Source: a virus
Lineage: Duplodnaviria > Heunggongvirae > Uroviricota > Caudoviricetes
IMG/VR virus record: IMGVR_UViG_3300012933_000331
Span: 38,070 to 102,069 of that record
Strand: one strand, 5' to 3'
DNA: 64,000 nt
The notes under the pieces are model-generated. The model saw nothing but the letters and a program-made list of their open reading frames with translations. It did no database searches and was not told the origin of the DNA. A program made the position numbers and the translations under genes. Shown in pieces: positions 1-64,000 of this stretch. The first letter of the stretch is position 1, and every line of letters begins with the position of its first letter.

Positions 1-240
1 TGAACACTATAACGTCACCAACTTCTGGTGTATTCTGAATAGTCCAGTTTTCTTTTTCGCGAGCCAGTACTTCACTTACTTGTTGATGATCTTTGGCAGT
101 ACTATATTGCTCAGATAAACTAGGTAATTGAATATCGAATTGATCGGCGTAAACTAGTCGCACTAATCCCCAGCAGTCTAGTCCGGAAGCATCACGGCCA
201 CCGTCTTTATACGGTATGTCGATATATTTATTGTACCACA
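1..240 (-). CDS. Possible partial ORF running off the window start; ATG on minus strand at 240..238. Tail-module protein, unknown function.
   Basis: Same strand and tight packing with the downstream tail genes. Not in the ORF track because it has no stop inside the window. Confidence 0.2.
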
Positions 241-798
241 TTAGAATAATCCTGGAAAATAGAGTGGGCTGAACGAGTGCTTTGGGAAAGGCTCGCGATC
301 ATAGTTAACTGCTGTTAAGTCTGCAGTTACCGTATTAGCATTATAAGAAATATTTGTTATCATCAAGCCACTAAAGCTAGCTTCTACATTATTTGGGTCG
401 CTTGCAAGTACTAGTTCTAGCTTAACAGGAGCAGGCCCTGTTAAACTATTACGAACAAAAGGTATTAAGTACTGTGTTACATCATGCATTGTTAATGAGC
501 AACGCGGAGACTGAGATTCATCTTCATTTGGGAGAGTTATCTCAATAGGTAAGAATGTAAACTCAGTACCAGATGTTAGTCTAACACCATAAAATATTTG
601 ATCATCTGTGGTAGTGCTCAAACGTAATGCTTTAGTTGGATCTTCTGGATCTGGCATAAAGTTATCACATATGCGAAACAATACTTCTGAATGATTGCTA
701 GGATTATAAATAGTTACTAGTATTATTAAGTCGTCTTCTGCTTCTGGCGAAAATACTGCACGTAGTGCAGCAGCTGACATAGTACTTAGTCTACTCAT
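241..798 (-). CDS. Hypothetical tail protein, distal to the tape measure.
   Basis: 185-aa ORF whose stop/start overlaps the next gene. It lies downstream of the tape measure gene in the tail module. Confidence 0.45.
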   Translation of the reverse strand: MSRLSTMSAAALRAVFSPEAEDDLIILVTIYNPSNHSEVLFRICDNFMPDPEDPTKALRLSTTTDDQIFYGVRLTSGTEFTFLPIEITLPNEDESQSPRCSLTMHDVTQYLIPFVRNSLTGPAPVKLELVLASDPNNVEASFSGLMITNISYNANTVTADLTAVNYDREPFPKHSFSPLYFPGLF

Positions 799-1157
799 GG
801 CAATACTTCTAGTTGTAGGCTAAGTGTCCAGTATCCTGGAGCTAAATAGCTTAATGAATACATATCTTCGCCTTTTGAAACTATACGAGCTTCAACGGTT
901 TGTTGAGTGCGAGGGTGCGGGAACCCAAAACGTGCAACACCATGTATTGTGGACTGCACAAAGTCCTCAAAAAGAGAGACTTGTGCAGTGGTTAATATAA
1001 AAGATAGGTTTAAGTTTGAAACGCCTAAACCTTTGTATCTTTGTTTTGCTATTCCAGCATCTGTTTGCGTTCTCACAATACGGGGCCCACCGCTTTCAGT
1101 GAACCCCTTTTGTGGTACTTGTGGAAGACCTGCTGGCCATACGTAGGCATAGGCCAT
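795..1157 (-). CDS. Hypothetical tail protein, distal-tail or Dit-like by position.
   Basis: 120-aa ORF immediately 3' of the tape measure gene with a 4-nt overlap. Confidence 0.45.
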   Translation of the reverse strand: MAYAYVWPAGLPQVPQKGFTESGGPRIVRTQTDAGIAKQRYKGLGVSNLNLSFILTTAQVSLFEDFVQSTIHGVARFGFPHPRTQQTVEARIVSKGEDMYSLSYLAPGYWTLSLQLEVLP

Positions 1158-1160
1158 TTT

Positions 1161-4100
1161 TTATCTCCTAATAAGTTTTGGAGCTATTCCGTAAGTATTA
1201 CGCATAGCACCTTGAGTACTTGAGCCTGGACGAGCCATTTCAGTGCTTGCTGCTTCGCCAATTATGATCTCAACACGGCGGTTACCTTTATCGTCTTTGG
1301 TCTCTCGAGTTTCTGCCTGTGCAGTAGAATAGTTGTTAACAACTACTTCTGTGTTTCCGCCACCACTACCAGCTCGAACACCAAGGTTGCCATTGCTGTC
1401 ACGCTTTAGGGGCATAATAGCTTCTGGGCCGGCCTCACCCATTAGTCCTGTGCCTTTGGCAAACTTAAACATTGTTGGCGAATTTACGATTTGGTTGGTA
1501 AATGCACCACCTTTGGCAAATGCTTGGATACCGTAGTCAAAAGCGCCGCCTTTAGCAAACAAAGGGCTACCACTAGTGCCGGCGTTACTATTAGTGTTTG
1601 ACATACCACTATATCCACCACCTCCACCAAATACTGAAGCAACGGCACTAACTATTCCAGGCCTTACAGCATCATACATTTGCATCATTTGAAGTTTTAG
1701 CTCATATCTGGCTAAATCTGCTAAAAGACTATTAAATAGGTCTTTGCCAGATAGTTTACCTGTTTGTGCCCACTGAACAATAGCATCAGCCATACCACTA
1801 AATGCGTTTTCAAATATATCTGCATAAGCTTTTTGTCGTACGCTTAGCTCACCAAGTATACTTATCTGATCTTTTTGTGCAGCACCTTGTTCTTTGATTT
1901 TTTGAGTAGAATCAGTATAAAACTTTAATGCTGTAGCTCTATCGGTTTCTATCTGGGCACTGCGCTCAGGGGTTACATTTCCAGCAGCTATTTCGCGATT
2001 TAACCCATTAAGTTTAGTTGTGTAGTCTACAAGAGCTTGATTTAGCTGTTGTGCAGTATCAAGTTCGACAGCCTTTAAACTATTGATTTTTGTTTGATCT
2101 TCATACTGCTGTTGAGTAATAGTTCTTTGTGCTAGTTTTGTATCTAGTGAGTTCTGCTCTATTTCTACTGCCTGTTTTCTGGCATCAAAATCTAGATTAG
2201 CTGCTGCCGCATTATCTGATAGCACTTGACTTATTCTATCATAGTCTCTAGCAGTAGTTGCGACTAACAACGCTGACTTGGCTTCGGTTGCTGTAGTTGC
2301 TTCTTGTATGCTGAATCGAGCTTCGGCATTTTTGAGTTGTTGCTCATACATCGGTAAATCGATTTGAGCAGCTTTTAGCGCGTCTTGGCCAGCTTGGGCT
2401 GCATTACCACTAATACCATTAACTCCAGGCTTAGTTACTACGTCAATAACACCTCTTGTAGAAACTAGTGCTTGGCGCTCTGCTATTGTAGCCTGGCGCT
2501 GTCTTTCAGCCTGAGTTACTAAGTTAAACTGTTTATTTATAGTATCTGTTTGTTCTAGAGTTAACCCTTCTTGAGCTAACTGACTGTTTCTCTGGGCTTC
2601 TTTTTCTTTTATATAATCAGCGTCGTTTTTATTGTCTTGTTCAAATAAAGCTAGCTTTCTATCAAGTGCTGCTTTTTGTTCGTTGCTTATTTTATTTATA
2701 TCCAGTACCGCTAGTTGGGACTGCATGCCGGTACGTATCTGCTGCTGATCGAAGAAAGTGCCGCGTAATTCTTGCGGAACATCTTTTTGCGCTATTGTAC
2801 CTCTATAAATCTGCTCTTCGGCTTGAGCTAGTCCCAGCTGTTTAGATATTTCTGCTTTTTTATCTTCTGGCAAAGCGGAATTTTCTAATCTTTGTTCTAA
2901 AGATCTAACTTTATCGCTAGCGCTTGTTATTTTTAGCTGATTTGTAAGGGTATAGATTGCCTGAATTTCTTGCTTACGAATATCAATTGACTTGTTTTCC
3001 AAAGTCATCTGTGCTTGAATAGTTGCTTGTGATTTTGGAAGTGCTGACAATAGGCCCTTTTGTTGATCTATGCCTGCCTGTGCTGAAGCTGTTTTTACTT
3101 TTGCTAAAGCTATTTTAAAAGCATACTCCATAGAGTCAGCAGCAGCTTTCTTTAGAGTATTACCAAGTTCTGCTAAACTCTTTTTATCTGCCTCTAACTT
3201 CACAGAAATTGCATCTCGTTGTAGCGAATCGTAGGCCTGGGTATCTATATCATCCCAATAGCTTGCACCGCTCAAAGACTTAAGTTGCACTTCTGCGTCT
3301 TGAACTGACTTTGATAGTGTCTTGTAATCATCAGCAGCTGCTAAAATTTTAGCGGCCTCTTCTGGAGGGAAGGCGCTTAGCTTGCTTGTGTCTGCTAGTA
3401 TATCATTAAAAGTGGCTACTGCAACTTTTGGGTTTTCAAACGCCTTGGTCATAATATCAGACTGTTTTGCAATTGCGCTCGCATAGTTTGATACTACATC
3501 ATTTGGTTTTAGGGTATTTTCTAAGGCTGTAAATGCTGTGCTTACATTCTTGAAACCATCGCGTATTTGTGCAACGGATGCAGCTACGGCTTGGTTTTTT
3601 ACTCTTAGTTCTTCAGCATCTTTTGTTAGTTGTTTGAACTTTTTAGGGTCTATGTTTTCTAGTGCATCATCTATTGCAAAAAAGTTTAAGTCTTCGATTG
3701 AAAGTAGCTTTTTTAGCTTAGTTTCAAAGTCGCTTTTTAAGCCCGGATCATCTATGGTCTCCAACAGTTTGGTTATATTAGATGCCAAGCCTTTGGCTAC
3801 GTCATCTTGCTGTGATAAACCTACCAAGCTTTTCAAGCTTTCCCATACCATGTCCACAGCACCAGAAGCTTTGTCAAACTCCATGAATTTACCAACTAGC
3901 TTATCCATAGAATCCACCAAGCCAACAGTTGCATTTGCCCTGGCCATTAAGGATTCTGAAGTGAGTACGTTATTAAATTTCTCAAACGTACCTGTGGCTG
4001 TTTTAACTGCTTCATCCGACTGCTCAATGGCTGAGCCTAAAGCTTCTGCCTCTTTACGGTTTGTTGACATAGCTGAATACATTGTAGATAGTACACCCAC

Positions 4101-5768
4101 TACTATACCAACTGTACCGAAAAATCCGGTCAATACACTTGCAGCTCTAGAAACAACGGTGGTGGCTATTGCAGCGGCACCGCCTAATCTTGTCAGTCCG
4201 GCAGATACCCCTGTTAGCTTTTCTTCTTTGATGCCTTTGTTTAACTTTTCCCAAGACTGCGACATTGAACCAACAGAAGCATTTTCTGCTGCTTCAGATA
4301 TTAATGCTGATCTAGACTTAGAGATTCTAGATTTATTTAGCTCGTCTCTGGCGAATCCAGCTGCTGACATTTTGCTAGCACTAGAAATGTTTTTATTTGT
4401 TTGGTTACTGATTTTATCCAGTAATTTTTCGTGTTCTTTCTCAGACTTTATCCAACTATCTAAGGCTATTCTAGCTTCTTTATATGCTGCAGCTAGTTGC
4501 TTGTTGCCTGCTGCTGCTGCCTCTGCTTGTTTTGCTTGTAAATAGCCGCGATCTTCTTTACTAAGTGTTGTGCCTTGTAAGATACTCTGTGCACGCTCAT
4601 CAAAAACACCAGTCATGCCTTTGGACTTTTTTAGTCTTCGTTCAGCTTTTTCAAACGAAGCTAATTTGGCATCGGCTTCAGCTTCTGACATATTAATAAT
4701 GTACTGAAACTGATCTTTTTCAATCTTTTTGATAGCGTCGCTTTTTTGCTGCCACTTTTTTTCAGATTCATCTGCTGATGACGCTAATGCTGACTTATAC
4801 TGTCCTATTGCAGGTATTGCTTGTTTTAGTAACAAACTACCTAACCCTGCTACAACTACGCCAAGTGCTGTGGGACTAGAACTTAGCAAGCTTATTAGCG
4901 GGCCCAAGGCTGTGTTAATAAAACCCAGCATCTTATTTGATAAGTTGGTTAGAGAAGCGGCTAGTTGGTCATAAGGATTTGCATCTATTTTAATACCACC
5001 AAACTTAGCGGTACCTTCTGCAAGTACAGCATTAGCAAATGCTTGGCGCTTTTCAAAATCTGTTAGGCTAGCGGCGGATTTACCTATTCTTTTTGCGTAG
5101 TCGTCTGTGGCTGCCCCAACTTTTGTAAAAATACCTAATTCGTCCAAAAGTTCTGGTTCCAGTTTGGTAATACCTCGAGTAAGACGGCTAACAGCGTCGG
5201 CCATGTCAATACCAAGAGCTTTACTAGCGTTATTTGCTACTTTGCCTAGCTGCTCAAACTGCGATTGACTTAATCCACTAGATACTGCTTTAACAGTTGC
5301 GGAAACTGCGTCCTTTAAACTAATCGCCCCATCAGAGGCTTCTACAAATCGTTTAGCCATACTGCCCAAAGCTATACCGCTGGACACGCCAAGTTGATTC
5401 ATACCTTGAATCATGTTAGTTACGTTTGCAGCATTGCTTAGTGCACTAAACGCAGCGCTAACAGCAAATATGTTAGCTGCCCAAGTAGCGTATAGTCGAA
5501 CTAAGCCACCAAGACCTTGTGCTTGGTTTGCAAAGTCACGACCGCTTGCACCGGTAGCTCCCATGCTTCCACGTGCCTGTCCATAAGATACACTTTCGCT
5601 GGCAGCACTGTAGCTGGATTTTACAGCACCGGCACCAGTACGAGTCCCAGTAGCCAGTTGCTGAGACTTTGTTAATTCTTTGTTTAAATTTTGTACTTCG
5701 CCAGTGCGTTTTTTAATACTACCACTACCGTCTTGTACACTTAAATCTATTTTTACTTGATTGGCCAT
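1161..5768 (-). CDS. Tail tape measure protein.
   Basis: 1535-aa protein rich in Ala, Gln, Lys and Leu with long predicted coiled coils and a Gly-rich C-terminus carrying tandem FAKGGAF repeats. It follows two small chaperone-like ORFs, as is typical for tape measure genes. Confidence 0.8.
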   Translation of the reverse strand: MANQVKIDLSVQDGSGSIKKRTGEVQNLNKELTKSQQLATGTRTGAGAVKSSYSAASESVSYGQARGSMGATGASGRDFANQAQGLGGLVRLYATWAANIFAVSAAFSALSNAANVTNMIQGMNQLGVSSGIALGSMAKRFVEASDGAISLKDAVSATVKAVSSGLSQSQFEQLGKVANNASKALGIDMADAVSRLTRGITKLEPELLDELGIFTKVGAATDDYAKRIGKSAASLTDFEKRQAFANAVLAEGTAKFGGIKIDANPYDQLAASLTNLSNKMLGFINTALGPLISLLSSSPTALGVVVAGLGSLLLKQAIPAIGQYKSALASSADESEKKWQQKSDAIKKIEKDQFQYIINMSEAEADAKLASFEKAERRLKKSKGMTGVFDERAQSILQGTTLSKEDRGYLQAKQAEAAAAGNKQLAAAYKEARIALDSWIKSEKEHEKLLDKISNQTNKNISSASKMSAAGFARDELNKSRISKSRSALISEAAENASVGSMSQSWEKLNKGIKEEKLTGVSAGLTRLGGAAAIATTVVSRAASVLTGFFGTVGIVVGVLSTMYSAMSTNRKEAEALGSAIEQSDEAVKTATGTFEKFNNVLTSESLMARANATVGLVDSMDKLVGKFMEFDKASGAVDMVWESLKSLVGLSQQDDVAKGLASNITKLLETIDDPGLKSDFETKLKKLLSIEDLNFFAIDDALENIDPKKFKQLTKDAEELRVKNQAVAASVAQIRDGFKNVSTAFTALENTLKPNDVVSNYASAIAKQSDIMTKAFENPKVAVATFNDILADTSKLSAFPPEEAAKILAAADDYKTLSKSVQDAEVQLKSLSGASYWDDIDTQAYDSLQRDAISVKLEADKKSLAELGNTLKKAAADSMEYAFKIALAKVKTASAQAGIDQQKGLLSALPKSQATIQAQMTLENKSIDIRKQEIQAIYTLTNQLKITSASDKVRSLEQRLENSALPEDKKAEISKQLGLAQAEEQIYRGTIAQKDVPQELRGTFFDQQQIRTGMQSQLAVLDINKISNEQKAALDRKLALFEQDNKNDADYIKEKEAQRNSQLAQEGLTLEQTDTINKQFNLVTQAERQRQATIAERQALVSTRGVIDVVTKPGVNGISGNAAQAGQDALKAAQIDLPMYEQQLKNAEARFSIQEATTATEAKSALLVATTARDYDRISQVLSDNAAAANLDFDARKQAVEIEQNSLDTKLAQRTITQQQYEDQTKINSLKAVELDTAQQLNQALVDYTTKLNGLNREIAAGNVTPERSAQIETDRATALKFYTDSTQKIKEQGAAQKDQISILGELSVRQKAYADIFENAFSGMADAIVQWAQTGKLSGKDLFNSLLADLARYELKLQMMQMYDAVRPGIVSAVASVFGGGGGYSGMSNTNSNAGTSGSPLFAKGGAFDYGIQAFAKGGAFTNQIVNSPTMFKFAKGTGLMGEAGPEAIMPLKRDSNGNLGVRAGSGGGNTEVVVNNYSTAQAETRETKDDKGNRRVEIIIGEAASTEMARPGSSTQGAMRNTYGIAPKLIRR

Positions 5769-5878
5769 CTATACTCCTTGCTGGATTGGTGGCGAAAAAT
5801 TTTTCGAGTATGTTATACTAGCAATCATTATAACACCGAACCACTCAAATGTCAAACCAAAAAATTTTTAACATAAAA

Positions 5879-5907
5879 AAGCCCGCTAATTTTACTTAGC
5901 GGGCTCT
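5879..5907 (-). terminator. Hairpin (agcccgctaa...ttagcgggct) followed by a T-run on the minus strand.
   Basis: Inverted repeat at the 3' end of the chaperone gene; the reverse complement gives a stem followed by tttttta. Confidence 0.4.
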
Positions 5908-6206
5908 TGTGCTTTTAACTTATTTATTTCATTTGACCGAACATCGTCAATCAAACGTACTAACATAGTAATAAATTTTTTCTCTTGCGGCTCGATTTCT
6001 GCTGCTTCTAGCAGGTCTGCTATACCAATCAAACTTTTGCCTAAATAGTTGCCATTCATCGTGTCCCACTCATCGCGTAACATACGATAAACGCCAAATG
6101 CTTGCTGTACTTCTAGTGGGAAGTCATCAAATTCAACGGGTATATCTGCTTCAACTACCGGTGTGTTCAGCATTTCACACATCTCAAAGTATGTGTCTTT
6201 GGTCAT
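5892..6206 (-). CDS. Tail assembly chaperone, gpT-like by position.
   Basis: 104-aa acidic protein directly upstream of the tape measure gene. Confidence 0.45.
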   Translation of the reverse strand: MTKDTYFEMCEMLNTPVVEADIPVEFDDFPLEVQQAFGVYRMLRDEWDTMNGNYLGKSLIGIADLLEAAEIEPQEKKFITMLVRLIDDVRSNEINKLKAQEPAK

Positions 6207-6247
6207 GTGAACATTACCGTTTTGTATGTAGTTGACTAGTAGTGCAT

Positions 6248-6667
6248 TTACTTCTGTGAGCTGCTCTTGGTGAAGTTTCCCAAGTCCCCAACTTGTTCGC
6301 TGATAAACGCATCAAAGTTTGAAGAGTTTTTCATCAAGTAGAGCGCATTTTCAGCACTGTACTCTAGTTCAGCTTCCATGTCTTGTCCAGTTAAATCTAC
6401 TGGCGCTAGTTGCTCAAGATAAGTCAGTTTTAAACCACTCCAGCCTTTGACGGCATTTTCAACGTAAAGTTGCAAGAATAAATCTTCATTGAATTCTTCT
6501 GCTGGTTGACGGTTTTTAAATGTGGTTTTTGTAGACTTCTTGCGAATGTTTAAAAGCGTTTCACGGCTCAAAAAGGCAATATGCACTACAAAACCTGGCA
6601 TACCAGGGTATTCGACCTCAACGGCTTTTGAGGGTACTAAAAGTGATTTTAGGGATAAAGATGACAT
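6248..6667 (-). CDS. Tail assembly chaperone, gpG-like by position.
   Basis: 139-aa ORF between the major tail gene and the tape measure gene. It is in a different frame from 5892..6206, so the usual G-T arrangement and a frameshift are possible but were not verified. Confidence 0.45.
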   Translation of the reverse strand: MSSLSLKSLLVPSKAVEVEYPGMPGFVVHIAFLSRETLLNIRKKSTKTTFKNRQPAEEFNEDLFLQLYVENAVKGWSGLKLTYLEQLAPVDLTGQDMEAELEYSAENALYLMKNSSNFDAFISEQVGDLGNFTKSSSQK

Positions 6668-6688
6668 TTTATATTTATATTAGTGGAA

Positions 6689-6717
6689 AAAAGCGGTACC
6701 GGGGATCAGTCCGGTAC
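6689..6717 (-). terminator. Intrinsic terminator downstream of the major tail gene.
   Basis: cggtaccgg...ccggtacc hairpin followed by ttttttcc on the minus strand. Confidence 0.5.
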
Positions 6718-6735
6718 CTTGAAAAACTAGCCTAC

Positions 6736-7842
6736 TTAAGCGGCGTAGTATTTAACAGTTAGTTCGTTAGCCTGAGCAATGTCATATCCATCGCTTGCAA
6801 GACCACCAACAGAACCCTGTGCTGTGAAGTTAATGGTTGTGGACACAACCTGCTGAACGTCAACAGTTGGGATTGTCAACATTGTTGTTGGCATTGCTAG
6901 TGCTACTTTGATTGCATTTGAGCTACCACCAATAGCAATTTGTAGGTCAAACTTAGGTTCAACGTTGGTTACGTCGGATAACATAGCTGCTAACAGTTGG
7001 CCTGTGTCTGTGGAAGCACCAGTTTTTAGGTAAGCATTTAAACTACCGCTGATAGCACGTGTGCCTGTGAAGTATGTAGCCGGTTGGTTAACGGTACCCA
7101 GGTTAGCTGGAACCAAGTAAGTAATATTGTTGTTGATTGTAATGCTACCACCAGTTAATGCTACTTGATAAGTAACTCCACCTTTTGCAACAGTAGCTGT
7201 GCTCAGCTTGTTGGCAATATAAGGTGCTGTGGTATTTTTCTGTGTATAGCTACCAGTTAATCCACCACCAAAAGTACCTGCAGCTGCAGTACCGTTTGAG
7301 CTCAATCTGCGTAGGGTTTTACCTTGGCCGGACCAAGCGATTGTTGCAATAGCGTCAATGCCAAAGTCAATGGTTGCTTGAGTTAAAACGCAATCATCAA
7401 TAACATAGGTAACATTGTCCAAGATAATAATCAAACCAAACTTTTGTAGTTGGTGTGCATTGGATGCGTCAAAATCAACTGTAGAGAAGCTTGCACCTGC
7501 TGCCCAGCCGTCACCTGTTACGCTACTTAGTGCACCCCATAGTCCAGACTCTTCAGCCTCAACGTTGGTTGTGCCCATGCGAGGACGCATATAAGTACTC
7601 ATTGAAAAGTCAACTGGATCCAAGCTAGTGTTGAAGCTACGCTGACCACGAACAGGAGCGGAACCTGCTTCGTTAATAGTTACTGTTTCTTGACCAGTAT
7701 TTTGTGAGAATGTAAATCCATCAAGAACCTGAATCTCGAAAGTTTTCGCGCTTTCCAGAGCACCAATATCTACTACGCCTGTTGTTGCGGCAACATCAGT
7801 AGTAAAAAATACTCTACTATTACGGACTAAATTTAATGCCAT
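6736..7842 (-). CDS. Major tail protein (tube).
   Basis: 368 aa, rich in Ser, Thr and Gly and predicted to be beta-rich. It sits between the head-tail joining genes and the chaperones and has its own terminator, consistent with high expression. Confidence 0.5.
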   Translation of the reverse strand: MALNLVRNSRVFFTTDVAATTGVVDIGALESAKTFEIQVLDGFTFSQNTGQETVTINEAGSAPVRGQRSFNTSLDPVDFSMSTYMRPRMGTTNVEAEESGLWGALSSVTGDGWAAGASFSTVDFDASNAHQLQKFGLIIILDNVTYVIDDCVLTQATIDFGIDAIATIAWSGQGKTLRRLSSNGTAAAGTFGGGLTGSYTQKNTTAPYIANKLSTATVAKGGVTYQVALTGGSITINNNITYLVPANLGTVNQPATYFTGTRAISGSLNAYLKTGASTDTGQLLAAMLSDVTNVEPKFDLQIAIGGSSNAIKVALAMPTTMLTIPTVDVQQVVSTTINFTAQGSVGGLASDGYDIAQANELTVKYYAA

Positions 7843-7918
7843 AATCTTTCCTTTTTATATTTTTGCAATCGTGATATCCTACGAGATTTTTATCTGTGTT
7901 GTATCGACTTTTGCGTGG

Positions 7919-8359
7919 TTATATAAGTGCATAACGCACCTGTACGTTTATCTCACCAACACCAAAAGGATTTAGTAGTCCTTCGTCTGTGGTTATTGAC
8001 TGAACCAGAATCTCAGTTGTCTGATGCCCCTGCTCGTCATAAGTTAATACTCTGTTAGCATCTATGCAAGTTTCTAAGTCTGCTAACAGCGCTTCTAACT
8101 GTTCTTGTGCGTTATCTTCTCCACGAACATAAGCTTTTATGGAGATATTTAAAAATCCCCAAGTAAAATCACCAGGAAGATACTCACGCATCTCACTGCC
8201 AGCAGTTGCATAAACACAAGGAAAGTCTTCTACTTCGTCCCAAAATTTTAATTTTGCATAAGAGTTACCAGATAGATTGGTAGCATAAACACCAGTACCG
8301 TCTATGTCTTTGAACTTCTCACACAATGCTTTTACAATCGAGTTTCTTTTACTGCTCAT
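7919..8359 (-). CDS. Tail completion or head-tail joining protein.
   Basis: 146 aa; position in the module. Confidence 0.35.
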   Translation of the reverse strand: MSSKRNSIVKALCEKFKDIDGTGVYATNLSGNSYAKLKFWDEVEDFPCVYATAGSEMREYLPGDFTWGFLNISIKAYVRGEDNAQEQLEALLADLETCIDANRVLTYDEQGHQTTEILVQSITTDEGLLNPFGVGEINVQVRYALI

Positions 8360-9771
8360 AGTGCAACGGCTCTCATTCTGTTAGCAACCTGTTGTTGCGC
8401 GATCTCACGAATTGACTTTGCAATCAACAACTTAGGGTCACGTGAGGCGGGATTGGCTTGCTTGCCGCCCTGTGAGAAAGTTGCGTAAGGGTTTTTCATA
8501 TAACTGTAAAAAGCAGTAATCATGCCCTCTCGCGACTCGCTTAAGCGCTCTACTTTTGCTGAACTAGCTAATCTGCCTGTACGGTAGTTCAGTACATCGC
8601 GACGACCTCCATCACCCATGTTGGCGCTAATCACGTCCTGCAGCTGGCTGTTTATCAGGTTTTGTAAATTTACTACGCTTGGAGCGCTTTGTGCAAGTAA
8701 AGAAGCTGGGTTTAGTTTTAAACTACCAATACTAGAAGCTGGCTTTGGTTTTATATTTAGCGGCTTTTTACCAGTAGTACCTCGCTGTTCCGGGTGCTTT
8801 TTTGGAGGCTTCTTTCTATTTTTATCTGCTGTAAATAAACTAAGTAAAGAATCTCGTATATCCTGGTTAATTGTATTTGACCCAGGAAAATTAGCTGCGT
8901 CACTACATATTAATGCTAGCTCGTACAGTAGCTTATCATATATACGCTTTTCTATTTTTGAAAAGTCGTTATTCTTTTTCTGAGTATGTAGTGTAACTAC
9001 TAAATAACCAGTACCTAAAGCCTTCTGTGCGGCTGTAATCGCCTCTTGAGCAGTATTTTTAAAGTTATAACTAACATCTGCTTGAATAGCGTATAAATCT
9101 TTTAACGCATTATTTGCAATACTAGCTATTTTACCATCACCTATACCCATACTAGTGGCAAACTCAAGTACTCCTTGAATTTTAGATTCTAGTGGGCTTT
9201 GTAGGTTTTCGGTACCTTCTGTAGCTATGTGCCCAATATCAACTTTACTTCGAGTAACCGTTGACTCAGTATAAATGGTTCTTCCGGCCGCAGTTTTCTC
9301 GGCTTTAACCAATGTCTGCGTATAGGCACCAAATCTAGTAGCTTTTAAACTAGGATTATTGGAGATATATTTTGTAACAAAATTTCTTATAGCATCGAAA
9401 TTTTTACCTACTAAAAATATATTATTTCTATCTCCACTATCCACTAAGATAGCTCCAACACTTTTTGCGGAAGTAAATAGCTTCGTAAACTTTTCACTAT
9501 CTATTGCTGCTACTGTCTTTGCTTTAGTAGCACCACGCACTACTTCAATTAACTTATCATAGATAATATTATATGCGGCGAGTTCTTTTGCAGATAGTTT
9601 TGAGCCTCTATATACGTTTACCTTTAGTGCCTCATAGCTTAAATCTAAGATAGTTACTCGATCATCTAAAGACTTTCTATAATCTGTCTCTATAATATCT
9701 AATAGTTTTGGTAGTTTTGAAGATATACGTTCTTTTAAATACTGTAGTCGTTTATCATCAATTTCTGCCAT
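8356..9771 (-). CDS. Structural protein of unknown function with a basic Lys/Pro-rich segment.
   Basis: 471-aa ORF with overlapping start and stop codons, lying within the head-tail gene block. Confidence 0.4.
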   Translation of the reverse strand: MAEIDDKRLQYLKERISSKLPKLLDIIETDYRKSLDDRVTILDLSYEALKVNVYRGSKLSAKELAAYNIIYDKLIEVVRGATKAKTVAAIDSEKFTKLFTSAKSVGAILVDSGDRNNIFLVGKNFDAIRNFVTKYISNNPSLKATRFGAYTQTLVKAEKTAAGRTIYTESTVTRSKVDIGHIATEGTENLQSPLESKIQGVLEFATSMGIGDGKIASIANNALKDLYAIQADVSYNFKNTAQEAITAAQKALGTGYLVVTLHTQKKNNDFSKIEKRIYDKLLYELALICSDAANFPGSNTINQDIRDSLLSLFTADKNRKKPPKKHPEQRGTTGKKPLNIKPKPASSIGSLKLNPASLLAQSAPSVVNLQNLINSQLQDVISANMGDGGRRDVLNYRTGRLASSAKVERLSESREGMITAFYSYMKNPYATFSQGGKQANPASRDPKLLIAKSIREIAQQQVANRMRAVAL

Positions 9772-10346
9772 TATGTATAATCCGCCACGTATTGATCAAG
9801 TACTCGCTTGATGTGTGCTGGAAAATTAGTGTTCATGATATACTCTAGTTGAACACTGCCACCGCCGCCAGGTGTACGATTATTGTGTACCGCACCATCG
9901 TTTTTGCGATAGTAAGTAATTAAGTCCAATACAGCTAGTTTTAAATCTTCTGGTACTGCTTCGTAGCCAGCATAATAAGTTACCTGATATCCATTAATCA
10001 ATTTTGCAAAACCGCCAACGGCTAGTGAGGCTATCGTGTTGTCTTCAGTATCTAGTACCCAATCGGTATATTCTGTTAAATCGGTATAAGTCTTGCCATA
10101 GTCTGTGCTGGTGGCTACACCTAATACTTGTACTACAGGGCATTCTGCTAAAATAATCTTATCAAATCCGCCATTGCTTTTTTGTGTTAGGCTTTCGTCC
10201 GTGTAGTCAACGAATGTGCGACGGCAGTATGTTTTTACCAATTCCGAAACTTTAGGGATCAGCAAGTCAATTTCTGCATCTTGATTGGTGCTAGAGATAC
10301 CTGCATAGGTTTTATACTCTGTTTTTGTTACGAGATTTTTACCCAT
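9771..10346 (-). CDS. Head-tail connector or adaptor protein.
   Basis: 191 aa, immediately downstream of the capsid gene. Confidence 0.4.
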   Translation of the reverse strand: MGKNLVTKTEYKTYAGISSTNQDAEIDLLIPKVSELVKTYCRRTFVDYTDESLTQKSNGGFDKIILAECPVVQVLGVATSTDYGKTYTDLTEYTDWVLDTEDNTIASLAVGGFAKLINGYQVTYYAGYEAVPEDLKLAVLDLITYYRKNDGAVHNNRTPGGGGSVQLEYIMNTNFPAHIKRVLDQYVADYT

Positions 10347-10390
10347 AGTATCCTTTCATGTCTTTTATAAACGCACATAATGCGCTTATA

Positions 10391-10419
10391 AAAGACAAGG
10401 AACCGAAGTTCCTTGTCTT
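10391..10419 (-). terminator. Intrinsic terminator after the capsid gene.
   Basis: aagacaaggaac...gttccttgtctt hairpin followed by ttttataag on the minus strand. Confidence 0.5.
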
Positions 10420-10426
10420 ACTTAGA

Positions 10427-12343
10427 TTAAGCTACGTAACGTAGAGCGGAAACTGCACCGCCTAGGTTTGTTGTAACTTGAGTCATGCCGGTACGTAGGC
10501 TAGCTACCATAACACGGCGTTGTGTTTCTACCAAGTCTTGTGTGTCAACACGCAGACCACGCTGGTTACCAACCAGGAAGTTACCTGGGTTGAAACAGAT
10601 AGCGCCCACAGCGTCAGCTGCTTTGTCTGCAAATTCAGCGCTTACGATAACTGGAGTGTTACCAACTGCACCGATTTGACCTGTTAACAGAGTGGCTTGT
10701 TGACCAACTTTGTCGACTGTTAGGAAGTTTGTATCTTCTAGCAGGTCGTAGTAACCTTCTGTGGAAACGATATAAACCAATTCTGAAGGATCCAGACCCC
10801 AGGCACCTAGGTCACGACGCATAGCTTGCAGTTTTGCAACTGTCATTTTAGCGGCATCAGAGATGTCTAGAGTAACTGCGCTTACTGCGTCGTAAGTTGC
10901 CAGACCTTTAACTGGATCGCTACCGGAACCAGCACCACGTAACATAGCACGGTCAACAGCGCGAGCAACACGGCGAACCATAGCGTCACGGATAACAGGC
11001 ATAATTGCCAGTAAGCTGTCTTCTTCTTCTTCGTATGCAACGTATTCGTTTGTAGCAACTTTATACGCGTTCAAAGTGATTTCTTTTAGCGCGTGTGTTG
11101 CTTCTGTACCAGCAGAAGCTGTTGAACCGAACGCTGTGTTAGCCATCCATGTAGCAACACCAGCTTCTGGGTTCACAGGAATAGTCATTACGTTGGTCTG
11201 CATAGTGATACCACGCAGGTTAGGGGCAACCACTAAACGACGGCGAACTTCGTTTTCCATGTTTGTGGATACTTCTAATTCCCAAGTTGCGCTTGGAACG
11301 TGAGCACCGTACTTTTGAACCATTTGCTGGCCAAACTTAGTACCTTCTAGAGCCTTACCAGCCATTTTAGCTAGGATAACGGCCTTTTCTTTGTCAGCAT
11401 AAGACATTTCACCGGCTTTGCCGTCTGTGAATTGCATACGTGACTTTTGGATAGCTTCTAGTTCAGCAGCTTTCTCTTTTAGGCTGGCTTCTAGACCTGC
11501 AACAACAGATTTAGTTTCATCAGCTTGAGCAGCAAAACGCTTCTCAACTTCAGCCAATAGTGCTTCAGCACCAGTTGTGGTTGGTGTTGCTAGAGCAACA
11601 GCAGCCTTGATTTTTGCGTCTAAGTCAGCAGCTTCTTTGTCAGCAAGTGCTTTTTCAGCAGCTGCTTTTTCTTGTGCAGCTAGCAGGGACTTAGTGGCTT
11701 GCTCAGCGGCAGCGGCCAACATTTTTTGTAGTTCTTCTGGAGTCATTTCCAATTCCTTTGTGATATCGCTTTTTGCATCGCCGGAGGCTTCTAGCCCTTT
11801 AGCTGAGTCGCTTGGGGTAGCAAATTGCATTTTGAAACTCTTAAATTCTTCGGCCGTTGAAAACGCCTTAGAAAGACTAAATAGTGTATTTTGATTAGCT
11901 GGCACAGACACAACTGATATTTCGTGTAGTTCCAGTTCTTTTACAACAAACAGCTCTAAGGCTGAATTATATTCCGCATCTACGATACGGAAACCAATGC
12001 TAAAGGCGGTTAGCACGCCGTCTTTTACAAGATTAAAAACATCCTCAGCTGCTGCAGAAATTCTTGCTTTTACATACAAGCCTTTCTCATCAACGCGGTG
12101 ATCAGTCATTCGTCCAACCGGTTCTGAGTGGTCGTGGTACGCAAGAATTACTGGATTTTTCAAATAATTCTTAATACCCGCTTCCCACACACTGGCTGGA
12201 ACAATGTCACCGTGTCTGTCAACGTCGTTGGTTGAAGCGTAACCTTCGATGGTCACACTATCAATCTTGCCGTCAGCAGTTGGTAGAGGTTCACTCTTTG
12301 TAAAAGAACTGCTAAAAAACAGTACTTTATTTTTATCTACCAT
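10427..12343 (-). CDS. Fused prohead protease, scaffold (delta) domain and HK97-fold major capsid protein.
   Basis: The N-terminal ~170 aa resemble HK97-family (U35) prohead proteases (…HGDIVPASVWEAG…ILAYHDHSEPVG…). The middle is an Ala/Glu/Lys-rich coiled coil. The C-terminal ~300 aa have a capsid-like composition. Confidence 0.65.
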   Translation of the reverse strand: MVDKNKVLFFSSSFTKSEPLPTADGKIDSVTIEGYASTNDVDRHGDIVPASVWEAGIKNYLKNPVILAYHDHSEPVGRMTDHRVDEKGLYVKARISAAAEDVFNLVKDGVLTAFSIGFRIVDAEYNSALELFVVKELELHEISVVSVPANQNTLFSLSKAFSTAEEFKSFKMQFATPSDSAKGLEASGDAKSDITKELEMTPEELQKMLAAAAEQATKSLLAAQEKAAAEKALADKEAADLDAKIKAAVALATPTTTGAEALLAEVEKRFAAQADETKSVVAGLEASLKEKAAELEAIQKSRMQFTDGKAGEMSYADKEKAVILAKMAGKALEGTKFGQQMVQKYGAHVPSATWELEVSTNMENEVRRRLVVAPNLRGITMQTNVMTIPVNPEAGVATWMANTAFGSTASAGTEATHALKEITLNAYKVATNEYVAYEEEEDSLLAIMPVIRDAMVRRVARAVDRAMLRGAGSGSDPVKGLATYDAVSAVTLDISDAAKMTVAKLQAMRRDLGAWGLDPSELVYIVSTEGYYDLLEDTNFLTVDKVGQQATLLTGQIGAVGNTPVIVSAEFADKAADAVGAICFNPGNFLVGNQRGLRVDTQDLVETQRRVMVASLRTGMTQVTTNLGGAVSALRYVA

Positions 12344-12357
12344 AATACCCCTTTGTG

Positions 12358-13542
12358 TTATTCCTTAGCGGAGGCGGGTCGTCCTCCAGTACTAGGATTT
12401 GCGGCTGAACCTGCAATATTTGCAGGGATTCGTAAATCATCATTGCCAGTTTTAGACTCGTAACGAAGTTCTACGCGAGCTTCGTTGGGAGTAATAATAC
12501 CGGCATTTACCAGCGTTGAATGATACGCGGCAATGTCTTTTAGTTCGGGCTGTAGGGCACTAACGGAGCTGGTAATAGCTTCTACGTCGTAACCAAAGTA
12601 ACGCTCAACTGCACTGATAAACTTACGATTAATTGGTAATACTGTTTCTAAGTAGAATAAGCGTAAGTTAGGGGAGATGTTAGCGTTGTTACCGCCTTGC
12701 AACAGAATCGGTGGGACACCAACTGCTTGCATGATTTTTTCTGCATGAGTTTTAATCGACTGATCAAAATCCATGTCTTTGAAGTTTGTTTCGGCTAGCT
12801 GATGTGGCTTTAGGCCCGAATCCAAGATAACTGGACGCTTGCCGCCGTTTTTTACATTGTACTTTTGTAACCAGTAAGCAATTGTTTTTTCCTTGGCAAC
12901 TTGCGACAGTGTGTTGTCAGTTGTTAGTACTAGGCCAAACACAGCACCGTTGTCAAAGAAGCTTTCTTGAAACTGCTGCATTGAGTACAGTAATTTAACG
13001 CTGCGATCTGCACTTTGCAATCTGCTTGATCCACGATAGATTGAATCGCTGGCCAGGTCACGAAAGTAAAAAACTTCGGACTCTTTGAAGTCTACTGCAC
13101 CATTGTAGCGAAAGCCTTTGATAAAGGTCTTTTCGTCTGTTAAGATTTCTACCTTGTCGGCTGGCAAGTGATACATAAACACACCATCAAAGTGTACAAA
13201 TGCATTGCCTTCTAGTACAAAGTCTGTGAATAATGCTGTGCGAAAATCTTGTGCACTCTGATAAGGATTAGGACGGAAGTTAAGTAGTGTATTAAGCGTC
13301 TTTTGACGAATACCAGTTACTACGCCGTCATGTACTTTGTCTTTGATATCGTAGTCTAGCGAGCTAGCTGCCGATACCAGCATGCTTACACTTCGGTTAA
13401 CTGCTTCTAGTTTCTGAAAGCTTTGAAAGTATGTGACCTTAACGTCACTGCCAATTTGCGTTCCAGCGTCTTGCGCTATTCGTGTTTGTGCTGGGTTCAG
13501 CTTTTCGCGAATCCAGTCTTGTGATTTTGTTATCCAACTCAT
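12358..13542 (-). CDS. Portal protein.
   Basis: 394 aa, located between the terminase/HNH genes and the protease-capsid gene; portal-sized. Confidence 0.65.
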   Translation of the reverse strand: MSWITKSQDWIREKLNPAQTRIAQDAGTQIGSDVKVTYFQSFQKLEAVNRSVSMLVSAASSLDYDIKDKVHDGVVTGIRQKTLNTLLNFRPNPYQSAQDFRTALFTDFVLEGNAFVHFDGVFMYHLPADKVEILTDEKTFIKGFRYNGAVDFKESEVFYFRDLASDSIYRGSSRLQSADRSVKLLYSMQQFQESFFDNGAVFGLVLTTDNTLSQVAKEKTIAYWLQKYNVKNGGKRPVILDSGLKPHQLAETNFKDMDFDQSIKTHAEKIMQAVGVPPILLQGGNNANISPNLRLFYLETVLPINRKFISAVERYFGYDVEAITSSVSALQPELKDIAAYHSTLVNAGIITPNEARVELRYESKTGNDDLRIPANIAGSAANPSTGGRPASAKE

Positions 13543-13551
13543 GTTTTACCC

Positions 13552-13983
13552 TTATATGAACCTAGAGAAAAATGAGTTGTGTGTAGAAGTTGGTACGCTT
13601 TTATCACCATGTACGTGCTTTTGGCGCTGTAATTCAATCCATCGCTGCTGCTTAGGTTCTGAACCTACAGAAGGGGCTTTTCCATAAATGGAGTGTAACG
13701 CTACATGATGTGGATTACAAAGGGTGTAAACCTTGTCATATAACTCTACTTTGTGCTCTTCAATAAATTCATCACGAACAGCTAAAATGCCTTCGTCAGT
13801 TGATATGTCGTAACCTTTTCTATCAGCCCACGTTTCTAAAAGTATTGTGATTGAATGTAAATGATGTAGCTCTAAGTCTTTATCAGTATCGCAGATAAAG
13901 CACTGAGATTTTTTATCGTATGCTGCCTTCGCTCGGTCGCGAACCCACTTAACTGGGATACGTTTATTTGTGTTCTTGGCCAT
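13552..13983 (-). CDS. HNH endonuclease, packaging-associated.
   Basis: CxxC…HHLH…N…CNPHH motifs, and the usual position next to terminase and portal. Confidence 0.7.
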   Translation of the reverse strand: MAKNTNKRIPVKWVRDRAKAAYDKKSQCFICDTDKDLELHHLHSITILLETWADRKGYDISTDEGILAVRDEFIEEHKVELYDKVYTLCNPHHVALHSIYGKAPSVGSEPKQQRWIELQRQKHVHGDKSVPTSTHNSFFSRFI

Positions 13984-14124
13984 GTTTTAATTGGACCTCT
14001 TGAGATTACTAGTATTATACATGGTTAGATCAAAAATGTCAATACCATATTTTTTGTTGCAGGTCGTATATTTTAACTTGCCTTCAGAATCCAAAACGAG
14101 TATAATTGAATTTTTAGGAGAAAT

Positions 14125-14706
14125 ATGGCTAGCGGAATCTATAGGCTTACCTTCTCAAGTGGGAAGTTTTATATCGGCAAATCACTTGACCTTGAAACCC
14201 GCTGGAAACAGCATTTTAATAAGTTTGCAACTGGCAAAGCTGCCAGACCAATGCAGGTAGAGTACGACCGATGTGGACTACCCCAAACAGAGGCAATTTT
14301 TCTTTGTCACCAAGATCATATCGATATCATGGAAGAGTGGTTGATCGACCAATTTAAATGTGGTGATATGCTTAACACCACATATCCAAAATTAGAACGC
14401 ACAGATGAAATTGCCGACCTTATCAATTCAAATCGCGAACTGCTTGAGTTGTGTACCTGGGACCACTTAAAGATTATTAGCAGTGCACAATCAAAAATCA
14501 ACCAAGCAGACGAAGCCAGAGAACTAGCAGAAGAAGCACTGTCTGAGTACAAAGATAGTGGTTATATTATTGACCAAGACTACAAGGATTTGCTGGCACT
14601 CACCAATGAGTTCAAGAACAGGTACTTTGACCATAAAACTGAACTACAGCGACTGCAAAAGCTTGGCTGGTGGGACAGGTTATTTAGTTACAAAGTATAC
14701 GTGTAA
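14125..14706 (+). CDS. GIY-YIG homing endonuclease.
   Basis: N-terminal GIYRLTF…GKFYIGKS…ETRWKQH motifs. It is a lone plus-strand gene inserted between the minus-strand HNH and terminase genes and overlaps the terminase 3' end. Confidence 0.8.
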   Translation: MASGIYRLTFSSGKFYIGKSLDLETRWKQHFNKFATGKAARPMQVEYDRCGLPQTEAIFLCHQDHIDIMEEWLIDQFKCGDMLNTTYPKLERTDEIADLINSNRELLELCTWDHLKIISSAQSKINQADEARELAEEALSEYKDSGYIIDQDYKDLLALTNEFKNRYFDHKTELQRLQKLGWWDRLFSYKVYV

Positions 14707-15974
14707 AGTGCGTAACGAATAGCATCAGCCATGTGAGAGTAGTCGTCGTGCTTTGGGCGTTCTTTTTGCAAACCTTCTTTGGTGTCCCAGCGATACTGGT
14801 CAAACACTGCCAAGCAATGTGTACAGTGTGGTGCGACTTTGAGTCGACCTTGTGAGATTAAAGTCTGCACATACGCAATGCCTGGTAGTACATCTTTTTT
14901 GGCTTTTGTTGAGGCCAGGTCGTAGATGTAGGCAAGGTCACTGGCAAACTGTGCTGCAGCCGAATCAATAAATATTGTTTCTACGCCCCACTTGGCCGAC
15001 AGTTCTCGGAACGATTCGGCGTGTTGTGCTGTGGTAGCTTCATTTTTCAAGTACTCGTCTACTATCCAGAATGTATCTGCGATCTGGTCGTAAACAATTA
15101 CCACAAACGCTGTAAAATCACGATAACCAGGGTCACAGCCAGCAATGGCTTCGCCCAACAACCCTGGGGGACTTTCGCAAACATCGGTAACATCCAAACT
15201 ATAAATTTGACCCTCAAACACTGTGAACGAGGCCAAGTATTCTTGTTCAAATTCCGCACGCGACATAGCACGACGAGCTTCGGCAACATCCGACTCAGCC
15301 ATGCGAGTGTTTTCTGTGTAGTCCGCCTGCAAGCTAACCCATTCCGGAAAGTTAGGGTCAAATCCACGATTCCAAAATTGACTAAACCAGTTGTTGCGAC
15401 CACGAGGTGTTGAGATAAAAATCGCCTTGGCATTGGGCTTGTCTAGAGTAGGACGTAGTGCAACGTTAAACGCAGCCTCACCATCTTCACCTAGTGCGGC
15501 CTCATCAAAAATAATCAAATCATAGCTACGGCCAACACACGAATCCACAGTAGACAACGATCCCATACGAATGGTTGAACCATTTGACAATTCAATGATC
15601 TTGTCTTTTAAGTTATCACGCACAATCTCTAAGTCAAAGTGTTTGATCAACTTGCGTTGCAGCTCAAACGAAATTCCCGACAAGTTATAGTTTGGCGACA
15701 TGATTAAGACATTGCAGCCTGGTACTAAGGAGACCAGCTGTCCAACCACATTGGCAATATAAGTTTTGCCTAAACGACGTGCTAGTGCAGCACAAACAAA
15801 ACGATACTTGGGGTCGTTGACGGCATTGATCAGGGCCATTTGTGGACGATTGATGGTGTCCCAGATGCCCAATAGTTTAAGATAGTTGGTGATTGGCAGT
15901 TTGATAAAGCGACGATCAGCAGGAAATTCTACAATGTGATCTGACTCAACGTCGGCTCGAGAAATAGTTAACAT
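14688..15974 (-). CDS. terL: Terminase large subunit.
   Basis: 428 aa with an ATPase Walker-B-like segment (LIIFDEAA) followed by a nuclease-like C-terminus, adjacent to the portal gene. Confidence 0.85.
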   Translation of the reverse strand: MLTISRADVESDHIVEFPADRRFIKLPITNYLKLLGIWDTINRPQMALINAVNDPKYRFVCAALARRLGKTYIANVVGQLVSLVPGCNVLIMSPNYNLSGISFELQRKLIKHFDLEIVRDNLKDKIIELSNGSTIRMGSLSTVDSCVGRSYDLIIFDEAALGEDGEAAFNVALRPTLDKPNAKAIFISTPRGRNNWFSQFWNRGFDPNFPEWVSLQADYTENTRMAESDVAEARRAMSRAEFEQEYLASFTVFEGQIYSLDVTDVCESPPGLLGEAIAGCDPGYRDFTAFVVIVYDQIADTFWIVDEYLKNEATTAQHAESFRELSAKWGVETIFIDSAAAQFASDLAYIYDLASTKAKKDVLPGIAYVQTLISQGRLKVAPHCTHCLAVFDQYRWDTKEGLQKERPKHDDYSHMADAIRYALYTYTL

Positions 15975-16450
15975 TAAACACCATCTCCTGAAATCAAACG
16001 TGAAATTAAACTAGAATACTTTGATCCATCAAGTCCTTCATTGATTTGCACGTTTACTTGCTTTTGCGGGCCTCCAGGTGCAGCACGCAATTTTTCCAGT
16101 TGAATCTCGCGGTCTAGCAAGTCCATTGACATTTTATGTGAAAGCGCTAAGAGCTCGGATATGTCTTTGGTGGAGCCCGTGCCAGCTTCGTGCAGTTCCT
16201 GGAACTTTTGCTTGAGCAGTGCGTCCATGGCAGCACGCATTTGAAACTTGTTGTTAAAGCCTGTATCCATGAACACATGGTCAATATAACTCTTGACTTC
16301 ACGGCGCTTTAATATTTCGGTGACCAAGTCCGGTGATAAGTCCAGTTCATTGGCGACCTTTTTGGCATCTTGTAGTTGCAGGTAACAGTTTGCCACTTCC
16401 AGGGCTTCTGGGGCAATTTGTATGGTTTCAGCAGGTAAATTTTGCGTCAT
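15974..16450 (-). CDS. Terminase small subunit (putative).
   Basis: 158 aa, immediately upstream of terL with an overlapping stop/start; predicted helical and DNA-binding-like. Confidence 0.5.
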   Translation of the reverse strand: MTQNLPAETIQIAPEALEVANCYLQLQDAKKVANELDLSPDLVTEILKRREVKSYIDHVFMDTGFNNKFQMRAAMDALLKQKFQELHEAGTGSTKDISELLALSHKMSMDLLDREIQLEKLRAAPGGPQKQVNVQINEGLDGSKYSSLISRLISGDGV

Positions 16451-16700
16451 AATAATCCTCTTTGGGGCGATTATAACATGGGGGCGGGTCGGGTGGCAAG
16501 TGTGGAATTTTGGTGGAGGTTGGGGTCAGTTGGGACGTTTGGGCGGGTGTGGCGACTTAGGGTCGATTGGGACGCTTGTTGTTGGTTATGGCACCCAAAT
16601 GTGTTGTGGGATTTTTTTGAGTAGGCCGCGTGTGGGTGGGTCCCATAGCGTATGTGAAAACAAAGGTCTACAAACCGCCCCTGGTCTGTGAACGAAAGGT
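16451..16700. repeat. G/T-rich repeat region (TTGGGACG(T/C)TTG direct repeats and GGTTGGGG tracts) upstream of the small terminase gene. Candidate cos/pac site.
   Basis: Strong strand compositional skew and short direct repeats. It sits in the divergent intergenic region where terminase recognition sites usually lie. Confidence 0.35.
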
Positions 16701-16747
16701 TACATAGGGTAAATACCTAGAAAATAATTGTGTAAATGCTTGCACGA

Positions 16748-16777
16748 CTCCAATTCTTTGATATAATACATACATGA
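16748..16777 (+). promoter_or_regulatory. sigma70-like promoter: CTTGCA, 17-nt spacer, TATAAT.
   Basis: Read directly from the sequence. Confidence 0.5.
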
Positions 16778-16962
16778 CAACGAAAGACACTATGACTCTC
16801 TCACCTCGCACTGTTGACCTGGCTTTGGAATTCATGTATAGCAATTTGGACTGCTACAAAAGCAATGCACGCAAAGGTTATTACAATGAGGAACAAATGG
16901 TTTATGTTTCGCAAATGATAGAAGATTTGGAAACAGCTATTGAAGAATTGAAACCACTGTGA
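16774..16962 (+). CDS. Hypothetical early protein (62 aa).
   Basis: ORF directly downstream of the promoter. Confidence 0.4.
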   Translation: MTTKDTMTLSPRTVDLALEFMYSNLDCYKSNARKGYYNEEQMVYVSQMIEDLETAIEELKPL

Positions 16963-16994
16963 TATACTAGACTCATCGCAACAAGGAAACAAAC

Positions 16995-17090
16995 ATGACT
17001 AAGATTAAAGAATTTTTGGATTTGGCATTGTGCATGGCTTGCATTGCCCTGCCTTTTGTGTTATACTTTGCTTTTGTAATGAAGCCTTGA
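16995..17090 (+). CDS. Small hydrophobic peptide (31 aa).
   Basis: RBS aaggaaac precedes the ATG; the peptide is predicted transmembrane. Confidence 0.3.
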   Translation: MTKIKEFLDLALCMACIALPFVLYFAFVMKP

Positions 17091-17129
17091 TTTTCTCTTT
17101 CCCTTCCCTTAACTTTTTAGGATTTTAAA

Positions 17130-17453
17130 ATGACTGCAAAAACTGTAAACTATACCCCAGAACAAACTGCAAAAATGGTAGCCGATTATGCGGCTGGCGT
17201 TACTGTAGAACAAATGGCCTCAGAATTGGGCAAAACTGTTCGTTCTATTGTTGCCAAGCTCTCACGCGAAAAGGTTTACAAGGCTAAGACTTATGTATCC
17301 AAGACTGGTGAGGCTGTAATCAAAAAGGATACAGTTGCCGACTACATTGGCGAGGCTTTGGGCTTGACCGAAGCTGATACAGAATCGCTAACAAAAGCTA
17401 ACAAAAACGCTTTGAAGGCTATTGCTGATTTCATCAAGGCTGAAAAGACTTGA
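17130..17453 (+). CDS. Member of the multicopy HTH-domain family (107 aa).
   Basis: Contains …GKTVRSIVAKLSREKVYKAKTYVSK…. Paralogs are at 21645, 23198, 25068(-), 53196 and 58024. Confidence 0.6.
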   Translation: MTAKTVNYTPEQTAKMVADYAAGVTVEQMASELGKTVRSIVAKLSREKVYKAKTYVSKTGEAVIKKDTVADYIGEALGLTEADTESLTKANKNALKAIADFIKAEKT

Positions 17454-17454
17454 A

Positions 17455-17645
17455 TACAAAGGGCTTAACGCCCTTTGCTCACAGAAATGAATACTTTTGT
17501 TTCTGTGGGCGCCGATTATACCACAGTATAATCGCCCGTGTCAAGGGTTTGGTGATTGATTTTTTCAATAGGGGCGATTGATAAATACAATGACCAAACA
17601 CTTGCCAACACTCTAACCCGTGATATAATTCACTCATGAACAAAC
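17455..17645. repeat. Promoter/hairpin cassette copy 1 (core GCGCC…CGTGTCAAG at 17508..17544).
   Basis: Same architecture as the cassettes at 18114, 19141, 20636, 21384 and 22519. The minus strand reads TTGACA-18-TATAAT; the plus strand has an extended -10 (CCGTGNTATAAT). Confidence 0.6.
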
Positions 17646-17783
17646 AAGATAGAATTTATGCGGTATGGGCTATGAATGGCGCATACTATGATGCCATTAT
17701 GAATTCGTGCCCTGCATGGGTTTTGAATTCAGATTTGGATTTTGATTTTGACGATTGGTTTTATTCTCAGATTGGATTGTAAT

Positions 17784-18113
17784 ATGTTTAACCTTTATGA
17801 ATATATTAAGTTTCTCAAATTAAAAAGGCCCGTTAATTTGCGGATTATAACCCGCAAGAATAAATGGGCAGATGCCGAATATGAGGCAGAATATTCAGAT
17901 AATGGCCGATTGCTTGAACATTGCATTACGGTATATTATAAGAATAATACCCGTGATTTGGATGTATTAATTGCTCATGAATTAATCCATGCTTGGCAAG
18001 AAGAAAATAAAGCGTGTGAAACACATGGGCCAGCGTTTATTAAATATGCACGCAAAATGGAAAAACATTTTGGCTTAAAAGAAATTTATATTCCAGATGT
18101 TGACTTAGAATGA
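17784..18113 (+). CDS. SprT-like zinc metalloprotease.
   Basis: HELIHAW…GHGPAF motif. Confidence 0.55.
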   Translation: MFNLYEYIKFLKLKRPVNLRIITRKNKWADAEYEAEYSDNGRLLEHCITVYYKNNTRDLDVLIAHELIHAWQEENKACETHGPAFIKYARKMEKHFGLKEIYIPDVDLE

Positions 18114-18323
18114 ATACCTTTGGTTGCAAACAAAAATGAATACTTTTGTTTGCAATCGGGGGCGCCAATTATATCACATATAATTGGGCCGTGTCAAGGG
18201 TTTTGCGATTGATTTTTTCAATGGGCACGATTGATAAATACAATCGAAATATTTGTGTGAGTTGGGGACAGTTGGGGAAAAGCCGTGTATAATTGACACA
18301 TCAACACAGAACAGAGGTTCAAA
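18114..18323. repeat. Promoter/hairpin cassette copy 2.
   Basis: ttgcaaacaaaaatgaatacttttgtttgcaa hairpin followed by gcgccaattatatcacatataattgggccgtgtcaag. Confidence 0.6.
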
Positions 18324-18800
18324 ATGGCAAAGATTACTAAAGTTAGCATTTACGACATGGATGGTACTATTGTTTGCAGTTTGCACAGATACCGCACAAT
18401 TGTTGACGATAATGGTGAACGCATTGATTTGAATTATTGGAGAGAAAACGAATATCGCGCAATGGATGATTCTCTTTTGCCATTGGCCTCACAATATCGC
18501 AAAGATTTAAAAGATGAAAATACTTTTGTGATTATTGCAACTGCCCGTGTTTTGCGTGAAGCTGATAATACATTTATTCGTGATATTCTCGGTGAACCTG
18601 ATTATATTATTTCTCGCATGGATGGTGATTCTACATCAGGCGGTAAATTGAAAATCGCTGGTTTGGCTAAATTCTTTAATCTCAAGAATTTCAAAGATGC
18701 TGAATTTACATTTTATGAAGATAATACCACTTATTTGAAAGCGGTTTGTGATCGTTTCAATATCCGTGGTGTTTATGTTCCTTCAAAACAAGGTCACTAA
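18324..18800 (+). CDS. HAD-superfamily hydrolase or phosphatase.
   Basis: N-terminal SIYDMDGTIV, matching HAD motif I (DxDGT). Confidence 0.55.
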   Translation: MAKITKVSIYDMDGTIVCSLHRYRTIVDDNGERIDLNYWRENEYRAMDDSLLPLASQYRKDLKDENTFVIIATARVLREADNTFIRDILGEPDYIISRMDGDSTSGGKLKIAGLAKFFNLKNFKDAEFTFYEDNTTYLKAVCDRFNIRGVYVPSKQGH

Positions 18801-18849
18801 AATATAATCCCTTCGGGGATTATATCCTCAAATTAATCTGGAGAATAAA

Positions 18850-19140
18850 ATGGTTGAATTAATTGTTTATATGGCTGGCGTGATTATTATGATGATTGCA
18901 TTTGCAATTAGAACAGAAAATGCCGATATTGCACCCGCACTCATTATTTCTGCATTTTGGCCAATATCAATTGTGGTAATGATCGTTATTAAATGTCTAT
19001 GGATTATTAATTGGGATATGGATATTGTAGGAACAGATAAATGGTTTCATTATAGAAAACCAACTAATCCAGAAGTTAGGGGTTTTGCCATTAACTTATT
19101 CAAACTAGAATTTCAATTTTGGCAGAAACGTAAAAATTAA
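18850..19140 (+). CDS. Small membrane protein (96 aa).
   Basis: Two predicted hydrophobic helices. Confidence 0.4.
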   Translation: MVELIVYMAGVIIMMIAFAIRTENADIAPALIISAFWPISIVVMIVIKCLWIINWDMDIVGTDKWFHYRKPTNPEVRGFAINLFKLEFQFWQKRKN

Positions 19141-19382
19141 CACTTTTGTTTGCAAACCAAAAATGAATACTTTGGTTTGCAAGTTTGCGCCAATATTATA
19201 CTATATAATATTTGGCCGTGTCAATAGGGTAAACCCCTAATTTGCGCAAATACAACAAAAAATATTTTTAAAAAATTTTTGCGTGTGGCGTGACTTTTGG
19301 GCAAAACCCGTGTATAATACATTCATTGGAGCAAAACGCTACAATCTGCGAATTCCGGCAGTATCCGGTAATTGGAAACTAA
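19141..19382. repeat. Promoter/hairpin cassette copy 3.
   Basis: Same core motif as the other copies, at 19187..19224. Confidence 0.55.
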
Positions 19383-20081
19383 ATGGCTAAAAAACAATTC
19401 TTTGCGATTCTCGACACTGAAACCACAATTGAAAATACCGTGGCCGATTTTGCCATTATTATCGTTGACCGTCAAGGCAAAATCCATAATCAATGCGCTG
19501 TTTTGATTAATGGCCATTATAATAATTTTGAATTGTTTCACGACAAAAAAGCCAACGATATTTGGGGCTATGCCGGTTTGGAAAAACGCAAAGCCAATTA
19601 TGTCAAAATGCTGGATAATGGTACACGTATGCTGGCCTCAGTTAATGCGGTTAATAAATGGATTAATCAAGCCATTGGCAAATATGACCCTATTTTGACG
19701 GCCTATAATCTGGCTTTTGATTTGGATAAATGCCAAAATACTGATATTGATTTGTCGGGTTTCTCGAATAAGTTTTGTTTGTGGCAAGCGGCTATTGGTA
19801 ATATCTGCAATTCTCGCAAATATAAACAATTTGTTTTGGATAATCATTTGTTCAATAAACCTACAGTTAATCACAATATGACATTTTCCACAACTGCTGA
19901 ATCAGTTTGCGGGTTTATTGATGGTGAATTTAAAATCGAGCCTCATACTGCCTTAGAAGATGCCCGAGATTTTGAATTGCCGATTTTGCAAGCCATTGTA
20001 AATAAGCGTGACTGGCGCGAGAAAATGACCCCATATAATTGGAAACAGTTTCAGGTTAAAAATCACTTTAAAGCGGCTTGA
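19383..20081 (+). CDS. DEDDh 3'-5' exonuclease (DnaQ/RNase T-like).
   Basis: AILDTETT (Exo I) and HTALEDA (Exo III) motifs. Confidence 0.6.
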   Translation: MAKKQFFAILDTETTIENTVADFAIIIVDRQGKIHNQCAVLINGHYNNFELFHDKKANDIWGYAGLEKRKANYVKMLDNGTRMLASVNAVNKWINQAIGKYDPILTAYNLAFDLDKCQNTDIDLSGFSNKFCLWQAAIGNICNSRKYKQFVLDNHLFNKPTVNHNMTFSTTAESVCGFIDGEFKIEPHTALEDARDFELPILQAIVNKRDWREKMTPYNWKQFQVKNHFKAA

Positions 20082-20208
20082 TATAGGGGGCGATTATGAA
20101 AACACTTTGGATAATCGCCCTCTGTTTGCATTTATTGGAGGATAAACGGCTTGATTCTGAAATAGATAAAAAGCCTTTTAATATTCAAACTCAAACGGAG
20201 ATTATATA

Positions 20209-20358
20209 ATGGATAATACAAACAAATTATGTGAGAATTGCGAAATTGGCCATTATGAGGAAACTAGCGTAATGGATGATATTAATGGGGTATTACATTG
20301 CAATGAATGTAATAATCAAATTGACAGATATTCGCCAGATAATGGGGAGAATGAATAA
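20209..20358 (+). CDS. Small zinc-ribbon protein (49 aa).
   Basis: CENC…CNEC motif pairs. Its stop overlaps the next gene's ATG. Confidence 0.4.
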   Translation: MDNTNKLCENCEIGHYEETSVMDDINGVLHCNECNNQIDRYSPDNGENE

Positions 20359-20606
20359 TGGAATATATCGGCTGGATTGGTGGAATATTATTGGCATTTT
20401 GCGGATTACCTCAGGCCGTAGAGTCTTATCGAACCAAAAACTCTGACGGATTAACTTGGGGATTTTTGATTATGTGGGGCGTGGGCGAATTATTTACAAT
20501 TGTTTATATTATCCCAAAATGGCATTGGCCGTTGATATTCAATTACACTGCCAACATTATATTTATTTCAATAATCGCGTATTATAAAATAAAACCCAAA
20601 AGATAA
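20358..20606 (+). CDS. Small membrane protein (82 aa).
   Basis: Predicted hydrophobic helices. Confidence 0.4.
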   Translation: MEYIGWIGGILLAFCGLPQAVESYRTKNSDGLTWGFLIMWGVGELFTIVYIIPKWHWPLIFNYTANIIFISIIAYYKIKPKR

Positions 20607-20607
20607 T

Positions 20608-20633
20608 AAAGCCCCATTAGGGGCTTTTTTGCG
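20608..20633 (+). terminator. Intrinsic terminator.
   Basis: aaagcccc atta ggggcttttttg. Confidence 0.7.
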
Positions 20634-20635
20634 TC

Positions 20636-20788
20636 TGTAAACAAAAGTACTCACGGCCAAAAATGAATACTTTTGTTTCCGGGCGCGCCAATTATACTAT
20701 TATAATTGTGGGCGTGTCAAGCTTTTTTTAATAACTTATTTTTTGTGTGTGTTTAAAAAACAACACAATTTCATGGTACAATGTCAGC
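20636..20788. repeat. Promoter/hairpin cassette copy 4.
   Basis: Core motif at 20685..20721. Confidence 0.55.
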
Positions 20789-21172
20789 ATGGACAAAAAA
20801 GCACTTTTAAAGCACTTGAGACTCGAAACTGTAATGATTTGGGACTCACTTTGCGAAATGTACACACCTTTGGTTCACTACAATGAACCAAAAATAGAAC
20901 TTAATCCTTACTTTTGGCGCTGTGCTGGTGCGTGCTTTCAAAAAGAAAACCGCATACAAATGGCTTACAAATTTTTTAAATCTAACCCAAAATACTTCAA
21001 TTACATGATGGATGTAATACTTCCGCATGAAATAATCCACCAAGCCGATTATAATCTTTTCGGAGAATCTGAAAAAATTTGTGGTCACGGTGAAAATTGG
21101 CAAAAAATGATGTTACAATATGGGCTAGACGCTAATCCACACCACACAATGGAGATTTCAAAAAATGCTTAA
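20789..21172 (+). CDS. SprT-like zinc metalloprotease, paralog 2.
   Basis: HEIIHQ…GHGENW motif. Confidence 0.55.
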   Translation: MDKKALLKHLRLETVMIWDSLCEMYTPLVHYNEPKIELNPYFWRCAGACFQKENRIQMAYKFFKSNPKYFNYMMDVILPHEIIHQADYNLFGESEKICGHGENWQKMMLQYGLDANPHHTMEISKNA

Positions 21173-21380
21173 TATCTTGTCTTGGTTCGGTACTTTTGTT
21201 TCAATTTTGGGTTCGTTTGCAGTTGCAAGCGCAATGTTTAAAATTGGTTATGTTTTGTTTACTTTTGGTTCACTGTCTTGGCTGATTGTGGCATGGGTCA
21301 AGCGTGACAAAGCCCTAGGGGTTTTGAACGGTACATTTTTTGCCGCAAACCTTTTGGGTATTTACAACAACTTTTTTTAA
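21165..21380 (+). CDS. Small membrane protein (71 aa).
   Basis: Predicted hydrophobic helices. Confidence 0.4.
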   Translation: MLNILSWFGTFVSILGSFAVASAMFKIGYVLFTFGSLSWLIVAWVKRDKALGVLNGTFFAANLLGIYNNFF

Positions 21381-21383
21381 TAC

Positions 21384-21644
21384 TCTGGTTCACAAAAAGA
21401 ATTGAATACTCAGGTATTCAATTTTGCGCCAAAATTATATCACATAATTTTGCCCCGTGTCAAGCTTTTTTTGATAACTTATTTTTTGTGTGTGTTTAAA
21501 AAACAACACAAAGCCGTGGTATAATTGTGGCATAGCAGGAAATTAGGAAAACAAGCAAAGACCCCACAAAAAATAAGTCTTTACAAGTTGCCAAAACCTG
21601 CTATAATAGAGGCTTCAACACACAACACACAAAGGAAATTTAAA
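21384..21644. repeat. Promoter/hairpin cassette copy 5.
   Basis: Core motif at 21426..21464. Confidence 0.55.
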
Positions 21645-21971
21645 ATGACTGCAAAAACTGTAAACTACACTGCCGAGCAAACTGCCCAAATCGTGGCCGA
21701 TTATCAGGCTGGTGTGACCACCGAAGCAATCGCTGAAAAATTGGGCAAAACTGTCCGGTCGATTGTGGCAAAATTGAGCCGCGAAGGGGTTTATAAAGCT
21801 AAAACCTACGTTTCAAAAACTGGCGCTCCAGTAGTCAAAAAGGATGCACACGCTGACGCTATCGGCGCGATTCTCAAAATGACTGAATCGGAAATCGAAT
21901 CTCTGACCAAAGCCAATAAAACGGCATTGGAAAAGATTTTCCAAGCGTTGGCAAATTCTAAGCCAATTTGA
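21645..21971 (+). CDS. HTH-domain family paralog (108 aa).
   Basis: MTAKTVNYTAEQ…GKTVRSIVAKLSREGVY. Start trimmed to the ATG at 21645. Confidence 0.6.
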   Translation: MTAKTVNYTAEQTAQIVADYQAGVTTEAIAEKLGKTVRSIVAKLSREGVYKAKTYVSKTGAPVVKKDAHADAIGAILKMTESEIESLTKANKTALEKIFQALANSKPI

Positions 21972-22041
21972 TATATAATAGGGTGAAAGCCCTATTATAT
22001 GGGAAACCCCATATAATAGGATTTTTTCAAAAGGAAATGAA

Positions 22042-22239
22042 ATGGCAAATAAAACTGCATATTATTTGGGCGCGATTTTCGGAACGTATTTTCTGGTTTA
22101 TCCGGTTTTGTATTTTGCTTATAACTGGTTTATTACTGAAATTGGGTATGCACAATATCAAATCCCCGGATTTTGGGTTGGCATGGTTGGGTATTTACTT
22201 TTTAACTTTGCTAAAAATACTATTTTCAAAAGGAAATAA
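22042..22239 (+). CDS. Small membrane protein (65 aa).
   Basis: RBS aaaggaaat; hydrophobic. Confidence 0.4.
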   Translation: MANKTAYYLGAIFGTYFLVYPVLYFAYNWFITEIGYAQYQIPGFWVGMVGYLLFNFAKNTIFKRK

Positions 22240-22240
22240 A

Positions 22241-22486
22241 ATGCTTTATAATTTGCCATCATTTGCTGATAAACCCGTGATTTTGACATTTGCTCAAATT
22301 GGAATTAATCCCCAAGAATATAATGGCTGGACGTTTGAACAAATCAGGCCAGATTATATTAATCGTGCGGTTGATTATCTCTGCGATTTTACTGGAGATT
22401 ATGATTATGAGATTTTCCAGCATTATGAATGGGAAATTGATTATCTTAATCAATTGATTAAAATCCCCAGATCCGCATTAATTTAA
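22241..22486 (+). CDS. Hypothetical protein (81 aa).
   Basis: RBS aaaggaaat precedes the ATG. This resolves the long overlapping ORF 21968..22486. Confidence 0.4.
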   Translation: MLYNLPSFADKPVILTFAQIGINPQEYNGWTFEQIRPDYINRAVDYLCDFTGDYDYEIFQHYEWEIDYLNQLIKIPRSALI

Positions 22487-22489
22487 TAA

Positions 22490-22518
22490 CCAACCCCGAT
22501 TAATCGGGGTTTTATTTT
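22490..22518 (+). terminator. Intrinsic terminator.
   Basis: accccgattaatcggggt hairpin followed by tttatttt. Confidence 0.7.
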
Positions 22519-22640
22519 GCCCCAAAATGTGTACTTTTGTTTGCTAAACTGAATTAGAAACAAAAGTATTACTTTTGGCTGCGCCAAAATTATACCATAA
22601 TTTTGCGGCCCGTGTCAAGGGTTTTTGCAAATATATTTTT
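22519..22640. repeat. Promoter/hairpin cassette copy 6.
   Basis: Core motif at 22581..22619. Confidence 0.55.
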
Positions 22641-22930
22641 TGTGTTGTTTTCTTGCACCTGGCACGATTCTTGCGCCTGCGGCCAAATGCGAATCATTAT
22701 CATTTGCGTTCGCAATTGCGTGTATGCTTATATAAGAATACACTTATATAAGTCAACGCTTATATGTGTACTTTAGTACGCATGCAAGCATGCTGCGCCA
22801 GTGGAAAAACTTGGCAAGTGCAAAATCTTGGGCTACCTGCGCCAGTGCAAAAACAAGTGTAAAAATTCGCATGTCAGCTTGCGCCAAATTATACCAGTGG
22901 TAAACCTTATGCGTCAAGTGTATTTTCGGC
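22640..22930. repeat. ORF-free region of direct repeats and palindromes: two copies of CTTATATAAG plus CTTATATGTG, the palindrome GCATGCAAGCATGC, and GCGCCAGTG(G/C)AAAAAC direct repeats. Also holds a degenerate cassette copy at 22881..22920. Candidate origin or regulatory region.
   Basis: Read directly from the sequence. No plausible ORF on the plus strand. Confidence 0.4.
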
Positions 22931-23016
22931 CGAGCCTGCATGACCCGGAAAAATTTTGTGTTGAATGATTTTGTTAAGTTTTGTATAATTATTATATCAA
23001 CAGGAGGGAACGGCTC

Positions 23017-23151
23017 ATGACAGACAACGAATTTTTTGCACAAATTCAGGACGACTGGTTCCACGAATTTGTGGGAGCACAACGTCATGAAATTTTCGTG
23101 TGTACCAATCCACAAGTCGAAAATTTTGAATTTGACGACATTCCCTTTTAA
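23017..23151 (+). CDS. Small acidic protein (44 aa).
   Basis: Promoter ttgtataat and RBS caggaggg precede the ATG. Confidence 0.35.
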   Translation: MTDNEFFAQIQDDWFHEFVGAQRHEIFVCTNPQVENFEFDDIPF

Positions 23152-23197
23152 CAGTATAATATATACTTAAACAGCGCAGAAACCAACTAAAGGACAT

Positions 23198-23509
23198 ATG
23201 ATGACTAAAGCAACTCAAACCAACTACACCACAGAACAAACCCTGGAATTGGTCGCAGCCTACCAAGCCGGTACTGCTGTGGAAACTATCGCAGCTACCA
23301 TGGGCAAAACTGTGCGCTCGGTGGTTGCCAAATTGTCACGCGAAGGCGTGTACGTGGCCAAGACTCGTGCAACCGGCCAAGCCCGTGTGAAAAAGTCTGA
23401 GCTGGTAGACCGTTTGGCTGTGGCCTGCGGCGTGGCTCCAGAAGTGTTTGAATCGCTGGAAAAAGCCAACCACGATGTCTTGGAAGCACTTGTGGCACGC
23501 ATGGCCTGA
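23198..23509 (+). CDS. HTH-domain family paralog (103 aa).
   Basis: …GKTVRSVVAKLSREGVYVAKT…. A promoter TGTATAATATATACTTAAACAG lies upstream. Confidence 0.6.
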   Translation: MMTKATQTNYTTEQTLELVAAYQAGTAVETIAATMGKTVRSVVAKLSREGVYVAKTRATGQARVKKSELVDRLAVACGVAPEVFESLEKANHDVLEALVARMA

Positions 23510-23721
23510 TAGCCTTGCTTGAGGGTCAAGAAATATTGGCTTGATCTTCACAACAAATTCAAGTATAATATATACTTAGACAGTCGGGAAGGGCTTAATG
23601 AATACCACTTCAGTAATGAATTTGGTGCCCGTTCAGCGACAGCGGCCCACCCACCTAACCAGCAATTGAATTGCAATCATCTGTGTGGCCAGCCTGTTCG
23701 CAACGAGTGTCTAATTTTTTA

Positions 23722-23751
23722 CTTGAATATACAGTACAATTACTGTATAAT
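23722..23751 (+). promoter_or_regulatory. sigma70-like promoter (CTTGAA, 18-nt spacer, TATAAT) driving the long non-coding transcript.
   Basis: Read directly from the sequence. Confidence 0.45.
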
Positions 23752-23759
23752 AGATATAT

Positions 23760-24870
23760 AGATTGGGTGACAGCGGTTTAACAATACCATTTGATTTGTT
23801 AAATACGTCTTAATTGTGGGAAATACCGAGCCACAGCCCTTAGTGCCTATAATAAATTGTTTAGACAGTGCTAGCCTGGTGTGCTAGGAGTGTCGTGTAG
23901 ATAATCCGATTAGTAGGATTCGGCCGAATCGTCGAACATCGTAATGCTACAACCACGGCCTAGGCTTTGCTAAGCAATTTATTATGGGCGTTATGAGGTC
24001 TGCATTTATTGCAGTATAACAACTTGATGGTGACCGAATTCTCTAGTCACCGCCCACCAACCCTCTGATGAGCCAGTGCAAGTCTGGCGAAACTCTAAGG
24101 CTCGGGGCAATTTGCAGTGTAGCTCCCACTACGCTCGTTGCCACACCTTAGGGTCAGGAACCCAATGAAAACTGGAAGGGCGAACCTTCGCGGACTTAGT
24201 AGCAAGCACAGAATACGTGCGGGTGAAATCTCTGCTTAGCAAGTCCCTGAAACTTAGTAATTGGTATTGTGCGAAACCCCAGATCTGAATCCTTGATGGT
24301 ATTCTGGCAAGGAGTAGTCCTAGTGAGCAGTTACTATATAAACTGTCGCCTTATCTGGTACCGGCGTAAAATGGTCTTGGCTCTAGAGTGGCCTACTTAC
24401 AGGCCCGAGCTTGATCCTCGTTACTGTGATCCGACCCTAAGCTGTTAGAAGTCGTTAACCCTCAACCAGCCGACCCCAAGTCGTTAAAAGCTGTGACTGC
24501 AGGCGGGCTTAATACCCGAAGCATAACCACCGACCCTAAACTGCTGAGGGGTCACTAAAAATTGTCAGCAGGTGCCGAGCGTTGGAAGCGTGGGCCGTGC
24601 AGGTCGTCACGTAAAACATCCAGGGCTGTGGAGCCGAACCCGTACCACGAGTGATGGTCGAACCCCATCAAAAGTCTCACCTACCAAAACTACAACTGCC
24701 ATAACCTAACAGCAGTCAAAGGTGTTCTGGTTTAGGGTCAGGTAGTAAGTTTATACTCCGGGTGGTGCCCGGCTATAAATCCTGAAGCGAGCAACTAAAA
24801 AAGACATGGCAGTGACGATTGCCTCTTTCAAAAGCCCTACAACGGTCGCTCCGTGTAGGGCTTTTGTTTT
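23760..24870 (+). ncRNA. About 1.1-kb ORF-free transcript unit: promoter, then ~1.07 kb with no ORF of 60 aa or more in any frame, then a strong terminator. Candidate large structured ncRNA.
   Basis: The six-frame track shows no ORF between 23762 and 25067 on either strand. The region contains three (C)CGACCC(T/C)AA repeats at 24431, 24468 and 24531 and inverted GACCCTAA copies, and ends in the 24831..24870 terminator. Confidence 0.45.
24831..24870 (+). terminator. Strong intrinsic terminator.
   Basis: aaagccctacaacggtcgctccgtgtagggcttt followed by tgttttg. Confidence 0.7.
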
Positions 24871-24884
24871 GCCACAACACTTGT

Positions 24885-24957
24885 GCGCCAAAATTCAAGT
24901 GCAAAACTTTCGAGGTCCTGCGCCATTATACAAGTGCTGAACCTTGTGCGTCAAGTG
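24885..24957. repeat. Degenerate cassette copy: gcgccaaaattcaagtgcaaaac…gcgccattatacaagtg…gtgcgtcaagtg.
   Basis: Shares the GCGCCAA…TATA…GTGCGTCAAGTG motif with the copy at 22881..22920. Together they flank the non-coding region. Confidence 0.4.
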
Positions 24958-25067
24958 TGTTTTCTTAATCATACTGACCCTAAGGCAGTGCAAATTGTGG
25001 ACGCAAAAAAGCCTCTAATCGTCACTGATTAGAGGCTTTTTGTTTAATTAACGCAAATTATGTCAGA

Positions 25068-25379
25068 TTACGGCGATTTAGGGTCAGATAACCGCGATTC
25101 AATCAATTTAAGTACTACTTTGTTGACTTTTTCTAGGGATTCCAGCAATTCCAGGTCGCAATCCAATAATGTGGCAATCCGCTCGATGTGTTCGGATTTT
25201 TTCACTGGAATTTCACCGCGCTTGTTGACATAAGACTTTTTTTGGTAGACTCCAAGGCTTGATAGCTTGGCAATTATTGAGCGCTCGGGCAGGTCGAGCT
25301 GCTGTGCGAGCTGGTGAACCGGCACCCCCGCTTGGTAGTCGGCTACTAGACGGTCACAAATTTCTTTGGTGTATTTCAT
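25068..25379 (-). CDS. HTH-domain family paralog (103 aa), the only minus-strand member.
   Basis: …LPERSIIAKLSSLGVYQKKSYVNKRGE… aligns with the paralog at 17130. Confidence 0.55.
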   Translation of the reverse strand: MKYTKEICDRLVADYQAGVPVHQLAQQLDLPERSIIAKLSSLGVYQKKSYVNKRGEIPVKKSEHIERIATLLDCDLELLESLEKVNKVVLKLIESRLSDPKSP

Positions 25380-25391
25380 GTTTGTGACTCC

Positions 25392-26390
25392 TTATAACCA
25401 CGGAAAGTCTGGGTTTTCACCATTAGACTTAAACTGAGGCTTAGAAACGGATTCCTGCTTGAAAATATCTGTGGAAATAAGTGGAGCAGGAATTGAATCC
25501 CACGCTTGAGGGTCCAAAATCATATACTTGGTACGATTGCTTGGATGTGCACACCAGATTTGAGCAATCATTGTTTGTGCAAGTTCTGGCACTTTGTGCA
25601 ATTTAGTGCCAGTAGTATCATATAGTTTAAAAGTACTCAAGGGGTTGCGCTGTGTACCCGCCTTAGTGCCAGTTTTATAAGTCAAACCCTGCTCTCGGGC
25701 CTGCAAAATTTCTTCGCGAGCCATGTCTGGAACTTCACACAACATGGCTTTACACAAACTATCGTTGACCACGTACTTGATAGTATCGCGATCCCACTCC
25801 GAATACTTGATATTCTGATTTAATTTAAAGGCAAAAGGAATAAGGGGAACTAAGCTGCAGTATGTGCGGCCCTCGCCTTTGTATTGGCTGCTAATCCAGC
25901 TGCTGCGAGAGTCAAGCAGCAAGAACTGATACAGCCCTAAATCCCACTCGCTGCTGAAGTCAAAGATTTGAGCCGCCATTTTGCGACCATTGATTTTACC
26001 CTCAGGCGTCATAACTTCAGCAAGCCTGATAGGTTTATGGGTCAGCCAGCTGACGATCTGTGGCATAACCCAAGTCTGCATGATAGTTTCCAGTTTGTAT
26101 CTGGGAATAAAATCTGTGATAATAGCCGAGCTACCTGCTTTATTGCGTACTCGTGCAGACTCTGGATGTTTTTTGTAGGGGTACTGATCTGAAAAATTAC
26201 CCTCAAATGGGGCTTCATGAGTGTCAGACCAATTTCGTTCAAGTTGGGCAATAAATTCGTCGTATCGTTCACTATTCTCAGCTTCTAGTGTTTGTTCTGC
26301 CATATCTGCGGCATCCATAAACATTTTATAAGCTATGTCAAAAGGAATCGAACGTAGTTCTCGGGTGGTTGTTCGTGTTAAAAAACTCAT
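25392..26390 (-). CDS. Hypothetical protein (332 aa).
   Basis: Long ORF with a tightly spaced neighbour. Confidence 0.5.
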   Translation of the reverse strand: MSFLTRTTTRELRSIPFDIAYKMFMDAADMAEQTLEAENSERYDEFIAQLERNWSDTHEAPFEGNFSDQYPYKKHPESARVRNKAGSSAIITDFIPRYKLETIMQTWVMPQIVSWLTHKPIRLAEVMTPEGKINGRKMAAQIFDFSSEWDLGLYQFLLLDSRSSWISSQYKGEGRTYCSLVPLIPFAFKLNQNIKYSEWDRDTIKYVVNDSLCKAMLCEVPDMAREEILQAREQGLTYKTGTKAGTQRNPLSTFKLYDTTGTKLHKVPELAQTMIAQIWCAHPSNRTKYMILDPQAWDSIPAPLISTDIFKQESVSKPQFKSNGENPDFPWL

Positions 26391-26776
26391 TTGGTAAATA
26401 CCTTGACCCTAAAGTAAAACACGCACACTAGCTAGGGCTCAAGGCTAGAGTGGGCGATATCCCAAAGTTGGGACAATTATCGTGATTGGTTTATAGTTGA
26501 GATTAGTTCAAAATACAAAGCTTAAAAACAAGCAGACTTATACTATTTGAACATTTAAACAAATTGTTTGTGATTGCACACTTTTCATTAGACCCTAAAT
26601 CGTCGTAACCTGCAGGGGGCCAGCAGGTAACTTCTCATAGGAAGAAAAGTGTTATCACACAATTTGCTATCTTTGATGATTTACTTTATATATTATAACA
26701 CAAAAAAATTAAAATACAAGATGTATTTTTAGTTGTGCATCTTGTACTAGTAGTAAAATCTCTGATTTAGACGGCA

Positions 26777-27037
26777 TTAGCCCTTTAGCAACTGCATAGC
26801 CTTGTTTGCAATGTTGTTGCGACTTGGGGTCAGATCAAGCCAGCCCATTTGCTCAAGAACTCCGAGAATTGCAAGAAAATCTTCTAGTTCACCGACAAGT
26901 TCTTGTTTGTTAGTGGTTGTGCGATCTGGGTGGCGGTTCTGTTCACCAAAACGGTTGATTTTTGAAACCGCTTGAATTACCTCAGCTGCTTCTTCTTGCA
27001 GCTTGCAGATCAAGTATTGAGTTTTGTTTGTGTTCAT
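26777..27037 (-). CDS. MazG-like nucleoside triphosphate pyrophosphohydrolase.
   Basis: LQEEAAEV…ELVGELEDFL (EExxE…ELGDxL-type) motifs. Start trimmed to the second Met. Confidence 0.5.
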   Translation of the reverse strand: MNTNKTQYLICKLQEEAAEVIQAVSKINRFGEQNRHPDRTTTNKQELVGELEDFLAILGVLEQMGWLDLTPSRNNIANKAMQLLKG

Positions 27038-27039
27038 GT

Positions 27040-27267
27040 TTATTCGTATGCGTGGATTAGAAAATATCCGCCACCTGCGTGGACTTGGTGTGAGCAAGTG
27101 TACTGGTAACCGTCTGGAATTTCTTCACCAGTTAGTGCCAAATACACTTCGTGTTCAAAAGGATTTGTGTTGGTGGTTTCTAGTACTTCAAACCAACCCA
27201 TAATTTTGCCATCCTGATCGTTTAAGTAACGCAACTTCCAGTCTTGGTTGGTGAGCTTGATGGTGTT
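27040..27267 (-). CDS. Hypothetical protein; start trimmed to avoid a 134-nt overlap.
   Basis: ORF 27040..27423 in the track. Confidence 0.3.
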   Translation of the reverse strand, partial: NTIKLTNQDWKLRYLNDQDGKIMGWFEVLETTNTNPFEHEVYLALTGEEIPDGYQYTCSHQVHAGGGYFLIHAYE

Positions 27268-27289
27268 CATGCCTGGGTAAAGCTGTAGT

Positions 27290-27517
27290 TTAAGCATTCT
27301 CACTTTTTTGCTCCCATAATTTACCTTTGATACCACAGTTTGTGAACCACCCACGCTGCTTTCGCTCTTCATTACAGCTACTGCCATAGGCTTCCGCAGT
27401 ATTAGCAAGTGCCCAGCTATCATTGGCGTTTACAATGGGATGTACGCATCTGAGTGCTCCGTAGTCTTTTTCACGTGATCGCGAGTGTTGGCAATCTTTG
27501 CAGAATTTAACTTTCAT
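27290..27517 (-). CDS. Small Cys-rich protein (CKDC…C…C).
   Basis: ORF 27290..27616 with start trimmed. Confidence 0.3.
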   Translation of the reverse strand: MKVKFCKDCQHSRSREKDYGALRCVHPIVNANDSWALANTAEAYGSSCNEERKQRGWFTNCGIKGKLWEQKSENA

Positions 27518-27824
27518 CAACAATCTCCAGGAATTTGTACAGTGTGATAGTTGTGGGGTCGTATTCCTTACCGTCAATAATAAAGCCCATGTTTTGTGTG
27601 CCATGTTCGGTTTCATACATCCACCACATCAGCCAGTCAAATAGCTCTGGGCCAAGTAGTTCGGCTACCAGTTCAGTGTAAGGACCCTCAACCGCATCAG
27701 CTAAGCCAAAGATTTGATTGTCGCTGTTAATGCAAGCTAGTGCCTTACCCACAGCATCTTCACGAGCACGTTGGGTCAGCATGGCCTGACAATAGTTGTA
27801 AGCAATTTGGTGAGTTTGTTTCAT
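27507..27824 (-). CDS. Hypothetical protein (105 aa).
   Basis: Track ORF. Confidence 0.35.
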   Translation of the reverse strand: MKQTHQIAYNYCQAMLTQRAREDAVGKALACINSDNQIFGLADAVEGPYTELVAELLGPELFDWLMWWMYETEHGTQNMGFIIDGKEYDPTTITLYKFLEIVDES

Positions 27825-28162
27825 TGGTTGTGCTTTCTGTAGTCTTCGGCGGCTTGTTTGTAGCTAAAGCTGTGGGTGACTGGAACATTGCCAAAAAGGT
27901 AGTAGTCTGTGACAGCTTCAGTTTTGCGAACTGTGGTTGCGGTGGGTTTACCAGTGCTAGAGAAGACCCAAACTTGGTCACCGGGTTCTACAAAGTACCC
28001 GTCACAGGTCACGCCCACAGCTCTGGAGTCGAGTAGTGCTTGTGCGAACTGTTCTAGCTCAGCACGCTGCACAGGGCCAATCGCTGCCCATGCACGAAGT
28101 CGGGGTGTTTGATCTAGTAATTCTAGAATGTTCATGATTTTACCTGTAATTTGCACCGGCAA
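27821..28162 (-). CDS. Hypothetical protein (113 aa).
   Basis: Track ORF; overlapping stop/start. Confidence 0.4.
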   Translation of the reverse strand: MPVQITGKIMNILELLDQTPRLRAWAAIGPVQRAELEQFAQALLDSRAVGVTCDGYFVEPGDQVWVFSSTGKPTATTVRKTEAVTDYYLFGNVPVTHSFSYKQAAEDYRKHNQ

Positions 28163-28356
28163 AGCCTAATGCTAGAAATGTGGTTATGCAAGCTGCAACA
28201 AGCCTGCTGATAAACTCCCAGTTGCCTGGGTTCCAGTCCCATAGCACAAAGCTGCTTAGTATGTACCCTAGGATCATTGCTGCTGCAAAAACGATTATTG
28301 ATTGTTTCATTTGAGTAGTTCCAGTGCACGACGCTCAACGTCACGTAGGTGAGCAT
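28132..28356 (-). CDS. Small membrane protein.
   Basis: Track ORF. Confidence 0.3.
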   Translation of the reverse strand: MLTYVTLSVVHWNYSNETINNRFCSSNDPRVHTKQLCAMGLEPRQLGVYQQACCSLHNHISSIRLCRCKLQVKS

Positions 28357-28400
28357 CCAGCTTTTTCAGCAGTTGTTCACGGTCTTTGCCCACCAGCTTA

Positions 28401-28610
28401 TTAGCCGCACTCAGCATCAAAGCGGCGTCGGAGTTCTTGGCAAGTAGGTGCTGTTTGTATTTTACATAGTTCTGCATAGTAATCCTTTAAGTCTTCTGTT
28501 GTGGCATCTCGCCAGTAAAAGTCCGGGTCGCCATATCGGTTACGGTATTTGATTAATCGTTGTAGTATAAGCAGGCCGCCCCAGTTGGTGCGAAATCGGT
28601 AGTGGTTCAT
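28401..28610 (-). CDS. Hypothetical protein (69 aa).
   Basis: Track ORF. Confidence 0.35.
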   Translation of the reverse strand: MNHYRFRTNWGGLLILQRLIKYRNRYGDPDFYWRDATTEDLKDYYAELCKIQTAPTCQELRRRFDAECG

Positions 28611-28759
28611 CGCGACTCCAAGTAATCATGCAGTTGGTGCAAGAAAACGCTTGCACACCAGATTAGTCCTTGCCATGCTGGGATTAGTTGGCCCAAGTAC
28701 CATTGGTAAGCAAATACCGCACAGCACAGTGCTGTTAAAATTGGAAAAAAGATCTTCAT
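28607..28759 (-). CDS. Small membrane protein; start trimmed to the internal Met.
   Basis: Track ORF 28607..28834. Confidence 0.3.
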   Translation of the reverse strand: MKIFFPILTALCCAVFAYQWYLGQLIPAWQGLIWCASVFLHQLHDYLESR

Positions 28760-28760
28760 A

Positions 28761-29051
28761 TTAACTCCAAGTTCGGTGAGCTTCAGCAACCCACTCGGTT
28801 CCATCATATTCACAAATTGTCCACTCCACATCATCTGGAATGGTCACGATCTTTACTCTGGAATACGCACTATTAGCACGTTCGCCTAAGACCTTGACTA
28901 CACTTACCAACTGATCAGAGTCTCGTGAGATTTCACAATCATACTCACATGGCTCAATATTTGCATCGCGGCAAAATGCCTGATATAGTTCCATGGCTTC
29001 TTCTGAGAGGCCAAAACCACTGTGTCTGGTATTAATTACAATTTGTGTCAT
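28761..29051 (-). CDS. Hypothetical protein (96 aa).
   Basis: Track ORF. Confidence 0.4.
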   Translation of the reverse strand: MTQIVINTRHSGFGLSEEAMELYQAFCRDANIEPCEYDCEISRDSDQLVSVVKVLGERANSAYSRVKIVTIPDDVEWTICEYDGTEWVAEAHRTWS

Positions 29052-29329
29052 ACAGCCTCCAGGGTTTTGTTGTTCAAGCCCAGTGTGTCTGGGTCACTAA
29101 ACGGAAATAGCCACTGCTCGCGGCATCCAGTAAAACGGCGACCTTCGCTGTCAAACATCACAGGCTCAATCCAGTAAAGTATAGAACCATCCTGGTGAGT
29201 ATCTTTAAAACCAGTGACTGTAACAACACGGCCATTGAATTCGCTGCCCAAACGCTCATGTGGCACGCCACGAATCATGCAAAGTGTATTTGGTTTAATC
29301 ATTTTAAATCTCCACGTAATGGTTGCCAA
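29048..29329 (-). CDS. Hypothetical protein (93 aa).
   Basis: Track ORF. Confidence 0.4.
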   Translation of the reverse strand: MATITWRFKMIKPNTLCMIRGVPHERLGSEFNGRVVTVTGFKDTHQDGSILYWIEPVMFDSEGRRFTGCREQWLFPFSDPDTLGLNNKTLEAV

Positions 29330-29510
29330 GGCCTAGGTCAAAACAATCGTACAAGTCCAAATTGTCGTCTGGCAGTACTTCGGTTAAGAAGGGGTTGATT
29401 TCATCGTACAACATACCGGCTCCAGGGTCGCGAAACAGCACTTGCAAGTTACCTGTGCCAGCGTCACGTCGAATGTTATCGAGTCTAAAAATAAGTTGAT
29501 CTAGTGTCAT
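29304..29510 (-). CDS. Hypothetical protein; start trimmed to MTLDQLIF…
   Basis: Track ORF 29304..29789 overlaps 29611..29820. Confidence 0.3.
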   Translation of the reverse strand: MTLDQLIFRLDNIRRDAGTGNLQVLFRDPGAGMLYDEINPFLTEVLPDDNLDLYDCFDLGLGNHYVEI

Positions 29511-29610
29511 GGTTTCTCTCTGTTCAATAAGAATATTATACCCCAAACGACAAAAAGCCACAAGTGCATTTCTGCAAATGTGGCTATAATTTGTTGCTGA
29601 AAAACAACAC

Positions 29611-29820
29611 TTATGGTTTAGATCTTGGAAACGGCCACTGCTCATTGTCTTCTGGCATATCTCCACAGCAAGTACAGCAACGACCTTGGTTACAGTCACC
29701 AGTACAGTCTGACTCAACTGGGTGGTTTTGAGAGTAGTAGTCCGCAACCTTCCAGGCCCACCAAACAATGCCAGCAACCGCCAGCACAATAATAAACAAA
29801 TTAATCATATTTAATCCCAC
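29611..29820 (-). CDS. Small membrane protein with a Cys-rich tail (CTGDCNQGRCCTCCGD).
   Basis: Track ORF. Confidence 0.4.
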   Translation of the reverse strand: MGLNMINLFIIVLAVAGIVWWAWKVADYYSQNHPVESDCTGDCNQGRCCTCCGDMPEDNEQWPFPRSKP

Positions 29821-30440
29821 AAAGTTTCGTAGTATTTGCCAAACATTTGAAAAGCGTGCTGCTTGCGAGCATTGTGTGCCTCTAGCCCAGGATAGTCAAC
29901 TTTAATACGGCCAATAGACTGCATCAGGTCTTCGCCCGGAACTTTTTCACCATGGTCATAAAACTTGTCGGTTTCGTCATCAGACTTGTGCTGTGTAAAA
30001 GCCCAGATTAGTTCATCCAAGAACCACTCGTAACGCTTGTGCAAGTTGGCATCTGTATCCCAGGTATTCTCACAACCATCACGAGCACCTGGAGCAGTTG
30101 AACGCAAGTGTTCTGGCACATCACAATCATGAATATAACCACTGCCTTGCTTGTGCTTTTTCAATTCAATTAACAGCGGTGCAATGATTAAGCTAAGAGT
30201 GTGATCTACATTCCAGTGGTCGTAACGATCAATTTTGACGTACTCTTGGCGACGCTTGTGTTTGTGTACCCAGTTACACGCTTTGGTCAGCCAGCTATCG
30301 GTTCCGTCACGGTTTTCACTAAGCCAAGTGCCAAGTTTGTGCACACGATCGTCGGAATACTTGTCTGCCCAAAACATTAGCTTTTCAGCAATCTGATAAG
30401 GGCCAATCCAATTGGTATAAGGGCCTAGTTTTACTTTCAT
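29811..30440 (-). CDS. Hypothetical protein (209 aa).
   Basis: Track ORF. Confidence 0.5.
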   Translation of the reverse strand: MKVKLGPYTNWIGPYQIAEKLMFWADKYSDDRVHKLGTWLSENRDGTDSWLTKACNWVHKHKRRQEYVKIDRYDHWNVDHTLSLIIAPLLIELKKHKQGSGYIHDCDVPEHLRSTAPGARDGCENTWDTDANLHKRYEWFLDELIWAFTQHKSDDETDKFYDHGEKVPGEDLMQSIGRIKVDYPGLEAHNARKQHAFQMFGKYYETLWD

Positions 30441-30754
30441 GGAAATAACCTTAATTGTTCGTGGATATAAGAGTGCAGGTTTTGTCTAGCACGATCGTAA
30501 ACTTCACTTGGCTCAATCAGCTCAGGGTCTAGACCCTCAACCGCACAAGCCCAGTCAAGTAAGAGATTATCAATCTCCAAAAACATAGCTTGGGCACCTT
30601 GGCGAAACGCTTGTTTCATCCAGTAGTCACGATTGCTGGAATTTTGTGGATTGCCGTACATATAAACTTGTGCACGATTTGATCCCATTTCGGGATATTG
30701 TTCGTCAAAAAACCACTGATTAAATTGTCTGTCTAAGTTAAATTTTTGTTTCAT
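30437..30754 (-). CDS. Hypothetical protein (105 aa).
   Basis: Track ORF. Confidence 0.45.
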   Translation of the reverse strand: MKQKFNLDRQFNQWFFDEQYPEMGSNRAQVYMYGNPQNSSNRDYWMKQAFRQGAQAMFLEIDNLLLDWACAVEGLDPELIEPSEVYDRARQNLHSYIHEQLRLFP

Positions 30755-30960
30755 TAGTAGGCTCCACTAGAGTTGTCGATTGCTTCGCGTAACTCGTTCA
30801 TGTAAGAGTCCACTTGTTTTAGTACATCCACATCATTACCATGCTTGCGAGCACTACGCAATGCGTTGTAAAAGTCATCAATTAGGTTAAGGTACTGAGG
30901 CCCATTAAGATACACACGAGCCTCGTCAATGGTTTCACATTTGATATTAAGTTCTAGCAT
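30754..30960 (-). CDS. Hypothetical protein (68 aa).
   Basis: Track ORF. Confidence 0.4.
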   Translation of the reverse strand: MLELNIKCETIDEARVYLNGPQYLNLIDDFYNALRSARKHGNDVDVLKQVDSYMNELREAIDNSSGAY

Positions 30961-31159
30961 ATTTATTTAGTTGTTTGAGTGTTGAAAGATCAGTAACTGG
31001 TTGATAATTGCTTTTGGCCATTGGCACAATACAGTGTTTGAACTCGCGGGCTACACGCTCGCCACACGGCAAGCACGTATGTTTACCCAATGCCCAGCGC
31101 TTGGGGTTTACGTCATCTGAACATTTTACGCAAAAATACATAGTTGATCTCCTATCCAA
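30947..31159 (-). CDS. Zinc-ribbon protein (70 aa).
   Basis: CVKC…CLPCGE motif. Confidence 0.45.
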   Translation of the reverse strand: MDRRSTMYFCVKCSDDVNPKRWALGKHTCLPCGERVAREFKHCIVPMAKSNYQPVTDLSTLKQLNKYART

Positions 31160-31198
31160 TAAATTATTATATAATGTCTTGGATACGAGATCAAGAGT

Positions 31199-31555
31199 TT
31201 ATTTTCGCATTGCTTTGACAAGTTGGTCTGTTAAACCACGAATAACTGCTTTATAGCTTTGAATACTGGCATTTTGGCCCGGCAACCATGCTGGTCGTAA
31301 TGCAAGTGCGAGTTCGTCATCATTGGTAATCAGCACAGGTTTAACTGTGCCATCCTTCCAGCGAAGTCGCTCACAGTAAATAGTAACTATTGGCGGCGGT
31401 TCAAAATCAATTGGACCCTCAGGTGCGGTAACCTTAAGTGGTTGTTGTACTGCCACACGCACAGCACCTTGGCGTTCCATTTGTTCTAGTAACCATAGCG
31501 GTAAATCCAATACCGTTATTGGTTCAAAGTCTTGGGTGTAGAGTACTACGTTCAT
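31199..31555 (-). CDS. Hypothetical protein (118 aa).
   Basis: Track ORF. Confidence 0.45.
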   Translation of the reverse strand: MNVVLYTQDFEPITVLDLPLWLLEQMERQGAVRVAVQQPLKVTAPEGPIDFEPPPIVTIYCERLRWKDGTVKPVLITNDDELALALRPAWLPGQNASIQSYKAVIRGLTDQLVKAMRK

Positions 31556-31556
31556 A

Positions 31557-32483
31557 TTACCACTTGGCCTCGTTGGCGATTAGTTTACGGTGCTGAATCC
31601 AGCCGCGAAGATTGCCTGACCACAAGTCCGAGTTAGTACTCACATGAGTAATGCCTTCTTCCCAAGTTTCTGGCTCAAAGCGGCACATTGTAGCCATATC
31701 CATGGGAGTAGCTTGATGCTCAACAGGACTTGCGTGTGCAGGTTCTGACTCGATTAGTTGTTGATAGATTTTCTTGGCTTTTTCAAAACTGTCGTCATTC
31801 TTGCGATATGACACCTGAGCACAGCAGCTGGCCGATACAACGCGCGCTTCTTCTGCTGTAAGATCATCACCCTTGTTATCACTATAAAGCAGCTCATTAT
31901 TAATAATACTGCGATAGGTGTTAACATAAGGCACGTGCCACTCACCAGGATTTAACAATTGTGGTGTGCTTACATCGTATGCCTCACGCATTTTGCGTGC
32001 TAACACAGCAATCTCAGGCTGTGCGTCTTGGTGGTCGCGCAACCAAAAGAAGTTTGCCCATTCAGTGCCTGAAATAACAGTTTTCATGGTCATCCAAGGT
32101 TCTGTGATACGGTTGGCAATTTGTTTGTGTAGGCCAGCACGATCACTCATTGCCCATGCCCAGTGCAGTGCGTCTTGCATAGCACGCGTCCACATAAACT
32201 TAACGTCGGCCAAGTCGTTGGTAACCAGTTCTTCTTTAGCCTGCATACCTGGCTGATTTTTGCCCCAAAACACAGGGCCTGCAGGTGCTGCTTTGATCTG
32301 CTCGTGCATGGCTTTTACAGGAATAGCACGTGAACTTGCCGAGTTCTTTGAAAGCATACGGTGAGTATTGAGTTCTGCTAAGATAAAACGTGGATACTCA
32401 ATTTCCATTGTGGTCATACGTACACCTTCAGGTGAAGTGCTGTCCGCAACGATCCTGGCAGTAATGTTGTCTTTAAAGTTCAT
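31557..32483 (-). CDS. thyX: Flavin-dependent thymidylate synthase ThyX.
   Basis: ThyX signature …AELNTHRMLSKNSASSRAIP… (RHRxxSxxxxSxR-like). Confidence 0.7.
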   Translation of the reverse strand: MNFKDNITARIVADSTSPEGVRMTTMEIEYPRFILAELNTHRMLSKNSASSRAIPVKAMHEQIKAAPAGPVFWGKNQPGMQAKEELVTNDLADVKFMWTRAMQDALHWAWAMSDRAGLHKQIANRITEPWMTMKTVISGTEWANFFWLRDHQDAQPEIAVLARKMREAYDVSTPQLLNPGEWHVPYVNTYRSIINNELLYSDNKGDDLTAEEARVVSASCCAQVSYRKNDDSFEKAKKIYQQLIESEPAHASPVEHQATPMDMATMCRFEPETWEEGITHVSTNSDLWSGNLRGWIQHRKLIANEAKW

Positions 32484-32658
32484 TTGTTGTAATAGTTAGT
32501 GGTAAATAAGAGTTTGGTGTGTTTGAGAATAGGGCAAAGTACTCGCGGTGTTCGTCTACATAGTGTTCAACGAAAAGGCGAGCATTGCCCGCCAGTTTGT
32601 ATTCACAGCCTACTAGTAGTGCAGTTTCACGAATTTCGTTATAACCTTTATTAGCCAA
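32473..32658 (-). CDS. Hypothetical protein (61 aa).
   Basis: Track ORF. Confidence 0.3.
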   Translation of the reverse strand: MANKGYNEIRETALLVGCEYKLAGNARLFVEHYVDEHREYFALFSNTPNSYLPLTITTNEL

Positions 32659-32833
32659 AGCAGTGTCCTAGCAAATAGTTATATACAATATCTGGTGAAT
32701 CACAAAAAGTGTCAAAGGGTGTTTTATTATCAAACGCCTTATTGGAACTGTGCCACCATTTATCTGATAAGTTACTTCCTACTAAAGCACATACCATACG
32801 ATCACATTTGTAAAATACACTGGCGTCAATCAT
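32651..32833 (-). CDS. Hypothetical protein (60 aa).
   Basis: Track ORF. Confidence 0.3.
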   Translation of the reverse strand: MIDASVFYKCDRMVCALVGSNLSDKWWHSSNKAFDNKTPFDTFCDSPDIVYNYLLGHCFG

Positions 32834-33585
32834 ACTTCAATCACCTTAAAGGGATCAAAACCAATACCATCGTTCATAGCAGTGTAGTAACCGTGAGGAT
32901 TAGCAACAACACGAGTATCACCAAGCACGATATCAGTAGCGTCATGGGTGTGGCCAAAAAGCCAAGTAGTATCAGACATATTACTGATATACTCACCAAG
33001 ATTGTTAGCAAAGTAGTCATTGATTAGGGTTGCTGCACGGAAGCGTGGTGCAATGCACTCACGAGCTGGTAAAAAGTGTGTGACAACCACAACTTTGTTG
33101 TTGCCACGCTGTTCGTACTGATCTTTGATATAGTCAAAGTGCTCGTAGTAAGTTTTAGCGCAACGGTTAACATCAAAGTCACGAATCATGCGAAAATCGT
33201 TGATACCGCGCTTGGCTGCACTTTGACTAAAGGGATTCTCATCAAAGTTAGTCCACAGTGTGCCGCCAACAAATTGGACACCATCAATGGTCACACTTCC
33301 TGGATTTAAAAAGTGCACGTTGTCAAACTCCAAGCACTTGTTTTCCATTTTGGCATTGAACTCGTCAAAGCCGGTGCCGTAGTACTCATGGTTGCCAGGC
33401 ACATACACAATTTGTGGAAAGCCTTGGTCACGAAAGAATTTGATAACGTCCATGGTGTTGGTGCTTCCGCTAGCAATGTCGCCAGCAAGCACAAGCACGT
33501 CTTCACCACGATACTCGGCAAAGCTCTGAGTTTTGTATGGCAGACGAAATTCTGTGTGTAGGTCTGATAGTAGTCTGATCTTCAT
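32830..33585 (-). CDS. Calcineurin-like metallophosphoesterase.
   Basis: DLHTEF…GDIASGS…GNHEYY…GHTH metal-binding motifs. Confidence 0.6.
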   Translation of the reverse strand: MKIRLLSDLHTEFRLPYKTQSFAEYRGEDVLVLAGDIASGSTNTMDVIKFFRDQGFPQIVYVPGNHEYYGTGFDEFNAKMENKCLEFDNVHFLNPGSVTIDGVQFVGGTLWTNFDENPFSQSAAKRGINDFRMIRDFDVNRCAKTYYEHFDYIKDQYEQRGNNKVVVVTHFLPARECIAPRFRAATLINDYFANNLGEYISNMSDTTWLFGHTHDATDIVLGDTRVVANPHGYYTAMNDGIGFDPFKVIEV

Positions 33586-33630
33586 AATTTTTTCCTTAAG
33601 CCTTTATTATAACAGATTGAGTTAAGGAAT

Positions 33631-34116
33631 TCAACTGTAAAAAATATGGTTTCCAATTACGGCTACCACTCGCTTTTTGCGATTCCAGCGTGGGTTTACT
33701 TGTTTTGTGTGGAAGTAAAGGGCTTTAAAGTCCGGCAACAATACTGCTCCAGTTAATACTGCGGCTGCAATATCAACTGCTGATTCCCAGGCTTTAACGT
33801 CCGTTACTCGTCTGCGAGATTCCAGCGTCCAAGAAAATTGACTGTGTGCATAAACAACACCACAAACAGTTTTGTTGAAAGTACCAGCAGCAACACGGTT
33901 TAATGTAACCTGTGCAACTGCAATCTGACCCTCAAACGGCTCACCTCTGGCTTCGTGGTATATGTTCTTGGCCAGGCAAAATATCTCTGCTTTGGGCGCC
34001 TGCGTAATTGGCGTCCGTTTGACAGGTGATATTCCAAGGCGGTTTAGGTGTAGGTTGCTGAGTCCCAGGCTGGTAAACAGTGCTAGGGCTGCTATTCCGA
34101 TTTTTAATGTCTTCAT
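33631..34116 (-). CDS. Secreted cell-wall hydrolase, SleB/CwlJ (Hydrolase_2) family.
   Basis: N-terminal signal peptide plus …NIYHEARGEPFEGQIAVAQVTLNRV… motif. Confidence 0.6.
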   Translation of the reverse strand: MKTLKIGIAALALFTSLGLSNLHLNRLGISPVKRTPITQAPKAEIFCLAKNIYHEARGEPFEGQIAVAQVTLNRVAAGTFNKTVCGVVYAHSQFSWTLESRRRVTDVKAWESAVDIAAAVLTGAVLLPDFKALYFHTKQVNPRWNRKKRVVAVIGNHIFYS

Positions 34117-34184
34117 TTAAGATCTCCATTATTGTATCGAAACTCTGTTGTTCTAGGGCAGTGCCTTTGCCTGTGTCAAGCTTT

Positions 34185-34481
34185 TCAGCTAGATGTTGTA
34201 GTAGAACTAGAATTTCGAAGCGTTTCATATTGTTGGCTAAGTTCATTTAATTGACGTTGTAAGTTATTGCCAACTTCATTAGCTTGTTGAACCGCATGCG
34301 ATAGTTGCAGGATAACATCAGCGGCTTTTAGCATCAAACTATTAGGGGGTCGGTTGACTTGGTATGGGTCGTTGTCCCCATCCTGCACAGTATAACTATC
34401 TCCGTGCCGTAAACGTTGTATAAGCAGATTAATGTCCATAATTTCTTTTAAATTTATAGTCGAAGTTACATTATAACTCAA
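34185..34481 (-). CDS. Hypothetical protein (98 aa).
   Basis: Track ORF. Confidence 0.4.
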   Translation of the reverse strand: MSYNVTSTINLKEIMDINLLIQRLRHGDSYTVQDGDNDPYQVNRPPNSLMLKAADVILQLSHAVQQANEVGNNLQRQLNELSQQYETLRNSSSTTTSS

Positions 34482-34727
34482 ACGGCTTTGTATGGCAAGT
34501 CAAAATTTATATGATCTGCGCCAAAGCACGAAAAATTTTAGCGTTGACGATGTGTTACTTGAGTGATATAATAAATCATCGAATATTATAGGTGTTTTTA
34601 TGACATTTAGCGAATACATTGCGCGTCACGCTTATTACTCTTATTTGGAGTATTGCAGACAAAACTATTTAAAACCTGAAGTAGACATTGATGTTAATAA
34701 ACCAAAGCTATGTGCATTGGTAAAATC

Positions 34728-34762
34728 TCCTGTTGACAAAACCGGTTAAATTGTTTATAATG
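34728..34762 (+). promoter_or_regulatory. sigma70 promoter: TTGACA, 17-nt spacer, TTATAAT.
   Basis: Read directly from the sequence. Confidence 0.5.
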
Positions 34763-34822
34763 AATGTTCGCCGACCTTATAAACCAGGGCCAAGTCAAAT
34801 TGCCCGATACAAAGCTAACACA

Positions 34823-35269
34823 ATGCCTAAACACGAAGAATTAACACAAACACTAGAACACATTACTGTATTTGGTTCAGCAACCCCGATTCCAGATAAT
34901 GTACAAATTACGCCAGAAACTCTAGCAGCAATCCAAAAACAATTTGGTACAGCACTGAAATTTGATGGCGACAAACTCCCACTTAACTTGCTTAGTACTG
35001 AAGCAATGAATCAAACAGCGGCAGTGCTAAAGTTTGGTGCACAAAAGTACGCAGAACACAACTGGCGCAAGGGCTTTGCCTGGAGCCGACCCTTAGCCGC
35101 AGCAATGCGACACATTACAGCTTTCAATGATGGTGAAAATACTGACCCTGAGTCGGGGCTATCGCACCTGGCTCACGCAGCCTGCTGTATTATGTTCCTT
35201 TTAGAATTTGAGAAAACCCACCCCGAACTAGATGACCGATACAAACCAAATGTACAAACGCCTAACTAA
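34823..35269 (+). CDS. dATP/dGTP pyrophosphohydrolase-like protein.
   Basis: …KYAEHNWRKGFAWSRPLAAAMRHITAFNDGENTDPESGLSHLAHAACCIMFLLEF… matches the phage dNTP-PPase N-domain pattern. Start trimmed downstream of the promoter. Confidence 0.45.
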   Translation: MPKHEELTQTLEHITVFGSATPIPDNVQITPETLAAIQKQFGTALKFDGDKLPLNLLSTEAMNQTAAVLKFGAQKYAEHNWRKGFAWSRPLAAAMRHITAFNDGENTDPESGLSHLAHAACCIMFLLEFEKTHPELDDRYKPNVQTPN

Positions 35270-35465
35270 AAGGCTCAGCGGCACACGCAAAACTTTAACA
35301 GAGGCCTGCCAAGATGCAGGCATTGATATTGAAGACATAGACGATTACCTACTAGAGGAGTACTGTAAAGAGTGCTCGCACTGTGGTATTTGGGGTAGTG
35401 ACCACAGAACTGATAGTGATGAGTTTCCTGTGTGCCGAATCTGCTTCGGCTTAGTAGGCCGATAA
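35232..35465 (+). CDS. Zinc-finger protein (77 aa).
   Basis: CKECSHC…CRIC motifs. Confidence 0.4.
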   Translation: MTDTNQMYKRLTKRLSGTRKTLTEACQDAGIDIEDIDDYLLEEYCKECSHCGIWGSDHRTDSDEFPVCRICFGLVGR

Positions 35466-35503
35466 ATTTATATTTGATTTTGTGAATTAGTTTTGTTATA
35501 ATT

Positions 35504-36532
35504 GTGGCTATGACATATTTTAATCAAACTATCAATCGCGTTGGCTTTGCCTGCAAAATTCAATCTGATCATGATACAGCTAATAGTGACCTGAATACCA
35601 AGTCTACAACTATCAGCTATCTTGCTCGTCAGACTCCGGACGCTGCTCGTGCCAAGCTGTGGGGTTTGCTTGACCACAATCTTAATGCGTTCTATCGTCA
35701 ATTGAAGTGGGTTGCGCAACAACCGGCTAATCAGCGTATGTTTCGCATTACAAGTGACTTGTTGCCAGCATATACTCATGACGACTATATGCCATTCTAC
35801 TTCCAAAGCGACGTTGTTGCCAAGATTTCAGCACATCTCAGTATGTGCGGCGAGTTTGCTCGCGAGCATGACATTCGTCTCAGCTTCCACCCAGGTCAGT
35901 TTTGCGTGCTTGCCAGCGAAAATCCTGGCGTTGTTGAAAACTCAATTACCGAGTTCGAGTATCACGCTGACTTGATTCGTTATATGGGTTACGGTCGCAA
36001 ATTTCAAGACTTCAAGTGCAATGTGCACGTTGGCGGTAAGCTAGGCCCAGCAGGTATCAAAGCTGCTATGCGTAGACTCAGCCCCGAAGCACGCAACACC
36101 CTAACAATCGAAAATGCCGAGTTTACCTGGGGTCTTGATGCTAGCTTAGAGTTGGTAGATACCTGTGCACTTGTTCTTGACATTCATCATCACTGGATTA
36201 ATAGTGGCGAATACATTGAACCCAACGATCCACGATTTATGCGTGTGGTTGATAGCTGGCGAGGCGTTCGTCCCGTGGTACACTATAGTGTCAGCCGTGA
36301 AGACGTACTTGTTGCGCACGACCCAACAATGCGACCAAATCTCCAAGAACTGAAGTTCATGGGCTTTACAGCTGCTAAATTGCGTGCTCATAGTGACTAC
36401 TACTGGAATTCAGCAGTAAATACTTGGGCCTTGACATTTAGTCCATATGCTGATATAATGTGTGAATCAAAACAAAAAAACTTAGCAAGCACTAAACTTG
36501 TAAAGCGATGCCTTATTCAAACAGCTACTTAA
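35504..36532 (+). CDS. uvsE: UV-damage endonuclease (UvdE/Uve1 family).
   Basis: FHPGQF…VHVGG…TIENAE…LDIHHH motifs match UvdE catalytic segments. Confidence 0.6.
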   Translation: MAMTYFNQTINRVGFACKIQSDHDTANSDLNTKSTTISYLARQTPDAARAKLWGLLDHNLNAFYRQLKWVAQQPANQRMFRITSDLLPAYTHDDYMPFYFQSDVVAKISAHLSMCGEFAREHDIRLSFHPGQFCVLASENPGVVENSITEFEYHADLIRYMGYGRKFQDFKCNVHVGGKLGPAGIKAAMRRLSPEARNTLTIENAEFTWGLDASLELVDTCALVLDIHHHWINSGEYIEPNDPRFMRVVDSWRGVRPVVHYSVSREDVLVAHDPTMRPNLQELKFMGFTAAKLRAHSDYYWNSAVNTWALTFSPYADIMCESKQKNLASTKLVKRCLIQTAT

Positions 36533-36543
36533 ATTCAAACAAA

Positions 36544-36984
36544 ATGACTAATAACACACCATTTGCAGCTGGCACTAAAAATGACAGTATCTTTAAAACT
36601 AGCGCACCTTATGCCAACCAATATCAAGGCCAAGCTCCTCGCTGGTTATTTGTTTGCAGTGCTGGACTACTTCGCAGTCCTACTGGTGCTGCTTTGGCCG
36701 TTCAGCGTGGTATTAATGCTCGCAGTTGCGGATCAAACTTTAACTATGCGCTAGTACCTTGCTCAGCCAACTTGATTAACTGGGCTGAAAAGATTGTGTT
36801 TGTTAATCGTGAAAATCTGTGGCAATTGGAAGATAACTTCCTGGGCCACCGTGAGTTGCTGGAACAAATTGAACAAAAACAAATTGTCCTGGATATTCCA
36901 GACAATTACGAGTACATGGAGCGTGGTTTGGTTGAACACTTTCAAACCGAACTGTTTGATGTGTACGGGCCAGTAACAAAATAA
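36544..36984 (+). CDS. Low-molecular-weight phosphotyrosine phosphatase-like protein.
   Basis: P-loop VCSAGLLRS (C-X5-R-S) near the N-terminus. Confidence 0.45.
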   Translation: MTNNTPFAAGTKNDSIFKTSAPYANQYQGQAPRWLFVCSAGLLRSPTGAALAVQRGINARSCGSNFNYALVPCSANLINWAEKIVFVNRENLWQLEDNFLGHRELLEQIEQKQIVLDIPDNYEYMERGLVEHFQTELFDVYGPVTK

Positions 36985-36990
36985 TAACAG

Positions 36991-37066
36991 CCGTCTGTGG
37001 TCTAACGGATAAGACAAGGGTCTTCTACACCCTGAGATGTGGGTTCGATTCCTGCCAGACGGGCCA
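36991..37066 (+). tRNA. tRNA-Arg (anticodon TCT).
   Basis: Hand fold. Acceptor ccgtctg/cagacgg; D stem gtct/agac; anticodon loop cttctac; T loop ttcgatt; CCA encoded. Confidence 0.7.
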
Positions 37067-37128
37067 AATTTCAAACTTGAACATTTGTTTAAATCAGATT
37101 ATAATATAGTCTGATTTGGAGAAATAAT

Positions 37129-37296
37129 ATGAACAAAACAGTCGTTGTAGTAACTTCAACTGAACTTGGTTGGGACTGCATTGTAGGAGTATACCAAGGA
37201 GTTGCTTTAGAAGACTTGGAAGCCTCATACAAGGGCGATTGCTACGTTTTTACAGAACGCGATATAGAAACTACTGCACCTGATTTGGACGACTAA
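37129..37296 (+). CDS. Hypothetical protein (55 aa).
   Basis: Promoter TGATATAAT is upstream; the ATG follows a purine-rich stretch. Confidence 0.35.
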   Translation: MNKTVVVVTSTELGWDCIVGVYQGVALEDLEASYKGDCYVFTERDIETTAPDLDD

Positions 37297-37297
37297 T

Positions 37298-37528
37298 ATG
37301 AACAACATAGCAAACGAACTTCTGGGCAAAGCACTAGACAAACAGGTGCCATATACCTGGCATAGCCTAAACCGCGTTCAGCTAGATGATGTTATGAAAG
37401 AGTTTGCTGAGTTGCTTATCAAGGAATGTACAGAACGGGTTTGGTATACTCGTGAAGATAGTGTCAATGGCAACATTTCTGAAGTTATCAAACAGCGGAT
37501 AAAACAACATTTCGGAGTTCAACAATGA
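37298..37528 (+). CDS. Hypothetical protein (76 aa).
   Basis: Track ORF. Confidence 0.4.
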   Translation: MNNIANELLGKALDKQVPYTWHSLNRVQLDDVMKEFAELLIKECTERVWYTREDSVNGNISEVIKQRIKQHFGVQQ

Positions 37529-37613
37529 GTACATTTGAAATCAAACTGCTAATTTTGGGCACTACTATGCTTGGTGCTGGAATGATGTGGCCTGGTAGTA
37601 TCCTGGGAAGGGT

Positions 37614-37949
37614 ATGCCAATGAGTACATACACACCAGATACATGGGTTGTTTTAGAATTTATGACACCCAGTATGACTACACCACTACGCAAAGTTTTT
37701 GCGGGTTGGTACGGCGGATTTGCTGGAGCTAATAGCTGGCAACTTAATTCCGGCATTACTAATACACGATTAGTAGATGGTTGGTGGGAGTTTGATGGTT
37801 ACTCAGGCAGTGTATATCGCTGTCATCCTGACAGTTATCACATGAGTTCACTAATGCAAGACGTACTATCAAAATGGCTAAAACAAGCTGACGAGCGTGG
37901 TGATACTCAGATCAGAATTTTGACATTTGACGAAGCCGCTATTTGTTGA
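37614..37949 (+). CDS. Hypothetical protein (111 aa).
   Basis: Track ORF. Confidence 0.4.
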   Translation: MPMSTYTPDTWVVLEFMTPSMTTPLRKVFAGWYGGFAGANSWQLNSGITNTRLVDGWWEFDGYSGSVYRCHPDSYHMSSLMQDVLSKWLKQADERGDTQIRILTFDEAAIC

Positions 37950-37976
37950 TATAATATAGGCTGATTTGGAGATATT

Positions 37977-38177
37977 ATGGCAGGCTATTCACGCGACTTT
38001 TTAATTGATGCCTTCATGAGCCGTTACATCAAATGTACCTTGATTTCAATCGAGAGTCTTGTACGGCTAGAACAAATGGCAAATGATCTTTATGATCGAG
38101 TAGGTCGCGATAGCTTTCGTACTTATGCTAGCTTAGATGCTACAGCACTTCGAGTCTATAAAAACAGTCTTGAATGA
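37977..38177 (+). CDS. Hypothetical protein (66 aa).
   Basis: Track ORF; promoter TGATATAAT upstream. Confidence 0.35.
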   Translation: MAGYSRDFLIDAFMSRYIKCTLISIESLVRLEQMANDLYDRVGRDSFRTYASLDATALRVYKNSLE

Positions 38178-38490
38178 TCGTGTTCTTTACTGTATAATTA
38201 GTTCTTTAAATAATATAATGGCCCGTTTGCATCACTGACTTGCTCCCTAATGAGTTATATGCTTCGTAAAATGCGATTACCAAGGTAGTTGGTGGTAATT
38301 GTGGTTGTCTAACTTGAGGACTGTCGTCCAAGAGTCATAAGACTATATGAGCCACTTAGGGGTGGCCCTCATATATTAGCGTAATTGACGGTTCGGTTAA
38401 CTGGGCGGAAATCCAGTTGCCGTTTCGGTAGGTTTGACGGCCTGCGAAAAGCCATGCGTCAACATGGTAATATTGATTATGCTAATATAT

Positions 38491-38672
38491 GGGTCGGTAG
38501 CTTAACGTGGTTAAAGCGCAAATCCGGACTGTTCCTCCCTTCAGACAACGATCACCCTGCCAACCCTGCGCAACAGGTGTTCACGGTGACTAGCTCTGGG
38601 CTGATTTGCAATATACGCTTGTGGGAAACAGAAATTTTAGAGAAGTTGGTTCGAGGCCAACCTGACCCACCA
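38491..38672 (+). ncRNA. tRNA-like RNA of 182 nt. It has a perfect 7-bp acceptor stem, a D-arm, a T-arm and a CCA end, but the anticodon region is replaced or interrupted by a ~110-nt insertion. Either an intron-containing tRNA or a YrlA-type tRNA-mimic.
   Basis: Acceptor gggtcgg/ctgaccc; D stem gctt/aagc; T arm gttgg-ttcgagg-ccaac then a-cca. A candidate anticodon stem caaat/atttg (519-523 with 604-608) encloses an 80-nt insert, followed by a 36-nt 'variable' segment. The locus 38190..38800 has a promoter and no credible ORF. Confidence 0.45.
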
Positions 38673-38837
38673 TATTTAAACAGCCTGGCGTGGCCAGCGG
38701 TAACGAGACTGTGGCTCCGGTGAATGTCCACCTTGTTATGTCGCAGTAACAGACTGTTTAAATATGGGTTTAAAAATTTACACTTGTGGTAGTTGTGCTT
38801 TTCGAGTATAATTACTACTCTTTGAAAGAAACACAAC

Positions 38838-38978
38838 ATGAGAGTATTTACCAAAGTAAACGGCAATTTGTTGGTGTGGGAAGTTCAAGATATGACTCCT
38901 GAACAAGCAATCAGTGCTGTTCGTGATGAACTTGGTGTAGGTCACAAATCAGTTATCTTGGCCCTTGTAAAATATTGA
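38838..38978 (+). CDS. Small protein (46 aa).
   Basis: Promoter GAGTATAAT and RBS gaaagaaac are upstream. Confidence 0.35.
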   Translation: MRVFTKVNGNLLVWEVQDMTPEQAISAVRDELGVGHKSVILALVKY

Positions 38979-39256
38979 CTTGATTGTGCAGCTTAAACAC
39001 TGTATAATAGATACTTATTCAGCGATAGTTCCGACACTAACATAGGACTTCGCAGATAGATCAGAACAATGTGGGCGGGAGTATGCCAATTAGTGAAACA
39101 CTGTTAATTCAGTGGGTGTATGGTGAAACAGATGCACTGGTCGAGACCCTCAGATTACCAGCTCTGAGCTAACAAAAAGGTTACAGATTTCTGATCTTGC
39201 TGCCACCGACAGATCTTCATATCGGGGAGATTTCGCACTATTCTAAAAAGTGTTAT

Positions 39257-39330
39257 CTCGGTGTAGTGAAATGGCATCACCCGTGCTTTGGGAGCATGAA
39301 GCGCAAGTTCGATTCTTGCCATCGAGACCA
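39257..39330 (+). tRNA. tRNA-Pro (TGG).
   Basis: Acceptor ctcggtg/catcgag; anticodon loop tttggga; T loop ttcgatt; CCA. Confidence 0.7.
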
Positions 39331-39701
39331 TATTGTTGTGGCCTTTGCTAGATTCCGGTTCAGTCTCGGAGCTTTACAAGAAGAAGTGGCCTTGCTTTCT
39401 AGATAAGCATTGTCTATACCTTGAGCTTAATATATATCAAGAAGTAATTGATCTATGTAAAATTAAGCCGATGCCTTAGCGGGTGTGGTAGTAAACAAAG
39501 GCTACAACAATATGGTAATTAAGTCTATCTCAATAGTTCAAAGTCTATATGCAGACCACATGAAGAAAACATCTTATATAACATATAAAGATGCTAAAGG
39601 TCATGAAATAGTCAGACAAGTTGTTGAGCAGTCTGTTACCTACAGTAAGTTCCCTGTGGCTGGAAACGGCAAGGGCTTATATGTAGATTTAGTAGTATAA
39701 T

Positions 39702-39785
39702 GCGTTGGTGGTGGAATGGTATACACGCTGGTCTTAGAAGCCAGTGCCGAAAGGATTGAGAGTTCGAGTCTCTCTCGACGCACCA
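39702..39785 (+). tRNA. tRNA-Leu (TAG), type II.
   Basis: Anticodon loop cttagaa; long variable arm; T arm gagag-ttcgagt-ctctc; CCA. Confidence 0.65.
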
Positions 39786-39791
39786 CAATTT

Positions 39792-39866
39792 GGGCTGTTA
39801 GTGATAATGGTAGCACAGGGCCTTTGCAAGGCTTAGGCGGGAGTTCGATTCTCCCACGGTCCACCA
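39792..39866 (+). tRNA. tRNA-Ala (TGC).
   Basis: Acceptor gggctgt/acggtcc with a G3:U70 pair; anticodon loop tttgcaa; T arm gggag-ttcgatt-ctccc; CCA. Confidence 0.65.
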
Positions 39867-40128
39867 AAGGAATAATATGAAATCACCAGTATACGGAGCC
39901 AGAGCTGGCAATGTTAAGTGCCGTGGCAAAAAGACAAAACTAATGTCTTGCCTTTGCTGTATGATGATTGATTTTAGATGGGACTATAAGTTCCGCAAAG
40001 CCAAAGAAGAATTTTATGAAAACACGAAAACCTAGGAACCACGTTGCACTTGCGCTGATGAAGCGTGGCGGCAGTGGTTCACATCAAAAAAGCCACAAGC
40101 AGCTTCGTGGCAAATGGAAGCGCAACCT

Positions 40129-40203
40129 GGACGTATAACTTAACGGCTAAAGTAGTGGGCTTTTAACCTACAAATCAGAGTTCGATTCTCTGTGCGTCTA
40201 CCA
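40129..40203 (+). tRNA. tRNA-Lys (TTT).
   Basis: Anticodon stem gtggg/cctac with loop cttttaa; T arm cagag-ttcgatt-ctctg; CCA. Confidence 0.7.
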
Positions 40204-40318
40204 TATTTGAGCATATTAGCAGATGGCGTTCAACCACTTGTTTAATCCTTGCAAGGCAACACGTTTACGGGAGCAAAGTACAAGTTCCAAAAGTGGATGC
40301 TAGTGTGCTCAAATATGG
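40201..40318 (+). repeat. Conserved inverted-repeat element, copy A. CCATATTTGAGCATAT, ~85-nt loop, then TAGTGTGCTCAAATATGG.
   Basis: Homologous to the elements at 46631..46740 and 47075..47137. The G/C to T/A change between copies is compensatory. Confidence 0.5.
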
Positions 40319-40325
40319 TATTTAC

Positions 40326-40417
40326 GGCTCTATAGTTTAATGGTAAAACGGCGGATTTATATCCCGTAAGCAACAGATAATTGGTTCATCTGGGTTCGAG
40401 TCCCGGTGGAGCTACCA
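40326..40417 (+). tRNA. Type-II tRNA (92 nt) with an ambiguous anticodon. It reads TAT by standard numbering, but the anticodon stem has a mismatch.
   Basis: Acceptor ggctcta/tggagct; T arm ctggg-ttcgagt-cccgg; CCA; ~22-nt variable arm. The loop tttatat does not match any canonical type-II isoacceptor. Confidence 0.45.
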
Positions 40418-40422
40418 AATAC

Positions 40423-40510
40423 GGAACACTGGCCGACCGGTTAAGGCATCAGATTGCTAATCTGACATTCAGTAATGGGTGAGTAGGTTCGATTCCTACG
40501 TGTTCCGCCA
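40423..40510 (+). tRNA. tRNA-Ser (GCT), type II.
   Basis: Acceptor ggaacac/gtgttcc; anticodon stem tcaga/tctga with loop ttgctaa; CCA. Confidence 0.7.
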
Positions 40511-40517
40511 AATTCAT

Positions 40518-40591
40518 GGTGTTTCTAGTGTAGTGGCAGCACTGCTGTCTGTGAAACAGTAAGCCAGGGTTCGATTCCCGGATTCACCCCA
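40518..40591 (+). tRNA. tRNA-His (GTG), probable. The acceptor stem has two U·U mismatches as I parsed it.
   Basis: Anticodon stem gctgt/acagt with loop ctgtgaa; T loop ttcgatt; discriminator C; a possible G-1. Confidence 0.45.
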
Positions 40592-40601
40592 AAAGGTTTT
40601 T

Positions 40602-40820
40602 ATGTCAGAAATTCAAGTATTACTAGATAAAGAAGCCAACCTAGCCAATCGTCGTAGCTTAGTGCACAAACAAATTGTGGTACTACGTGGGGAAACTCCT
40701 CCAGCGTGCTGGGGTAACGATGATTGCTCAACCAATATTATGTCACAATGCCCTTGGCGCATTGACTGTGACGGTCATGAAGCCGAACAGTGGCAGTCAA
40801 TTAATAGCTGGCAATTCTAA
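40602..40820 (+). CDS. Cys-rich hypothetical protein (72 aa).
   Basis: Track ORF lying between tRNAs. Confidence 0.35.
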   Translation: MSEIQVLLDKEANLANRRSLVHKQIVVLRGETPPACWGNDDCSTNIMSQCPWRIDCDGHEAEQWQSINSWQF

Positions 40821-40895
40821 GCCGATGTAGCTCAGTTGGTAGAGCAGCGGATTGAAAATCCGTGTGTCACTGGTTCGACCCCAGTCTTCGGCACC
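40821..40895 (+). tRNA. tRNA-Phe (GAA).
   Basis: D arm gctcagttggtagagc; anticodon loop ttgaaaa; T loop ttcgacc; CCA. Confidence 0.7.
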
Positions 40896-41076
40896 AAGTA
40901 TTTATAAGTTTGACCCTAAGCTGGAGTAGTTCTCTAGTCCTTTACCAACGGCCTAACTAGCCTAGTAGTTCTATAGGCCAACGCCTCGGCTCATACTCGA
41001 CCGTAGTTGGGGTTAAACTTATAAATATAGACTTGATTGTACAGCCTATTTGTTGTATAATTATCTTTTACGCAAT

Positions 41077-41151
41077 ACTGCTATCGTCTATCGGTTAGGA
41101 CACCGGGTTTTCAACCCGATAAGAGGGGTTCGACTCCCCTTAGCAGTACCA
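41077..41151 (+). tRNA. tRNA-Glu (TTC).
   Basis: Acceptor actgcta/tagcagt; anticodon loop ttttcaa; T arm agggg-ttcgact-cccct; CCA. Confidence 0.6.
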
Positions 41152-41156
41152 CACAC

Positions 41157-41231
41157 ACTGGGGTAGCTCAGCGGCAGAGCACTCGCTTGATAAGCGATAG
41201 GTCGAGGTCTCGGAATCCTCCCTCAGTACCA
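41157..41231 (+). tRNA. tRNA-Ile (GAT).
   Basis: Acceptor actgggg/cctcagt; D arm gctcagcggcagagc; anticodon loop ttgataa; CCA. Confidence 0.6.
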
Positions 41232-41333
41232 GATAACTTCTCCCGAAGTTACAGTCCAGGACACGCGGACTCAAAAACGATGTGGAAGTGGGTGGAAGCC
41301 CCACACTTTTACACACAACACACAGGAGATACT

Positions 41334-41564
41334 ATGAGTAAATCACCTTTTGAAATTCGTCTTGAAATCCTCAAGATGACCGCAGAGCTTATGCAAGCTG
41401 AGTATGAATCCAACATGGAGTTCATTACCGAAATGCAAGAAAACCTGGCTGACAAGGGAATGAACACCCAGGCTATGATTGAAAAATTCATGCCCAAGCC
41501 TTTTGACTTCCAAGAAATGCTGGAAAAGTCCAAGAAGTTTTACGAGTTTGTAAATGCTAAGTGA
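41334..41564 (+). CDS. Hypothetical protein (76 aa).
   Basis: RBS caggagat precedes the ATG. Confidence 0.45.
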   Translation: MSKSPFEIRLEILKMTAELMQAEYESNMEFITEMQENLADKGMNTQAMIEKFMPKPFDFQEMLEKSKKFYEFVNAK

Positions 41565-41568
41565 TTTA

Positions 41569-41709
41569 ATGAAGAAACTTCAGGATGTGTTTAGACCATA
41601 CACATTTGAAGATTTCGTCAAAGATCAAAACCCACAAACTTGGTCAGAATTAAAAGAACTAGAGCGTACTTGGTATCGTGCCAAGGACGACTTTAAGAAA
41701 ATGTATTAA
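41569..41709 (+). CDS. Small protein (46 aa).
   Basis: Tight spacing with the preceding gene. Confidence 0.35.
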   Translation: MKKLQDVFRPYTFEDFVKDQNPQTWSELKELERTWYRAKDDFKKMY

Positions 41710-41779
41710 CGCGGGGAGTCAGGGTAGAGGCAAGCCTCATAAGCTCCGCCTGGAAGGTTCGAGTCCTTCCCCCGCAACC
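41709..41779 (+). tRNA. Degenerate tRNA-like element. Good T arm, acceptor and CCA with a CTCATAA (Met-like) anticodon loop, but a truncated D region. Possible tRNA-Met pseudogene or an unusual tRNA.
   Basis: T arm gaagg-ttcgagt-ccttc; 3' ccccgca-a-cca; only 71 nt; anticodon stem has 3 bp. Confidence 0.3.
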
Positions 41780-42200
41780 AATACGGCCTTCCAGCACTCT
41801 AGCGAGCTGCTTAGTGAACTGGTAAAATCGGCACTTGGCCTGCCACCATATTTTGACAATAGATACGATTGCTTATCTGAGGAAACTCGCCGGTGTATCC
41901 CGTCTATGTGTGGATATAAGCACCACGCTACATTGTCATTGCAGGCTTGTAAACAAATCAGTGCTAATACCACTGTCCTGCGTCCGTTGAAGCGAAAACA
42001 AGATGGGCTGCTCTCACGGGGTTTGATGTTTCCTGACACAAAAATAACACACACTTAAAGCTACTGTTTGCTTATGGCTACAGACTATGCCCCCTTAGTG
42101 GATCTTAAACAGCGTCAATGTCTTCAGTGTCAACGAAATGTCACGCCGGAGAATGTAACCGGCACTAATACCAGTGCAGCTGCGATGATTAAGATCGCAC

Positions 42201-42275
42201 GGACACGTAGCACAGCGGTAGTGCAGCAGGTTCATATTCTGTTGGTCGCTGGTTCAAATCCAGCCGTGTCCACCA
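42201..42275 (+). tRNA. tRNA-Met (CAT).
   Basis: Acceptor ggacacg/cgtgtcc; anticodon loop ttcatat; T loop ttcaaat; CCA. Confidence 0.7.
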
Positions 42276-42369
42276 CAAAAAATTCAGACTTGTTGTTGAA
42301 ATCAAAAGTCTGTATAATTAATGTTTTAGCGGCGAGAACAATAGTTCGCTGAACAGATTCTGAAAAATG

Positions 42370-42401
42370 AACTTGTTCTCGCAGTTATTATTTGATATAA
42401 T
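42370..42401 (+). promoter_or_regulatory. sigma70 promoter (TTGTTC, 17-nt spacer, TGATATAAT) for the Y-RNA-like element.
   Basis: Read directly from the sequence. Confidence 0.45.
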
Positions 42402-42407
42402 AGATAC

Positions 42408-42725
42408 TTAAATTAAAGAACTTAGTGTAGTGATTAGATTTCAGGTACTTCATACTATGAAACTACCGTTAAATTCGCAACATTCAGCAGGTCTTCGTTG
42501 CTCCTGCCTAAGTTTAAGGTAAGCGTTCTTTGATAGGTAAACGCTTCCAGCCCTGAACTAGAGTGTTCTCTCTGAGTTCTTTAATTTAGGTATAGTGAAA
42601 GAAACAGTTACTTCACTTCTAATGACGATGTCGGTGGTTCGAGTCCACCTAAGCTGGTCTCTAGCTTATAGCTCAGTTGGTAGAGCGCGCAAATCTCTGT
42701 TTCGCCTAGTTCTTACTTATTTACA
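42408..42725 (+). ncRNA. Candidate Y-RNA-like (YrlA-type) ncRNA immediately upstream of rsr. It has a long terminal helix and a tRNA-like module.
   Basis: An 18-bp helix forms between 42409-42426 (taaattaaagaacttagtg) and 42573-42590 (ctgagttctttaattta). A T-arm/acceptor-3' module ggtgg-ttcgagt-ccacc-taagctg lies at 42627..42656. It is followed by a tRNA 5'-half-like segment (tagctta-ta-gctcagttggtagagc…) at 42668..42700. No credible ORF; rsr starts at 42735. Confidence 0.4.
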
Positions 42726-42734
42726 AGGAATCAA

Positions 42735-44045
42735 ATGTCTTCGATCAATCGTGTTGTGCGTCAGCCTGCTACAAATTCAGTGGGTACGCAAGTATCCCAA
42801 ATTAATGCAGAACGTCAGCTAAAGCGTGTAACCATGGCAGCAATGTTGTGGGAAAACCAGTTCTATATGGACGGTAAAACTCATGCCGAATTGGTCAAAG
42901 ACCTTGTAGCCAAAGTCGCTCCTGAAAAGGTTTCGGCTCTGGCTGAGGAAGCCCGTACAAAGTTTAAACTTCGTCACATTCCTCTGTTGCTTGTACGCGA
43001 ACTTGCTCGAAACGGAAAAATGCAAGCACAAGCCCTAACCAATGTTATTCAACGTCCAGACGAAATGTCTGAATTTTTGAGTATCTATTGGAAGGAAGGC
43101 AAAACTGCTGTATCGAACCAAGTTAAAAAAGGCCTTGCAGCTTGCTTTAACAAGTTTTCGGAATACCAGCTTGCCAAATGGAATAAGAATTCATCCGCAA
43201 TCAAATTGCGCGATGTAATGTTTATCTCCCACCCTAAACCGCAAAATGCCGAGCAAACAGCGCTGTTCCAGCGCATTGCGGCTGATACACTTGAAACTCC
43301 CGACACATGGGAAACTCAATTATCTAGCGGCGCAGATAAGTGTGGTACGTTTACTCGTCTTATGACTGAGAAGAAGCTAGGTGCTCTAGCTTTCTTGCGT
43401 AATCTGCGTAATATGCGCGACAGTGGTGTAGCGGATTCCCTTATCCGCAGTTATGCACAAACTGTTGACGTTAGCAAAGTCCTGCCTTTCCGCTATATTG
43501 CGGCGGCACGTATTGTTCCACAATACGAGGATATGCTAGAACAAATGATGTTTCGCAGCCTAGCGACACATCAAAAAATTCCTGGAAAGACTGTTCTGTT
43601 GATCGACGTAAGTGGCTCAATGTTCGGTACCAGAATTTCCTCAAAATCAGATCTAGATCGCTTCGATGCGGCAGCAGCACTCGCTATGCTGTGCCGTGAA
43701 GTTTGTGAGGAAGTCGAGATTTATAGCTTTAGTAATAATGCTGTGCGCGTTGCACCTCGTCGTGGATTTGCTCTCCGCGAAGCTATTTCAAGCTCTCAAA
43801 GTCACGGTGGAACTGCTCTTGGCAATTCCATGAAGACTGTAAACAGCGCGAGTTCATATGACCGTTGCATTGTGTTTACTGATGAGCAAAGCTATGATCG
43901 CCCAGGTGCTCCTCGTGGTAAAGGTTACGTTATCAACGTAGCTGCCTACGAAAACGGAGTCAACCACCAAGCATGGACTGAGATCAATGGTTTCTCAGAA
44001 GCTGTAATTGATTACATCCAGGCATTGGAGCAGGAAGCTGCTTAA
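42735..44045 (+). CDS. rsr: Ro60 ortholog Rsr (TROVE plus vWA domains).
   Basis: C-terminal vWA domain with MIDAS motif VLLIDVSGSM…GGTALGN…CIVFTDEQSY, closely matching the Ro60 pattern (DVSxSM…GGTD…IVFTDNE). The N-terminus is TROVE-like. Confidence 0.7.
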   Translation: MSSINRVVRQPATNSVGTQVSQINAERQLKRVTMAAMLWENQFYMDGKTHAELVKDLVAKVAPEKVSALAEEARTKFKLRHIPLLLVRELARNGKMQAQALTNVIQRPDEMSEFLSIYWKEGKTAVSNQVKKGLAACFNKFSEYQLAKWNKNSSAIKLRDVMFISHPKPQNAEQTALFQRIAADTLETPDTWETQLSSGADKCGTFTRLMTEKKLGALAFLRNLRNMRDSGVADSLIRSYAQTVDVSKVLPFRYIAAARIVPQYEDMLEQMMFRSLATHQKIPGKTVLLIDVSGSMFGTRISSKSDLDRFDAAAALAMLCREVCEEVEIYSFSNNAVRVAPRRGFALREAISSSQSHGGTALGNSMKTVNSASSYDRCIVFTDEQSYDRPGAPRGKGYVINVAAYENGVNHQAWTEINGFSEAVIDYIQALEQEAA

Positions 44046-44428
44046 CCTACTTACCCACGACCCAAGCCTGTAGCCAGTCAGGTGTTATAAAGGTGGGGCT
44101 CTAAGCTAAGGGCTTAGAATAGCATATGGTGCACTAGTACAGTTACTTCTATTTGGTTTGAAAACACACTGTACTTAATTATTCCTATGTTATTCTAAGC
44201 CCTTTGCGCTTTTATCGGCTACTTCTAGACTCTTAATCTAACCAAAACACCGATAATACTTATTCAAGGGCTATTTTATTATTGCTTTGGCGATAGTTAC
44301 AGTTTCATCAAAAGTTCGATTCTTTTATTACGAGCCTATTCGTTATTCGCCAAGTGGTATGGCACCGGAAGCATATTCCGGGAAAACTCTGTAGCGATTT
44401 ATTCCAAGCACCTTACAAGGAAATTACA

Positions 44429-44677
44429 ATGAGTGATGGTGGCAAAGGCTCAAAGCCTAGACCCTTAAGCGTAGCAAACGAAGAATACGCAGCACGCTGG
44501 GACGCAATCTTTGGTCGCGATAGGCTAGAAGATTCGGAAACAGACAAAACAACTCGTAATAATAGCGAAACACAAGAAGCCTTGGCACAAGGCAAGTCGG
44601 TTCCACTTTCAAGTCTGCCTGAACTACAAGAAATTGTATGCAAAGGCTTAGCTGATGGTACACTCTTCTTAAGTTAA
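44429..44677 (+). CDS. Hypothetical acidic protein (82 aa).
   Basis: RBS aaggaaat precedes the ATG; start trimmed. Confidence 0.4.
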   Translation: MSDGGKGSKPRPLSVANEEYAARWDAIFGRDRLEDSETDKTTRNNSETQEALAQGKSVPLSSLPELQEIVCKGLADGTLFLS

Positions 44678-44681
44678 ATAT

Positions 44682-44755
44682 ATGTCCCTGGTGTAATGGC
44701 AGCACGTTGGTCTCCAAAACCATTGGTCAGAGTTCGAGTCTCTGGGGGCGTGCCA
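44682..44755 (+). tRNA. tRNA-Trp (CCA).
   Basis: Anticodon loop ctccaaa; T arm cagag-ttcgagt-ctctg; CCA. Confidence 0.65.
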
Positions 44756-44806
44756 AAATTTAGACTTGTTGTTGATTTCAAAACTTGATATAATTATTCT
44801 TTAAAC

Positions 44807-44892
44807 GGAGAAGATGTTCTAATGGTAGGACAGCGGATTGTAAATCCGTGGCCTCTAGAGGCAAGTGGGTTCGATCCCCTCATTCTCCACCA
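44807..44892 (+). tRNA. tRNA-Tyr (GTA), type II.
   Basis: Acceptor ggagaag/attctcc; anticodon stem gcgga/tccgt with loop ttgtaaa; 15-nt variable arm; CCA. Confidence 0.7.
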
Positions 44893-44899
44893 GATTTAT

Positions 44900-44983
44900 G
44901 CGACTGTGGTGGAATGGTATACACAGCAGACTTAAAATCTGCCGCTTAATTGATTAAGGGTTCAAGTCCCTTCAGTCGTACCA
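44900..44983 (+). tRNA. tRNA-Leu (TAA), type II.
   Basis: Acceptor gcgactg/cagtcgt; anticodon stem gcaga/tctgc with loop cttaaaa; CCA. Confidence 0.7.
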
Positions 44984-45432
44984 GTTTAGTCTAGTAAGGA
45001 AAGTAAACGGAGAATGGGAAGCGATAGAGAGCTGAATCGAATCGCGGATACCTCACCGGCTAGACATTTCATATGGTCTTAAAGTGTTCATGGACGCACA
45101 CAGCACTGTCACTGCTGTAGATGGGGATCGTTACCCCATAAGACCGCCAAATTTATCAGTACCTATCATAGATAAGTAAGTTACGTCAAGCTGTATATGC
45201 TTATAAGCGTCTAATAAGATTTACTATACTGATTATAGAACCTGCCTTAGGTCCGTGCCGTTACGGTTAGAGCGTCCGTAACTCATCCGTTGGATACGAT
45301 AAGTCCAAGCTGGAACCGTAACCAGCACTATTATTTTAGCGTATTACCATCCATTATAAACAAGCAGGAGAGATACCTGTTGTCCAGCGATCACATCAAC
45401 GGGGTAAGGGGTAGTGTGCTAAACTAATATAT

Positions 45433-45507
45433 TCCACAGTAGCACAGCGGTAGTGCAAACGACTGTTAATCGTTTGGTCATTGGTTCGATCCCAGTCTGT
45501 GGAGCCA
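45433..45507 (+). tRNA. tRNA-Asn (GTT).
   Basis: Acceptor tccacag/ctgtgga; anticodon stem aacga/tcgtt with loop ctgttaa; CCA. Confidence 0.7.
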
Positions 45508-45636
45508 AATATAGTCTTAGTGAATAAATCAGTTACTTCTTTTAATGCTTATAAAAACGATGCCCGTTCGATTCGTGGCAAGGCCGCTGGTGCATGGGCC
45601 AATATCTGATTTTACTGTTCTAGACTTTTCTTTTGT

Positions 45637-45710
45637 TGGGGGTTAGTGAAATGGTATCACACGGGATTTTGATTCCCTTGTCACAGGTTCGATTCCTGTA
45701 CCCTCTGCCA
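45637..45710 (+). tRNA. tRNA-Gln (TTG).
   Basis: Anticodon loop ttttgat; T arm acagg-ttcgatt-cctgt; CCA. One mismatch at acceptor positions 1-72. Confidence 0.55.
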
Positions 45711-45718
45711 CACTTAAT

Positions 45719-45795
45719 GCGTTCGTAGCATAACTGGATAATGCCCTAGCCTACGAAGTTAGAAATTGGGAGTTCGAATCTCTCCGGACGCTCCA
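45719..45795 (+). tRNA. tRNA-Arg (ACG).
   Basis: Acceptor gcgttcg/cggacgc; anticodon loop ctacgaa; T arm gggag-ttcgaat-ctctc; CCA. Confidence 0.7.
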
Positions 45796-45803
45796 CATAT
45801 ATC

Positions 45804-46274
45804 ATGCACAAATTTAACTTACAAGAAGTCAAAGACTTCATTAATGCTCAGTCAGCTGAAACCAAGGTTTACCTTGGCGCTGATAGCGAACGTGTTAAAG
45901 TTAATGGTGTATGGCACGCTGACTATACTCTAGCAGTTGTTGTTCACATTGACGGTAATCACGGTTGCAAAATCTTTGGTTCAGTAACTCGTGAACGCGA
46001 CTTTGACCAAAAGGTGTCGAAACCAGCACTTCGCTTAATGCAAGAAGTATATAAGGTTTCAGACCTATTTCATGAACTTTCAGATGTACTACAAGATCGT
46101 CACGTTGAAGTTCACCTAGATATTAACCCCAACCTAATGTACGGTTCTAGCTGTGTTGTTCAACAAGCTATTGGCTATATCAAAGGTACTTGTAATGTTG
46201 ATGCTCAAGTAAAGCCCAACGCTTTTGCAGCAAGCTATGCTGCTGACCGATTAAAATTTGTATTGGCTAACTAA
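45804..46274 (+). CDS. Hypothetical protein (156 aa).
   Basis: Track ORF. Confidence 0.5.
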   Translation: MHKFNLQEVKDFINAQSAETKVYLGADSERVKVNGVWHADYTLAVVVHIDGNHGCKIFGSVTRERDFDQKVSKPALRLMQEVYKVSDLFHELSDVLQDRHVEVHLDINPNLMYGSSCVVQQAIGYIKGTCNVDAQVKPNAFAASYAADRLKFVLAN

Positions 46275-46479
46275 AATGTCCGACCGCTTCGACCTAGAAC
46301 AAAATATCATGCAATGCTGGAATGTTTGTGATGACATTCAGCTGATGCTTGATATGTATGATAAGCTGGACGAAGATGCCAAGCAAAACTATTTGATCGG
46401 ACTCAAACAAATGTATCAAATGAAGTTTGAGCGATTATGGGACAACTTTGAAGGTTGTATTCGTCGTAAACAAATTTAA
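46258..46479 (+). CDS. Hypothetical protein (73 aa).
   Basis: Track ORF overlapping the previous stop. Confidence 0.4.
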   Translation: MYWLTKMSDRFDLEQNIMQCWNVCDDIQLMLDMYDKLDEDAKQNYLIGLKQMYQMKFERLWDNFEGCIRRKQI

Positions 46480-46480
46480 T

Positions 46481-46555
46481 GTAGGTGTGGCGGAACGGCT
46501 ACGCGTCGGATTGCAAATCCGTTCTATGCAGGTTCGAGTCCTGTCACCTACTCCA
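46481..46555 (+). tRNA. tRNA-Cys (GCA).
   Basis: Acceptor gtaggtg/cacctac; anticodon loop ttgcaaa; T loop ttcgagt; CCA. Confidence 0.65.
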
Positions 46556-46557
46556 AT

Positions 46558-46633
46558 GCCGGTTTAGCTCAGTTGGTAGAGCAACTCCCTTGTAACGAGA
46601 AGGTCGCGTGTTCGATTCATGCAACCGGCACCA
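46558..46633 (+). tRNA. tRNA-Thr (TGT).
   Basis: Acceptor gccggtt/aaccggc; D arm gctcagttggtagagc; anticodon loop cttgtaa; T loop ttcgatt; CCA. Confidence 0.6.
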
Positions 46634-46740
46634 TATTTTAGCATATTACTTGCCACTTAATGCATATATGTGGAGTAACGCGCGCACACCTTCCACGGGT
46701 AATCAGGAGCACCTGACATGGGTAGTATGCTAAAATATGG
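46631..46740 (+). repeat. Conserved inverted-repeat element, copy B. CCATATTTTAGCATAT, ~75-nt loop, then TAGTATGCTAAAATATGG. Its right arm is the 5' end of the tmRNA acceptor piece.
   Basis: Covaries with copy A (40201..40318). Identical 12- and 14-mers recur at 47077..47088 and 47122..47135. Confidence 0.5.
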
Positions 46741-47090
46741 TTGTATGAAGCAGACAGAAACAGGTTCTGGACGCGGGTTCGAGTCCCGCCAGCTCCACCA
46801 TAAGCGTATTTAAGGGGGTTCGAGTCCTCTCTATAAAACTGGTAGTTGTAAGTAATACGCTTTTGATGGGGCTGCATTTGGTTTCGACAGGGCAAAGAGT
46901 AAACAAGTAGACAACTCGGCAATGTAGAAGCCGTAGGGTTAGGGATTCCTGGCCGCAGAAGCAAAACAAAAATAAACGCAAACGATACACAGTTCGCATT
47001 GGTAGCCTAACAGCCGCCTAGGGTTTTGTCAGGTTTTCCTCGTAACAGAATAAACCTGACCCTAAACCAACATAAATTTTAGCATATTGA
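46721..47090 (+). ncRNA. ssrA: Circularly permuted (two-piece) tmRNA gene. The acceptor piece (…T arm, CCAGCUCCACCA) is at ~46721..46800, an intervening segment at 46801..46867, and the coding piece (GGGGCUG…tag ORF…) at 46868..~47090.
   Basis: The 3' hallmark ctggacgcgggttcgagtcccgccagctccacca ends at 46800, upstream of the 5' hallmark ggggctgcatttggtttcgacaggg beginning at 46868. Acceptor pairing ggggctg/cagctcc keeps G3:U70. The resume codon and tag GCA AAC GAT ACA CAG TTC GCA TTG GTA GCC TAA (46978..47010) encode (A)ANDTQFALVA, preceded by …gcaaaacaaaaataaac as in E. coli tmRNA. No T arm or acceptor follows the tag. A putative P2 pairing joins 46722-46735 with 47077-47088. Confidence 0.7.
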
Positions 47091-47149
47091 ACCACATATG
47101 GCAATCAGAGCCGGACTGTCGTAGTATGCTAAAATTTATGAAGGAAACC

Positions 47150-47737
47150 ATGAAATACACAAACATTCTCGACCCTAAATTGTTTCAGTCGGACAAATAC
47201 TCAAACAATTTCACCAAGCCAGTCGCACACATTCATGAGTTTTATCTTAGCGGGCCAATTTGTGACGCTGAAGAATACATTGAGTGGTTTGACGTTATTC
47301 GTAACGCATCAGCAACTGACACAATTCGCATTTACATCAATAGCCCTGGTGGTGACCTATTTACTACACTACAGTTCTTGCGAGTAATGTCGGACACAGA
47401 TGCTACTGTTGTTTGTAGTGTAGAAGGCGCTTGTATGAGTGCAGCTACCATGATCTTCCTACACGGTCATAGTCAAGAAGTTACTCCACATAGCTTGTTT
47501 ATGTTTCACAACTATAGTGCCGGAACATTTGGCAAAGGCGGCGAAATGTACGATCAGCTGCAGTTTGAACGTACTTGGTCAGAAAACTTTATGACTGAAG
47601 TGTATCAAGGCTTTTTGACACCTGAAGAAATCTCCTCAATGATGCACAACAAAGACATTTGGATGGGTTCTGAAGAAGTTGTCCGTCGTCTAACAGCCAT
47701 GCAAGCACAGCGTGAAGCTGAAGCAGCACAAGAATAA
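47150..47737 (+). CDS. clpP: ClpP-like serine protease (S14 family).
   Basis: …IYINSPGGDLFTTLQFL…VEGACMSAATMIFLHGH… matches ClpP signatures (INSPGG, GxAxSxAxxI). RBS aaggaaa precedes the ATG at 47150. The gene lies immediately downstream of the tmRNA. Confidence 0.65.
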   Translation: MKYTNILDPKLFQSDKYSNNFTKPVAHIHEFYLSGPICDAEEYIEWFDVIRNASATDTIRIYINSPGGDLFTTLQFLRVMSDTDATVVCSVEGACMSAATMIFLHGHSQEVTPHSLFMFHNYSAGTFGKGGEMYDQLQFERTWSENFMTEVYQGFLTPEEISSMMHNKDIWMGSEEVVRRLTAMQAQREAEAAQE

Positions 47738-47778
47738 AACATGGCTAAACCCTCTGCGCAAGTACGGTTTAGTTCTCT

Positions 47779-47870
47779 GGAAAGTAATGCAGCGGGGTTG
47801 GTCCTGCGACTGGCCTTGAAAACCAGGTTCTCAGAAATGGGATGGGGTTCGACTCCTCTGCTTTCCGCCA
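47779..47870 (+). tRNA. tRNA-Ser (TGA), type II.
   Basis: Acceptor ggaaagt/gctttcc; D stem gcag/ctgc; anticodon loop cttgaaa; long variable arm; CCA. Confidence 0.6.
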
Positions 47871-47876
47871 TAAGAC

Positions 47877-47945
47877 AGCACACTGGGTGTGGCACATCCA
47901 TTAAATCAAGCTGGTTTGAGTCCGGCAGCCACAGTGTGCTTTCTT
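47877..47945 (+). ncRNA. Long irregular hairpin (9 bp, bulge, 4 bp) capped by a T-arm-like stem-loop gctgg-tttgagt-ccggc, followed by ttcttat. Either a tRNA-like minihelix or the operon terminator.
   Basis: agcacactg (877-885) pairs with cagtgtgct (932-940), and tggc (890-893) with gcca (928-931). A T-run follows. Confidence 0.3.
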
Positions 47946-48269
47946 ATGGCTATTTCATTTAAAAACATCAAAGACCCTAAACTGGGGATAACTGATACAA
48001 TCACATTTGGTAAACTAAAAGGTTGCCGTGTATGCGATGTAGCCCAAGATCATTACGAATACTTGATTTGGGCTGAAAAGTCCGGTTACGTTAAGTTTCA
48101 AACCGAGGCTATTGAGCTGATTCAAGAGCAGGCTAGTTTTGCCCGTTGGCAGATACATGAAGCCGAAGAAGTTGCCCCATACATGGATGGCAACAAATAC
48201 GAATACTTGGCAGAAATTGCCAGTCGTCAAGACTATGACACAAGTTTTGAAGATGATGTTCCATTTTAA
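47946..48269 (+). CDS. Hypothetical protein (107 aa).
   Basis: Track ORF 47889..48269 trimmed to the first ATG after the hairpin. Confidence 0.45.
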   Translation: MAISFKNIKDPKLGITDTITFGKLKGCRVCDVAQDHYEYLIWAEKSGYVKFQTEAIELIQEQASFARWQIHEAEEVAPYMDGNKYEYLAEIASRQDYDTSFEDDVPF

Positions 48270-48270
48270 T

Positions 48271-48346
48271 GCGTGCTTAGCTCAGCTGGTAGAGCAGTTC
48301 GTTGCCAACGAACAGGTCGCAGGTTCGAACCCTGTAGCCCGCACCA
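48271..48346 (+). tRNA. tRNA-Gly (GCC).
   Basis: D arm gctcagctggtagagc; anticodon stem gttcg/cgaac with loop ttgccaa; T loop ttcgaac; CCA. Confidence 0.7.
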
Positions 48347-48370
48347 CAATTACCCTTGCGCCAAACTGGC

Positions 48371-48586
48371 CAAAATACAATGTACAAAGTCTACTGGACA
48401 AATGAAACTGGTAATGCCTGTAGTGCGGAAATACCTCAATTACAGAACACCTTAATTTACGTAGACTTATTACGCAAACAAGGTATGTTATTTGTAACAA
48501 TGGTTTCAGATTATGCTGACATGGTAGGCAAACCAGGCGCACAAGGCGCTGGTGCAGAATATACACCACAAATGTTAAACCCATGA
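48371..48586 (+). CDS. Hypothetical protein (71 aa).
   Basis: Track ORF trimmed to the ATG. Confidence 0.4.
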   Translation, partial: QNTMYKVYWTNETGNACSAEIPQLQNTLIYVDLLRKQGMLFVTMVSDYADMVGKPGAQGAGAEYTPQMLNP

Positions 48587-48756
48587 GTGTGGAATCTCCT
48601 TGTGTAAAACTATGCAAGATAGAGGCAGGAGTTTGTATGGGATGTAAACGAACTTCGGCAGAATTAACAGACTGGTACAAGCTATCAGACGAACAAAAAC
48701 TAGAAATACTAGAAAAAATCAAACAGCGCGGGGTTGGTATAGTGGCTGTGCTCTAG
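48583..48756 (+). CDS. DUF1289-like small Cys protein (57 aa).
   Basis: SPCVKLCKIEAGVCMGCKRTSAEL…LSDEQKLEIL matches the DUF1289/YdhL-like pattern. Its 3' end overlaps tRNA-Gly(TCC) by ~29 nt. Confidence 0.45.
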   Translation: MSVESPCVKLCKIEAGVCMGCKRTSAELTDWYKLSDEQKLEILEKIKQRGVGIVAVL

Positions 48757-48801
48757 CCTTCCAAGCTAGTGAGACGAGTTCGATCCTCGTACCCCGCTCC
48801 A
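48728..48801 (+). tRNA. tRNA-Gly (TCC).
   Basis: Acceptor gcggggt/accccgc; anticodon stem ctagc/gctag with loop cttccaa; T arm acgag-ttcgatc-ctcgt; CCA. Confidence 0.7.
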
Positions 48802-48805
48802 ATTT

Positions 48806-48880
48806 GCATCCTTAGCTCAGTGGTAGAGCGTCGGATTTACATTCCGAGGGTCGGCAGTTCGAAACTGTCAGGATGTACCA
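48806..48880 (+). tRNA. tRNA-Val (TAC).
   Basis: Acceptor gcatcct/aggatgt; D arm gctcagtggtagagc; anticodon loop tttacat; T loop ttcgaaa; CCA. Confidence 0.7.
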
Positions 48881-48981
48881 ATTAAAACCGCTAAGGAACC
48901 GCTCGATGTACTGGAGCCTCCAGGGGATGCGGCAATTAGGGTTACCCTTGACCCTAAACTATATAAACTTGAACACAATTT

Positions 48982-49173
48982 ATGCAACCACACCAACAAC
49001 GAGTAGTAGACGAACACAGTGCTTTAACCGATAAAGCCAAAGCACTATACAACTTTTTTGTAAATAAAACCTTTGAAACACTAGATAGTGACGAGCAAGA
49101 GCTACTTAAAATGCAATACTATTCAATGATGGTATATGCAGGTATCTTGCAAAAACGAATTGCAAAATTTTAA
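48982..49173 (+). CDS. Hypothetical protein (63 aa).
   Basis: Track ORF. Confidence 0.4.
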   Translation: MQPHQQRVVDEHSALTDKAKALYNFFVNKTFETLDSDEQELLKMQYYSMMVYAGILQKRIAKF

Positions 49174-49232
49174 ACTTGAACAAATCCCCTAAAGCCAGTA
49201 TAATATATACTTCTTTAGGGGATTTCTGCATT

Positions 49233-49583
49233 ATGAATCCAGATAAACTATTAACAATGGCAGAATTTGTGGCAGACTTAACAAAATACCACAACATCGA
49301 CATTAACTCAATACACGAATTACATCAAATCATGAACACAACAAAAATTATAAATCAAGCCACAATGCACGATACAGTGCGTAACAAACAGTTTATTGTT
49401 GGTAGCTTTCAGCCAGCAACTGGACTTAGCTTTGCTGCTATTCCAACTGTGCAATATTCAGCAACACAGGCTCGTAGTGAGTGCAAACGCTTGGCTAAAA
49501 TGTACCCAGGCAAGACATTTGTTTATGTGCAGCTGCAGGGTGCTGAAATGACTGTGCCACAGCCAACAACTGTTAGTATCTAA
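49233..49583 (+). CDS. Hypothetical protein (116 aa).
   Basis: Promoter AGTATAATATATACTTC is upstream; start trimmed. Confidence 0.45.
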   Translation: MNPDKLLTMAEFVADLTKYHNIDINSIHELHQIMNTTKIINQATMHDTVRNKQFIVGSFQPATGLSFAAIPTVQYSATQARSECKRLAKMYPGKTFVYVQLQGAEMTVPQPTTVSI

Positions 49584-49591
49584 GGAATCTT

Positions 49592-49888
49592 ATGCGTAAA
49601 ATTGTTATTGGCATGGACGCTGGCCAAGCTGGCACTGATTCGTGGAGTTTTTGGTTAGTTCCAAAATCCATGACCGATACACAGTTATCAGAACTAGCCT
49701 GGGAATGTGCTAAAGACCATGCAGAAATGTATGGTATCTATCCGCGTGATGAATACGTGGATACCGAAGACTTCGATGAAGATGACGAGCATTATTCAGA
49801 GGGGATTGAGGGTTGGTATGAAGACTACGACTCTGAAAAACACGATGGCCACCGCGTTGGCAGCGACACTAGCTGGAGCTCATACTAA
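49592..49888 (+). CDS. Acidic hypothetical protein (98 aa).
   Basis: Track ORF. Confidence 0.45.
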   Translation: MRKIVIGMDAGQAGTDSWSFWLVPKSMTDTQLSELAWECAKDHAEMYGIYPRDEYVDTEDFDEDDEHYSEGIEGWYEDYDSEKHDGHRVGSDTSWSSY

Positions 49889-50412
49889 TGGCTAATATAT
49901 TTTTTGCAAGCGACCATCACCTTGACCACGCTAACATCTTAACATTCAAACGCGACGATGGTACTGCCTTACGCGAGTTTGAGTCAGTTAGTCACATGAA
50001 TGAACATATTGTTAATTGTCACAACTCAGTGGTACGTCCCGGTGATAAAGTGTACTTCTTAGGTGACGTAACCATGAGTTCCAAGACCAGTGCACTAGAT
50101 ATTCTGTATCGCATGAATGGTGAGAAAATTTTAATCAAAGGCAACCACGACTTGTGCAAATTATCTGCGTACGCAGCACATTTCAAAGACGTTCGTGGTA
50201 GTCATCAGTTTGAGGGTCTAATCATGACCCATATACCCATTCACTCAGAGAGCTTAGCTCGCTGGGGATTAAATGTGCATGGGCACCTACACCACAATGT
50301 GGTAAAGATGCCACTATCACAAATTCCAGACCGTCGTTATTTTAACGTTTCGATGGAACGTATTAACTATACCCCTATTTCTCTAGAAGAGGTTAAAAAA
50401 CAATGTCGGTAA
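49888..50412 (+). CDS. Metallophosphoesterase (calcineurin-like).
   Basis: ASDHHLDHAN…GDV…GNHD…H motifs. Confidence 0.6.
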   Translation: MANIFFASDHHLDHANILTFKRDDGTALREFESVSHMNEHIVNCHNSVVRPGDKVYFLGDVTMSSKTSALDILYRMNGEKILIKGNHDLCKLSAYAAHFKDVRGSHQFEGLIMTHIPIHSESLARWGLNVHGHLHHNVVKMPLSQIPDRRYFNVSMERINYTPISLEEVKKQCR

Positions 50413-50855
50413 CATTACAAAACCTGGAGAGTGCCTTAGCCGGTGAATCCATGGCCTATACAAAGTATATGTATTTTGCCAAAATTGCTCGTGAAGAAGG
50501 TTATTCAGAAGTAGCTGACCACTTTGAGCATACTGCAAGCCAAGAACTAAAACACGCTTGGGGTCACTTAGAACTATTAATTGGCAAGCCTAGTACAAAA
50601 GTTTGTTTGGAAAAAGCCATTGAAGGCGAAACATACGAATACACAGAGATGTATCCATTGTTTGAAGCTAAGGCAATTCGTGAAGGTAATTACGAAGTTG
50701 CACAAGAAGCTCGTAACCAAACACAGGAATCTCGTGAGCACGCAGAAGCCTTTATCAAGGTTCTACAAAAAGCAGAAAAGCGCTTTGCAGCACTTAAGCG
50801 TGTGGAGCAGCGTCATGCAGAAGCATATCAACAAGTTTGGGAAACAGTAAAATGA
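50403..50855 (+). CDS. Rubrerythrin/ferritin-like diiron protein.
   Basis: ESALAGESMAYTKYMYFAKIAREEGY…HTASQELKHAW…EGETYEYTEMYP carries ExxH diiron ligand patterns. Confidence 0.6.
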   Translation: MSVTLQNLESALAGESMAYTKYMYFAKIAREEGYSEVADHFEHTASQELKHAWGHLELLIGKPSTKVCLEKAIEGETYEYTEMYPLFEAKAIREGNYEVAQEARNQTQESREHAEAFIKVLQKAEKRFAALKRVEQRHAEAYQQVWETVK

Positions 50856-50986
50856 CATATATTTGTGTAGTATGTGACCACGTTCACGATGAAGCCACTG
50901 AAGGCGCTTGGGATACCCTTCCGGACGATTTTGAGTGCCCTGAGTGTGGTGTAGGCAAAGAAGATTACGTTATTTTCGAGGACTAA
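50852..50986 (+). CDS. Rubredoxin (44 aa).
   Basis: CVVCDHV…CPECGVGKEDY is the classic rubredoxin CxxCG…CPxCG motif. An ATGA overlap joins it to rubrerythrin. Confidence 0.7.
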   Translation: MTYICVVCDHVHDEATEGAWDTLPDDFECPECGVGKEDYVIFED

Positions 50987-51406
50987 ATGCTAGAGTGCCT
51001 GATCTTAGGAGATTCGATTGCTGTTGGTGTTAGTGCCAAGCGTCCAGAATGTGCTTCGTACTCAAAAGGCGGAATTAACACTTGGCAGTGGAATAACAAA
51101 TACCTAACTAAGAATTTATCTGCAAAAACAGTAATTATTAGTTTGGGTAGTAATGATCACAAGTATGTTAAAACTCGTCGTGAGTTGGAAAATATGCGCG
51201 AACTAGTTCAAGCTGACAGAGTTTACTGGATTCTTCCACACGGTAACTTAAAAGGCAGTGAAGTACCTATTGAACGTATTCAGCAATATGTAAACGAAGT
51301 TGCTGAAATGTACCAAGATGTAGTACTGCCAATTAAATACCCAACTAAGGATAATATCCATCCCAGTGATCGGGGATACAAAGACTTAGTAGAAAAAACG
51401 CGCTGA
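50987..51406 (+). CDS. SGNH/GDSL-like hydrolase.
   Basis: N-terminal ILGDSIAVG (GDS motif). Confidence 0.5.
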   Translation: MLECLILGDSIAVGVSAKRPECASYSKGGINTWQWNNKYLTKNLSAKTVIISLGSNDHKYVKTRRELENMRELVQADRVYWILPHGNLKGSEVPIERIQQYVNEVAEMYQDVVLPIKYPTKDNIHPSDRGYKDLVEKTR

Positions 51407-51476
51407 TAGCTCAGTTGGTTAGAGCAGCCGACTCATAATCGGTTGGTCGCGGGTTCAAGTCCTGCTCGGCGCACCA
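51400..51476 (+). tRNA. tRNA-Met (CAT), second CAT tRNA.
   Basis: Acceptor gcgctga/tcggcgc; anticodon loop ctcataa; T arm gcggg-ttcaagt-cctgc; CCA. Overlaps the preceding stop codon. Confidence 0.7.
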
Positions 51477-51482
51477 CTTTTA

Positions 51483-51513
51483 CAAGCCCCTCGTCATGGA
51501 GGGGCTTTTTTGT
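51483..51513 (+). terminator. Intrinsic terminator ending the tRNA array.
   Basis: aagcccctc gtcatgga ggggctt followed by ttttgtttg. Confidence 0.7.
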
Positions 51514-51594
51514 TTGTGGAAATATTCACTTGAAATCTTTATTACTTTTTGATATAATTATTCTTTAACAACACAACCCAACCTTTAAAAACAA

Positions 51595-51960
51595 ATGAAA
51601 ATTAATTTTGCCCAAGTTACAGCTGCTGACGTCGATATGTTTGGTGAAGAAGGCCTTTTTGGCCCAGATGTTCGTGGTAACTTCTACTATAATCAACTAG
51701 AGTACGGCACTAATTTTGGTGGTACTGATGAAGTAGCTATTACGGACGGCTGCGAACGATATATGCCTATTGCCGTTGAGAGTATTCCAGAACTTATTGT
51801 GGCTCTTGAAGAAGTCTTGCGCATCGCAGGCGAAATCAAATTTGCCAAAGAAATCACAACCTATGTAGAAAGCGACGCAGAAGCCGATGTGGATAATTAC
51901 CAAGTCAAACACCGCCCAGAATCCGTTCAAGAAGCTGTTAAACGAGCTGCTTACTACTGA
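51595..51960 (+). CDS. Acidic hypothetical protein (121 aa).
   Basis: Promoter TGATATAAT upstream. Confidence 0.5.
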   Translation: MKINFAQVTAADVDMFGEEGLFGPDVRGNFYYNQLEYGTNFGGTDEVAITDGCERYMPIAVESIPELIVALEEVLRIAGEIKFAKEITTYVESDAEADVDNYQVKHRPESVQEAVKRAAYY

Positions 51961-52143
51961 GTACCAAGACGTGACACTACAACTACTAAAGCAAGTTAGC
52001 AACATAGTAAACGAGCCTTCGGTAGTTGTACAAACGTATGGCGAGGCCTTTCAAGTACTAGAGTTCTTAGCAACGGCCAGAGCCGTAGAGCTAATTGAAA
52101 CAGCTACCAACTCAAAACAATATAGAATCAGAAAGTTAACATA

Positions 52144-52530
52144 ATGGCAACAAAATCCAAAGCACCAGCAACACCTGCAGCAGTTCCACAAGGTGTTGCG
52201 CGTACTCAAGCGAATCGCAAGCGTCGTTTGACCAAACTGTTTAAACAACAGCCAAATAACAAGCAAATCGAAAATGCATTGCTAGAAGTTGGTTCAAAGC
52301 GTAAAGCTCCTGTTACAGCACAGTGGTCACATACAGCAATTCGCTTGGCCAAGTTGTTTAAAGAATTTACAGGACGTGCTCCCAAAGAGCTGTTTAGTTC
52401 TAACCCTAAGGTGCAGCAATCTGCGCTTCAAACTCCAAGTACCAAAACCTTTGATAACTTGCCCCAAGGCAAAGTTGACTTCAGCATCGGTGCTCGGGCA
52501 TTTATGCGCGAAGGCAAAACATGGAATTGA
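52144..52530 (+). CDS. Basic protein (128 aa), possibly nucleic-acid binding.
   Basis: Lys/Arg-rich N-terminus. Confidence 0.45.
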   Translation: MATKSKAPATPAAVPQGVARTQANRKRRLTKLFKQQPNNKQIENALLEVGSKRKAPVTAQWSHTAIRLAKLFKEFTGRAPKELFSSNPKVQQSALQTPSTKTFDNLPQGKVDFSIGARAFMREGKTWN

Positions 52531-52796
52531 TTGGCTACTACATTCTTTTTGCCTGTAGCTTATCACTTACTGCTTGCTATTTTTGGTTTTGGCCTATCTT
52601 ATGTGAAGCGAGAGATGCTGGTATACAGAACTCTTTTACCGAGTATCCCAAACTCAGCTTGGTAATTTACTTTCTTATCACAACAGTGGTTGCTCCACTA
52701 ATGCTGTTTCCTATGCTTAACTCAGCTATGGCACTGAGATTTGAAATTGGTCTGAGAACAGAAATGCTGAAAACAGATCAAGAAATTTCCAGTTGA
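52521..52796 (+). CDS. Membrane protein (91 aa).
   Basis: Hydrophobic helices. Confidence 0.4.
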   Translation: MELIGYYILFACSLSLTACYFWFWPILCEARDAGIQNSFTEYPKLSLVIYFLITTVVAPLMLFPMLNSAMALRFEIGLRTEMLKTDQEISS

Positions 52797-52852
52797 ACGC
52801 ATTAGCTGATCGCTGTATAATATATACTTAGACAGACAACAAAGGCTTACAA

Positions 52853-53125
52853 ATGAAAATCAAAGAATTCACATACACAAAACCCAACGGCGATTTTTCA
52901 CATCGTACGCTTGTTGAGTTGGTTACTCCCACTGAGCACATCGAAGGTATCGACGTATCTGAGCTGGACATGGACGCATACGCTGAGTTTGTTCAAAAAC
53001 TCAAAGCCTTGGAAGATACCATGTACAATCAACGTATGGCGCTGTATGCAGACTTTGATCTCACTAACAACTATCGACGATTCGTTCCAGGCCGCATGAC
53101 CAATGTAACTACCGAATTCGTTTAA
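52853..53125 (+). CDS. Hypothetical protein (90 aa).
   Basis: Promoter TGTATAATATATACTTAGACAG upstream. Confidence 0.45.
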   Translation: MKIKEFTYTKPNGDFSHRTLVELVTPTEHIEGIDVSELDMDAYAEFVQKLKALEDTMYNQRMALYADFDLTNNYRRFVPGRMTNVTTEFV

Positions 53126-53195
53126 AAATACAAACTTGAATCCTACAGCTTTACACTGTATAATACTATTTTAAATCACAGAAAGAACATATATC

Positions 53196-53561
53196 ATGGC
53201 AGCAACTTGGACAGACGAACTCAAGCAAGAAGTTATCGCAAAATACGAAGCCGCAGGCCCAACACCTGAGAACTCCACAGAAATCATCAAAGACATTGCC
53301 GAAGAAATCGAAATGTCTCCGAACGGCGTTCGCATGGTACTGGTGCAAGCTGGCGTTTATGTCAAAAAAGACCCTAGCGCAGCATCTACATCTAAAACCA
53401 AAACAGCCGCCGCTGGTGACAAGCCAGCTCGCGTAAGCAAAGAGTCAGCTATTGCTGATCTCAAAGCAGCTATTGAAGATGCAGGCAAGCCTGTTGACGA
53501 AGACATTTTGTCTAAACTGACTGGCAAAGCCGCAGTTTACTTCCTGTCAGTGCTCAAGTAA
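53196..53561 (+). CDS. HTH-domain family member (121 aa) with an Ala/Lys-rich tail.
   Basis: WTDELKQEVIAKYEAAGPTPENSTEIIKDIAEEIEMSPNGVRMVLVQAGVYVKKD aligns with the family domain. Confidence 0.5.
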   Translation: MAATWTDELKQEVIAKYEAAGPTPENSTEIIKDIAEEIEMSPNGVRMVLVQAGVYVKKDPSAASTSKTKTAAAGDKPARVSKESAIADLKAAIEDAGKPVDEDILSKLTGKAAVYFLSVLK

Positions 53562-53603
53562 TACAAGGCGGCTCTATGCCGCCTTATCTATTTAAGGAAT
53601 CGT

Positions 53604-54230
53604 ATGGCAACACGCAAGAAATCAGCAAGTGAAGAAGAATTGATGACAGACGCTAACATTAGCCGAGTCATCCGCCTACTTGAGCCTCAGGAAGAAGGTG
53701 TCAAGCCTATTACCAAGAAGGACGCTTGTCAGATTCTTGGTATGTCATACAACACAACTCGTCTTGGTGCAATTATTGAGGAGTTCAAGCAAAAGCAGGC
53801 GCGTACCGCGCAACGCAAAGCTGAACTGCGAGGTAAGCCCGCTACCAAAGACGACATTGTTTTTATTATCTCAGAATACCTTGGTGGCGAAACTGTGGAC
53901 GCTATCTCCAAGATGACATATCGCAGTCCCACATTTATCAAACGTATTCTAGAAGAAAACTCAGTGCCAATTCGTGTGCCTGGGTCAAGCTACTTTAACC
54001 CTGAGATGGTTCCAGATGGTGCCCAGCGTGATCGTTTTAAAGTTGGCGAAGTAGTGTACTCTACCAAGTACGACTCTACTGCGCTGATTGAGTCTGAAAA
54101 GCTCACTGAAAAGTATGGATATATCTACCGCATCTTCTTGTTGAGCGACAAGTGGTTGCAGTCAGCTTGGCAAGAACATTATGAGCTTGCCAGCCTACAA
54201 CATCTTCGTGATCTAGGAGTACGGATTTGA
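53604..54230 (+). CDS. Hypothetical protein (208 aa).
   Basis: Track ORF. Confidence 0.5.
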   Translation: MATRKKSASEEELMTDANISRVIRLLEPQEEGVKPITKKDACQILGMSYNTTRLGAIIEEFKQKQARTAQRKAELRGKPATKDDIVFIISEYLGGETVDAISKMTYRSPTFIKRILEENSVPIRVPGSSYFNPEMVPDGAQRDRFKVGEVVYSTKYDSTALIESEKLTEKYGYIYRIFLLSDKWLQSAWQEHYELASLQHLRDLGVRI

Positions 54231-54391
54231 TTAAAATAATCCTTGTTTTTGCGCTAGTTGCACTACTAGTGGCTTTTGTTTACCATTCAGTTAGCAAGTT
54301 TAGTCTCAATGAGTACAAACTTGCTTTTAAAGTTGGGGCAGCAGCCACAGCTTCCATTTTAATTCTTTTTGCTATCACACAACTGTTCTAA

Positions 54392-55204
54392 ATGAAAAAT
54401 ATCTTTAAAATTTCCGCTGTTATCGCCGCTGTTGCACTGACCAGTGCTTGCACTCGTATTGAAACTGGCGAGGTTGGTGTTCGCGTTGACGCATACAAAC
54501 AAGTACAGCCAGGTGAATTGTTGCCAGGTAGCATGAACCAGACTATTATTGGTGATGTGCTGACTTTTCCAACCAAAGATGTCAACGTCACGCTGGAAAA
54601 TATGAGTCCAGTTGCCAAGGATAACTCTACAATGAAGGACTTGGACGCTGTGGTTGTTTACAACATCAATCCACAAGCTGTTGCTGAATTGTATTCCACT
54701 AAGAACAAAAGCTTTCATGCTGAGTTCAGGGGCGATACTTACGTGATGTACAACTACATTGTACAAAATTCTCGTAATGCAATTTACAAAGCAGCACGAA
54801 AGTACGAAGCCCTGGACATGGCAGACAACCGCACTGAAATGGAAAACTACATCAAGGAAGAAATCACTCGTAACCTTGCTGAAGAAAAACTGGATGGCTC
54901 GATTACTATCAATCAGGTTATGATTCGTAATGTGCAACCAAGTGATACAGTTGTTGCTAGTGCTAATGATTTGGTTCGGTCTAAGAATGAACTCAAGCAA
55001 AAAGAAGTTGAGGTCAAAACCGCCGAAGCAGAAGCCCGACGTATTGCTGCTCTAGCACAAAACGCAGGTGCTATCCAGTACATGGATGCTCAGGCTCGTA
55101 TGAAACAAGCTGAGGCAGCTTTTGAAACTGCCAAGGCTATTGCAACATTCAAAGGTAACACTTTGGTGATTGGTGCAGGCACCAACGTCAACGTTGGCAA
55201 GTAA
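54392..55204 (+). CDS. SPFH/band-7 (prohibitin-like) lipoprotein.
   Basis: Lipoprotein signal …ALTSAC, an SPFH-like core, and a C-terminal Ala/Glu/Lys coiled coil. Confidence 0.5.
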   Translation: MKNIFKISAVIAAVALTSACTRIETGEVGVRVDAYKQVQPGELLPGSMNQTIIGDVLTFPTKDVNVTLENMSPVAKDNSTMKDLDAVVVYNINPQAVAELYSTKNKSFHAEFRGDTYVMYNYIVQNSRNAIYKAARKYEALDMADNRTEMENYIKEEITRNLAEEKLDGSITINQVMIRNVQPSDTVVASANDLVRSKNELKQKEVEVKTAEAEARRIAALAQNAGAIQYMDAQARMKQAEAAFETAKAIATFKGNTLVIGAGTNVNVGK

Positions 55205-55212
55205 GGAATACC

Positions 55213-55596
55213 ATGGACTTAGCACTACTAGTATACGCTATCAGTACCATTAGTAGTATTAAAATACTACTAGGGTTGTTGATTGCACTTTCGGCAATTG
55301 CGTCCCTCGGCTTACTTATCTACTTATCCGATCAATACGGTGACAGCAAAAAACCTTGGATATGGAAGCGTATTAAAATATGGTTTGGTATTGGATTATT
55401 CTGCTCGTTTATATCAGTGCTTTTACCTAGCCAGAAAACAGCATATACAATGGTAGGTGCTTATGCCGCCCAGCGAGTTGCCGAGAATGAAAAAGTTCAG
55501 CAACTGTCAAGCAAAGTTCTAACTATTATTGAACAACGTCTTGATGGGTATATTCAAGAAGGCATCGACAATTCCAAAGAGAAAGATGTAAAATGA
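55213..55596 (+). CDS. Membrane protein (127 aa).
   Basis: Two predicted TM helices. Confidence 0.45.
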   Translation: MDLALLVYAISTISSIKILLGLLIALSAIASLGLLIYLSDQYGDSKKPWIWKRIKIWFGIGLFCSFISVLLPSQKTAYTMVGAYAAQRVAENEKVQQLSSKVLTIIEQRLDGYIQEGIDNSKEKDVK

Positions 55597-55853
55597 GACA
55601 CTGGCTATTTGCTGAACCTGTTGGTACAACAAATGAGCCTGTGTGGATGGTATACTCTGAGGATGCTATTATTGCCGAGTATTGGGATACTTGGCATCGT
55701 CAGGGTATTGCTTACAACAAAGCACATGGGCTTGACGTTAACAAAAACATAAGCGCGCACAACTGTATACAGGATTGGGTTGTAGTGCATTGGGCAGTAG
55801 AAGCAACGCCCGAAAACCTGCTTAAAATTATATCTGCGCCAAAACCCCAATAA
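55593..55853 (+). CDS. Hypothetical protein (86 aa).
   Basis: Track ORF; overlapping stop/start. Confidence 0.4.
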   Translation: MRHWLFAEPVGTTNEPVWMVYSEDAIIAEYWDTWHRQGIAYNKAHGLDVNKNISAHNCIQDWVVVHWAVEATPENLLKIISAPKPQ

Positions 55854-55859
55854 TTATAC

Positions 55860-56204
55860 ATGATAAAGATTACGTGGCCAGATCTATACTTTGGGCCTAT
55901 CAACCTATGGAATGTACCAAAACTTATGGACGAGAATATACTCTACTCAAAAACAATCGAAGAAAACATGGACAAGGGTTTTCAGGTTCGACTAGCCGTA
56001 AATGATTTTCGTGATACAACCTATATTCAGCTTCGTAAGTTCTTTTTGAGCTACGAAGGTGACTGGGTTCCTAGTCGTGAAGGTGTTAGTATTCCGGCCA
56101 GCACTGAAAATATTTATGCAATCCTAGACGGACTATTTGAGATTTGCTCTAAAGCTGAAGGTGAAGAGATTATTCGTCACTACAGTGAGCGGCTAAAATC
56201 CTAA
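55860..56204 (+). CDS. Hypothetical protein (114 aa).
   Basis: Track ORF. Confidence 0.45.
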   Translation: MIKITWPDLYFGPINLWNVPKLMDENILYSKTIEENMDKGFQVRLAVNDFRDTTYIQLRKFFLSYEGDWVPSREGVSIPASTENIYAILDGLFEICSKAEGEEIIRHYSERLKS

Positions 56205-56241
56205 CTTGTTTCTGTGACCCTAAACTGTTATAATAATATCT

Positions 56242-57192
56242 ATGAACAAAATTACACAATATTTAGATTCGGCTTCAGCCGCTTATTATGCAGGCTCACC
56301 ATTCATCACAGATGCACAGTTTGACGCGCTTGCTGATAGTGTGGGTTATGGTGCTGTGGGCACTAAACAAAATAGCAAAACCGAGCGTCATTTGTACCAA
56401 ATGTACTCACTACAGAAATACTACGAAGATGAAGGTACCAAACCTCTCCAAGGCATTCGATCTATTGCTACTAGTGTTAAGTTGGATGGGGCAGCTCTTA
56501 GCCTACTTTATGTTGATGGTAATCTTGTTCGAGTTCTTACCCGTGGGGATGGTGTAGAAGGTCAGATTGTTACTGACAAGTTCTTGGGCAACCCTATTGT
56601 TCCACAAACAGTGCCTTTTCAAGGCGTTTACCAGATCACTGGCGAGATTGTGGCTCCACTCAACATCGACAATGCTCGTAACTATGCCGCAGGTGCTCTT
56701 AACCTAAAAGATGTAGCCGAGTTTCAGTCACGGGCATTGAGCTTCTTTGCTTATGGTGTTCAGCCTAGCCTGCACGATACCTTCAACGCAGACATGAACG
56801 CACTGCGTTTGGCTGGCTTTAGTGTAATCAACGAACCAGACTTGGATAAAATCTTTCCTTGCGATGGTATCGTGTTCCGTGTTAATGACAATGCCCAATT
56901 TTATGAAATGGGCTATACAGCCAAGCATCCCCGTGGTGCTTATGCTAAAAAAGAACGAGCAGCCCATGTGGAAACCAAACTACTTTCAGTTGAATGGCAA
57001 GTTGGCAAGTCGGGCAAAGTCAGCCCAGTTGCTATTCTGGAGCCTGTTTATATTGGCGATGCCCTGGTCAGTCGTGCTACTCTTAATAATCCTGGTTTTA
57101 TTGAAATGCTGGATTTACGAATCGGCGACACGGTAGCCGTTATCAGGGCTGGAGAAATCATACCTTGCATTTTACATAAAGTTGATGCTTGA
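56242..57192 (+). CDS. ligA: NAD-dependent DNA ligase, N-terminal fragment (adenylation/NTase and OB-like region).
   Basis: KLDG adenylation motif (…VKLDGAALSLLYVDG…) plus downstream LigA nucleotidyltransferase motifs. Confidence 0.6.
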   Translation: MNKITQYLDSASAAYYAGSPFITDAQFDALADSVGYGAVGTKQNSKTERHLYQMYSLQKYYEDEGTKPLQGIRSIATSVKLDGAALSLLYVDGNLVRVLTRGDGVEGQIVTDKFLGNPIVPQTVPFQGVYQITGEIVAPLNIDNARNYAAGALNLKDVAEFQSRALSFFAYGVQPSLHDTFNADMNALRLAGFSVINEPDLDKIFPCDGIVFRVNDNAQFYEMGYTAKHPRGAYAKKERAAHVETKLLSVEWQVGKSGKVSPVAILEPVYIGDALVSRATLNNPGFIEMLDLRIGDTVAVIRAGEIIPCILHKVDA

Positions 57193-57263
57193 GGAATAAA
57201 AATTTACACTTGTCAAAGCACCCCCAATCAGCTATAATATAGTCTACAAATTGATAAAACAAC

Positions 57264-58031
57264 ATGAAGATCGAAATCCCAACAACCTGCCCCTGCTGTA
57301 GCTACAAACTCGAATTGGTCAACGATCAATTATTTTGTCGCAACACGGCTTGCGGTGCTCAGCTTACCAAAAAAGTTGAACACTTCTGCAAGACCCTAGG
57401 CATCAAAGGTATGGGGCCAAAGTCAGTTGAAAAACTTGACTTGCAAGATTTGACTGAACTGTTTTATCTTGATTTGGAAACAGTCTCGGAAGCCCTAGGT
57501 AGTGAAAAAACTGCCGCAAAACTACTTGATGAAATCGAACGAGCCAAATCGGCTGATCTAGCCACAGTGCTAGCAAGTTTCTCGATTACTCTGGTTGGTC
57601 AAACGGCTTCTAAGAAAATTTGTGATGTAGTTGACAATATCGACGAAATCACATACGAAACGTGCAAAGCCGCTGGTTTAGGTGACAAAGTTACCGAAAA
57701 CCTGATTACTTGGCTAGAAACAGATTTCCCTGATTTGCGAGAGTTTTTGCCGTTCTCTTTCAAATCTACTCGAAATTCCACATCAAACAGTAACAACAAT
57801 TCTAAAACTGTTTGTATCACTGGAAAGTTATCTTCTTACAAAAACAAAGCAGAAGCATACCAAGCTCTGGAAGCTGCTAGATACAAAGCAGTAGAGTCTG
57901 TAACGAAAACCACAGACTATTTGGTTGATGAAGAAGATAAAGCTAGTACAAAACGCAAAAAAGCCGAATCCCTCGGCATCCCAATTATAACAAACCTAAA
58001 TACTTTCTTGAAAGAAAACAAAAATGACTGA
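57264..58031 (+). CDS. ligA: NAD-dependent DNA ligase, C-terminal fragment (Zn finger, HhH, BRCT).
   Basis: CPCCSYKLE…CRNTAC Zn finger; GIKGMGPKSVEKL HhH; VCITGKL… BRCT. It is a separate ORF with its own promoter-like sequence (ACTTGTC…GCTATAAT) in the 71-nt gap. Confidence 0.6.
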   Translation: MKIEIPTTCPCCSYKLELVNDQLFCRNTACGAQLTKKVEHFCKTLGIKGMGPKSVEKLDLQDLTELFYLDLETVSEALGSEKTAAKLLDEIERAKSADLATVLASFSITLVGQTASKKICDVVDNIDEITYETCKAAGLGDKVTENLITWLETDFPDLREFLPFSFKSTRNSTSNSNNNSKTVCITGKLSSYKNKAEAYQALEAARYKAVESVTKTTDYLVDEEDKASTKRKKAESLGIPIITNLNTFLKENKND

Positions 58032-58773
58032 AAAAGCTACTAAAAACTGGTCCGATGAAGCTGTTGACCAACTGATGAACATCGTTGGATCACAAAGCCC
58101 TGTTAGCGTTGAGTCTGTTGAGCGTGCCGCTGAACAACTTGGTAAAACTACTCGTAGTATCGCTTCTAAGCTGCGTCAACTAGACCGTGAAGTTGCTAGT
58201 CTTGCCAAGGAAAAAACTTCCGCATTTACTGCTGACGAAGGCGCTGATCTCGCTGATTTCGTGCAAGCAAATGCCGGTAACTTGACTTACAAAGAAATCG
58301 CTGAAAACTTTGCTGGTGGCAAGTTCTCGGCGAAACAAATCCAAGGTAAATTGCTTGCTTTGGAACTGACTGGTTCAGTGAAGCCAGCAGAAAAAGTGGA
58401 AGTTGCTCGCACTTACACTGAAGCCGAAGAAGCCACTTTTGTGAAGATGGCTGAATCTGGTAGCTTTATCGAAGATATTGCCAGCAAGTTGAACAAGACT
58501 GTTGCCTCCGTTCGTGGTAAAGCCCTGAGCTTGACACGTAAGGGTCAGATTGCCAAGATTCCAGCACAAAAAGAATCACACGCTAAGGAATCTGTTGATC
58601 CAGTGACTGCCTTGGGTGCTGCTATCAGCACAATGACTGTTGCAGAAATTGCAGCTGCTGTTGACAAAACTGAGCGTGGTCTGCGTACTTTGCTGACTCG
58701 CCGTGGTATCAAAGTTGCTGACTATGACGGTGCAGCTAAAAAAGCCAAGGCCGAAGCCAAAGCAGCCGCTTAA
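58024..58773 (+). CDS. Protein with four tandem copies of the family HTH domain (249 aa).
   Basis: Repeats …GKTTRSIASKLRQL…, …GKFSAKQIQGKLLAL…, …NKTVASVRGKALSLTRKG… and …TERGLRTLLTRRGIKV…. Confidence 0.55.
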   Translation: MTEKATKNWSDEAVDQLMNIVGSQSPVSVESVERAAEQLGKTTRSIASKLRQLDREVASLAKEKTSAFTADEGADLADFVQANAGNLTYKEIAENFAGGKFSAKQIQGKLLALELTGSVKPAEKVEVARTYTEAEEATFVKMAESGSFIEDIASKLNKTVASVRGKALSLTRKGQIAKIPAQKESHAKESVDPVTALGAAISTMTVAEIAAAVDKTERGLRTLLTRRGIKVADYDGAAKKAKAEAKAAA

Positions 58774-58790
58774 TTTGGTTTAACCAATTA

Positions 58791-58825
58791 GCCCGGGAGT
58801 CCCATAAAGCTCCCGGGCTTTTTCT
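58791..58825 (+). terminator. Intrinsic terminator.
   Basis: gcccgggag tcccataaa gctcccgggc followed by tttttctg. Confidence 0.7.
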
Positions 58826-58843
58826 GTTTAAGGAGTTCATAGT

Positions 58844-59143
58844 ATGAAAGTAACTATTACATACCATGATAACGAGTCTTTCACGATGGAAGAAGTCGTA
58901 AAACAGGCTGTGCATAATTATGGCAAGGCAGCACAGGTAGAGATTACACCAGAATCTACTATGGCCTATGACCACATCTATTTTGGACTACAGCAGCTTA
59001 TTACGCATGAGCAGCTTAGTTTGTTATATGACAGTGGAGCATCTTATCAACAAGATATTAAAAAGCTACGGGACGAAGTTATGTATAAAGTAACCGAAAT
59101 CGTAGATCAAGTTCTAATAGACAACGAATCGAAAGTAGGGTAA
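58844..59143 (+). CDS. Hypothetical protein (99 aa).
   Basis: RBS aaggag precedes the ATG. Confidence 0.5.
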   Translation: MKVTITYHDNESFTMEEVVKQAVHNYGKAAQVEITPESTMAYDHIYFGLQQLITHEQLSLLYDSGASYQQDIKKLRDEVMYKVTEIVDQVLIDNESKVG

Positions 59144-59144
59144 C

Positions 59145-60536
59145 TTGGATACTAGTGCAGTAGTCTTAAACAAATTATTAACTGAGCGTAACCTAGATAT
59201 CTGGGCAAAGCTGAAGTTGGTATTCTTAGACCCTGCGTACTCTTCCTTGTATAGCGTCGTTAATAAGTACTACGAGAAGTACAGCGCTATACCGTCATTT
59301 GACGATCTTGAGCTAACCTTAAGGGAGGGTCCGGCGTCTAAAACTCTGGCGACTCTCCGGTTAACCGAGGTACCAGACGTTTCTGCTGAAGTAGCATTGG
59401 ATGCGTTAATCGACCAATACACTCAGAATGAAACGGTAAAATTACTAGATAAATTCGTAGATAAACTCCCACTCTACGATACAAACGAAATAAAAGAAAG
59501 TCTAGCGACAATTGCGCTGACTATTGAGGAAAAGACCCACACAAGTGAAAAAGTCTTTACCATGGCTGATATGATGATGTTTCAGCATCCAGAAGACTTG
59601 GAGAAAGAACGTGTATATCTTGGACTTAACAATAGCTTTGACAGTGTTCTTGGCGGTGTTGCTCGCCAGGAACTTATTCTCATTGGAGGTAAGCGGGGCT
59701 CTGGTAAATCTATTGCTAGTAGCAACTTGTTTATTAATCAGTACGAATCTGGCAATTCAAGCATTTATTTCAGCATTGAGATGACTGCTAAAGAAACGAT
59801 GGAGCGTAATCTGAGTATCTTAGCTAATGTTAATTTACAGAACCTAAAGCAACACAAACTAACTGATGATGAACTATTACGAGTTGTAAAAGCTCGTGCA
59901 GAAATGTTTGTTGGTGGCGAAGACTTAGTTTCAGAGTTCATGCGTCATCGTGATCGATTTAAGTTTGAAGAAATGCTGGTACGTAGTTGCAGTCTAAAAC
60001 CCGATAATCAAATGATTATTGTTGACGACCGTGACTTGACCCTAAGCAGTATCGACTTGCACATTGGCAAAGCCAAAGCAAAGTTCGGCGATAAACTCAA
60101 ACTAGTAGTGGTGGATTACTTGAACCAAATTGTCCTAGAAGGTAACGATCAGTATGATTGGAAACCACAAATTGAAGTATCCAAGAAACTCAAAAACCTT
60201 GCACGTAAGTATGAAATCGTCATGGTCAGCCCGTATCAGATTGATAAGGACGGGGAAGCCCGCTTTGCGAAAGGTATCTTGGACGCAGCGGATATTGCCC
60301 TTACTATGGAAGCGCATGACAAAGAAACTAATGCGATCAGTTTTGAGACGACAAAAATTCGTGGGGGCAAGGAAATGGCATTTACGTGCCCAATTGACTG
60401 GGATAGTCTACGCATCAGCCCACAGAGCGTGGATCGCCCACAAGCTAAAGAGACGATAAAGAAAGCTGGTAAGAAATCACAGGACGATGCTCCGCCAGTA
60501 TCGGATGCTGGTGCAGACTTACCTTGGAACGCATAA
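59145..60536 (+). CDS. DnaB-like replicative helicase (RecA-fold ATPase).
   Basis: Walker A LIGGKRGSGKS and Walker B …LVVVDYLNQ…. The track start is TTG, so the true start is uncertain. Confidence 0.6.
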   Translation: MDTSAVVLNKLLTERNLDIWAKLKLVFLDPAYSSLYSVVNKYYEKYSAIPSFDDLELTLREGPASKTLATLRLTEVPDVSAEVALDALIDQYTQNETVKLLDKFVDKLPLYDTNEIKESLATIALTIEEKTHTSEKVFTMADMMMFQHPEDLEKERVYLGLNNSFDSVLGGVARQELILIGGKRGSGKSIASSNLFINQYESGNSSIYFSIEMTAKETMERNLSILANVNLQNLKQHKLTDDELLRVVKARAEMFVGGEDLVSEFMRHRDRFKFEEMLVRSCSLKPDNQMIIVDDRDLTLSSIDLHIGKAKAKFGDKLKLVVVDYLNQIVLEGNDQYDWKPQIEVSKKLKNLARKYEIVMVSPYQIDKDGEARFAKGILDAADIALTMEAHDKETNAISFETTKIRGGKEMAFTCPIDWDSLRISPQSVDRPQAKETIKKAGKKSQDDAPPVSDAGADLPWNA

Positions 60537-60736
60537 TGTACAACACAAACGAATTACTAGAAGTCCTAGAAGATGCTGAAATGGCGTATATTAGTGCTGA
60601 TTTCTGGTTTAGCCGAGATAATCCCGAATTTCCTGTAAATATTCACGATCATCCCGAACATCCAGTATGGAAAGAGCTAAACGCTTTCCAAAACGGATGG
60701 TTAGCTTGCAAGAACTTCTACAAAATAAACACATAA
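60524..60736 (+). CDS. Hypothetical protein (70 aa).
   Basis: Track ORF. Confidence 0.4.
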   Translation: MERIMYNTNELLEVLEDAEMAYISADFWFSRDNPEFPVNIHDHPEHPVWKELNAFQNGWLACKNFYKINT

Positions 60737-60737
60737 T

Positions 60738-60941
60738 ATGTCAGACCCAGAATACGACGTAGTACTAGACACACTACGAAAACAGTATGATAAGCTAATG
60801 GAAATAACTATGCGTAATATGCGCAGTGAATTTCTAAATATGGGAATTATGGACGATATTCGACTAAATCAGTGTGAGCAGCTACAGCACGCAATGCTTG
60901 TCTGGCAATCACATAAGCATTTACCAAAAGCAGGAGATTAA
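60738..60941 (+). CDS. Hypothetical protein (67 aa).
   Basis: Track ORF. Confidence 0.4.
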   Translation: MSDPEYDVVLDTLRKQYDKLMEITMRNMRSEFLNMGIMDDIRLNQCEQLQHAMLVWQSHKHLPKAGD

Positions 60942-60942
60942 T

Positions 60943-61797
60943 ATGTCAGACCCAGTACTAGAACTCATACAGAAAAACGACCTGAAGTTTAGTGTTTCGG
61001 GTCGTGACTACTTAATCAAATGCTTAAATCCAGACCACCAAGACTCAAACCCTAGTTTTCGTGTAGACAAAGTAACGGGCGTAGCCCATTGCTTTGCCTG
61101 CGGGTTTAAAACAAATCTATTCAAGTACTATGGTGTATTCACCAACCTAGTACCAATGAAGATTTTGGCATTAAAAGAAAAGCTGGATGCACTTAAAAAG
61201 TTTGGTCAAGAACTAGACTTGCCACAAGGCTACACACCTTGGACAAAACAGTTTCGTGGCGTTAGTCCTGCAACTCTTAAGCATTTTGGGGCTTTTTATA
61301 CAAATCAAGTAGAAAAGCTACAAGACCGTATTATCTTTCCAATCAAAGATATTACCAATAAAACGCAAGTGTTTGTTGGCCGACACACAATGTCCAACGG
61401 TAATCCCAGATATATCAACTATCCTCAAGGGGTAAAGATTCCGCTTTACCCAGCGCATTTACCTAGTGGTTACTCATCAATGGTAATTGTTGAGGGCTTG
61501 TTTGATATGTTGAACTTATACGACAACGGTTGTGAGAATGTTGTGTGTGCTTTTGGTACTAACACGCTTCAAAACGACACAAAACAAAAGCTGCTGCCAT
61601 TCAGAGCACAAGGCATCACACACGTTTACCTTTTATTTGATGGTGACGATGCGGGTCGTAGTGCCGCAAAAAACTTAAAGCCCCTGCTGGAGGCAGAGGG
61701 TTTTATCACAGAAATTGTTGACTTACCAGATGGAAGTGATCCCGGCGATTTAGATGCCGAGAACGTTCGATCAATCGCAGAGTATGTTAATAAATAA
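60943..61797 (+). CDS. DNA primase (zinc-binding domain plus TOPRIM).
   Basis: …CLNPDHQDSNPSF…HCFACGF… zinc ribbon and TOPRIM …VIVEGLFD…LFDGDDAGRSAA…. RBS caggagat precedes the ATG at 60943. Confidence 0.65.
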   Translation: MSDPVLELIQKNDLKFSVSGRDYLIKCLNPDHQDSNPSFRVDKVTGVAHCFACGFKTNLFKYYGVFTNLVPMKILALKEKLDALKKFGQELDLPQGYTPWTKQFRGVSPATLKHFGAFYTNQVEKLQDRIIFPIKDITNKTQVFVGRHTMSNGNPRYINYPQGVKIPLYPAHLPSGYSSMVIVEGLFDMLNLYDNGCENVVCAFGTNTLQNDTKQKLLPFRAQGITHVYLLFDGDDAGRSAAKNLKPLLEAEGFITEIVDLPDGSDPGDLDAENVRSIAEYVNK

Positions 61798-61850
61798 ACT
61801 TGAAATCTTAGCTTAGATACGCTATAATAAAGTATCACAAGGAATTATAA

Positions 61851-64000
61851 ATGAAAATTGCAGTTATTGATAAAGCACCGAACCGCACTCGGTATAGTGA
61901 CTACTTTGAGTTTGAGTTTGACCATTTTCACATGAGTTCAGTGCCAATTACTAAGTTGCTGAAAAAAGACGTTGACCTAGAAGTTGACCTGACTGAATAC
62001 GACTTTGTTATCTTGGTTGGTTCAGAAGCTGCCAAAGAGTACGCAAAAATTACGTCGGTTACAAACATGGCTGGACAGCTTGTTAATGACAAGTTCATTG
62101 CTATCTCTAATCCAGCTATGCTGAGCTTTAAGCCAGAAGGTAAGCCCGACTTTCAGCGTGCTGTAGACCGTATTCACAAATATATCAAAGGCCAGCTAAA
62201 ACCCAATATTCAGGGTGATTTTAAAGGCATTGATGATACTGCTGAAGCCAAGCGTTTCTTGCGTGAAGTGCTAGAAAACGCCCAAGGCTATGTTGCATGG
62301 GACACGGAAACAACCTGCCTTTACCCACGCGATGGTTATGTACTAGGCGTTTCCATGAGTTATAAAACTCAGCATGGTCGATATATCTTAACTGATTGTC
62401 TAGACGACGTGTGCCTAGACTTGATGCGTAAGATTGCCCGCGAGTTTTACACAGTATTTCACAACATGAAGTTCGACTTTAAGATGATTAAGTATCACCT
62501 TGATATCGACTTTCCTCGTGATCGTGTACACGACACAATGGTTATGCACTACGTGCTAGACGAAACTGATAGTCATGGTTTGAAACCTCTGGCCCTAAAG
62601 TACACCAACTACGGTGATTACGATTCGGAACTAGATGACTACAAGAAAGCATACTGTGCCGCTAATGGTATGTTGCAAGATGATTTTACTTATGACCTTA
62701 TTCCGTTTGATACCATTAGTCGTTACGCTTCGATTGACACAGCCGTTACATACGACCTTTTCCACAAGTTCTGGCCCATTGTACAAGCTAACGACAAATT
62801 GCGTAAGGTTTATGAAGAAATCTTGATTCCAGGTACACTGTTCTTGATGGACATGGAAGAAGTTGGTATTCCCATGAGCACAGAGCGCATGGCTGCTGCT
62901 TCAAAGTACTTGGACTACGAGATTGAAGAAGCCAAAAAGGTCGTTTATAGTTTTGAAGCTGTCAAGCAATATGAAAAAGATTCTGGAAAAATATTCAACC
63001 CTAACTCAGTTATGCAGCTTCGTGTTGTGCTTTTCGATTACCTGGGGCTCAACCCTACTGGTAAGAAAACTGCTACCGGAGCCGTCTCAACTGACGCAGA
63101 AGTGCTCGGAGAGTTATCTGAAGAACACCCCTTGCCAGCGGCTATTCTAAAGGTTCGTCAGCTTGGAAAAATTCAGAATACCTATATTTCAAAGATTTTA
63201 CCGGAAATTGATCGCGACGGTCGTATTCGTACAAATTTTAACCTTATCTTTACTACTAGTGGTCGTCTTAGTAGTTCTGGGAAGTTCAATGCTCAGCAAA
63301 TACCTCGCGACGACCCTATTATCAAAGGTTGTATTCAGGCTCCAGCTGGCTATAAAATCGTATCGCAGGATTTGACCACAGCCGAAATGTATTATGCGGC
63401 TGTGTTATCGGGTGATAAGAACTTGCAAGAAGTTTTCAGCTCAGGCGGTGACTTTCACTCAACAATTGCTAAAATGGTATTCTCATTGCCTTGTGCGGTT
63501 GAAGATGTTAAAAAGTTGTTTGGAAGTATGCGTCAGAGTGCTAAAGCTATTTCATTCGGTATTTTGTACGGCTCTGGTGCTAACAAAGTGGCGGCCACTG
63601 TTACCAAAGGTCTGCCAGATGGTGAAAGCTATCCAGTTGAACAAGCCCGTGATGATATTAAACAATACTTTACAAAGTTCAGCAAGCTAAAGAAATGGCT
63701 TGATGATCGCAAAAACTTTATTCAAACTAATGGTTACACATACTCATTCTTTGGCCGGAAACGCCGACTACCTAATGTCTTTAGCGCAGATAAAGGCATT
63801 GCAGCTCACGAAGTCCGTAGTGGAATTAACGCCGAAGTACAGAGTCTCGCCAGTGATGTTAACTTACTTGGCGCTATGCGAACAGCAAATGAAGTGGCAG
63901 CAAAAGGGCTAGATGCTAAAATCTTTATGTTGGTTCATGACTCGATTGTTGCGCTAGTAAAAGACGAAGATGTGGTGGAATACTGCGAGATCCTAAAGCG
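61851..64000 (+). CDS. Family-A DNA polymerase (3'-5' exonuclease plus polymerase), truncated at the window end.
   Basis: Open frame from ATG 61851 to the window edge. Exo I …VAWDTETTCLYP…; motif B RQSAKAISFGILYG; motif C …VHDSIV…. Absent from the ORF track because it has no stop in the window. Confidence 0.65.
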   Translation, partial: MKIAVIDKAPNRTRYSDYFEFEFDHFHMSSVPITKLLKKDVDLEVDLTEYDFVILVGSEAAKEYAKITSVTNMAGQLVNDKFIAISNPAMLSFKPEGKPDFQRAVDRIHKYIKGQLKPNIQGDFKGIDDTAEAKRFLREVLENAQGYVAWDTETTCLYPRDGYVLGVSMSYKTQHGRYILTDCLDDVCLDLMRKIAREFYTVFHNMKFDFKMIKYHLDIDFPRDRVHDTMVMHYVLDETDSHGLKPLALKYTNYGDYDSELDDYKKAYCAANGMLQDDFTYDLIPFDTISRYASIDTAVTYDLFHKFWPIVQANDKLRKVYEEILIPGTLFLMDMEEVGIPMSTERMAAASKYLDYEIEEAKKVVYSFEAVKQYEKDSGKIFNPNSVMQLRVVLFDYLGLNPTGKKTATGAVSTDAEVLGELSEEHPLPAAILKVRQLGKIQNTYISKILPEIDRDGRIRTNFNLIFTTSGRLSSSGKFNAQQIPRDDPIIKGCIQAPAGYKIVSQDLTTAEMYYAAVLSGDKNLQEVFSSGGDFHSTIAKMVFSLPCAVEDVKKLFGSMRQSAKAISFGILYGSGANKVAATVTKGLPDGESYPVEQARDDIKQYFTKFSKLKKWLDDRKNFIQTNGYTYSFFGRKRRLPNVFSADKGIAAHEVRSGINAEVQSLASDVNLLGAMRTANEVAAKGLDAKIFMLVHDSIVALVKDEDVVEYCEILK

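What the first reader, a model, noticed from the sequence alone, without database searches (positions are those of the whole stretch)
47150..47737. ClpP-like protease encoded immediately downstream of the tmRNA
A ClpP-family serine protease (INSPGG…GxCxSAAT signature) starts 15 nt after the tmRNA locus. tmRNA tags mark proteins for ClpXP, so this pairing looks like a phage-borne trans-translation and proteolysis module. It is separate from the HK97-type prohead protease fused to the capsid gene at 10427..12343, so it is unlikely to be the morphogenetic protease.
Basis: partly seen in the sequence, partly recalled or inferred. Interest (0 to 1): 0.6.

Follow-up and report, generated by a model that had tools for sequence, protein, structure and literature searches.

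The report
Phage ClpP-like protease beside tmRNA
This phage carries an intact ClpP-type protease gene, separate from its capsid protease and apparently transcribed together with its own ribosome-rescue RNA (tmRNA); many uncultivated phages keep this pairing but can do without it, and nothing yet shows that the two work together.

Summary
The ORF at 47150-47737 (+) is real. It encodes a 195-aa ClpP-fold serine peptidase: Pfam CLP_protease is above its cutoff, PHROG 1827 scores E 2e-61, and the AlphaFold model matches only ClpP structures. Ser97-His120-Asp169 is invariant in 81 relatives. It is not the morphogenetic protease, because a Peptidase_S78-capsid fusion sits at 10427-12343 (-).

It follows a permuted tmRNA (tag ANDTQFALVA) on the same strand. 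In a 98%-identical relative the ribosome-binding site (RBS) starts a few bases after the last tmRNA hairpin. The bacterial-type terminator hairpin is missing, so co-transcription is likely.

- Of 72 informative related loci, 50 have the tmRNA within 2.3 kb upstream.
- A different ClpP-like subfamily follows the same tmRNA type in T4-like phages.

The link is facultative:
- 22 relatives lack the tmRNA.
- 37 of 52 tmRNA-seeded loci lack a ClpP-like gene.
- Cultivated phages with either gene show no pairing.

Six of eight alignable ClpX-docking pocket positions are polar or charged. No ClpX or SmpB homologue was found.

Verdict: a new member of a known phage ClpP-like family. The linkage to tmRNA is conserved and probably transcriptional. 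Functional coupling is plausible but unproven, and canonical ClpXP docking is doubtful.

The parts
47150..47737 (+). ClpP-like serine peptidase gene (195 aa)
   Evidence: ORF. Pfam PF00574 44.5 bits. phrog_1827 E 2e-61. AF2 model pLDDT 83. Foldseek top PDB hits are all ClpP. Viral structural neighbours are phage 'Clp protease' proteins, TM 0.76-0.81.
47140..47149 (+). Ribosome-binding region GAAGGAAACC directly before the ATG
   Evidence: Sequence. The same AAGGAA-N-ATG junction occurs in relatives.
47336..47353 (+). INSPGG motif (residues 63-68), in register with E. coli mature ClpP residues 63-68
   Evidence: I63, N64, S65, G67 and G68 are invariant in 81 family members; position 66 varies (P, Y, C or S).
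47438..47440 (+). Codon of Ser97, the predicted nucleophile
   Evidence: Invariant in 81 relatives and conserved in the XacN1, PVP-SE1 and DU_PP_V homologues, whereas Cys95 is not. It sits at the junction of strand 86-96 and helix 98-104 in the model.
47507..47509 (+). Codon of His120 (catalytic His)
   Evidence: Invariant in the family and in distant phage homologues. It lies in the PxSxxMxH context shared with E. coli ClpP.
47654..47656 (+). Codon of Asp169 (catalytic Asp), preceded by Lys168, which matches the Arg before the E. coli catalytic Asp
   Evidence: Invariant in 81 relatives.
46708..47101 (+). Permuted (two-piece) tmRNA gene. The tag reading frame at 46978-47010 encodes ANDTQFALVA*
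   Evidence: ARAGORN. Rfam RF04321 112 bits and RF01850 105 bits. The 3' terminator-like hairpin of the beta_tmRNA model is absent.
47071..47140 (+). Palindromic insert (16-19 bp arms) between the tmRNA and the clpP-like RBS; its 3' arm carries TGCTAAAAT
   Evidence: Fold -28.7 kcal/mol, z -6.9. Arms mapped. Present in window and L008, absent in L005.
46635..46736 (+). Second copy of the palindromic element, directly upstream of the tmRNA
   Evidence: A different palindrome occupies this site in L005 and L008.
10427..12343 (-). Comparator: HK97-type prohead protease (Peptidase_S78) fused to the major capsid protein, next to the portal gene
   Evidence: phrog_80 plus phrog_617. PF04586 plus PF05065; portal PF04860 at 12358-13542.

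Best explanation
The gene encodes a catalytically competent ClpP-fold serine peptidase with triad Ser97-His120-Asp169. It belongs to the stand-alone, non-morphogenetic phage 'Clp protease' family (PHROG 1827).

It sits in the phage's tRNA/tmRNA accessory island. It is most likely made from the same primary transcript as the two-piece tmRNA immediately upstream. That tmRNA encodes a canonical ssrA-type degron.

Inferred role: extra degradative capacity during infection, clearing and recycling truncated or unfolded polypeptides, including chains released by trans-translation. The phage depends on host SmpB.

The surface that docks ClpX/ClpA loops in cellular ClpP is polar in this family. The enzyme therefore probably works as an ATPase-independent chamber or in mixed assemblies with host ClpP, rather than by binding ClpX itself.

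Shown: gene, fold, triad, separateness from the capsid protease, conserved linkage, and junction anatomy. Inferred: co-transcription, substrates and partners.
For: - Family and fold.
- Triad invariant in 81 relatives and conserved in distant phage homologues.
- Nucleophile at the strand-helix junction.
- Separate S78 protease-capsid fusion next to the portal gene, about 35 kb away on the other strand.
- Same-strand array of tRNAs, tmRNA and small ORFs with tiny gaps.
- In L005 (98% identity) and about 10 other lineages the RBS and ATG follow the last tmRNA hairpin by 8-25 nt.
- The terminator hairpin of the bacterial beta_tmRNA model is missing, and no + strand intrinsic terminator is predicted between the genes.
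- Linkage: 30 adjacent and 20 nearby of 72 informative ClpP-seeded loci.
- A different ClpP-like subfamily lies 1.1-2.6 kb downstream of the same tmRNA type in T4-like phages.
- Tags keep AND...(Y/F)ALAA or ALVA. LVA is an efficient degradation tag (bioRxiv 10.1101/2024.01.18.576257).
- Pocket positions V28, Y60, F82, I90, M92 and L114 of E. coli ClpP (list from bioRxiv 10.1101/2023.03.01.530711) correspond to E, K/R, D/E, S, E and T/S here.
Against: - There are no expression or biochemical data.
- 22 related loci keep the peptidase without any tmRNA within 3-6 kb.
- 37 of 52 tmRNA-seeded loci have no ClpP-like gene within at least 3 kb.
- Cultivated phages with a homologous peptidase (XacN1, PVP-SE1, DU_PP_V) or a permuted tmRNA (JGB6, Rb1, Yut2) do not pair them.
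- The related loci are not phylogenetically independent, so conserved order may partly be inherited synteny of a variable island.
- In several clades the gene is translationally coupled to a SleB-like endolysin instead, which hints at another role.
- The pocket inference rests on a sequence alignment at about 20% identity, anchored on INSPGG, GxxxS and PxSxxMxH, not on a solved structure.
- In this window a 70-nt hairpin separates the genes. It could terminate transcription or carry its own promoter.
Confidence: 0.55

Rival explanations
1. Literal ClpXP module. The phage ClpP forms the proteolytic barrel that docks host ClpX (or ClpA) and degrades proteins tagged by the phage tmRNA.
For: - Adjacency and probable co-transcription.
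- Tags end in LAA or LVA and keep the AND...Y/F pattern typical of ssrA degrons.
- Full-length ClpP architecture, including a handle helix (residues 133-151) and a basic residue before the catalytic Asp.
- Loss of the phage tmRNA does not argue against this reading, because hosts have their own tmRNA.
Against: - Six of eight alignable positions of the IGF-loop/ADEP pocket are polar or charged and are conserved as such.
- The N-terminal gating segment shows no recognisable similarity to cellular ClpP: the Pfam match begins at residue 50.
- No ClpX-like ATPase is found in the window's large ORFs or in 160 related loci.
- The family is nearer to phage ClpP-like proteases than to cellular ClpP (phrog scores against Pfam).
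Confidence: 0.2
2. The neighbourhood is incidental. The peptidase has a dedicated target unrelated to trans-translation, for example a host defence or regulatory protein, or control of lysis. It simply resides in the hypervariable tRNA island where accessory genes accumulate.
For: - The pairing is facultative in both directions.
- Homologues in XacN1, PVP-SE1 and DU_PP_V lie among replication, nucleotide-metabolism or lysis genes without a tmRNA.
- In other clades the gene overlaps the stop codon of a SleB-like endolysin and is flanked by small membrane proteins.
- The island also holds unrelated accessory genes such as Ro60-like, RNaseH-like and rubrerythrin.
Against: - Tight, promoter-less junctions with the tmRNA persist across a deep clade despite heavy indel turnover around them.
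- tmRNA-to-ClpP-like order recurs with a second ClpP-like subfamily in T4-like phages.
Confidence: 0.25
3. It is a second morphogenetic (prohead or scaffold-processing) protease of the ClpP-like type.
For: The next-best PHROG matches are ClpP-like head maturation proteases (phrog_1684 E 9e-31, phrog_94 E 1e-25).
Against: - The best family by 30 orders of magnitude is the non-structural phrog_1827.
- The gene lies in the + strand tRNA/metabolism arm, about 35 kb from the head genes on the other strand.
- A dedicated S78 protease is fused to the capsid protein next to the portal gene.
- A related family member in the T5-like phage DU_PP_V lies among nucleotide-metabolism and lysis genes rather than head genes. 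From my own knowledge, not checked here, T5-like phages have their own separate prohead protease.
Confidence: 0.03

Closest known systems
Stand-alone phage 'ATP-dependent Clp protease' proteins (PHROG 1827), e.g. Xanthomonas phage XacN1 ORF177, Salmonella phage PVP-SE1 gp151, Pectobacterium phages DU_PP_V and My1, Vibrio phage ICP1
   Same: Same fold and length class, 35-39% identity, with Ser and His conserved. They are non-structural genes in phages that have other head proteases.
   Different: None of the cultivated examples examined has a tmRNA next to it. No experimental function for this family turned up in my literature searches.
Cellular ClpP (peptidase family S14), e.g. E. coli ClpP (PDB 1TYF, 6WR2)
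   Same: ClpP fold (TM 0.6-0.66). INSPGG and the nucleophile are in the same register. Ser-His-Asp triad, handle helix and similar length.
   Different: About 20% identity. The N-terminal gating segment is unrelated. Six of eight alignable positions of the hydrophobic ClpX/ADEP pocket are polar or charged. The loop between Ser and His is two residues shorter.
ClpP-like prohead (head-maturation) proteases of tailed phages (phrog_1684, phrog_94)
   Same: Clear profile similarity (E 1e-25 to 1e-31) and the same catalytic scaffold.
   Different: Those genes sit between the portal and capsid genes. Here that role is filled by an S78 protease-capsid fusion, and this gene lies in the tRNA island.
Phage-encoded two-piece tmRNAs (e.g. 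Methylophilales phage Melnitz, pelagimyophages; PMC9004378)
   Same: A permuted ssrA gene in a lytic aquatic-type phage, located among tRNAs, with a proposed role in ribosome rescue and tagging.
   Different: The tmRNA here is beta-type rather than alpha-type. That paper does not mention a linked protease (0 occurrences of 'Clp' or 'protease').
Bacillus phage G ClpP plus ClpX and tmRNA (PMC12484599)
   Same: A phage genome carrying both a tmRNA and a ClpP.
   Different: Phage G also encodes ClpX next to ClpP, and its tmRNA is elsewhere in the genome. Here there is no ClpX and the tmRNA is directly upstream.

Membership tests
ClpP / peptidase S14 (Pfam PF00574) | Profile match above the curated threshold | tested here: met
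   44.5 bits against a cutoff of 20.2, E 2e-11, residues 50-178.
ClpP / peptidase S14 (Pfam PF00574) | Ser-His-Asp catalytic triad | tested here: met
   S97, H120 and D169 are invariant in 81 relatives. S and H are conserved in XacN1, PVP-SE1 and DU_PP_V. S97 lies at the strand-helix junction in the model. The ambiguity with Cys95 in pairwise alignments is resolved by conservation and the model.
ClpP / peptidase S14 (Pfam PF00574) | ClpP alpha/beta fold with handle region | tested here: met
   AF2 model pLDDT 83, pTM 0.75. The 50 best PDB matches listed are all ClpP chains, probability 1.0, TM 0.57-0.66. This is a prediction, not a solved structure, and residues 121-132 are of low confidence.
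ClpP / peptidase S14 (Pfam PF00574) | Assembly into heptameric rings / tetradecameric barrel | not testable with these tools
   Only a monomer was modelled. A basic residue before the catalytic Asp (K168), which matches the E. coli residue, is conserved.
ClpP as partner of Clp ATPases (ClpXP/ClpAP) | Hydrophobic surface pocket that receives IGF/LGF loops | tested here: not met
   E. coli V28, F30, Y60, Y62, F82, I90, M92 and L114 (list) correspond to E30, Y32, K/R60, Y62, D/E82, S90, E92 and T/S112. Six of eight are polar or charged and conserved as such. This is based on an anchored sequence alignment.
ClpP as partner of Clp ATPases (ClpXP/ClpAP) | Cognate AAA+ unfoldase encoded by the element | tested here: not met
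   No AAA+ Clp domain in the ten largest non-structural ORFs. tblastn with validated E. coli ClpX finds nothing in the window or in 160 related loci. About a third of the genome lies outside the window and was not seen.
PHROG 1827 (phage stand-alone 'ATP-dependent protease') | Full-length profile match, non-structural genomic context | tested here: met
   E 2.1e-61, 207.8 bits, residues 21-193 on profile positions 17-189 of 202. The context is the tRNA/metabolism arm.
ClpP-like prohead protease | Position in the head module between portal and scaffold/capsid; sole head protease | tested here: not met
   The head module at 9771-16450 (-) has its own S78 protease fused to the capsid protein. This gene is about 35 kb away on the other strand.
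S49 / SppA / lambda gpC and NfeD ClpP-class proteases | Profile match above threshold | tested here: not met
   NfeD1b_N scores 16.5 bits against a cutoff of 40. SDH_protease scores 10.7 against 31.3. There is no Peptidase_S49 hit.
Trans-translation system (tmRNA-SmpB with tag-directed proteolysis) | tmRNA with tRNA-like domain and tag ORF ending in a hydrophobic degron | tested here: met
   ARAGORN and two Rfam models detect it. The tag is ANDTQFALVA; relatives carry AND..(Y/F)ALAA.
Trans-translation system (tmRNA-SmpB with tag-directed proteolysis) | SmpB partner encoded | tested here: not met
   tblastn with validated E. coli SmpB finds no hit in the window or related loci. Host SmpB would be required.
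Trans-translation system (tmRNA-SmpB with tag-directed proteolysis) | The protease actually degrades tagged chains | not testable with these tools
   This needs biochemistry or genetics.

The most novel reading that the evidence does not exclude
A phage operon couples ribosome rescue to proteolysis. The clpP-like mRNA is a 3' extension of the tmRNA precursor. Its product is a ClpX-independent (open-gate or hybrid-ring) ClpP that destroys chains released by trans-translation, and other unfolded host proteins, to feed phage synthesis. The cassette has spread between siphovirus-like and T4-like phages.
Probability: 0.2. Interest if true: 0.7.

Novelty: new member of a known kind. Interest (0 to 1): 0.42.

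Why it matters
Phage tmRNAs and phage stand-alone ClpP-like proteases are each widespread, and neither has an established role in infection. A conserved, promoter-less junction between the two in a large clade of uncultivated phages gives a concrete hypothesis to test: phages boost both ribosome rescue and disposal of the resulting fragments. It also provides a natural ClpP variant whose ATPase-docking surface is remodelled. If the enzyme proves to be active without an ATPase, it would be a natural counterpart of drug-activated ClpP. If the linkage is only positional, the finding is ordinary genome annotation.

Tried and rejected
- Nucleophile. Pairwise HMMER and MAFFT alignments put Cys95 opposite the ClpP Ser in some cases. 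I rejected Cys95 because distant phage homologues vary at position 95 but keep Ser97, the INSPGG-to-Ser spacing is identical to E. coli, and the model places Ser97 at the strand-helix junction.
- hhalign of the family against a single E. coli sequence gave a poorly gapped alignment and was not used.
- The sigma-70 promoter and terminator scan of 44000-49500 found no more sites than shuffles do, so it says nothing about promoters.
- A genome-contig scan with the 15-mer tmRNA loop motif returned only chance hits across unrelated phyla. The host stays unidentified.
- Megablast against cultivated phages matched only tRNA segments. There is no close cultivated relative.
- Literature searches for phage tmRNA-ClpP pairing or phage ClpP function found nothing relevant.
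- NfeD/SPFH idea. A weak NfeD1b_N hit and an SPFH gene 6.6 kb downstream were considered. I dropped the idea because the hit is far below threshold and the genes are not adjacent.
- A YrlA (Y RNA) sub-threshold hit overlaps ordinary tRNAs and was dismissed.

Full report
**The observation.** The region holds an ATG-initiated ORF at 47150..47737 on the + strand. It is 195 codons plus stop and is preceded by GAAGGAAACC. An upstream TTG at 47087 would run into the tmRNA, and homologues do not support it; their N-termini align with MKYTNILDPK. ARAGORN calls a permuted tmRNA at 46708-47101 with tag ANDTQFALVA*. Rfam confirms it with tmRNA_permuted (112 bits) and beta_tmRNA (105 bits) at 46699-47065. 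The ATG is 48 nt past the ARAGORN end, not 15 nt.

**What the protein is.**
- Pfam CLP_protease matches above its cutoff: 44.5 against 20.2 bits.
- The best PHROG is phrog_1827, 'ATP-dependent protease', category 'other', at E 2e-61. The ClpP-like head-maturation families are about 30 orders of magnitude weaker.
- Sequence search of the PDB returns only ClpP chains.
- An AlphaFold2 model built on 65 homologues has mean pLDDT 83 and pTM 0.75. Its 50 best Foldseek matches in the PDB are all ClpP, with TM 0.57-0.66.
- Its best viral matches are phage 'Clp protease' proteins, with TM 0.76-0.81.

**Catalytic residues.** Some pairwise alignments put Cys95 opposite the ClpP serine, so I checked this.
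- In 81 family members C95, S97, H120 and D169 are all invariant.
- In the distant homologues of XacN1, PVP-SE1 and DU_PP_V, position 95 is A, V or S. S97 and H120 are kept.
- The spacing from INSPGG to S97 is identical to E. coli ClpP, whose sequence I validated against PDB 3MT6.
- The model puts S97 at the junction of strand 86-96 and helix 98-104.

The triad is therefore Ser97-His120-Asp169.

**Not the capsid protease.** The head module on the minus strand contains small and large terminase subunits, portal (PF04860), and a 638-aa fusion of Peptidase_S78 (residues 29-156) with Phage_capsid. A head-tail adaptor, major tail protein and tape measure follow. The ClpP-like gene lies about 35 kb away on the other strand. 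Around it are 25 tRNAs, the tmRNA, a Ro60/TROVE-vWA protein, an RNaseH-like protein, rubrerythrin and replication genes. In XacN1, PVP-SE1 and the T5-like DU_PP_V the homologous gene also lies among replication, nucleotide-metabolism or lysis genes.

**Is the tmRNA link more than chance?** A protein-seeded scan of viral contigs gave 80 loci with 55-98% identical peptidases. I combined ARAGORN and nhmmer to score the tmRNA.

| tmRNA status in ClpP-seeded loci | Loci |
|---|---|
| Directly upstream, same strand | 30 |
| 0.5-2.2 kb upstream, same strand | 20 |
| None within at least 3 kb | 22 |
| Flank too short to tell | 8 |

On a neighbour-joining tree, adjacency fills one deep clade that includes the window. 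A nested subclade has lost the tmRNA, although two members inside it keep it. A second clade has the 'nearby' state and a third has none.

In the 'nearby' loci the intervening genes are OMP-like morons, a small conserved protein, a SleB-like endolysin and sometimes a small membrane protein. The endolysin gene often ends where the peptidase gene starts.

**The converse test.** The tmRNA loop motif CCTCGTAACAGAATA is present in 47 of 50 tmRNA loci and in none of the others. I used it to seed a second scan and scored the informative loci.

| ClpP-like gene in tmRNA-seeded loci (52 informative) | Loci |
|---|---|
| None within at least 3 kb downstream | 37 |
| Adjacent | 1 |
| 1.1-2.6 kb downstream, same strand | 14 |

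Twelve of those 14 carry a different ClpP-like subfamily. It is 25-34% identical to the window's protein and has GQIASAG, SHQ and QDVW motifs. The contigs are 95-175 kb where the assembly is long enough to judge. The ones I examined in detail also encode gp59-like and gp32-like proteins, and two of them GroES, so they are T4-like.

Cultivated phages with permuted tmRNAs (JGB6, Rb1, Yut2) have no ClpP-like gene within 4 kb.

The linkage is therefore far commoner than random placement in a 100-170 kb genome would give, and it recurs in two phage types. It is still facultative in both directions, and the samples are not phylogenetically independent.

**Co-transcription.**
- All genes from about 36.9 to 64 kb that matter here are on the + strand with small gaps.
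- In L005 (98% identical peptidase) and about ten other lineages the junction reads '...CCTCGTAACAGAATA-stem-CCCTAATTTAAGGAACTTATG'. The RBS follows the last tmRNA hairpin by a few bases, which leaves no room for a promoter.
- The terminator-like second hairpin of the bacterial beta_tmRNA model aligns to a gap in the phage gene.
- No + strand intrinsic terminator is predicted between the genes.
- In the window and in L008/L009 a 70-nt palindrome is inserted at this junction. It could modulate read-through, serve as a processing site, or supply a promoter, since its 3' arm carries TGCTAAAAT.

Co-transcription is an inference from this anatomy, not a measurement.

**Could it work with ClpX?**
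- The tags keep the AND...(Y/F)ALAA pattern of ssrA degrons. The window's ALVA ending is a known efficient degradation tag.
- No SmpB and no ClpX homologue is detectable in the window or in 160 related loci. Both query sequences were validated against PDB entries. The ten largest non-structural ORFs contain no Clp ATPase. About a third of the genome lies outside the window.
- I took the ADEP/IGF-pocket residues of E. coli ClpP from bioRxiv 10.1101/2023.03.01.530711. I mapped the eight that fall in segments anchored by FLTG/YLSG, INSPGG, GxxxS and PxSxxMxH.

| E. coli ClpP | Phage family |
|---|---|
| V28 | E30 |
| F30 | Y32 |
| Y60 | K/R60 |
| Y62 | Y62 |
| F82 | D/E82 |
| I90 | S90 |
| M92 | E92 |
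| L114 | T/S112 |

Six of the eight are polar or charged and are conserved as such. The N-terminal 49 residues fall outside the Pfam match. I therefore consider canonical docking of ClpX unlikely. An ATPase-independent chamber, or hybrid rings with host ClpP as in ClpP1P2 systems, fits better. This is inference from alignment only.

**Known or new?** The protein is a new, fairly distant member (up to 39% identity to cultivated examples) of an already annotated phage family whose function is untested. Phage two-piece tmRNAs are known; the Melnitz paper (PMC9004378) does not mention a linked protease. Phage G has tmRNA, ClpP and ClpX, but the tmRNA is not next to the protease genes. Four literature searches found no description of a tmRNA-clpP-like unit. 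The library is limited, so this is absence of evidence.

**Verdict.** The functional 'trans-translation plus ClpXP' module is unproven, and its literal ClpX-docking form is disfavoured.

Noticed in passing
window 40205-40314, 45333-45425, 46635-46736, 47071-47140; also 47868-47950: The tRNA island contains a family of 60-110 nt palindromic elements with 16-20 bp arms (CCATATTTTAGCATATTAC...GTAGTATGCTAAAATATGG). Two of them flank the tmRNA. The one before the clpP-like gene is present in window and L008/L009 but absent in L005 (98% identical peptidase). Relatives carry different palindromes at the same sites. They could be MITE-like insertions, RNase III-type processing hairpins or promoter-bearing elements.
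   Followed up: partly
window 42735-44045 (+) and 45804-46274 (+): A Ro60-like protein (TROVE plus vWA; phrog_850 'RNA-binding protein') and an RNaseH-like (PF04308) protein are embedded in the tRNA array. No Y RNA reached threshold; the only YrlA hit (29 bits against a gathering score of 69) overlaps ordinary tRNAs.
   Followed up: partly
window 47779-47866 (+): A tRNA-like element lies right after the clpP-like stop codon. It has an 8-9 bp acceptor-type stem and an encoded CCA, and matches the tRNA-Sec model at 34.6 bits (below the gathering score of 47). ARAGORN does not call it. Locus L039 has a tRNA-Ser(tga) at the same relative position.
   Followed up: partly
window 46558-46633 (+): ARAGORN's second 'tRNA-Tyr(gta)' sits where most relatives have tRNA-Thr(tgt). 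It matches phage tRNA-Thr genes by BLAST and its loop reads CTTGTAA. It is probably a mis-registered tRNA-Thr(UGU); the window otherwise has no tRNA-Thr.
   Followed up: no
loci L098, L127, L142, L143, L147, L158, L163 (viral contigs; several of 95-175 kb): T4-like phages (gp59-like, gp32-like, GroES) carry the same beta-type permuted tmRNA. Within 1.1-2.6 kb it is followed by OMP-like genes, a SleB-like endolysin and a second, more canonical ClpP-like subfamily whose start sometimes overlaps the endolysin gene.
   Followed up: partly
window 54392-55204 (+), 50403-50855 (+), 50837-50986 (+): The same arm holds an SPFH/Band-7 protein, a rubrerythrin and a rubredoxin-like small ORF. These are accessory genes unusual for a phage of about 100 kb. 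Xanthomonas phage JGB6 also has SPFH/prohibitin genes about 1-3 kb upstream of its tmRNA.
   Followed up: no
window 40326-40417 (+): tRNA-Ile with anticodon TAT is 92 nt long, which is unusually long for a class I tRNA. Relatives L011 and L016 have the same long form.
   Followed up: no
window 14125-14706 (+): A GIY-YIG domain ORF lies on the opposite strand between the head-module ORF at 13552-13983 and the large terminase gene. It is probably a homing endonuclease.
   Followed up: no
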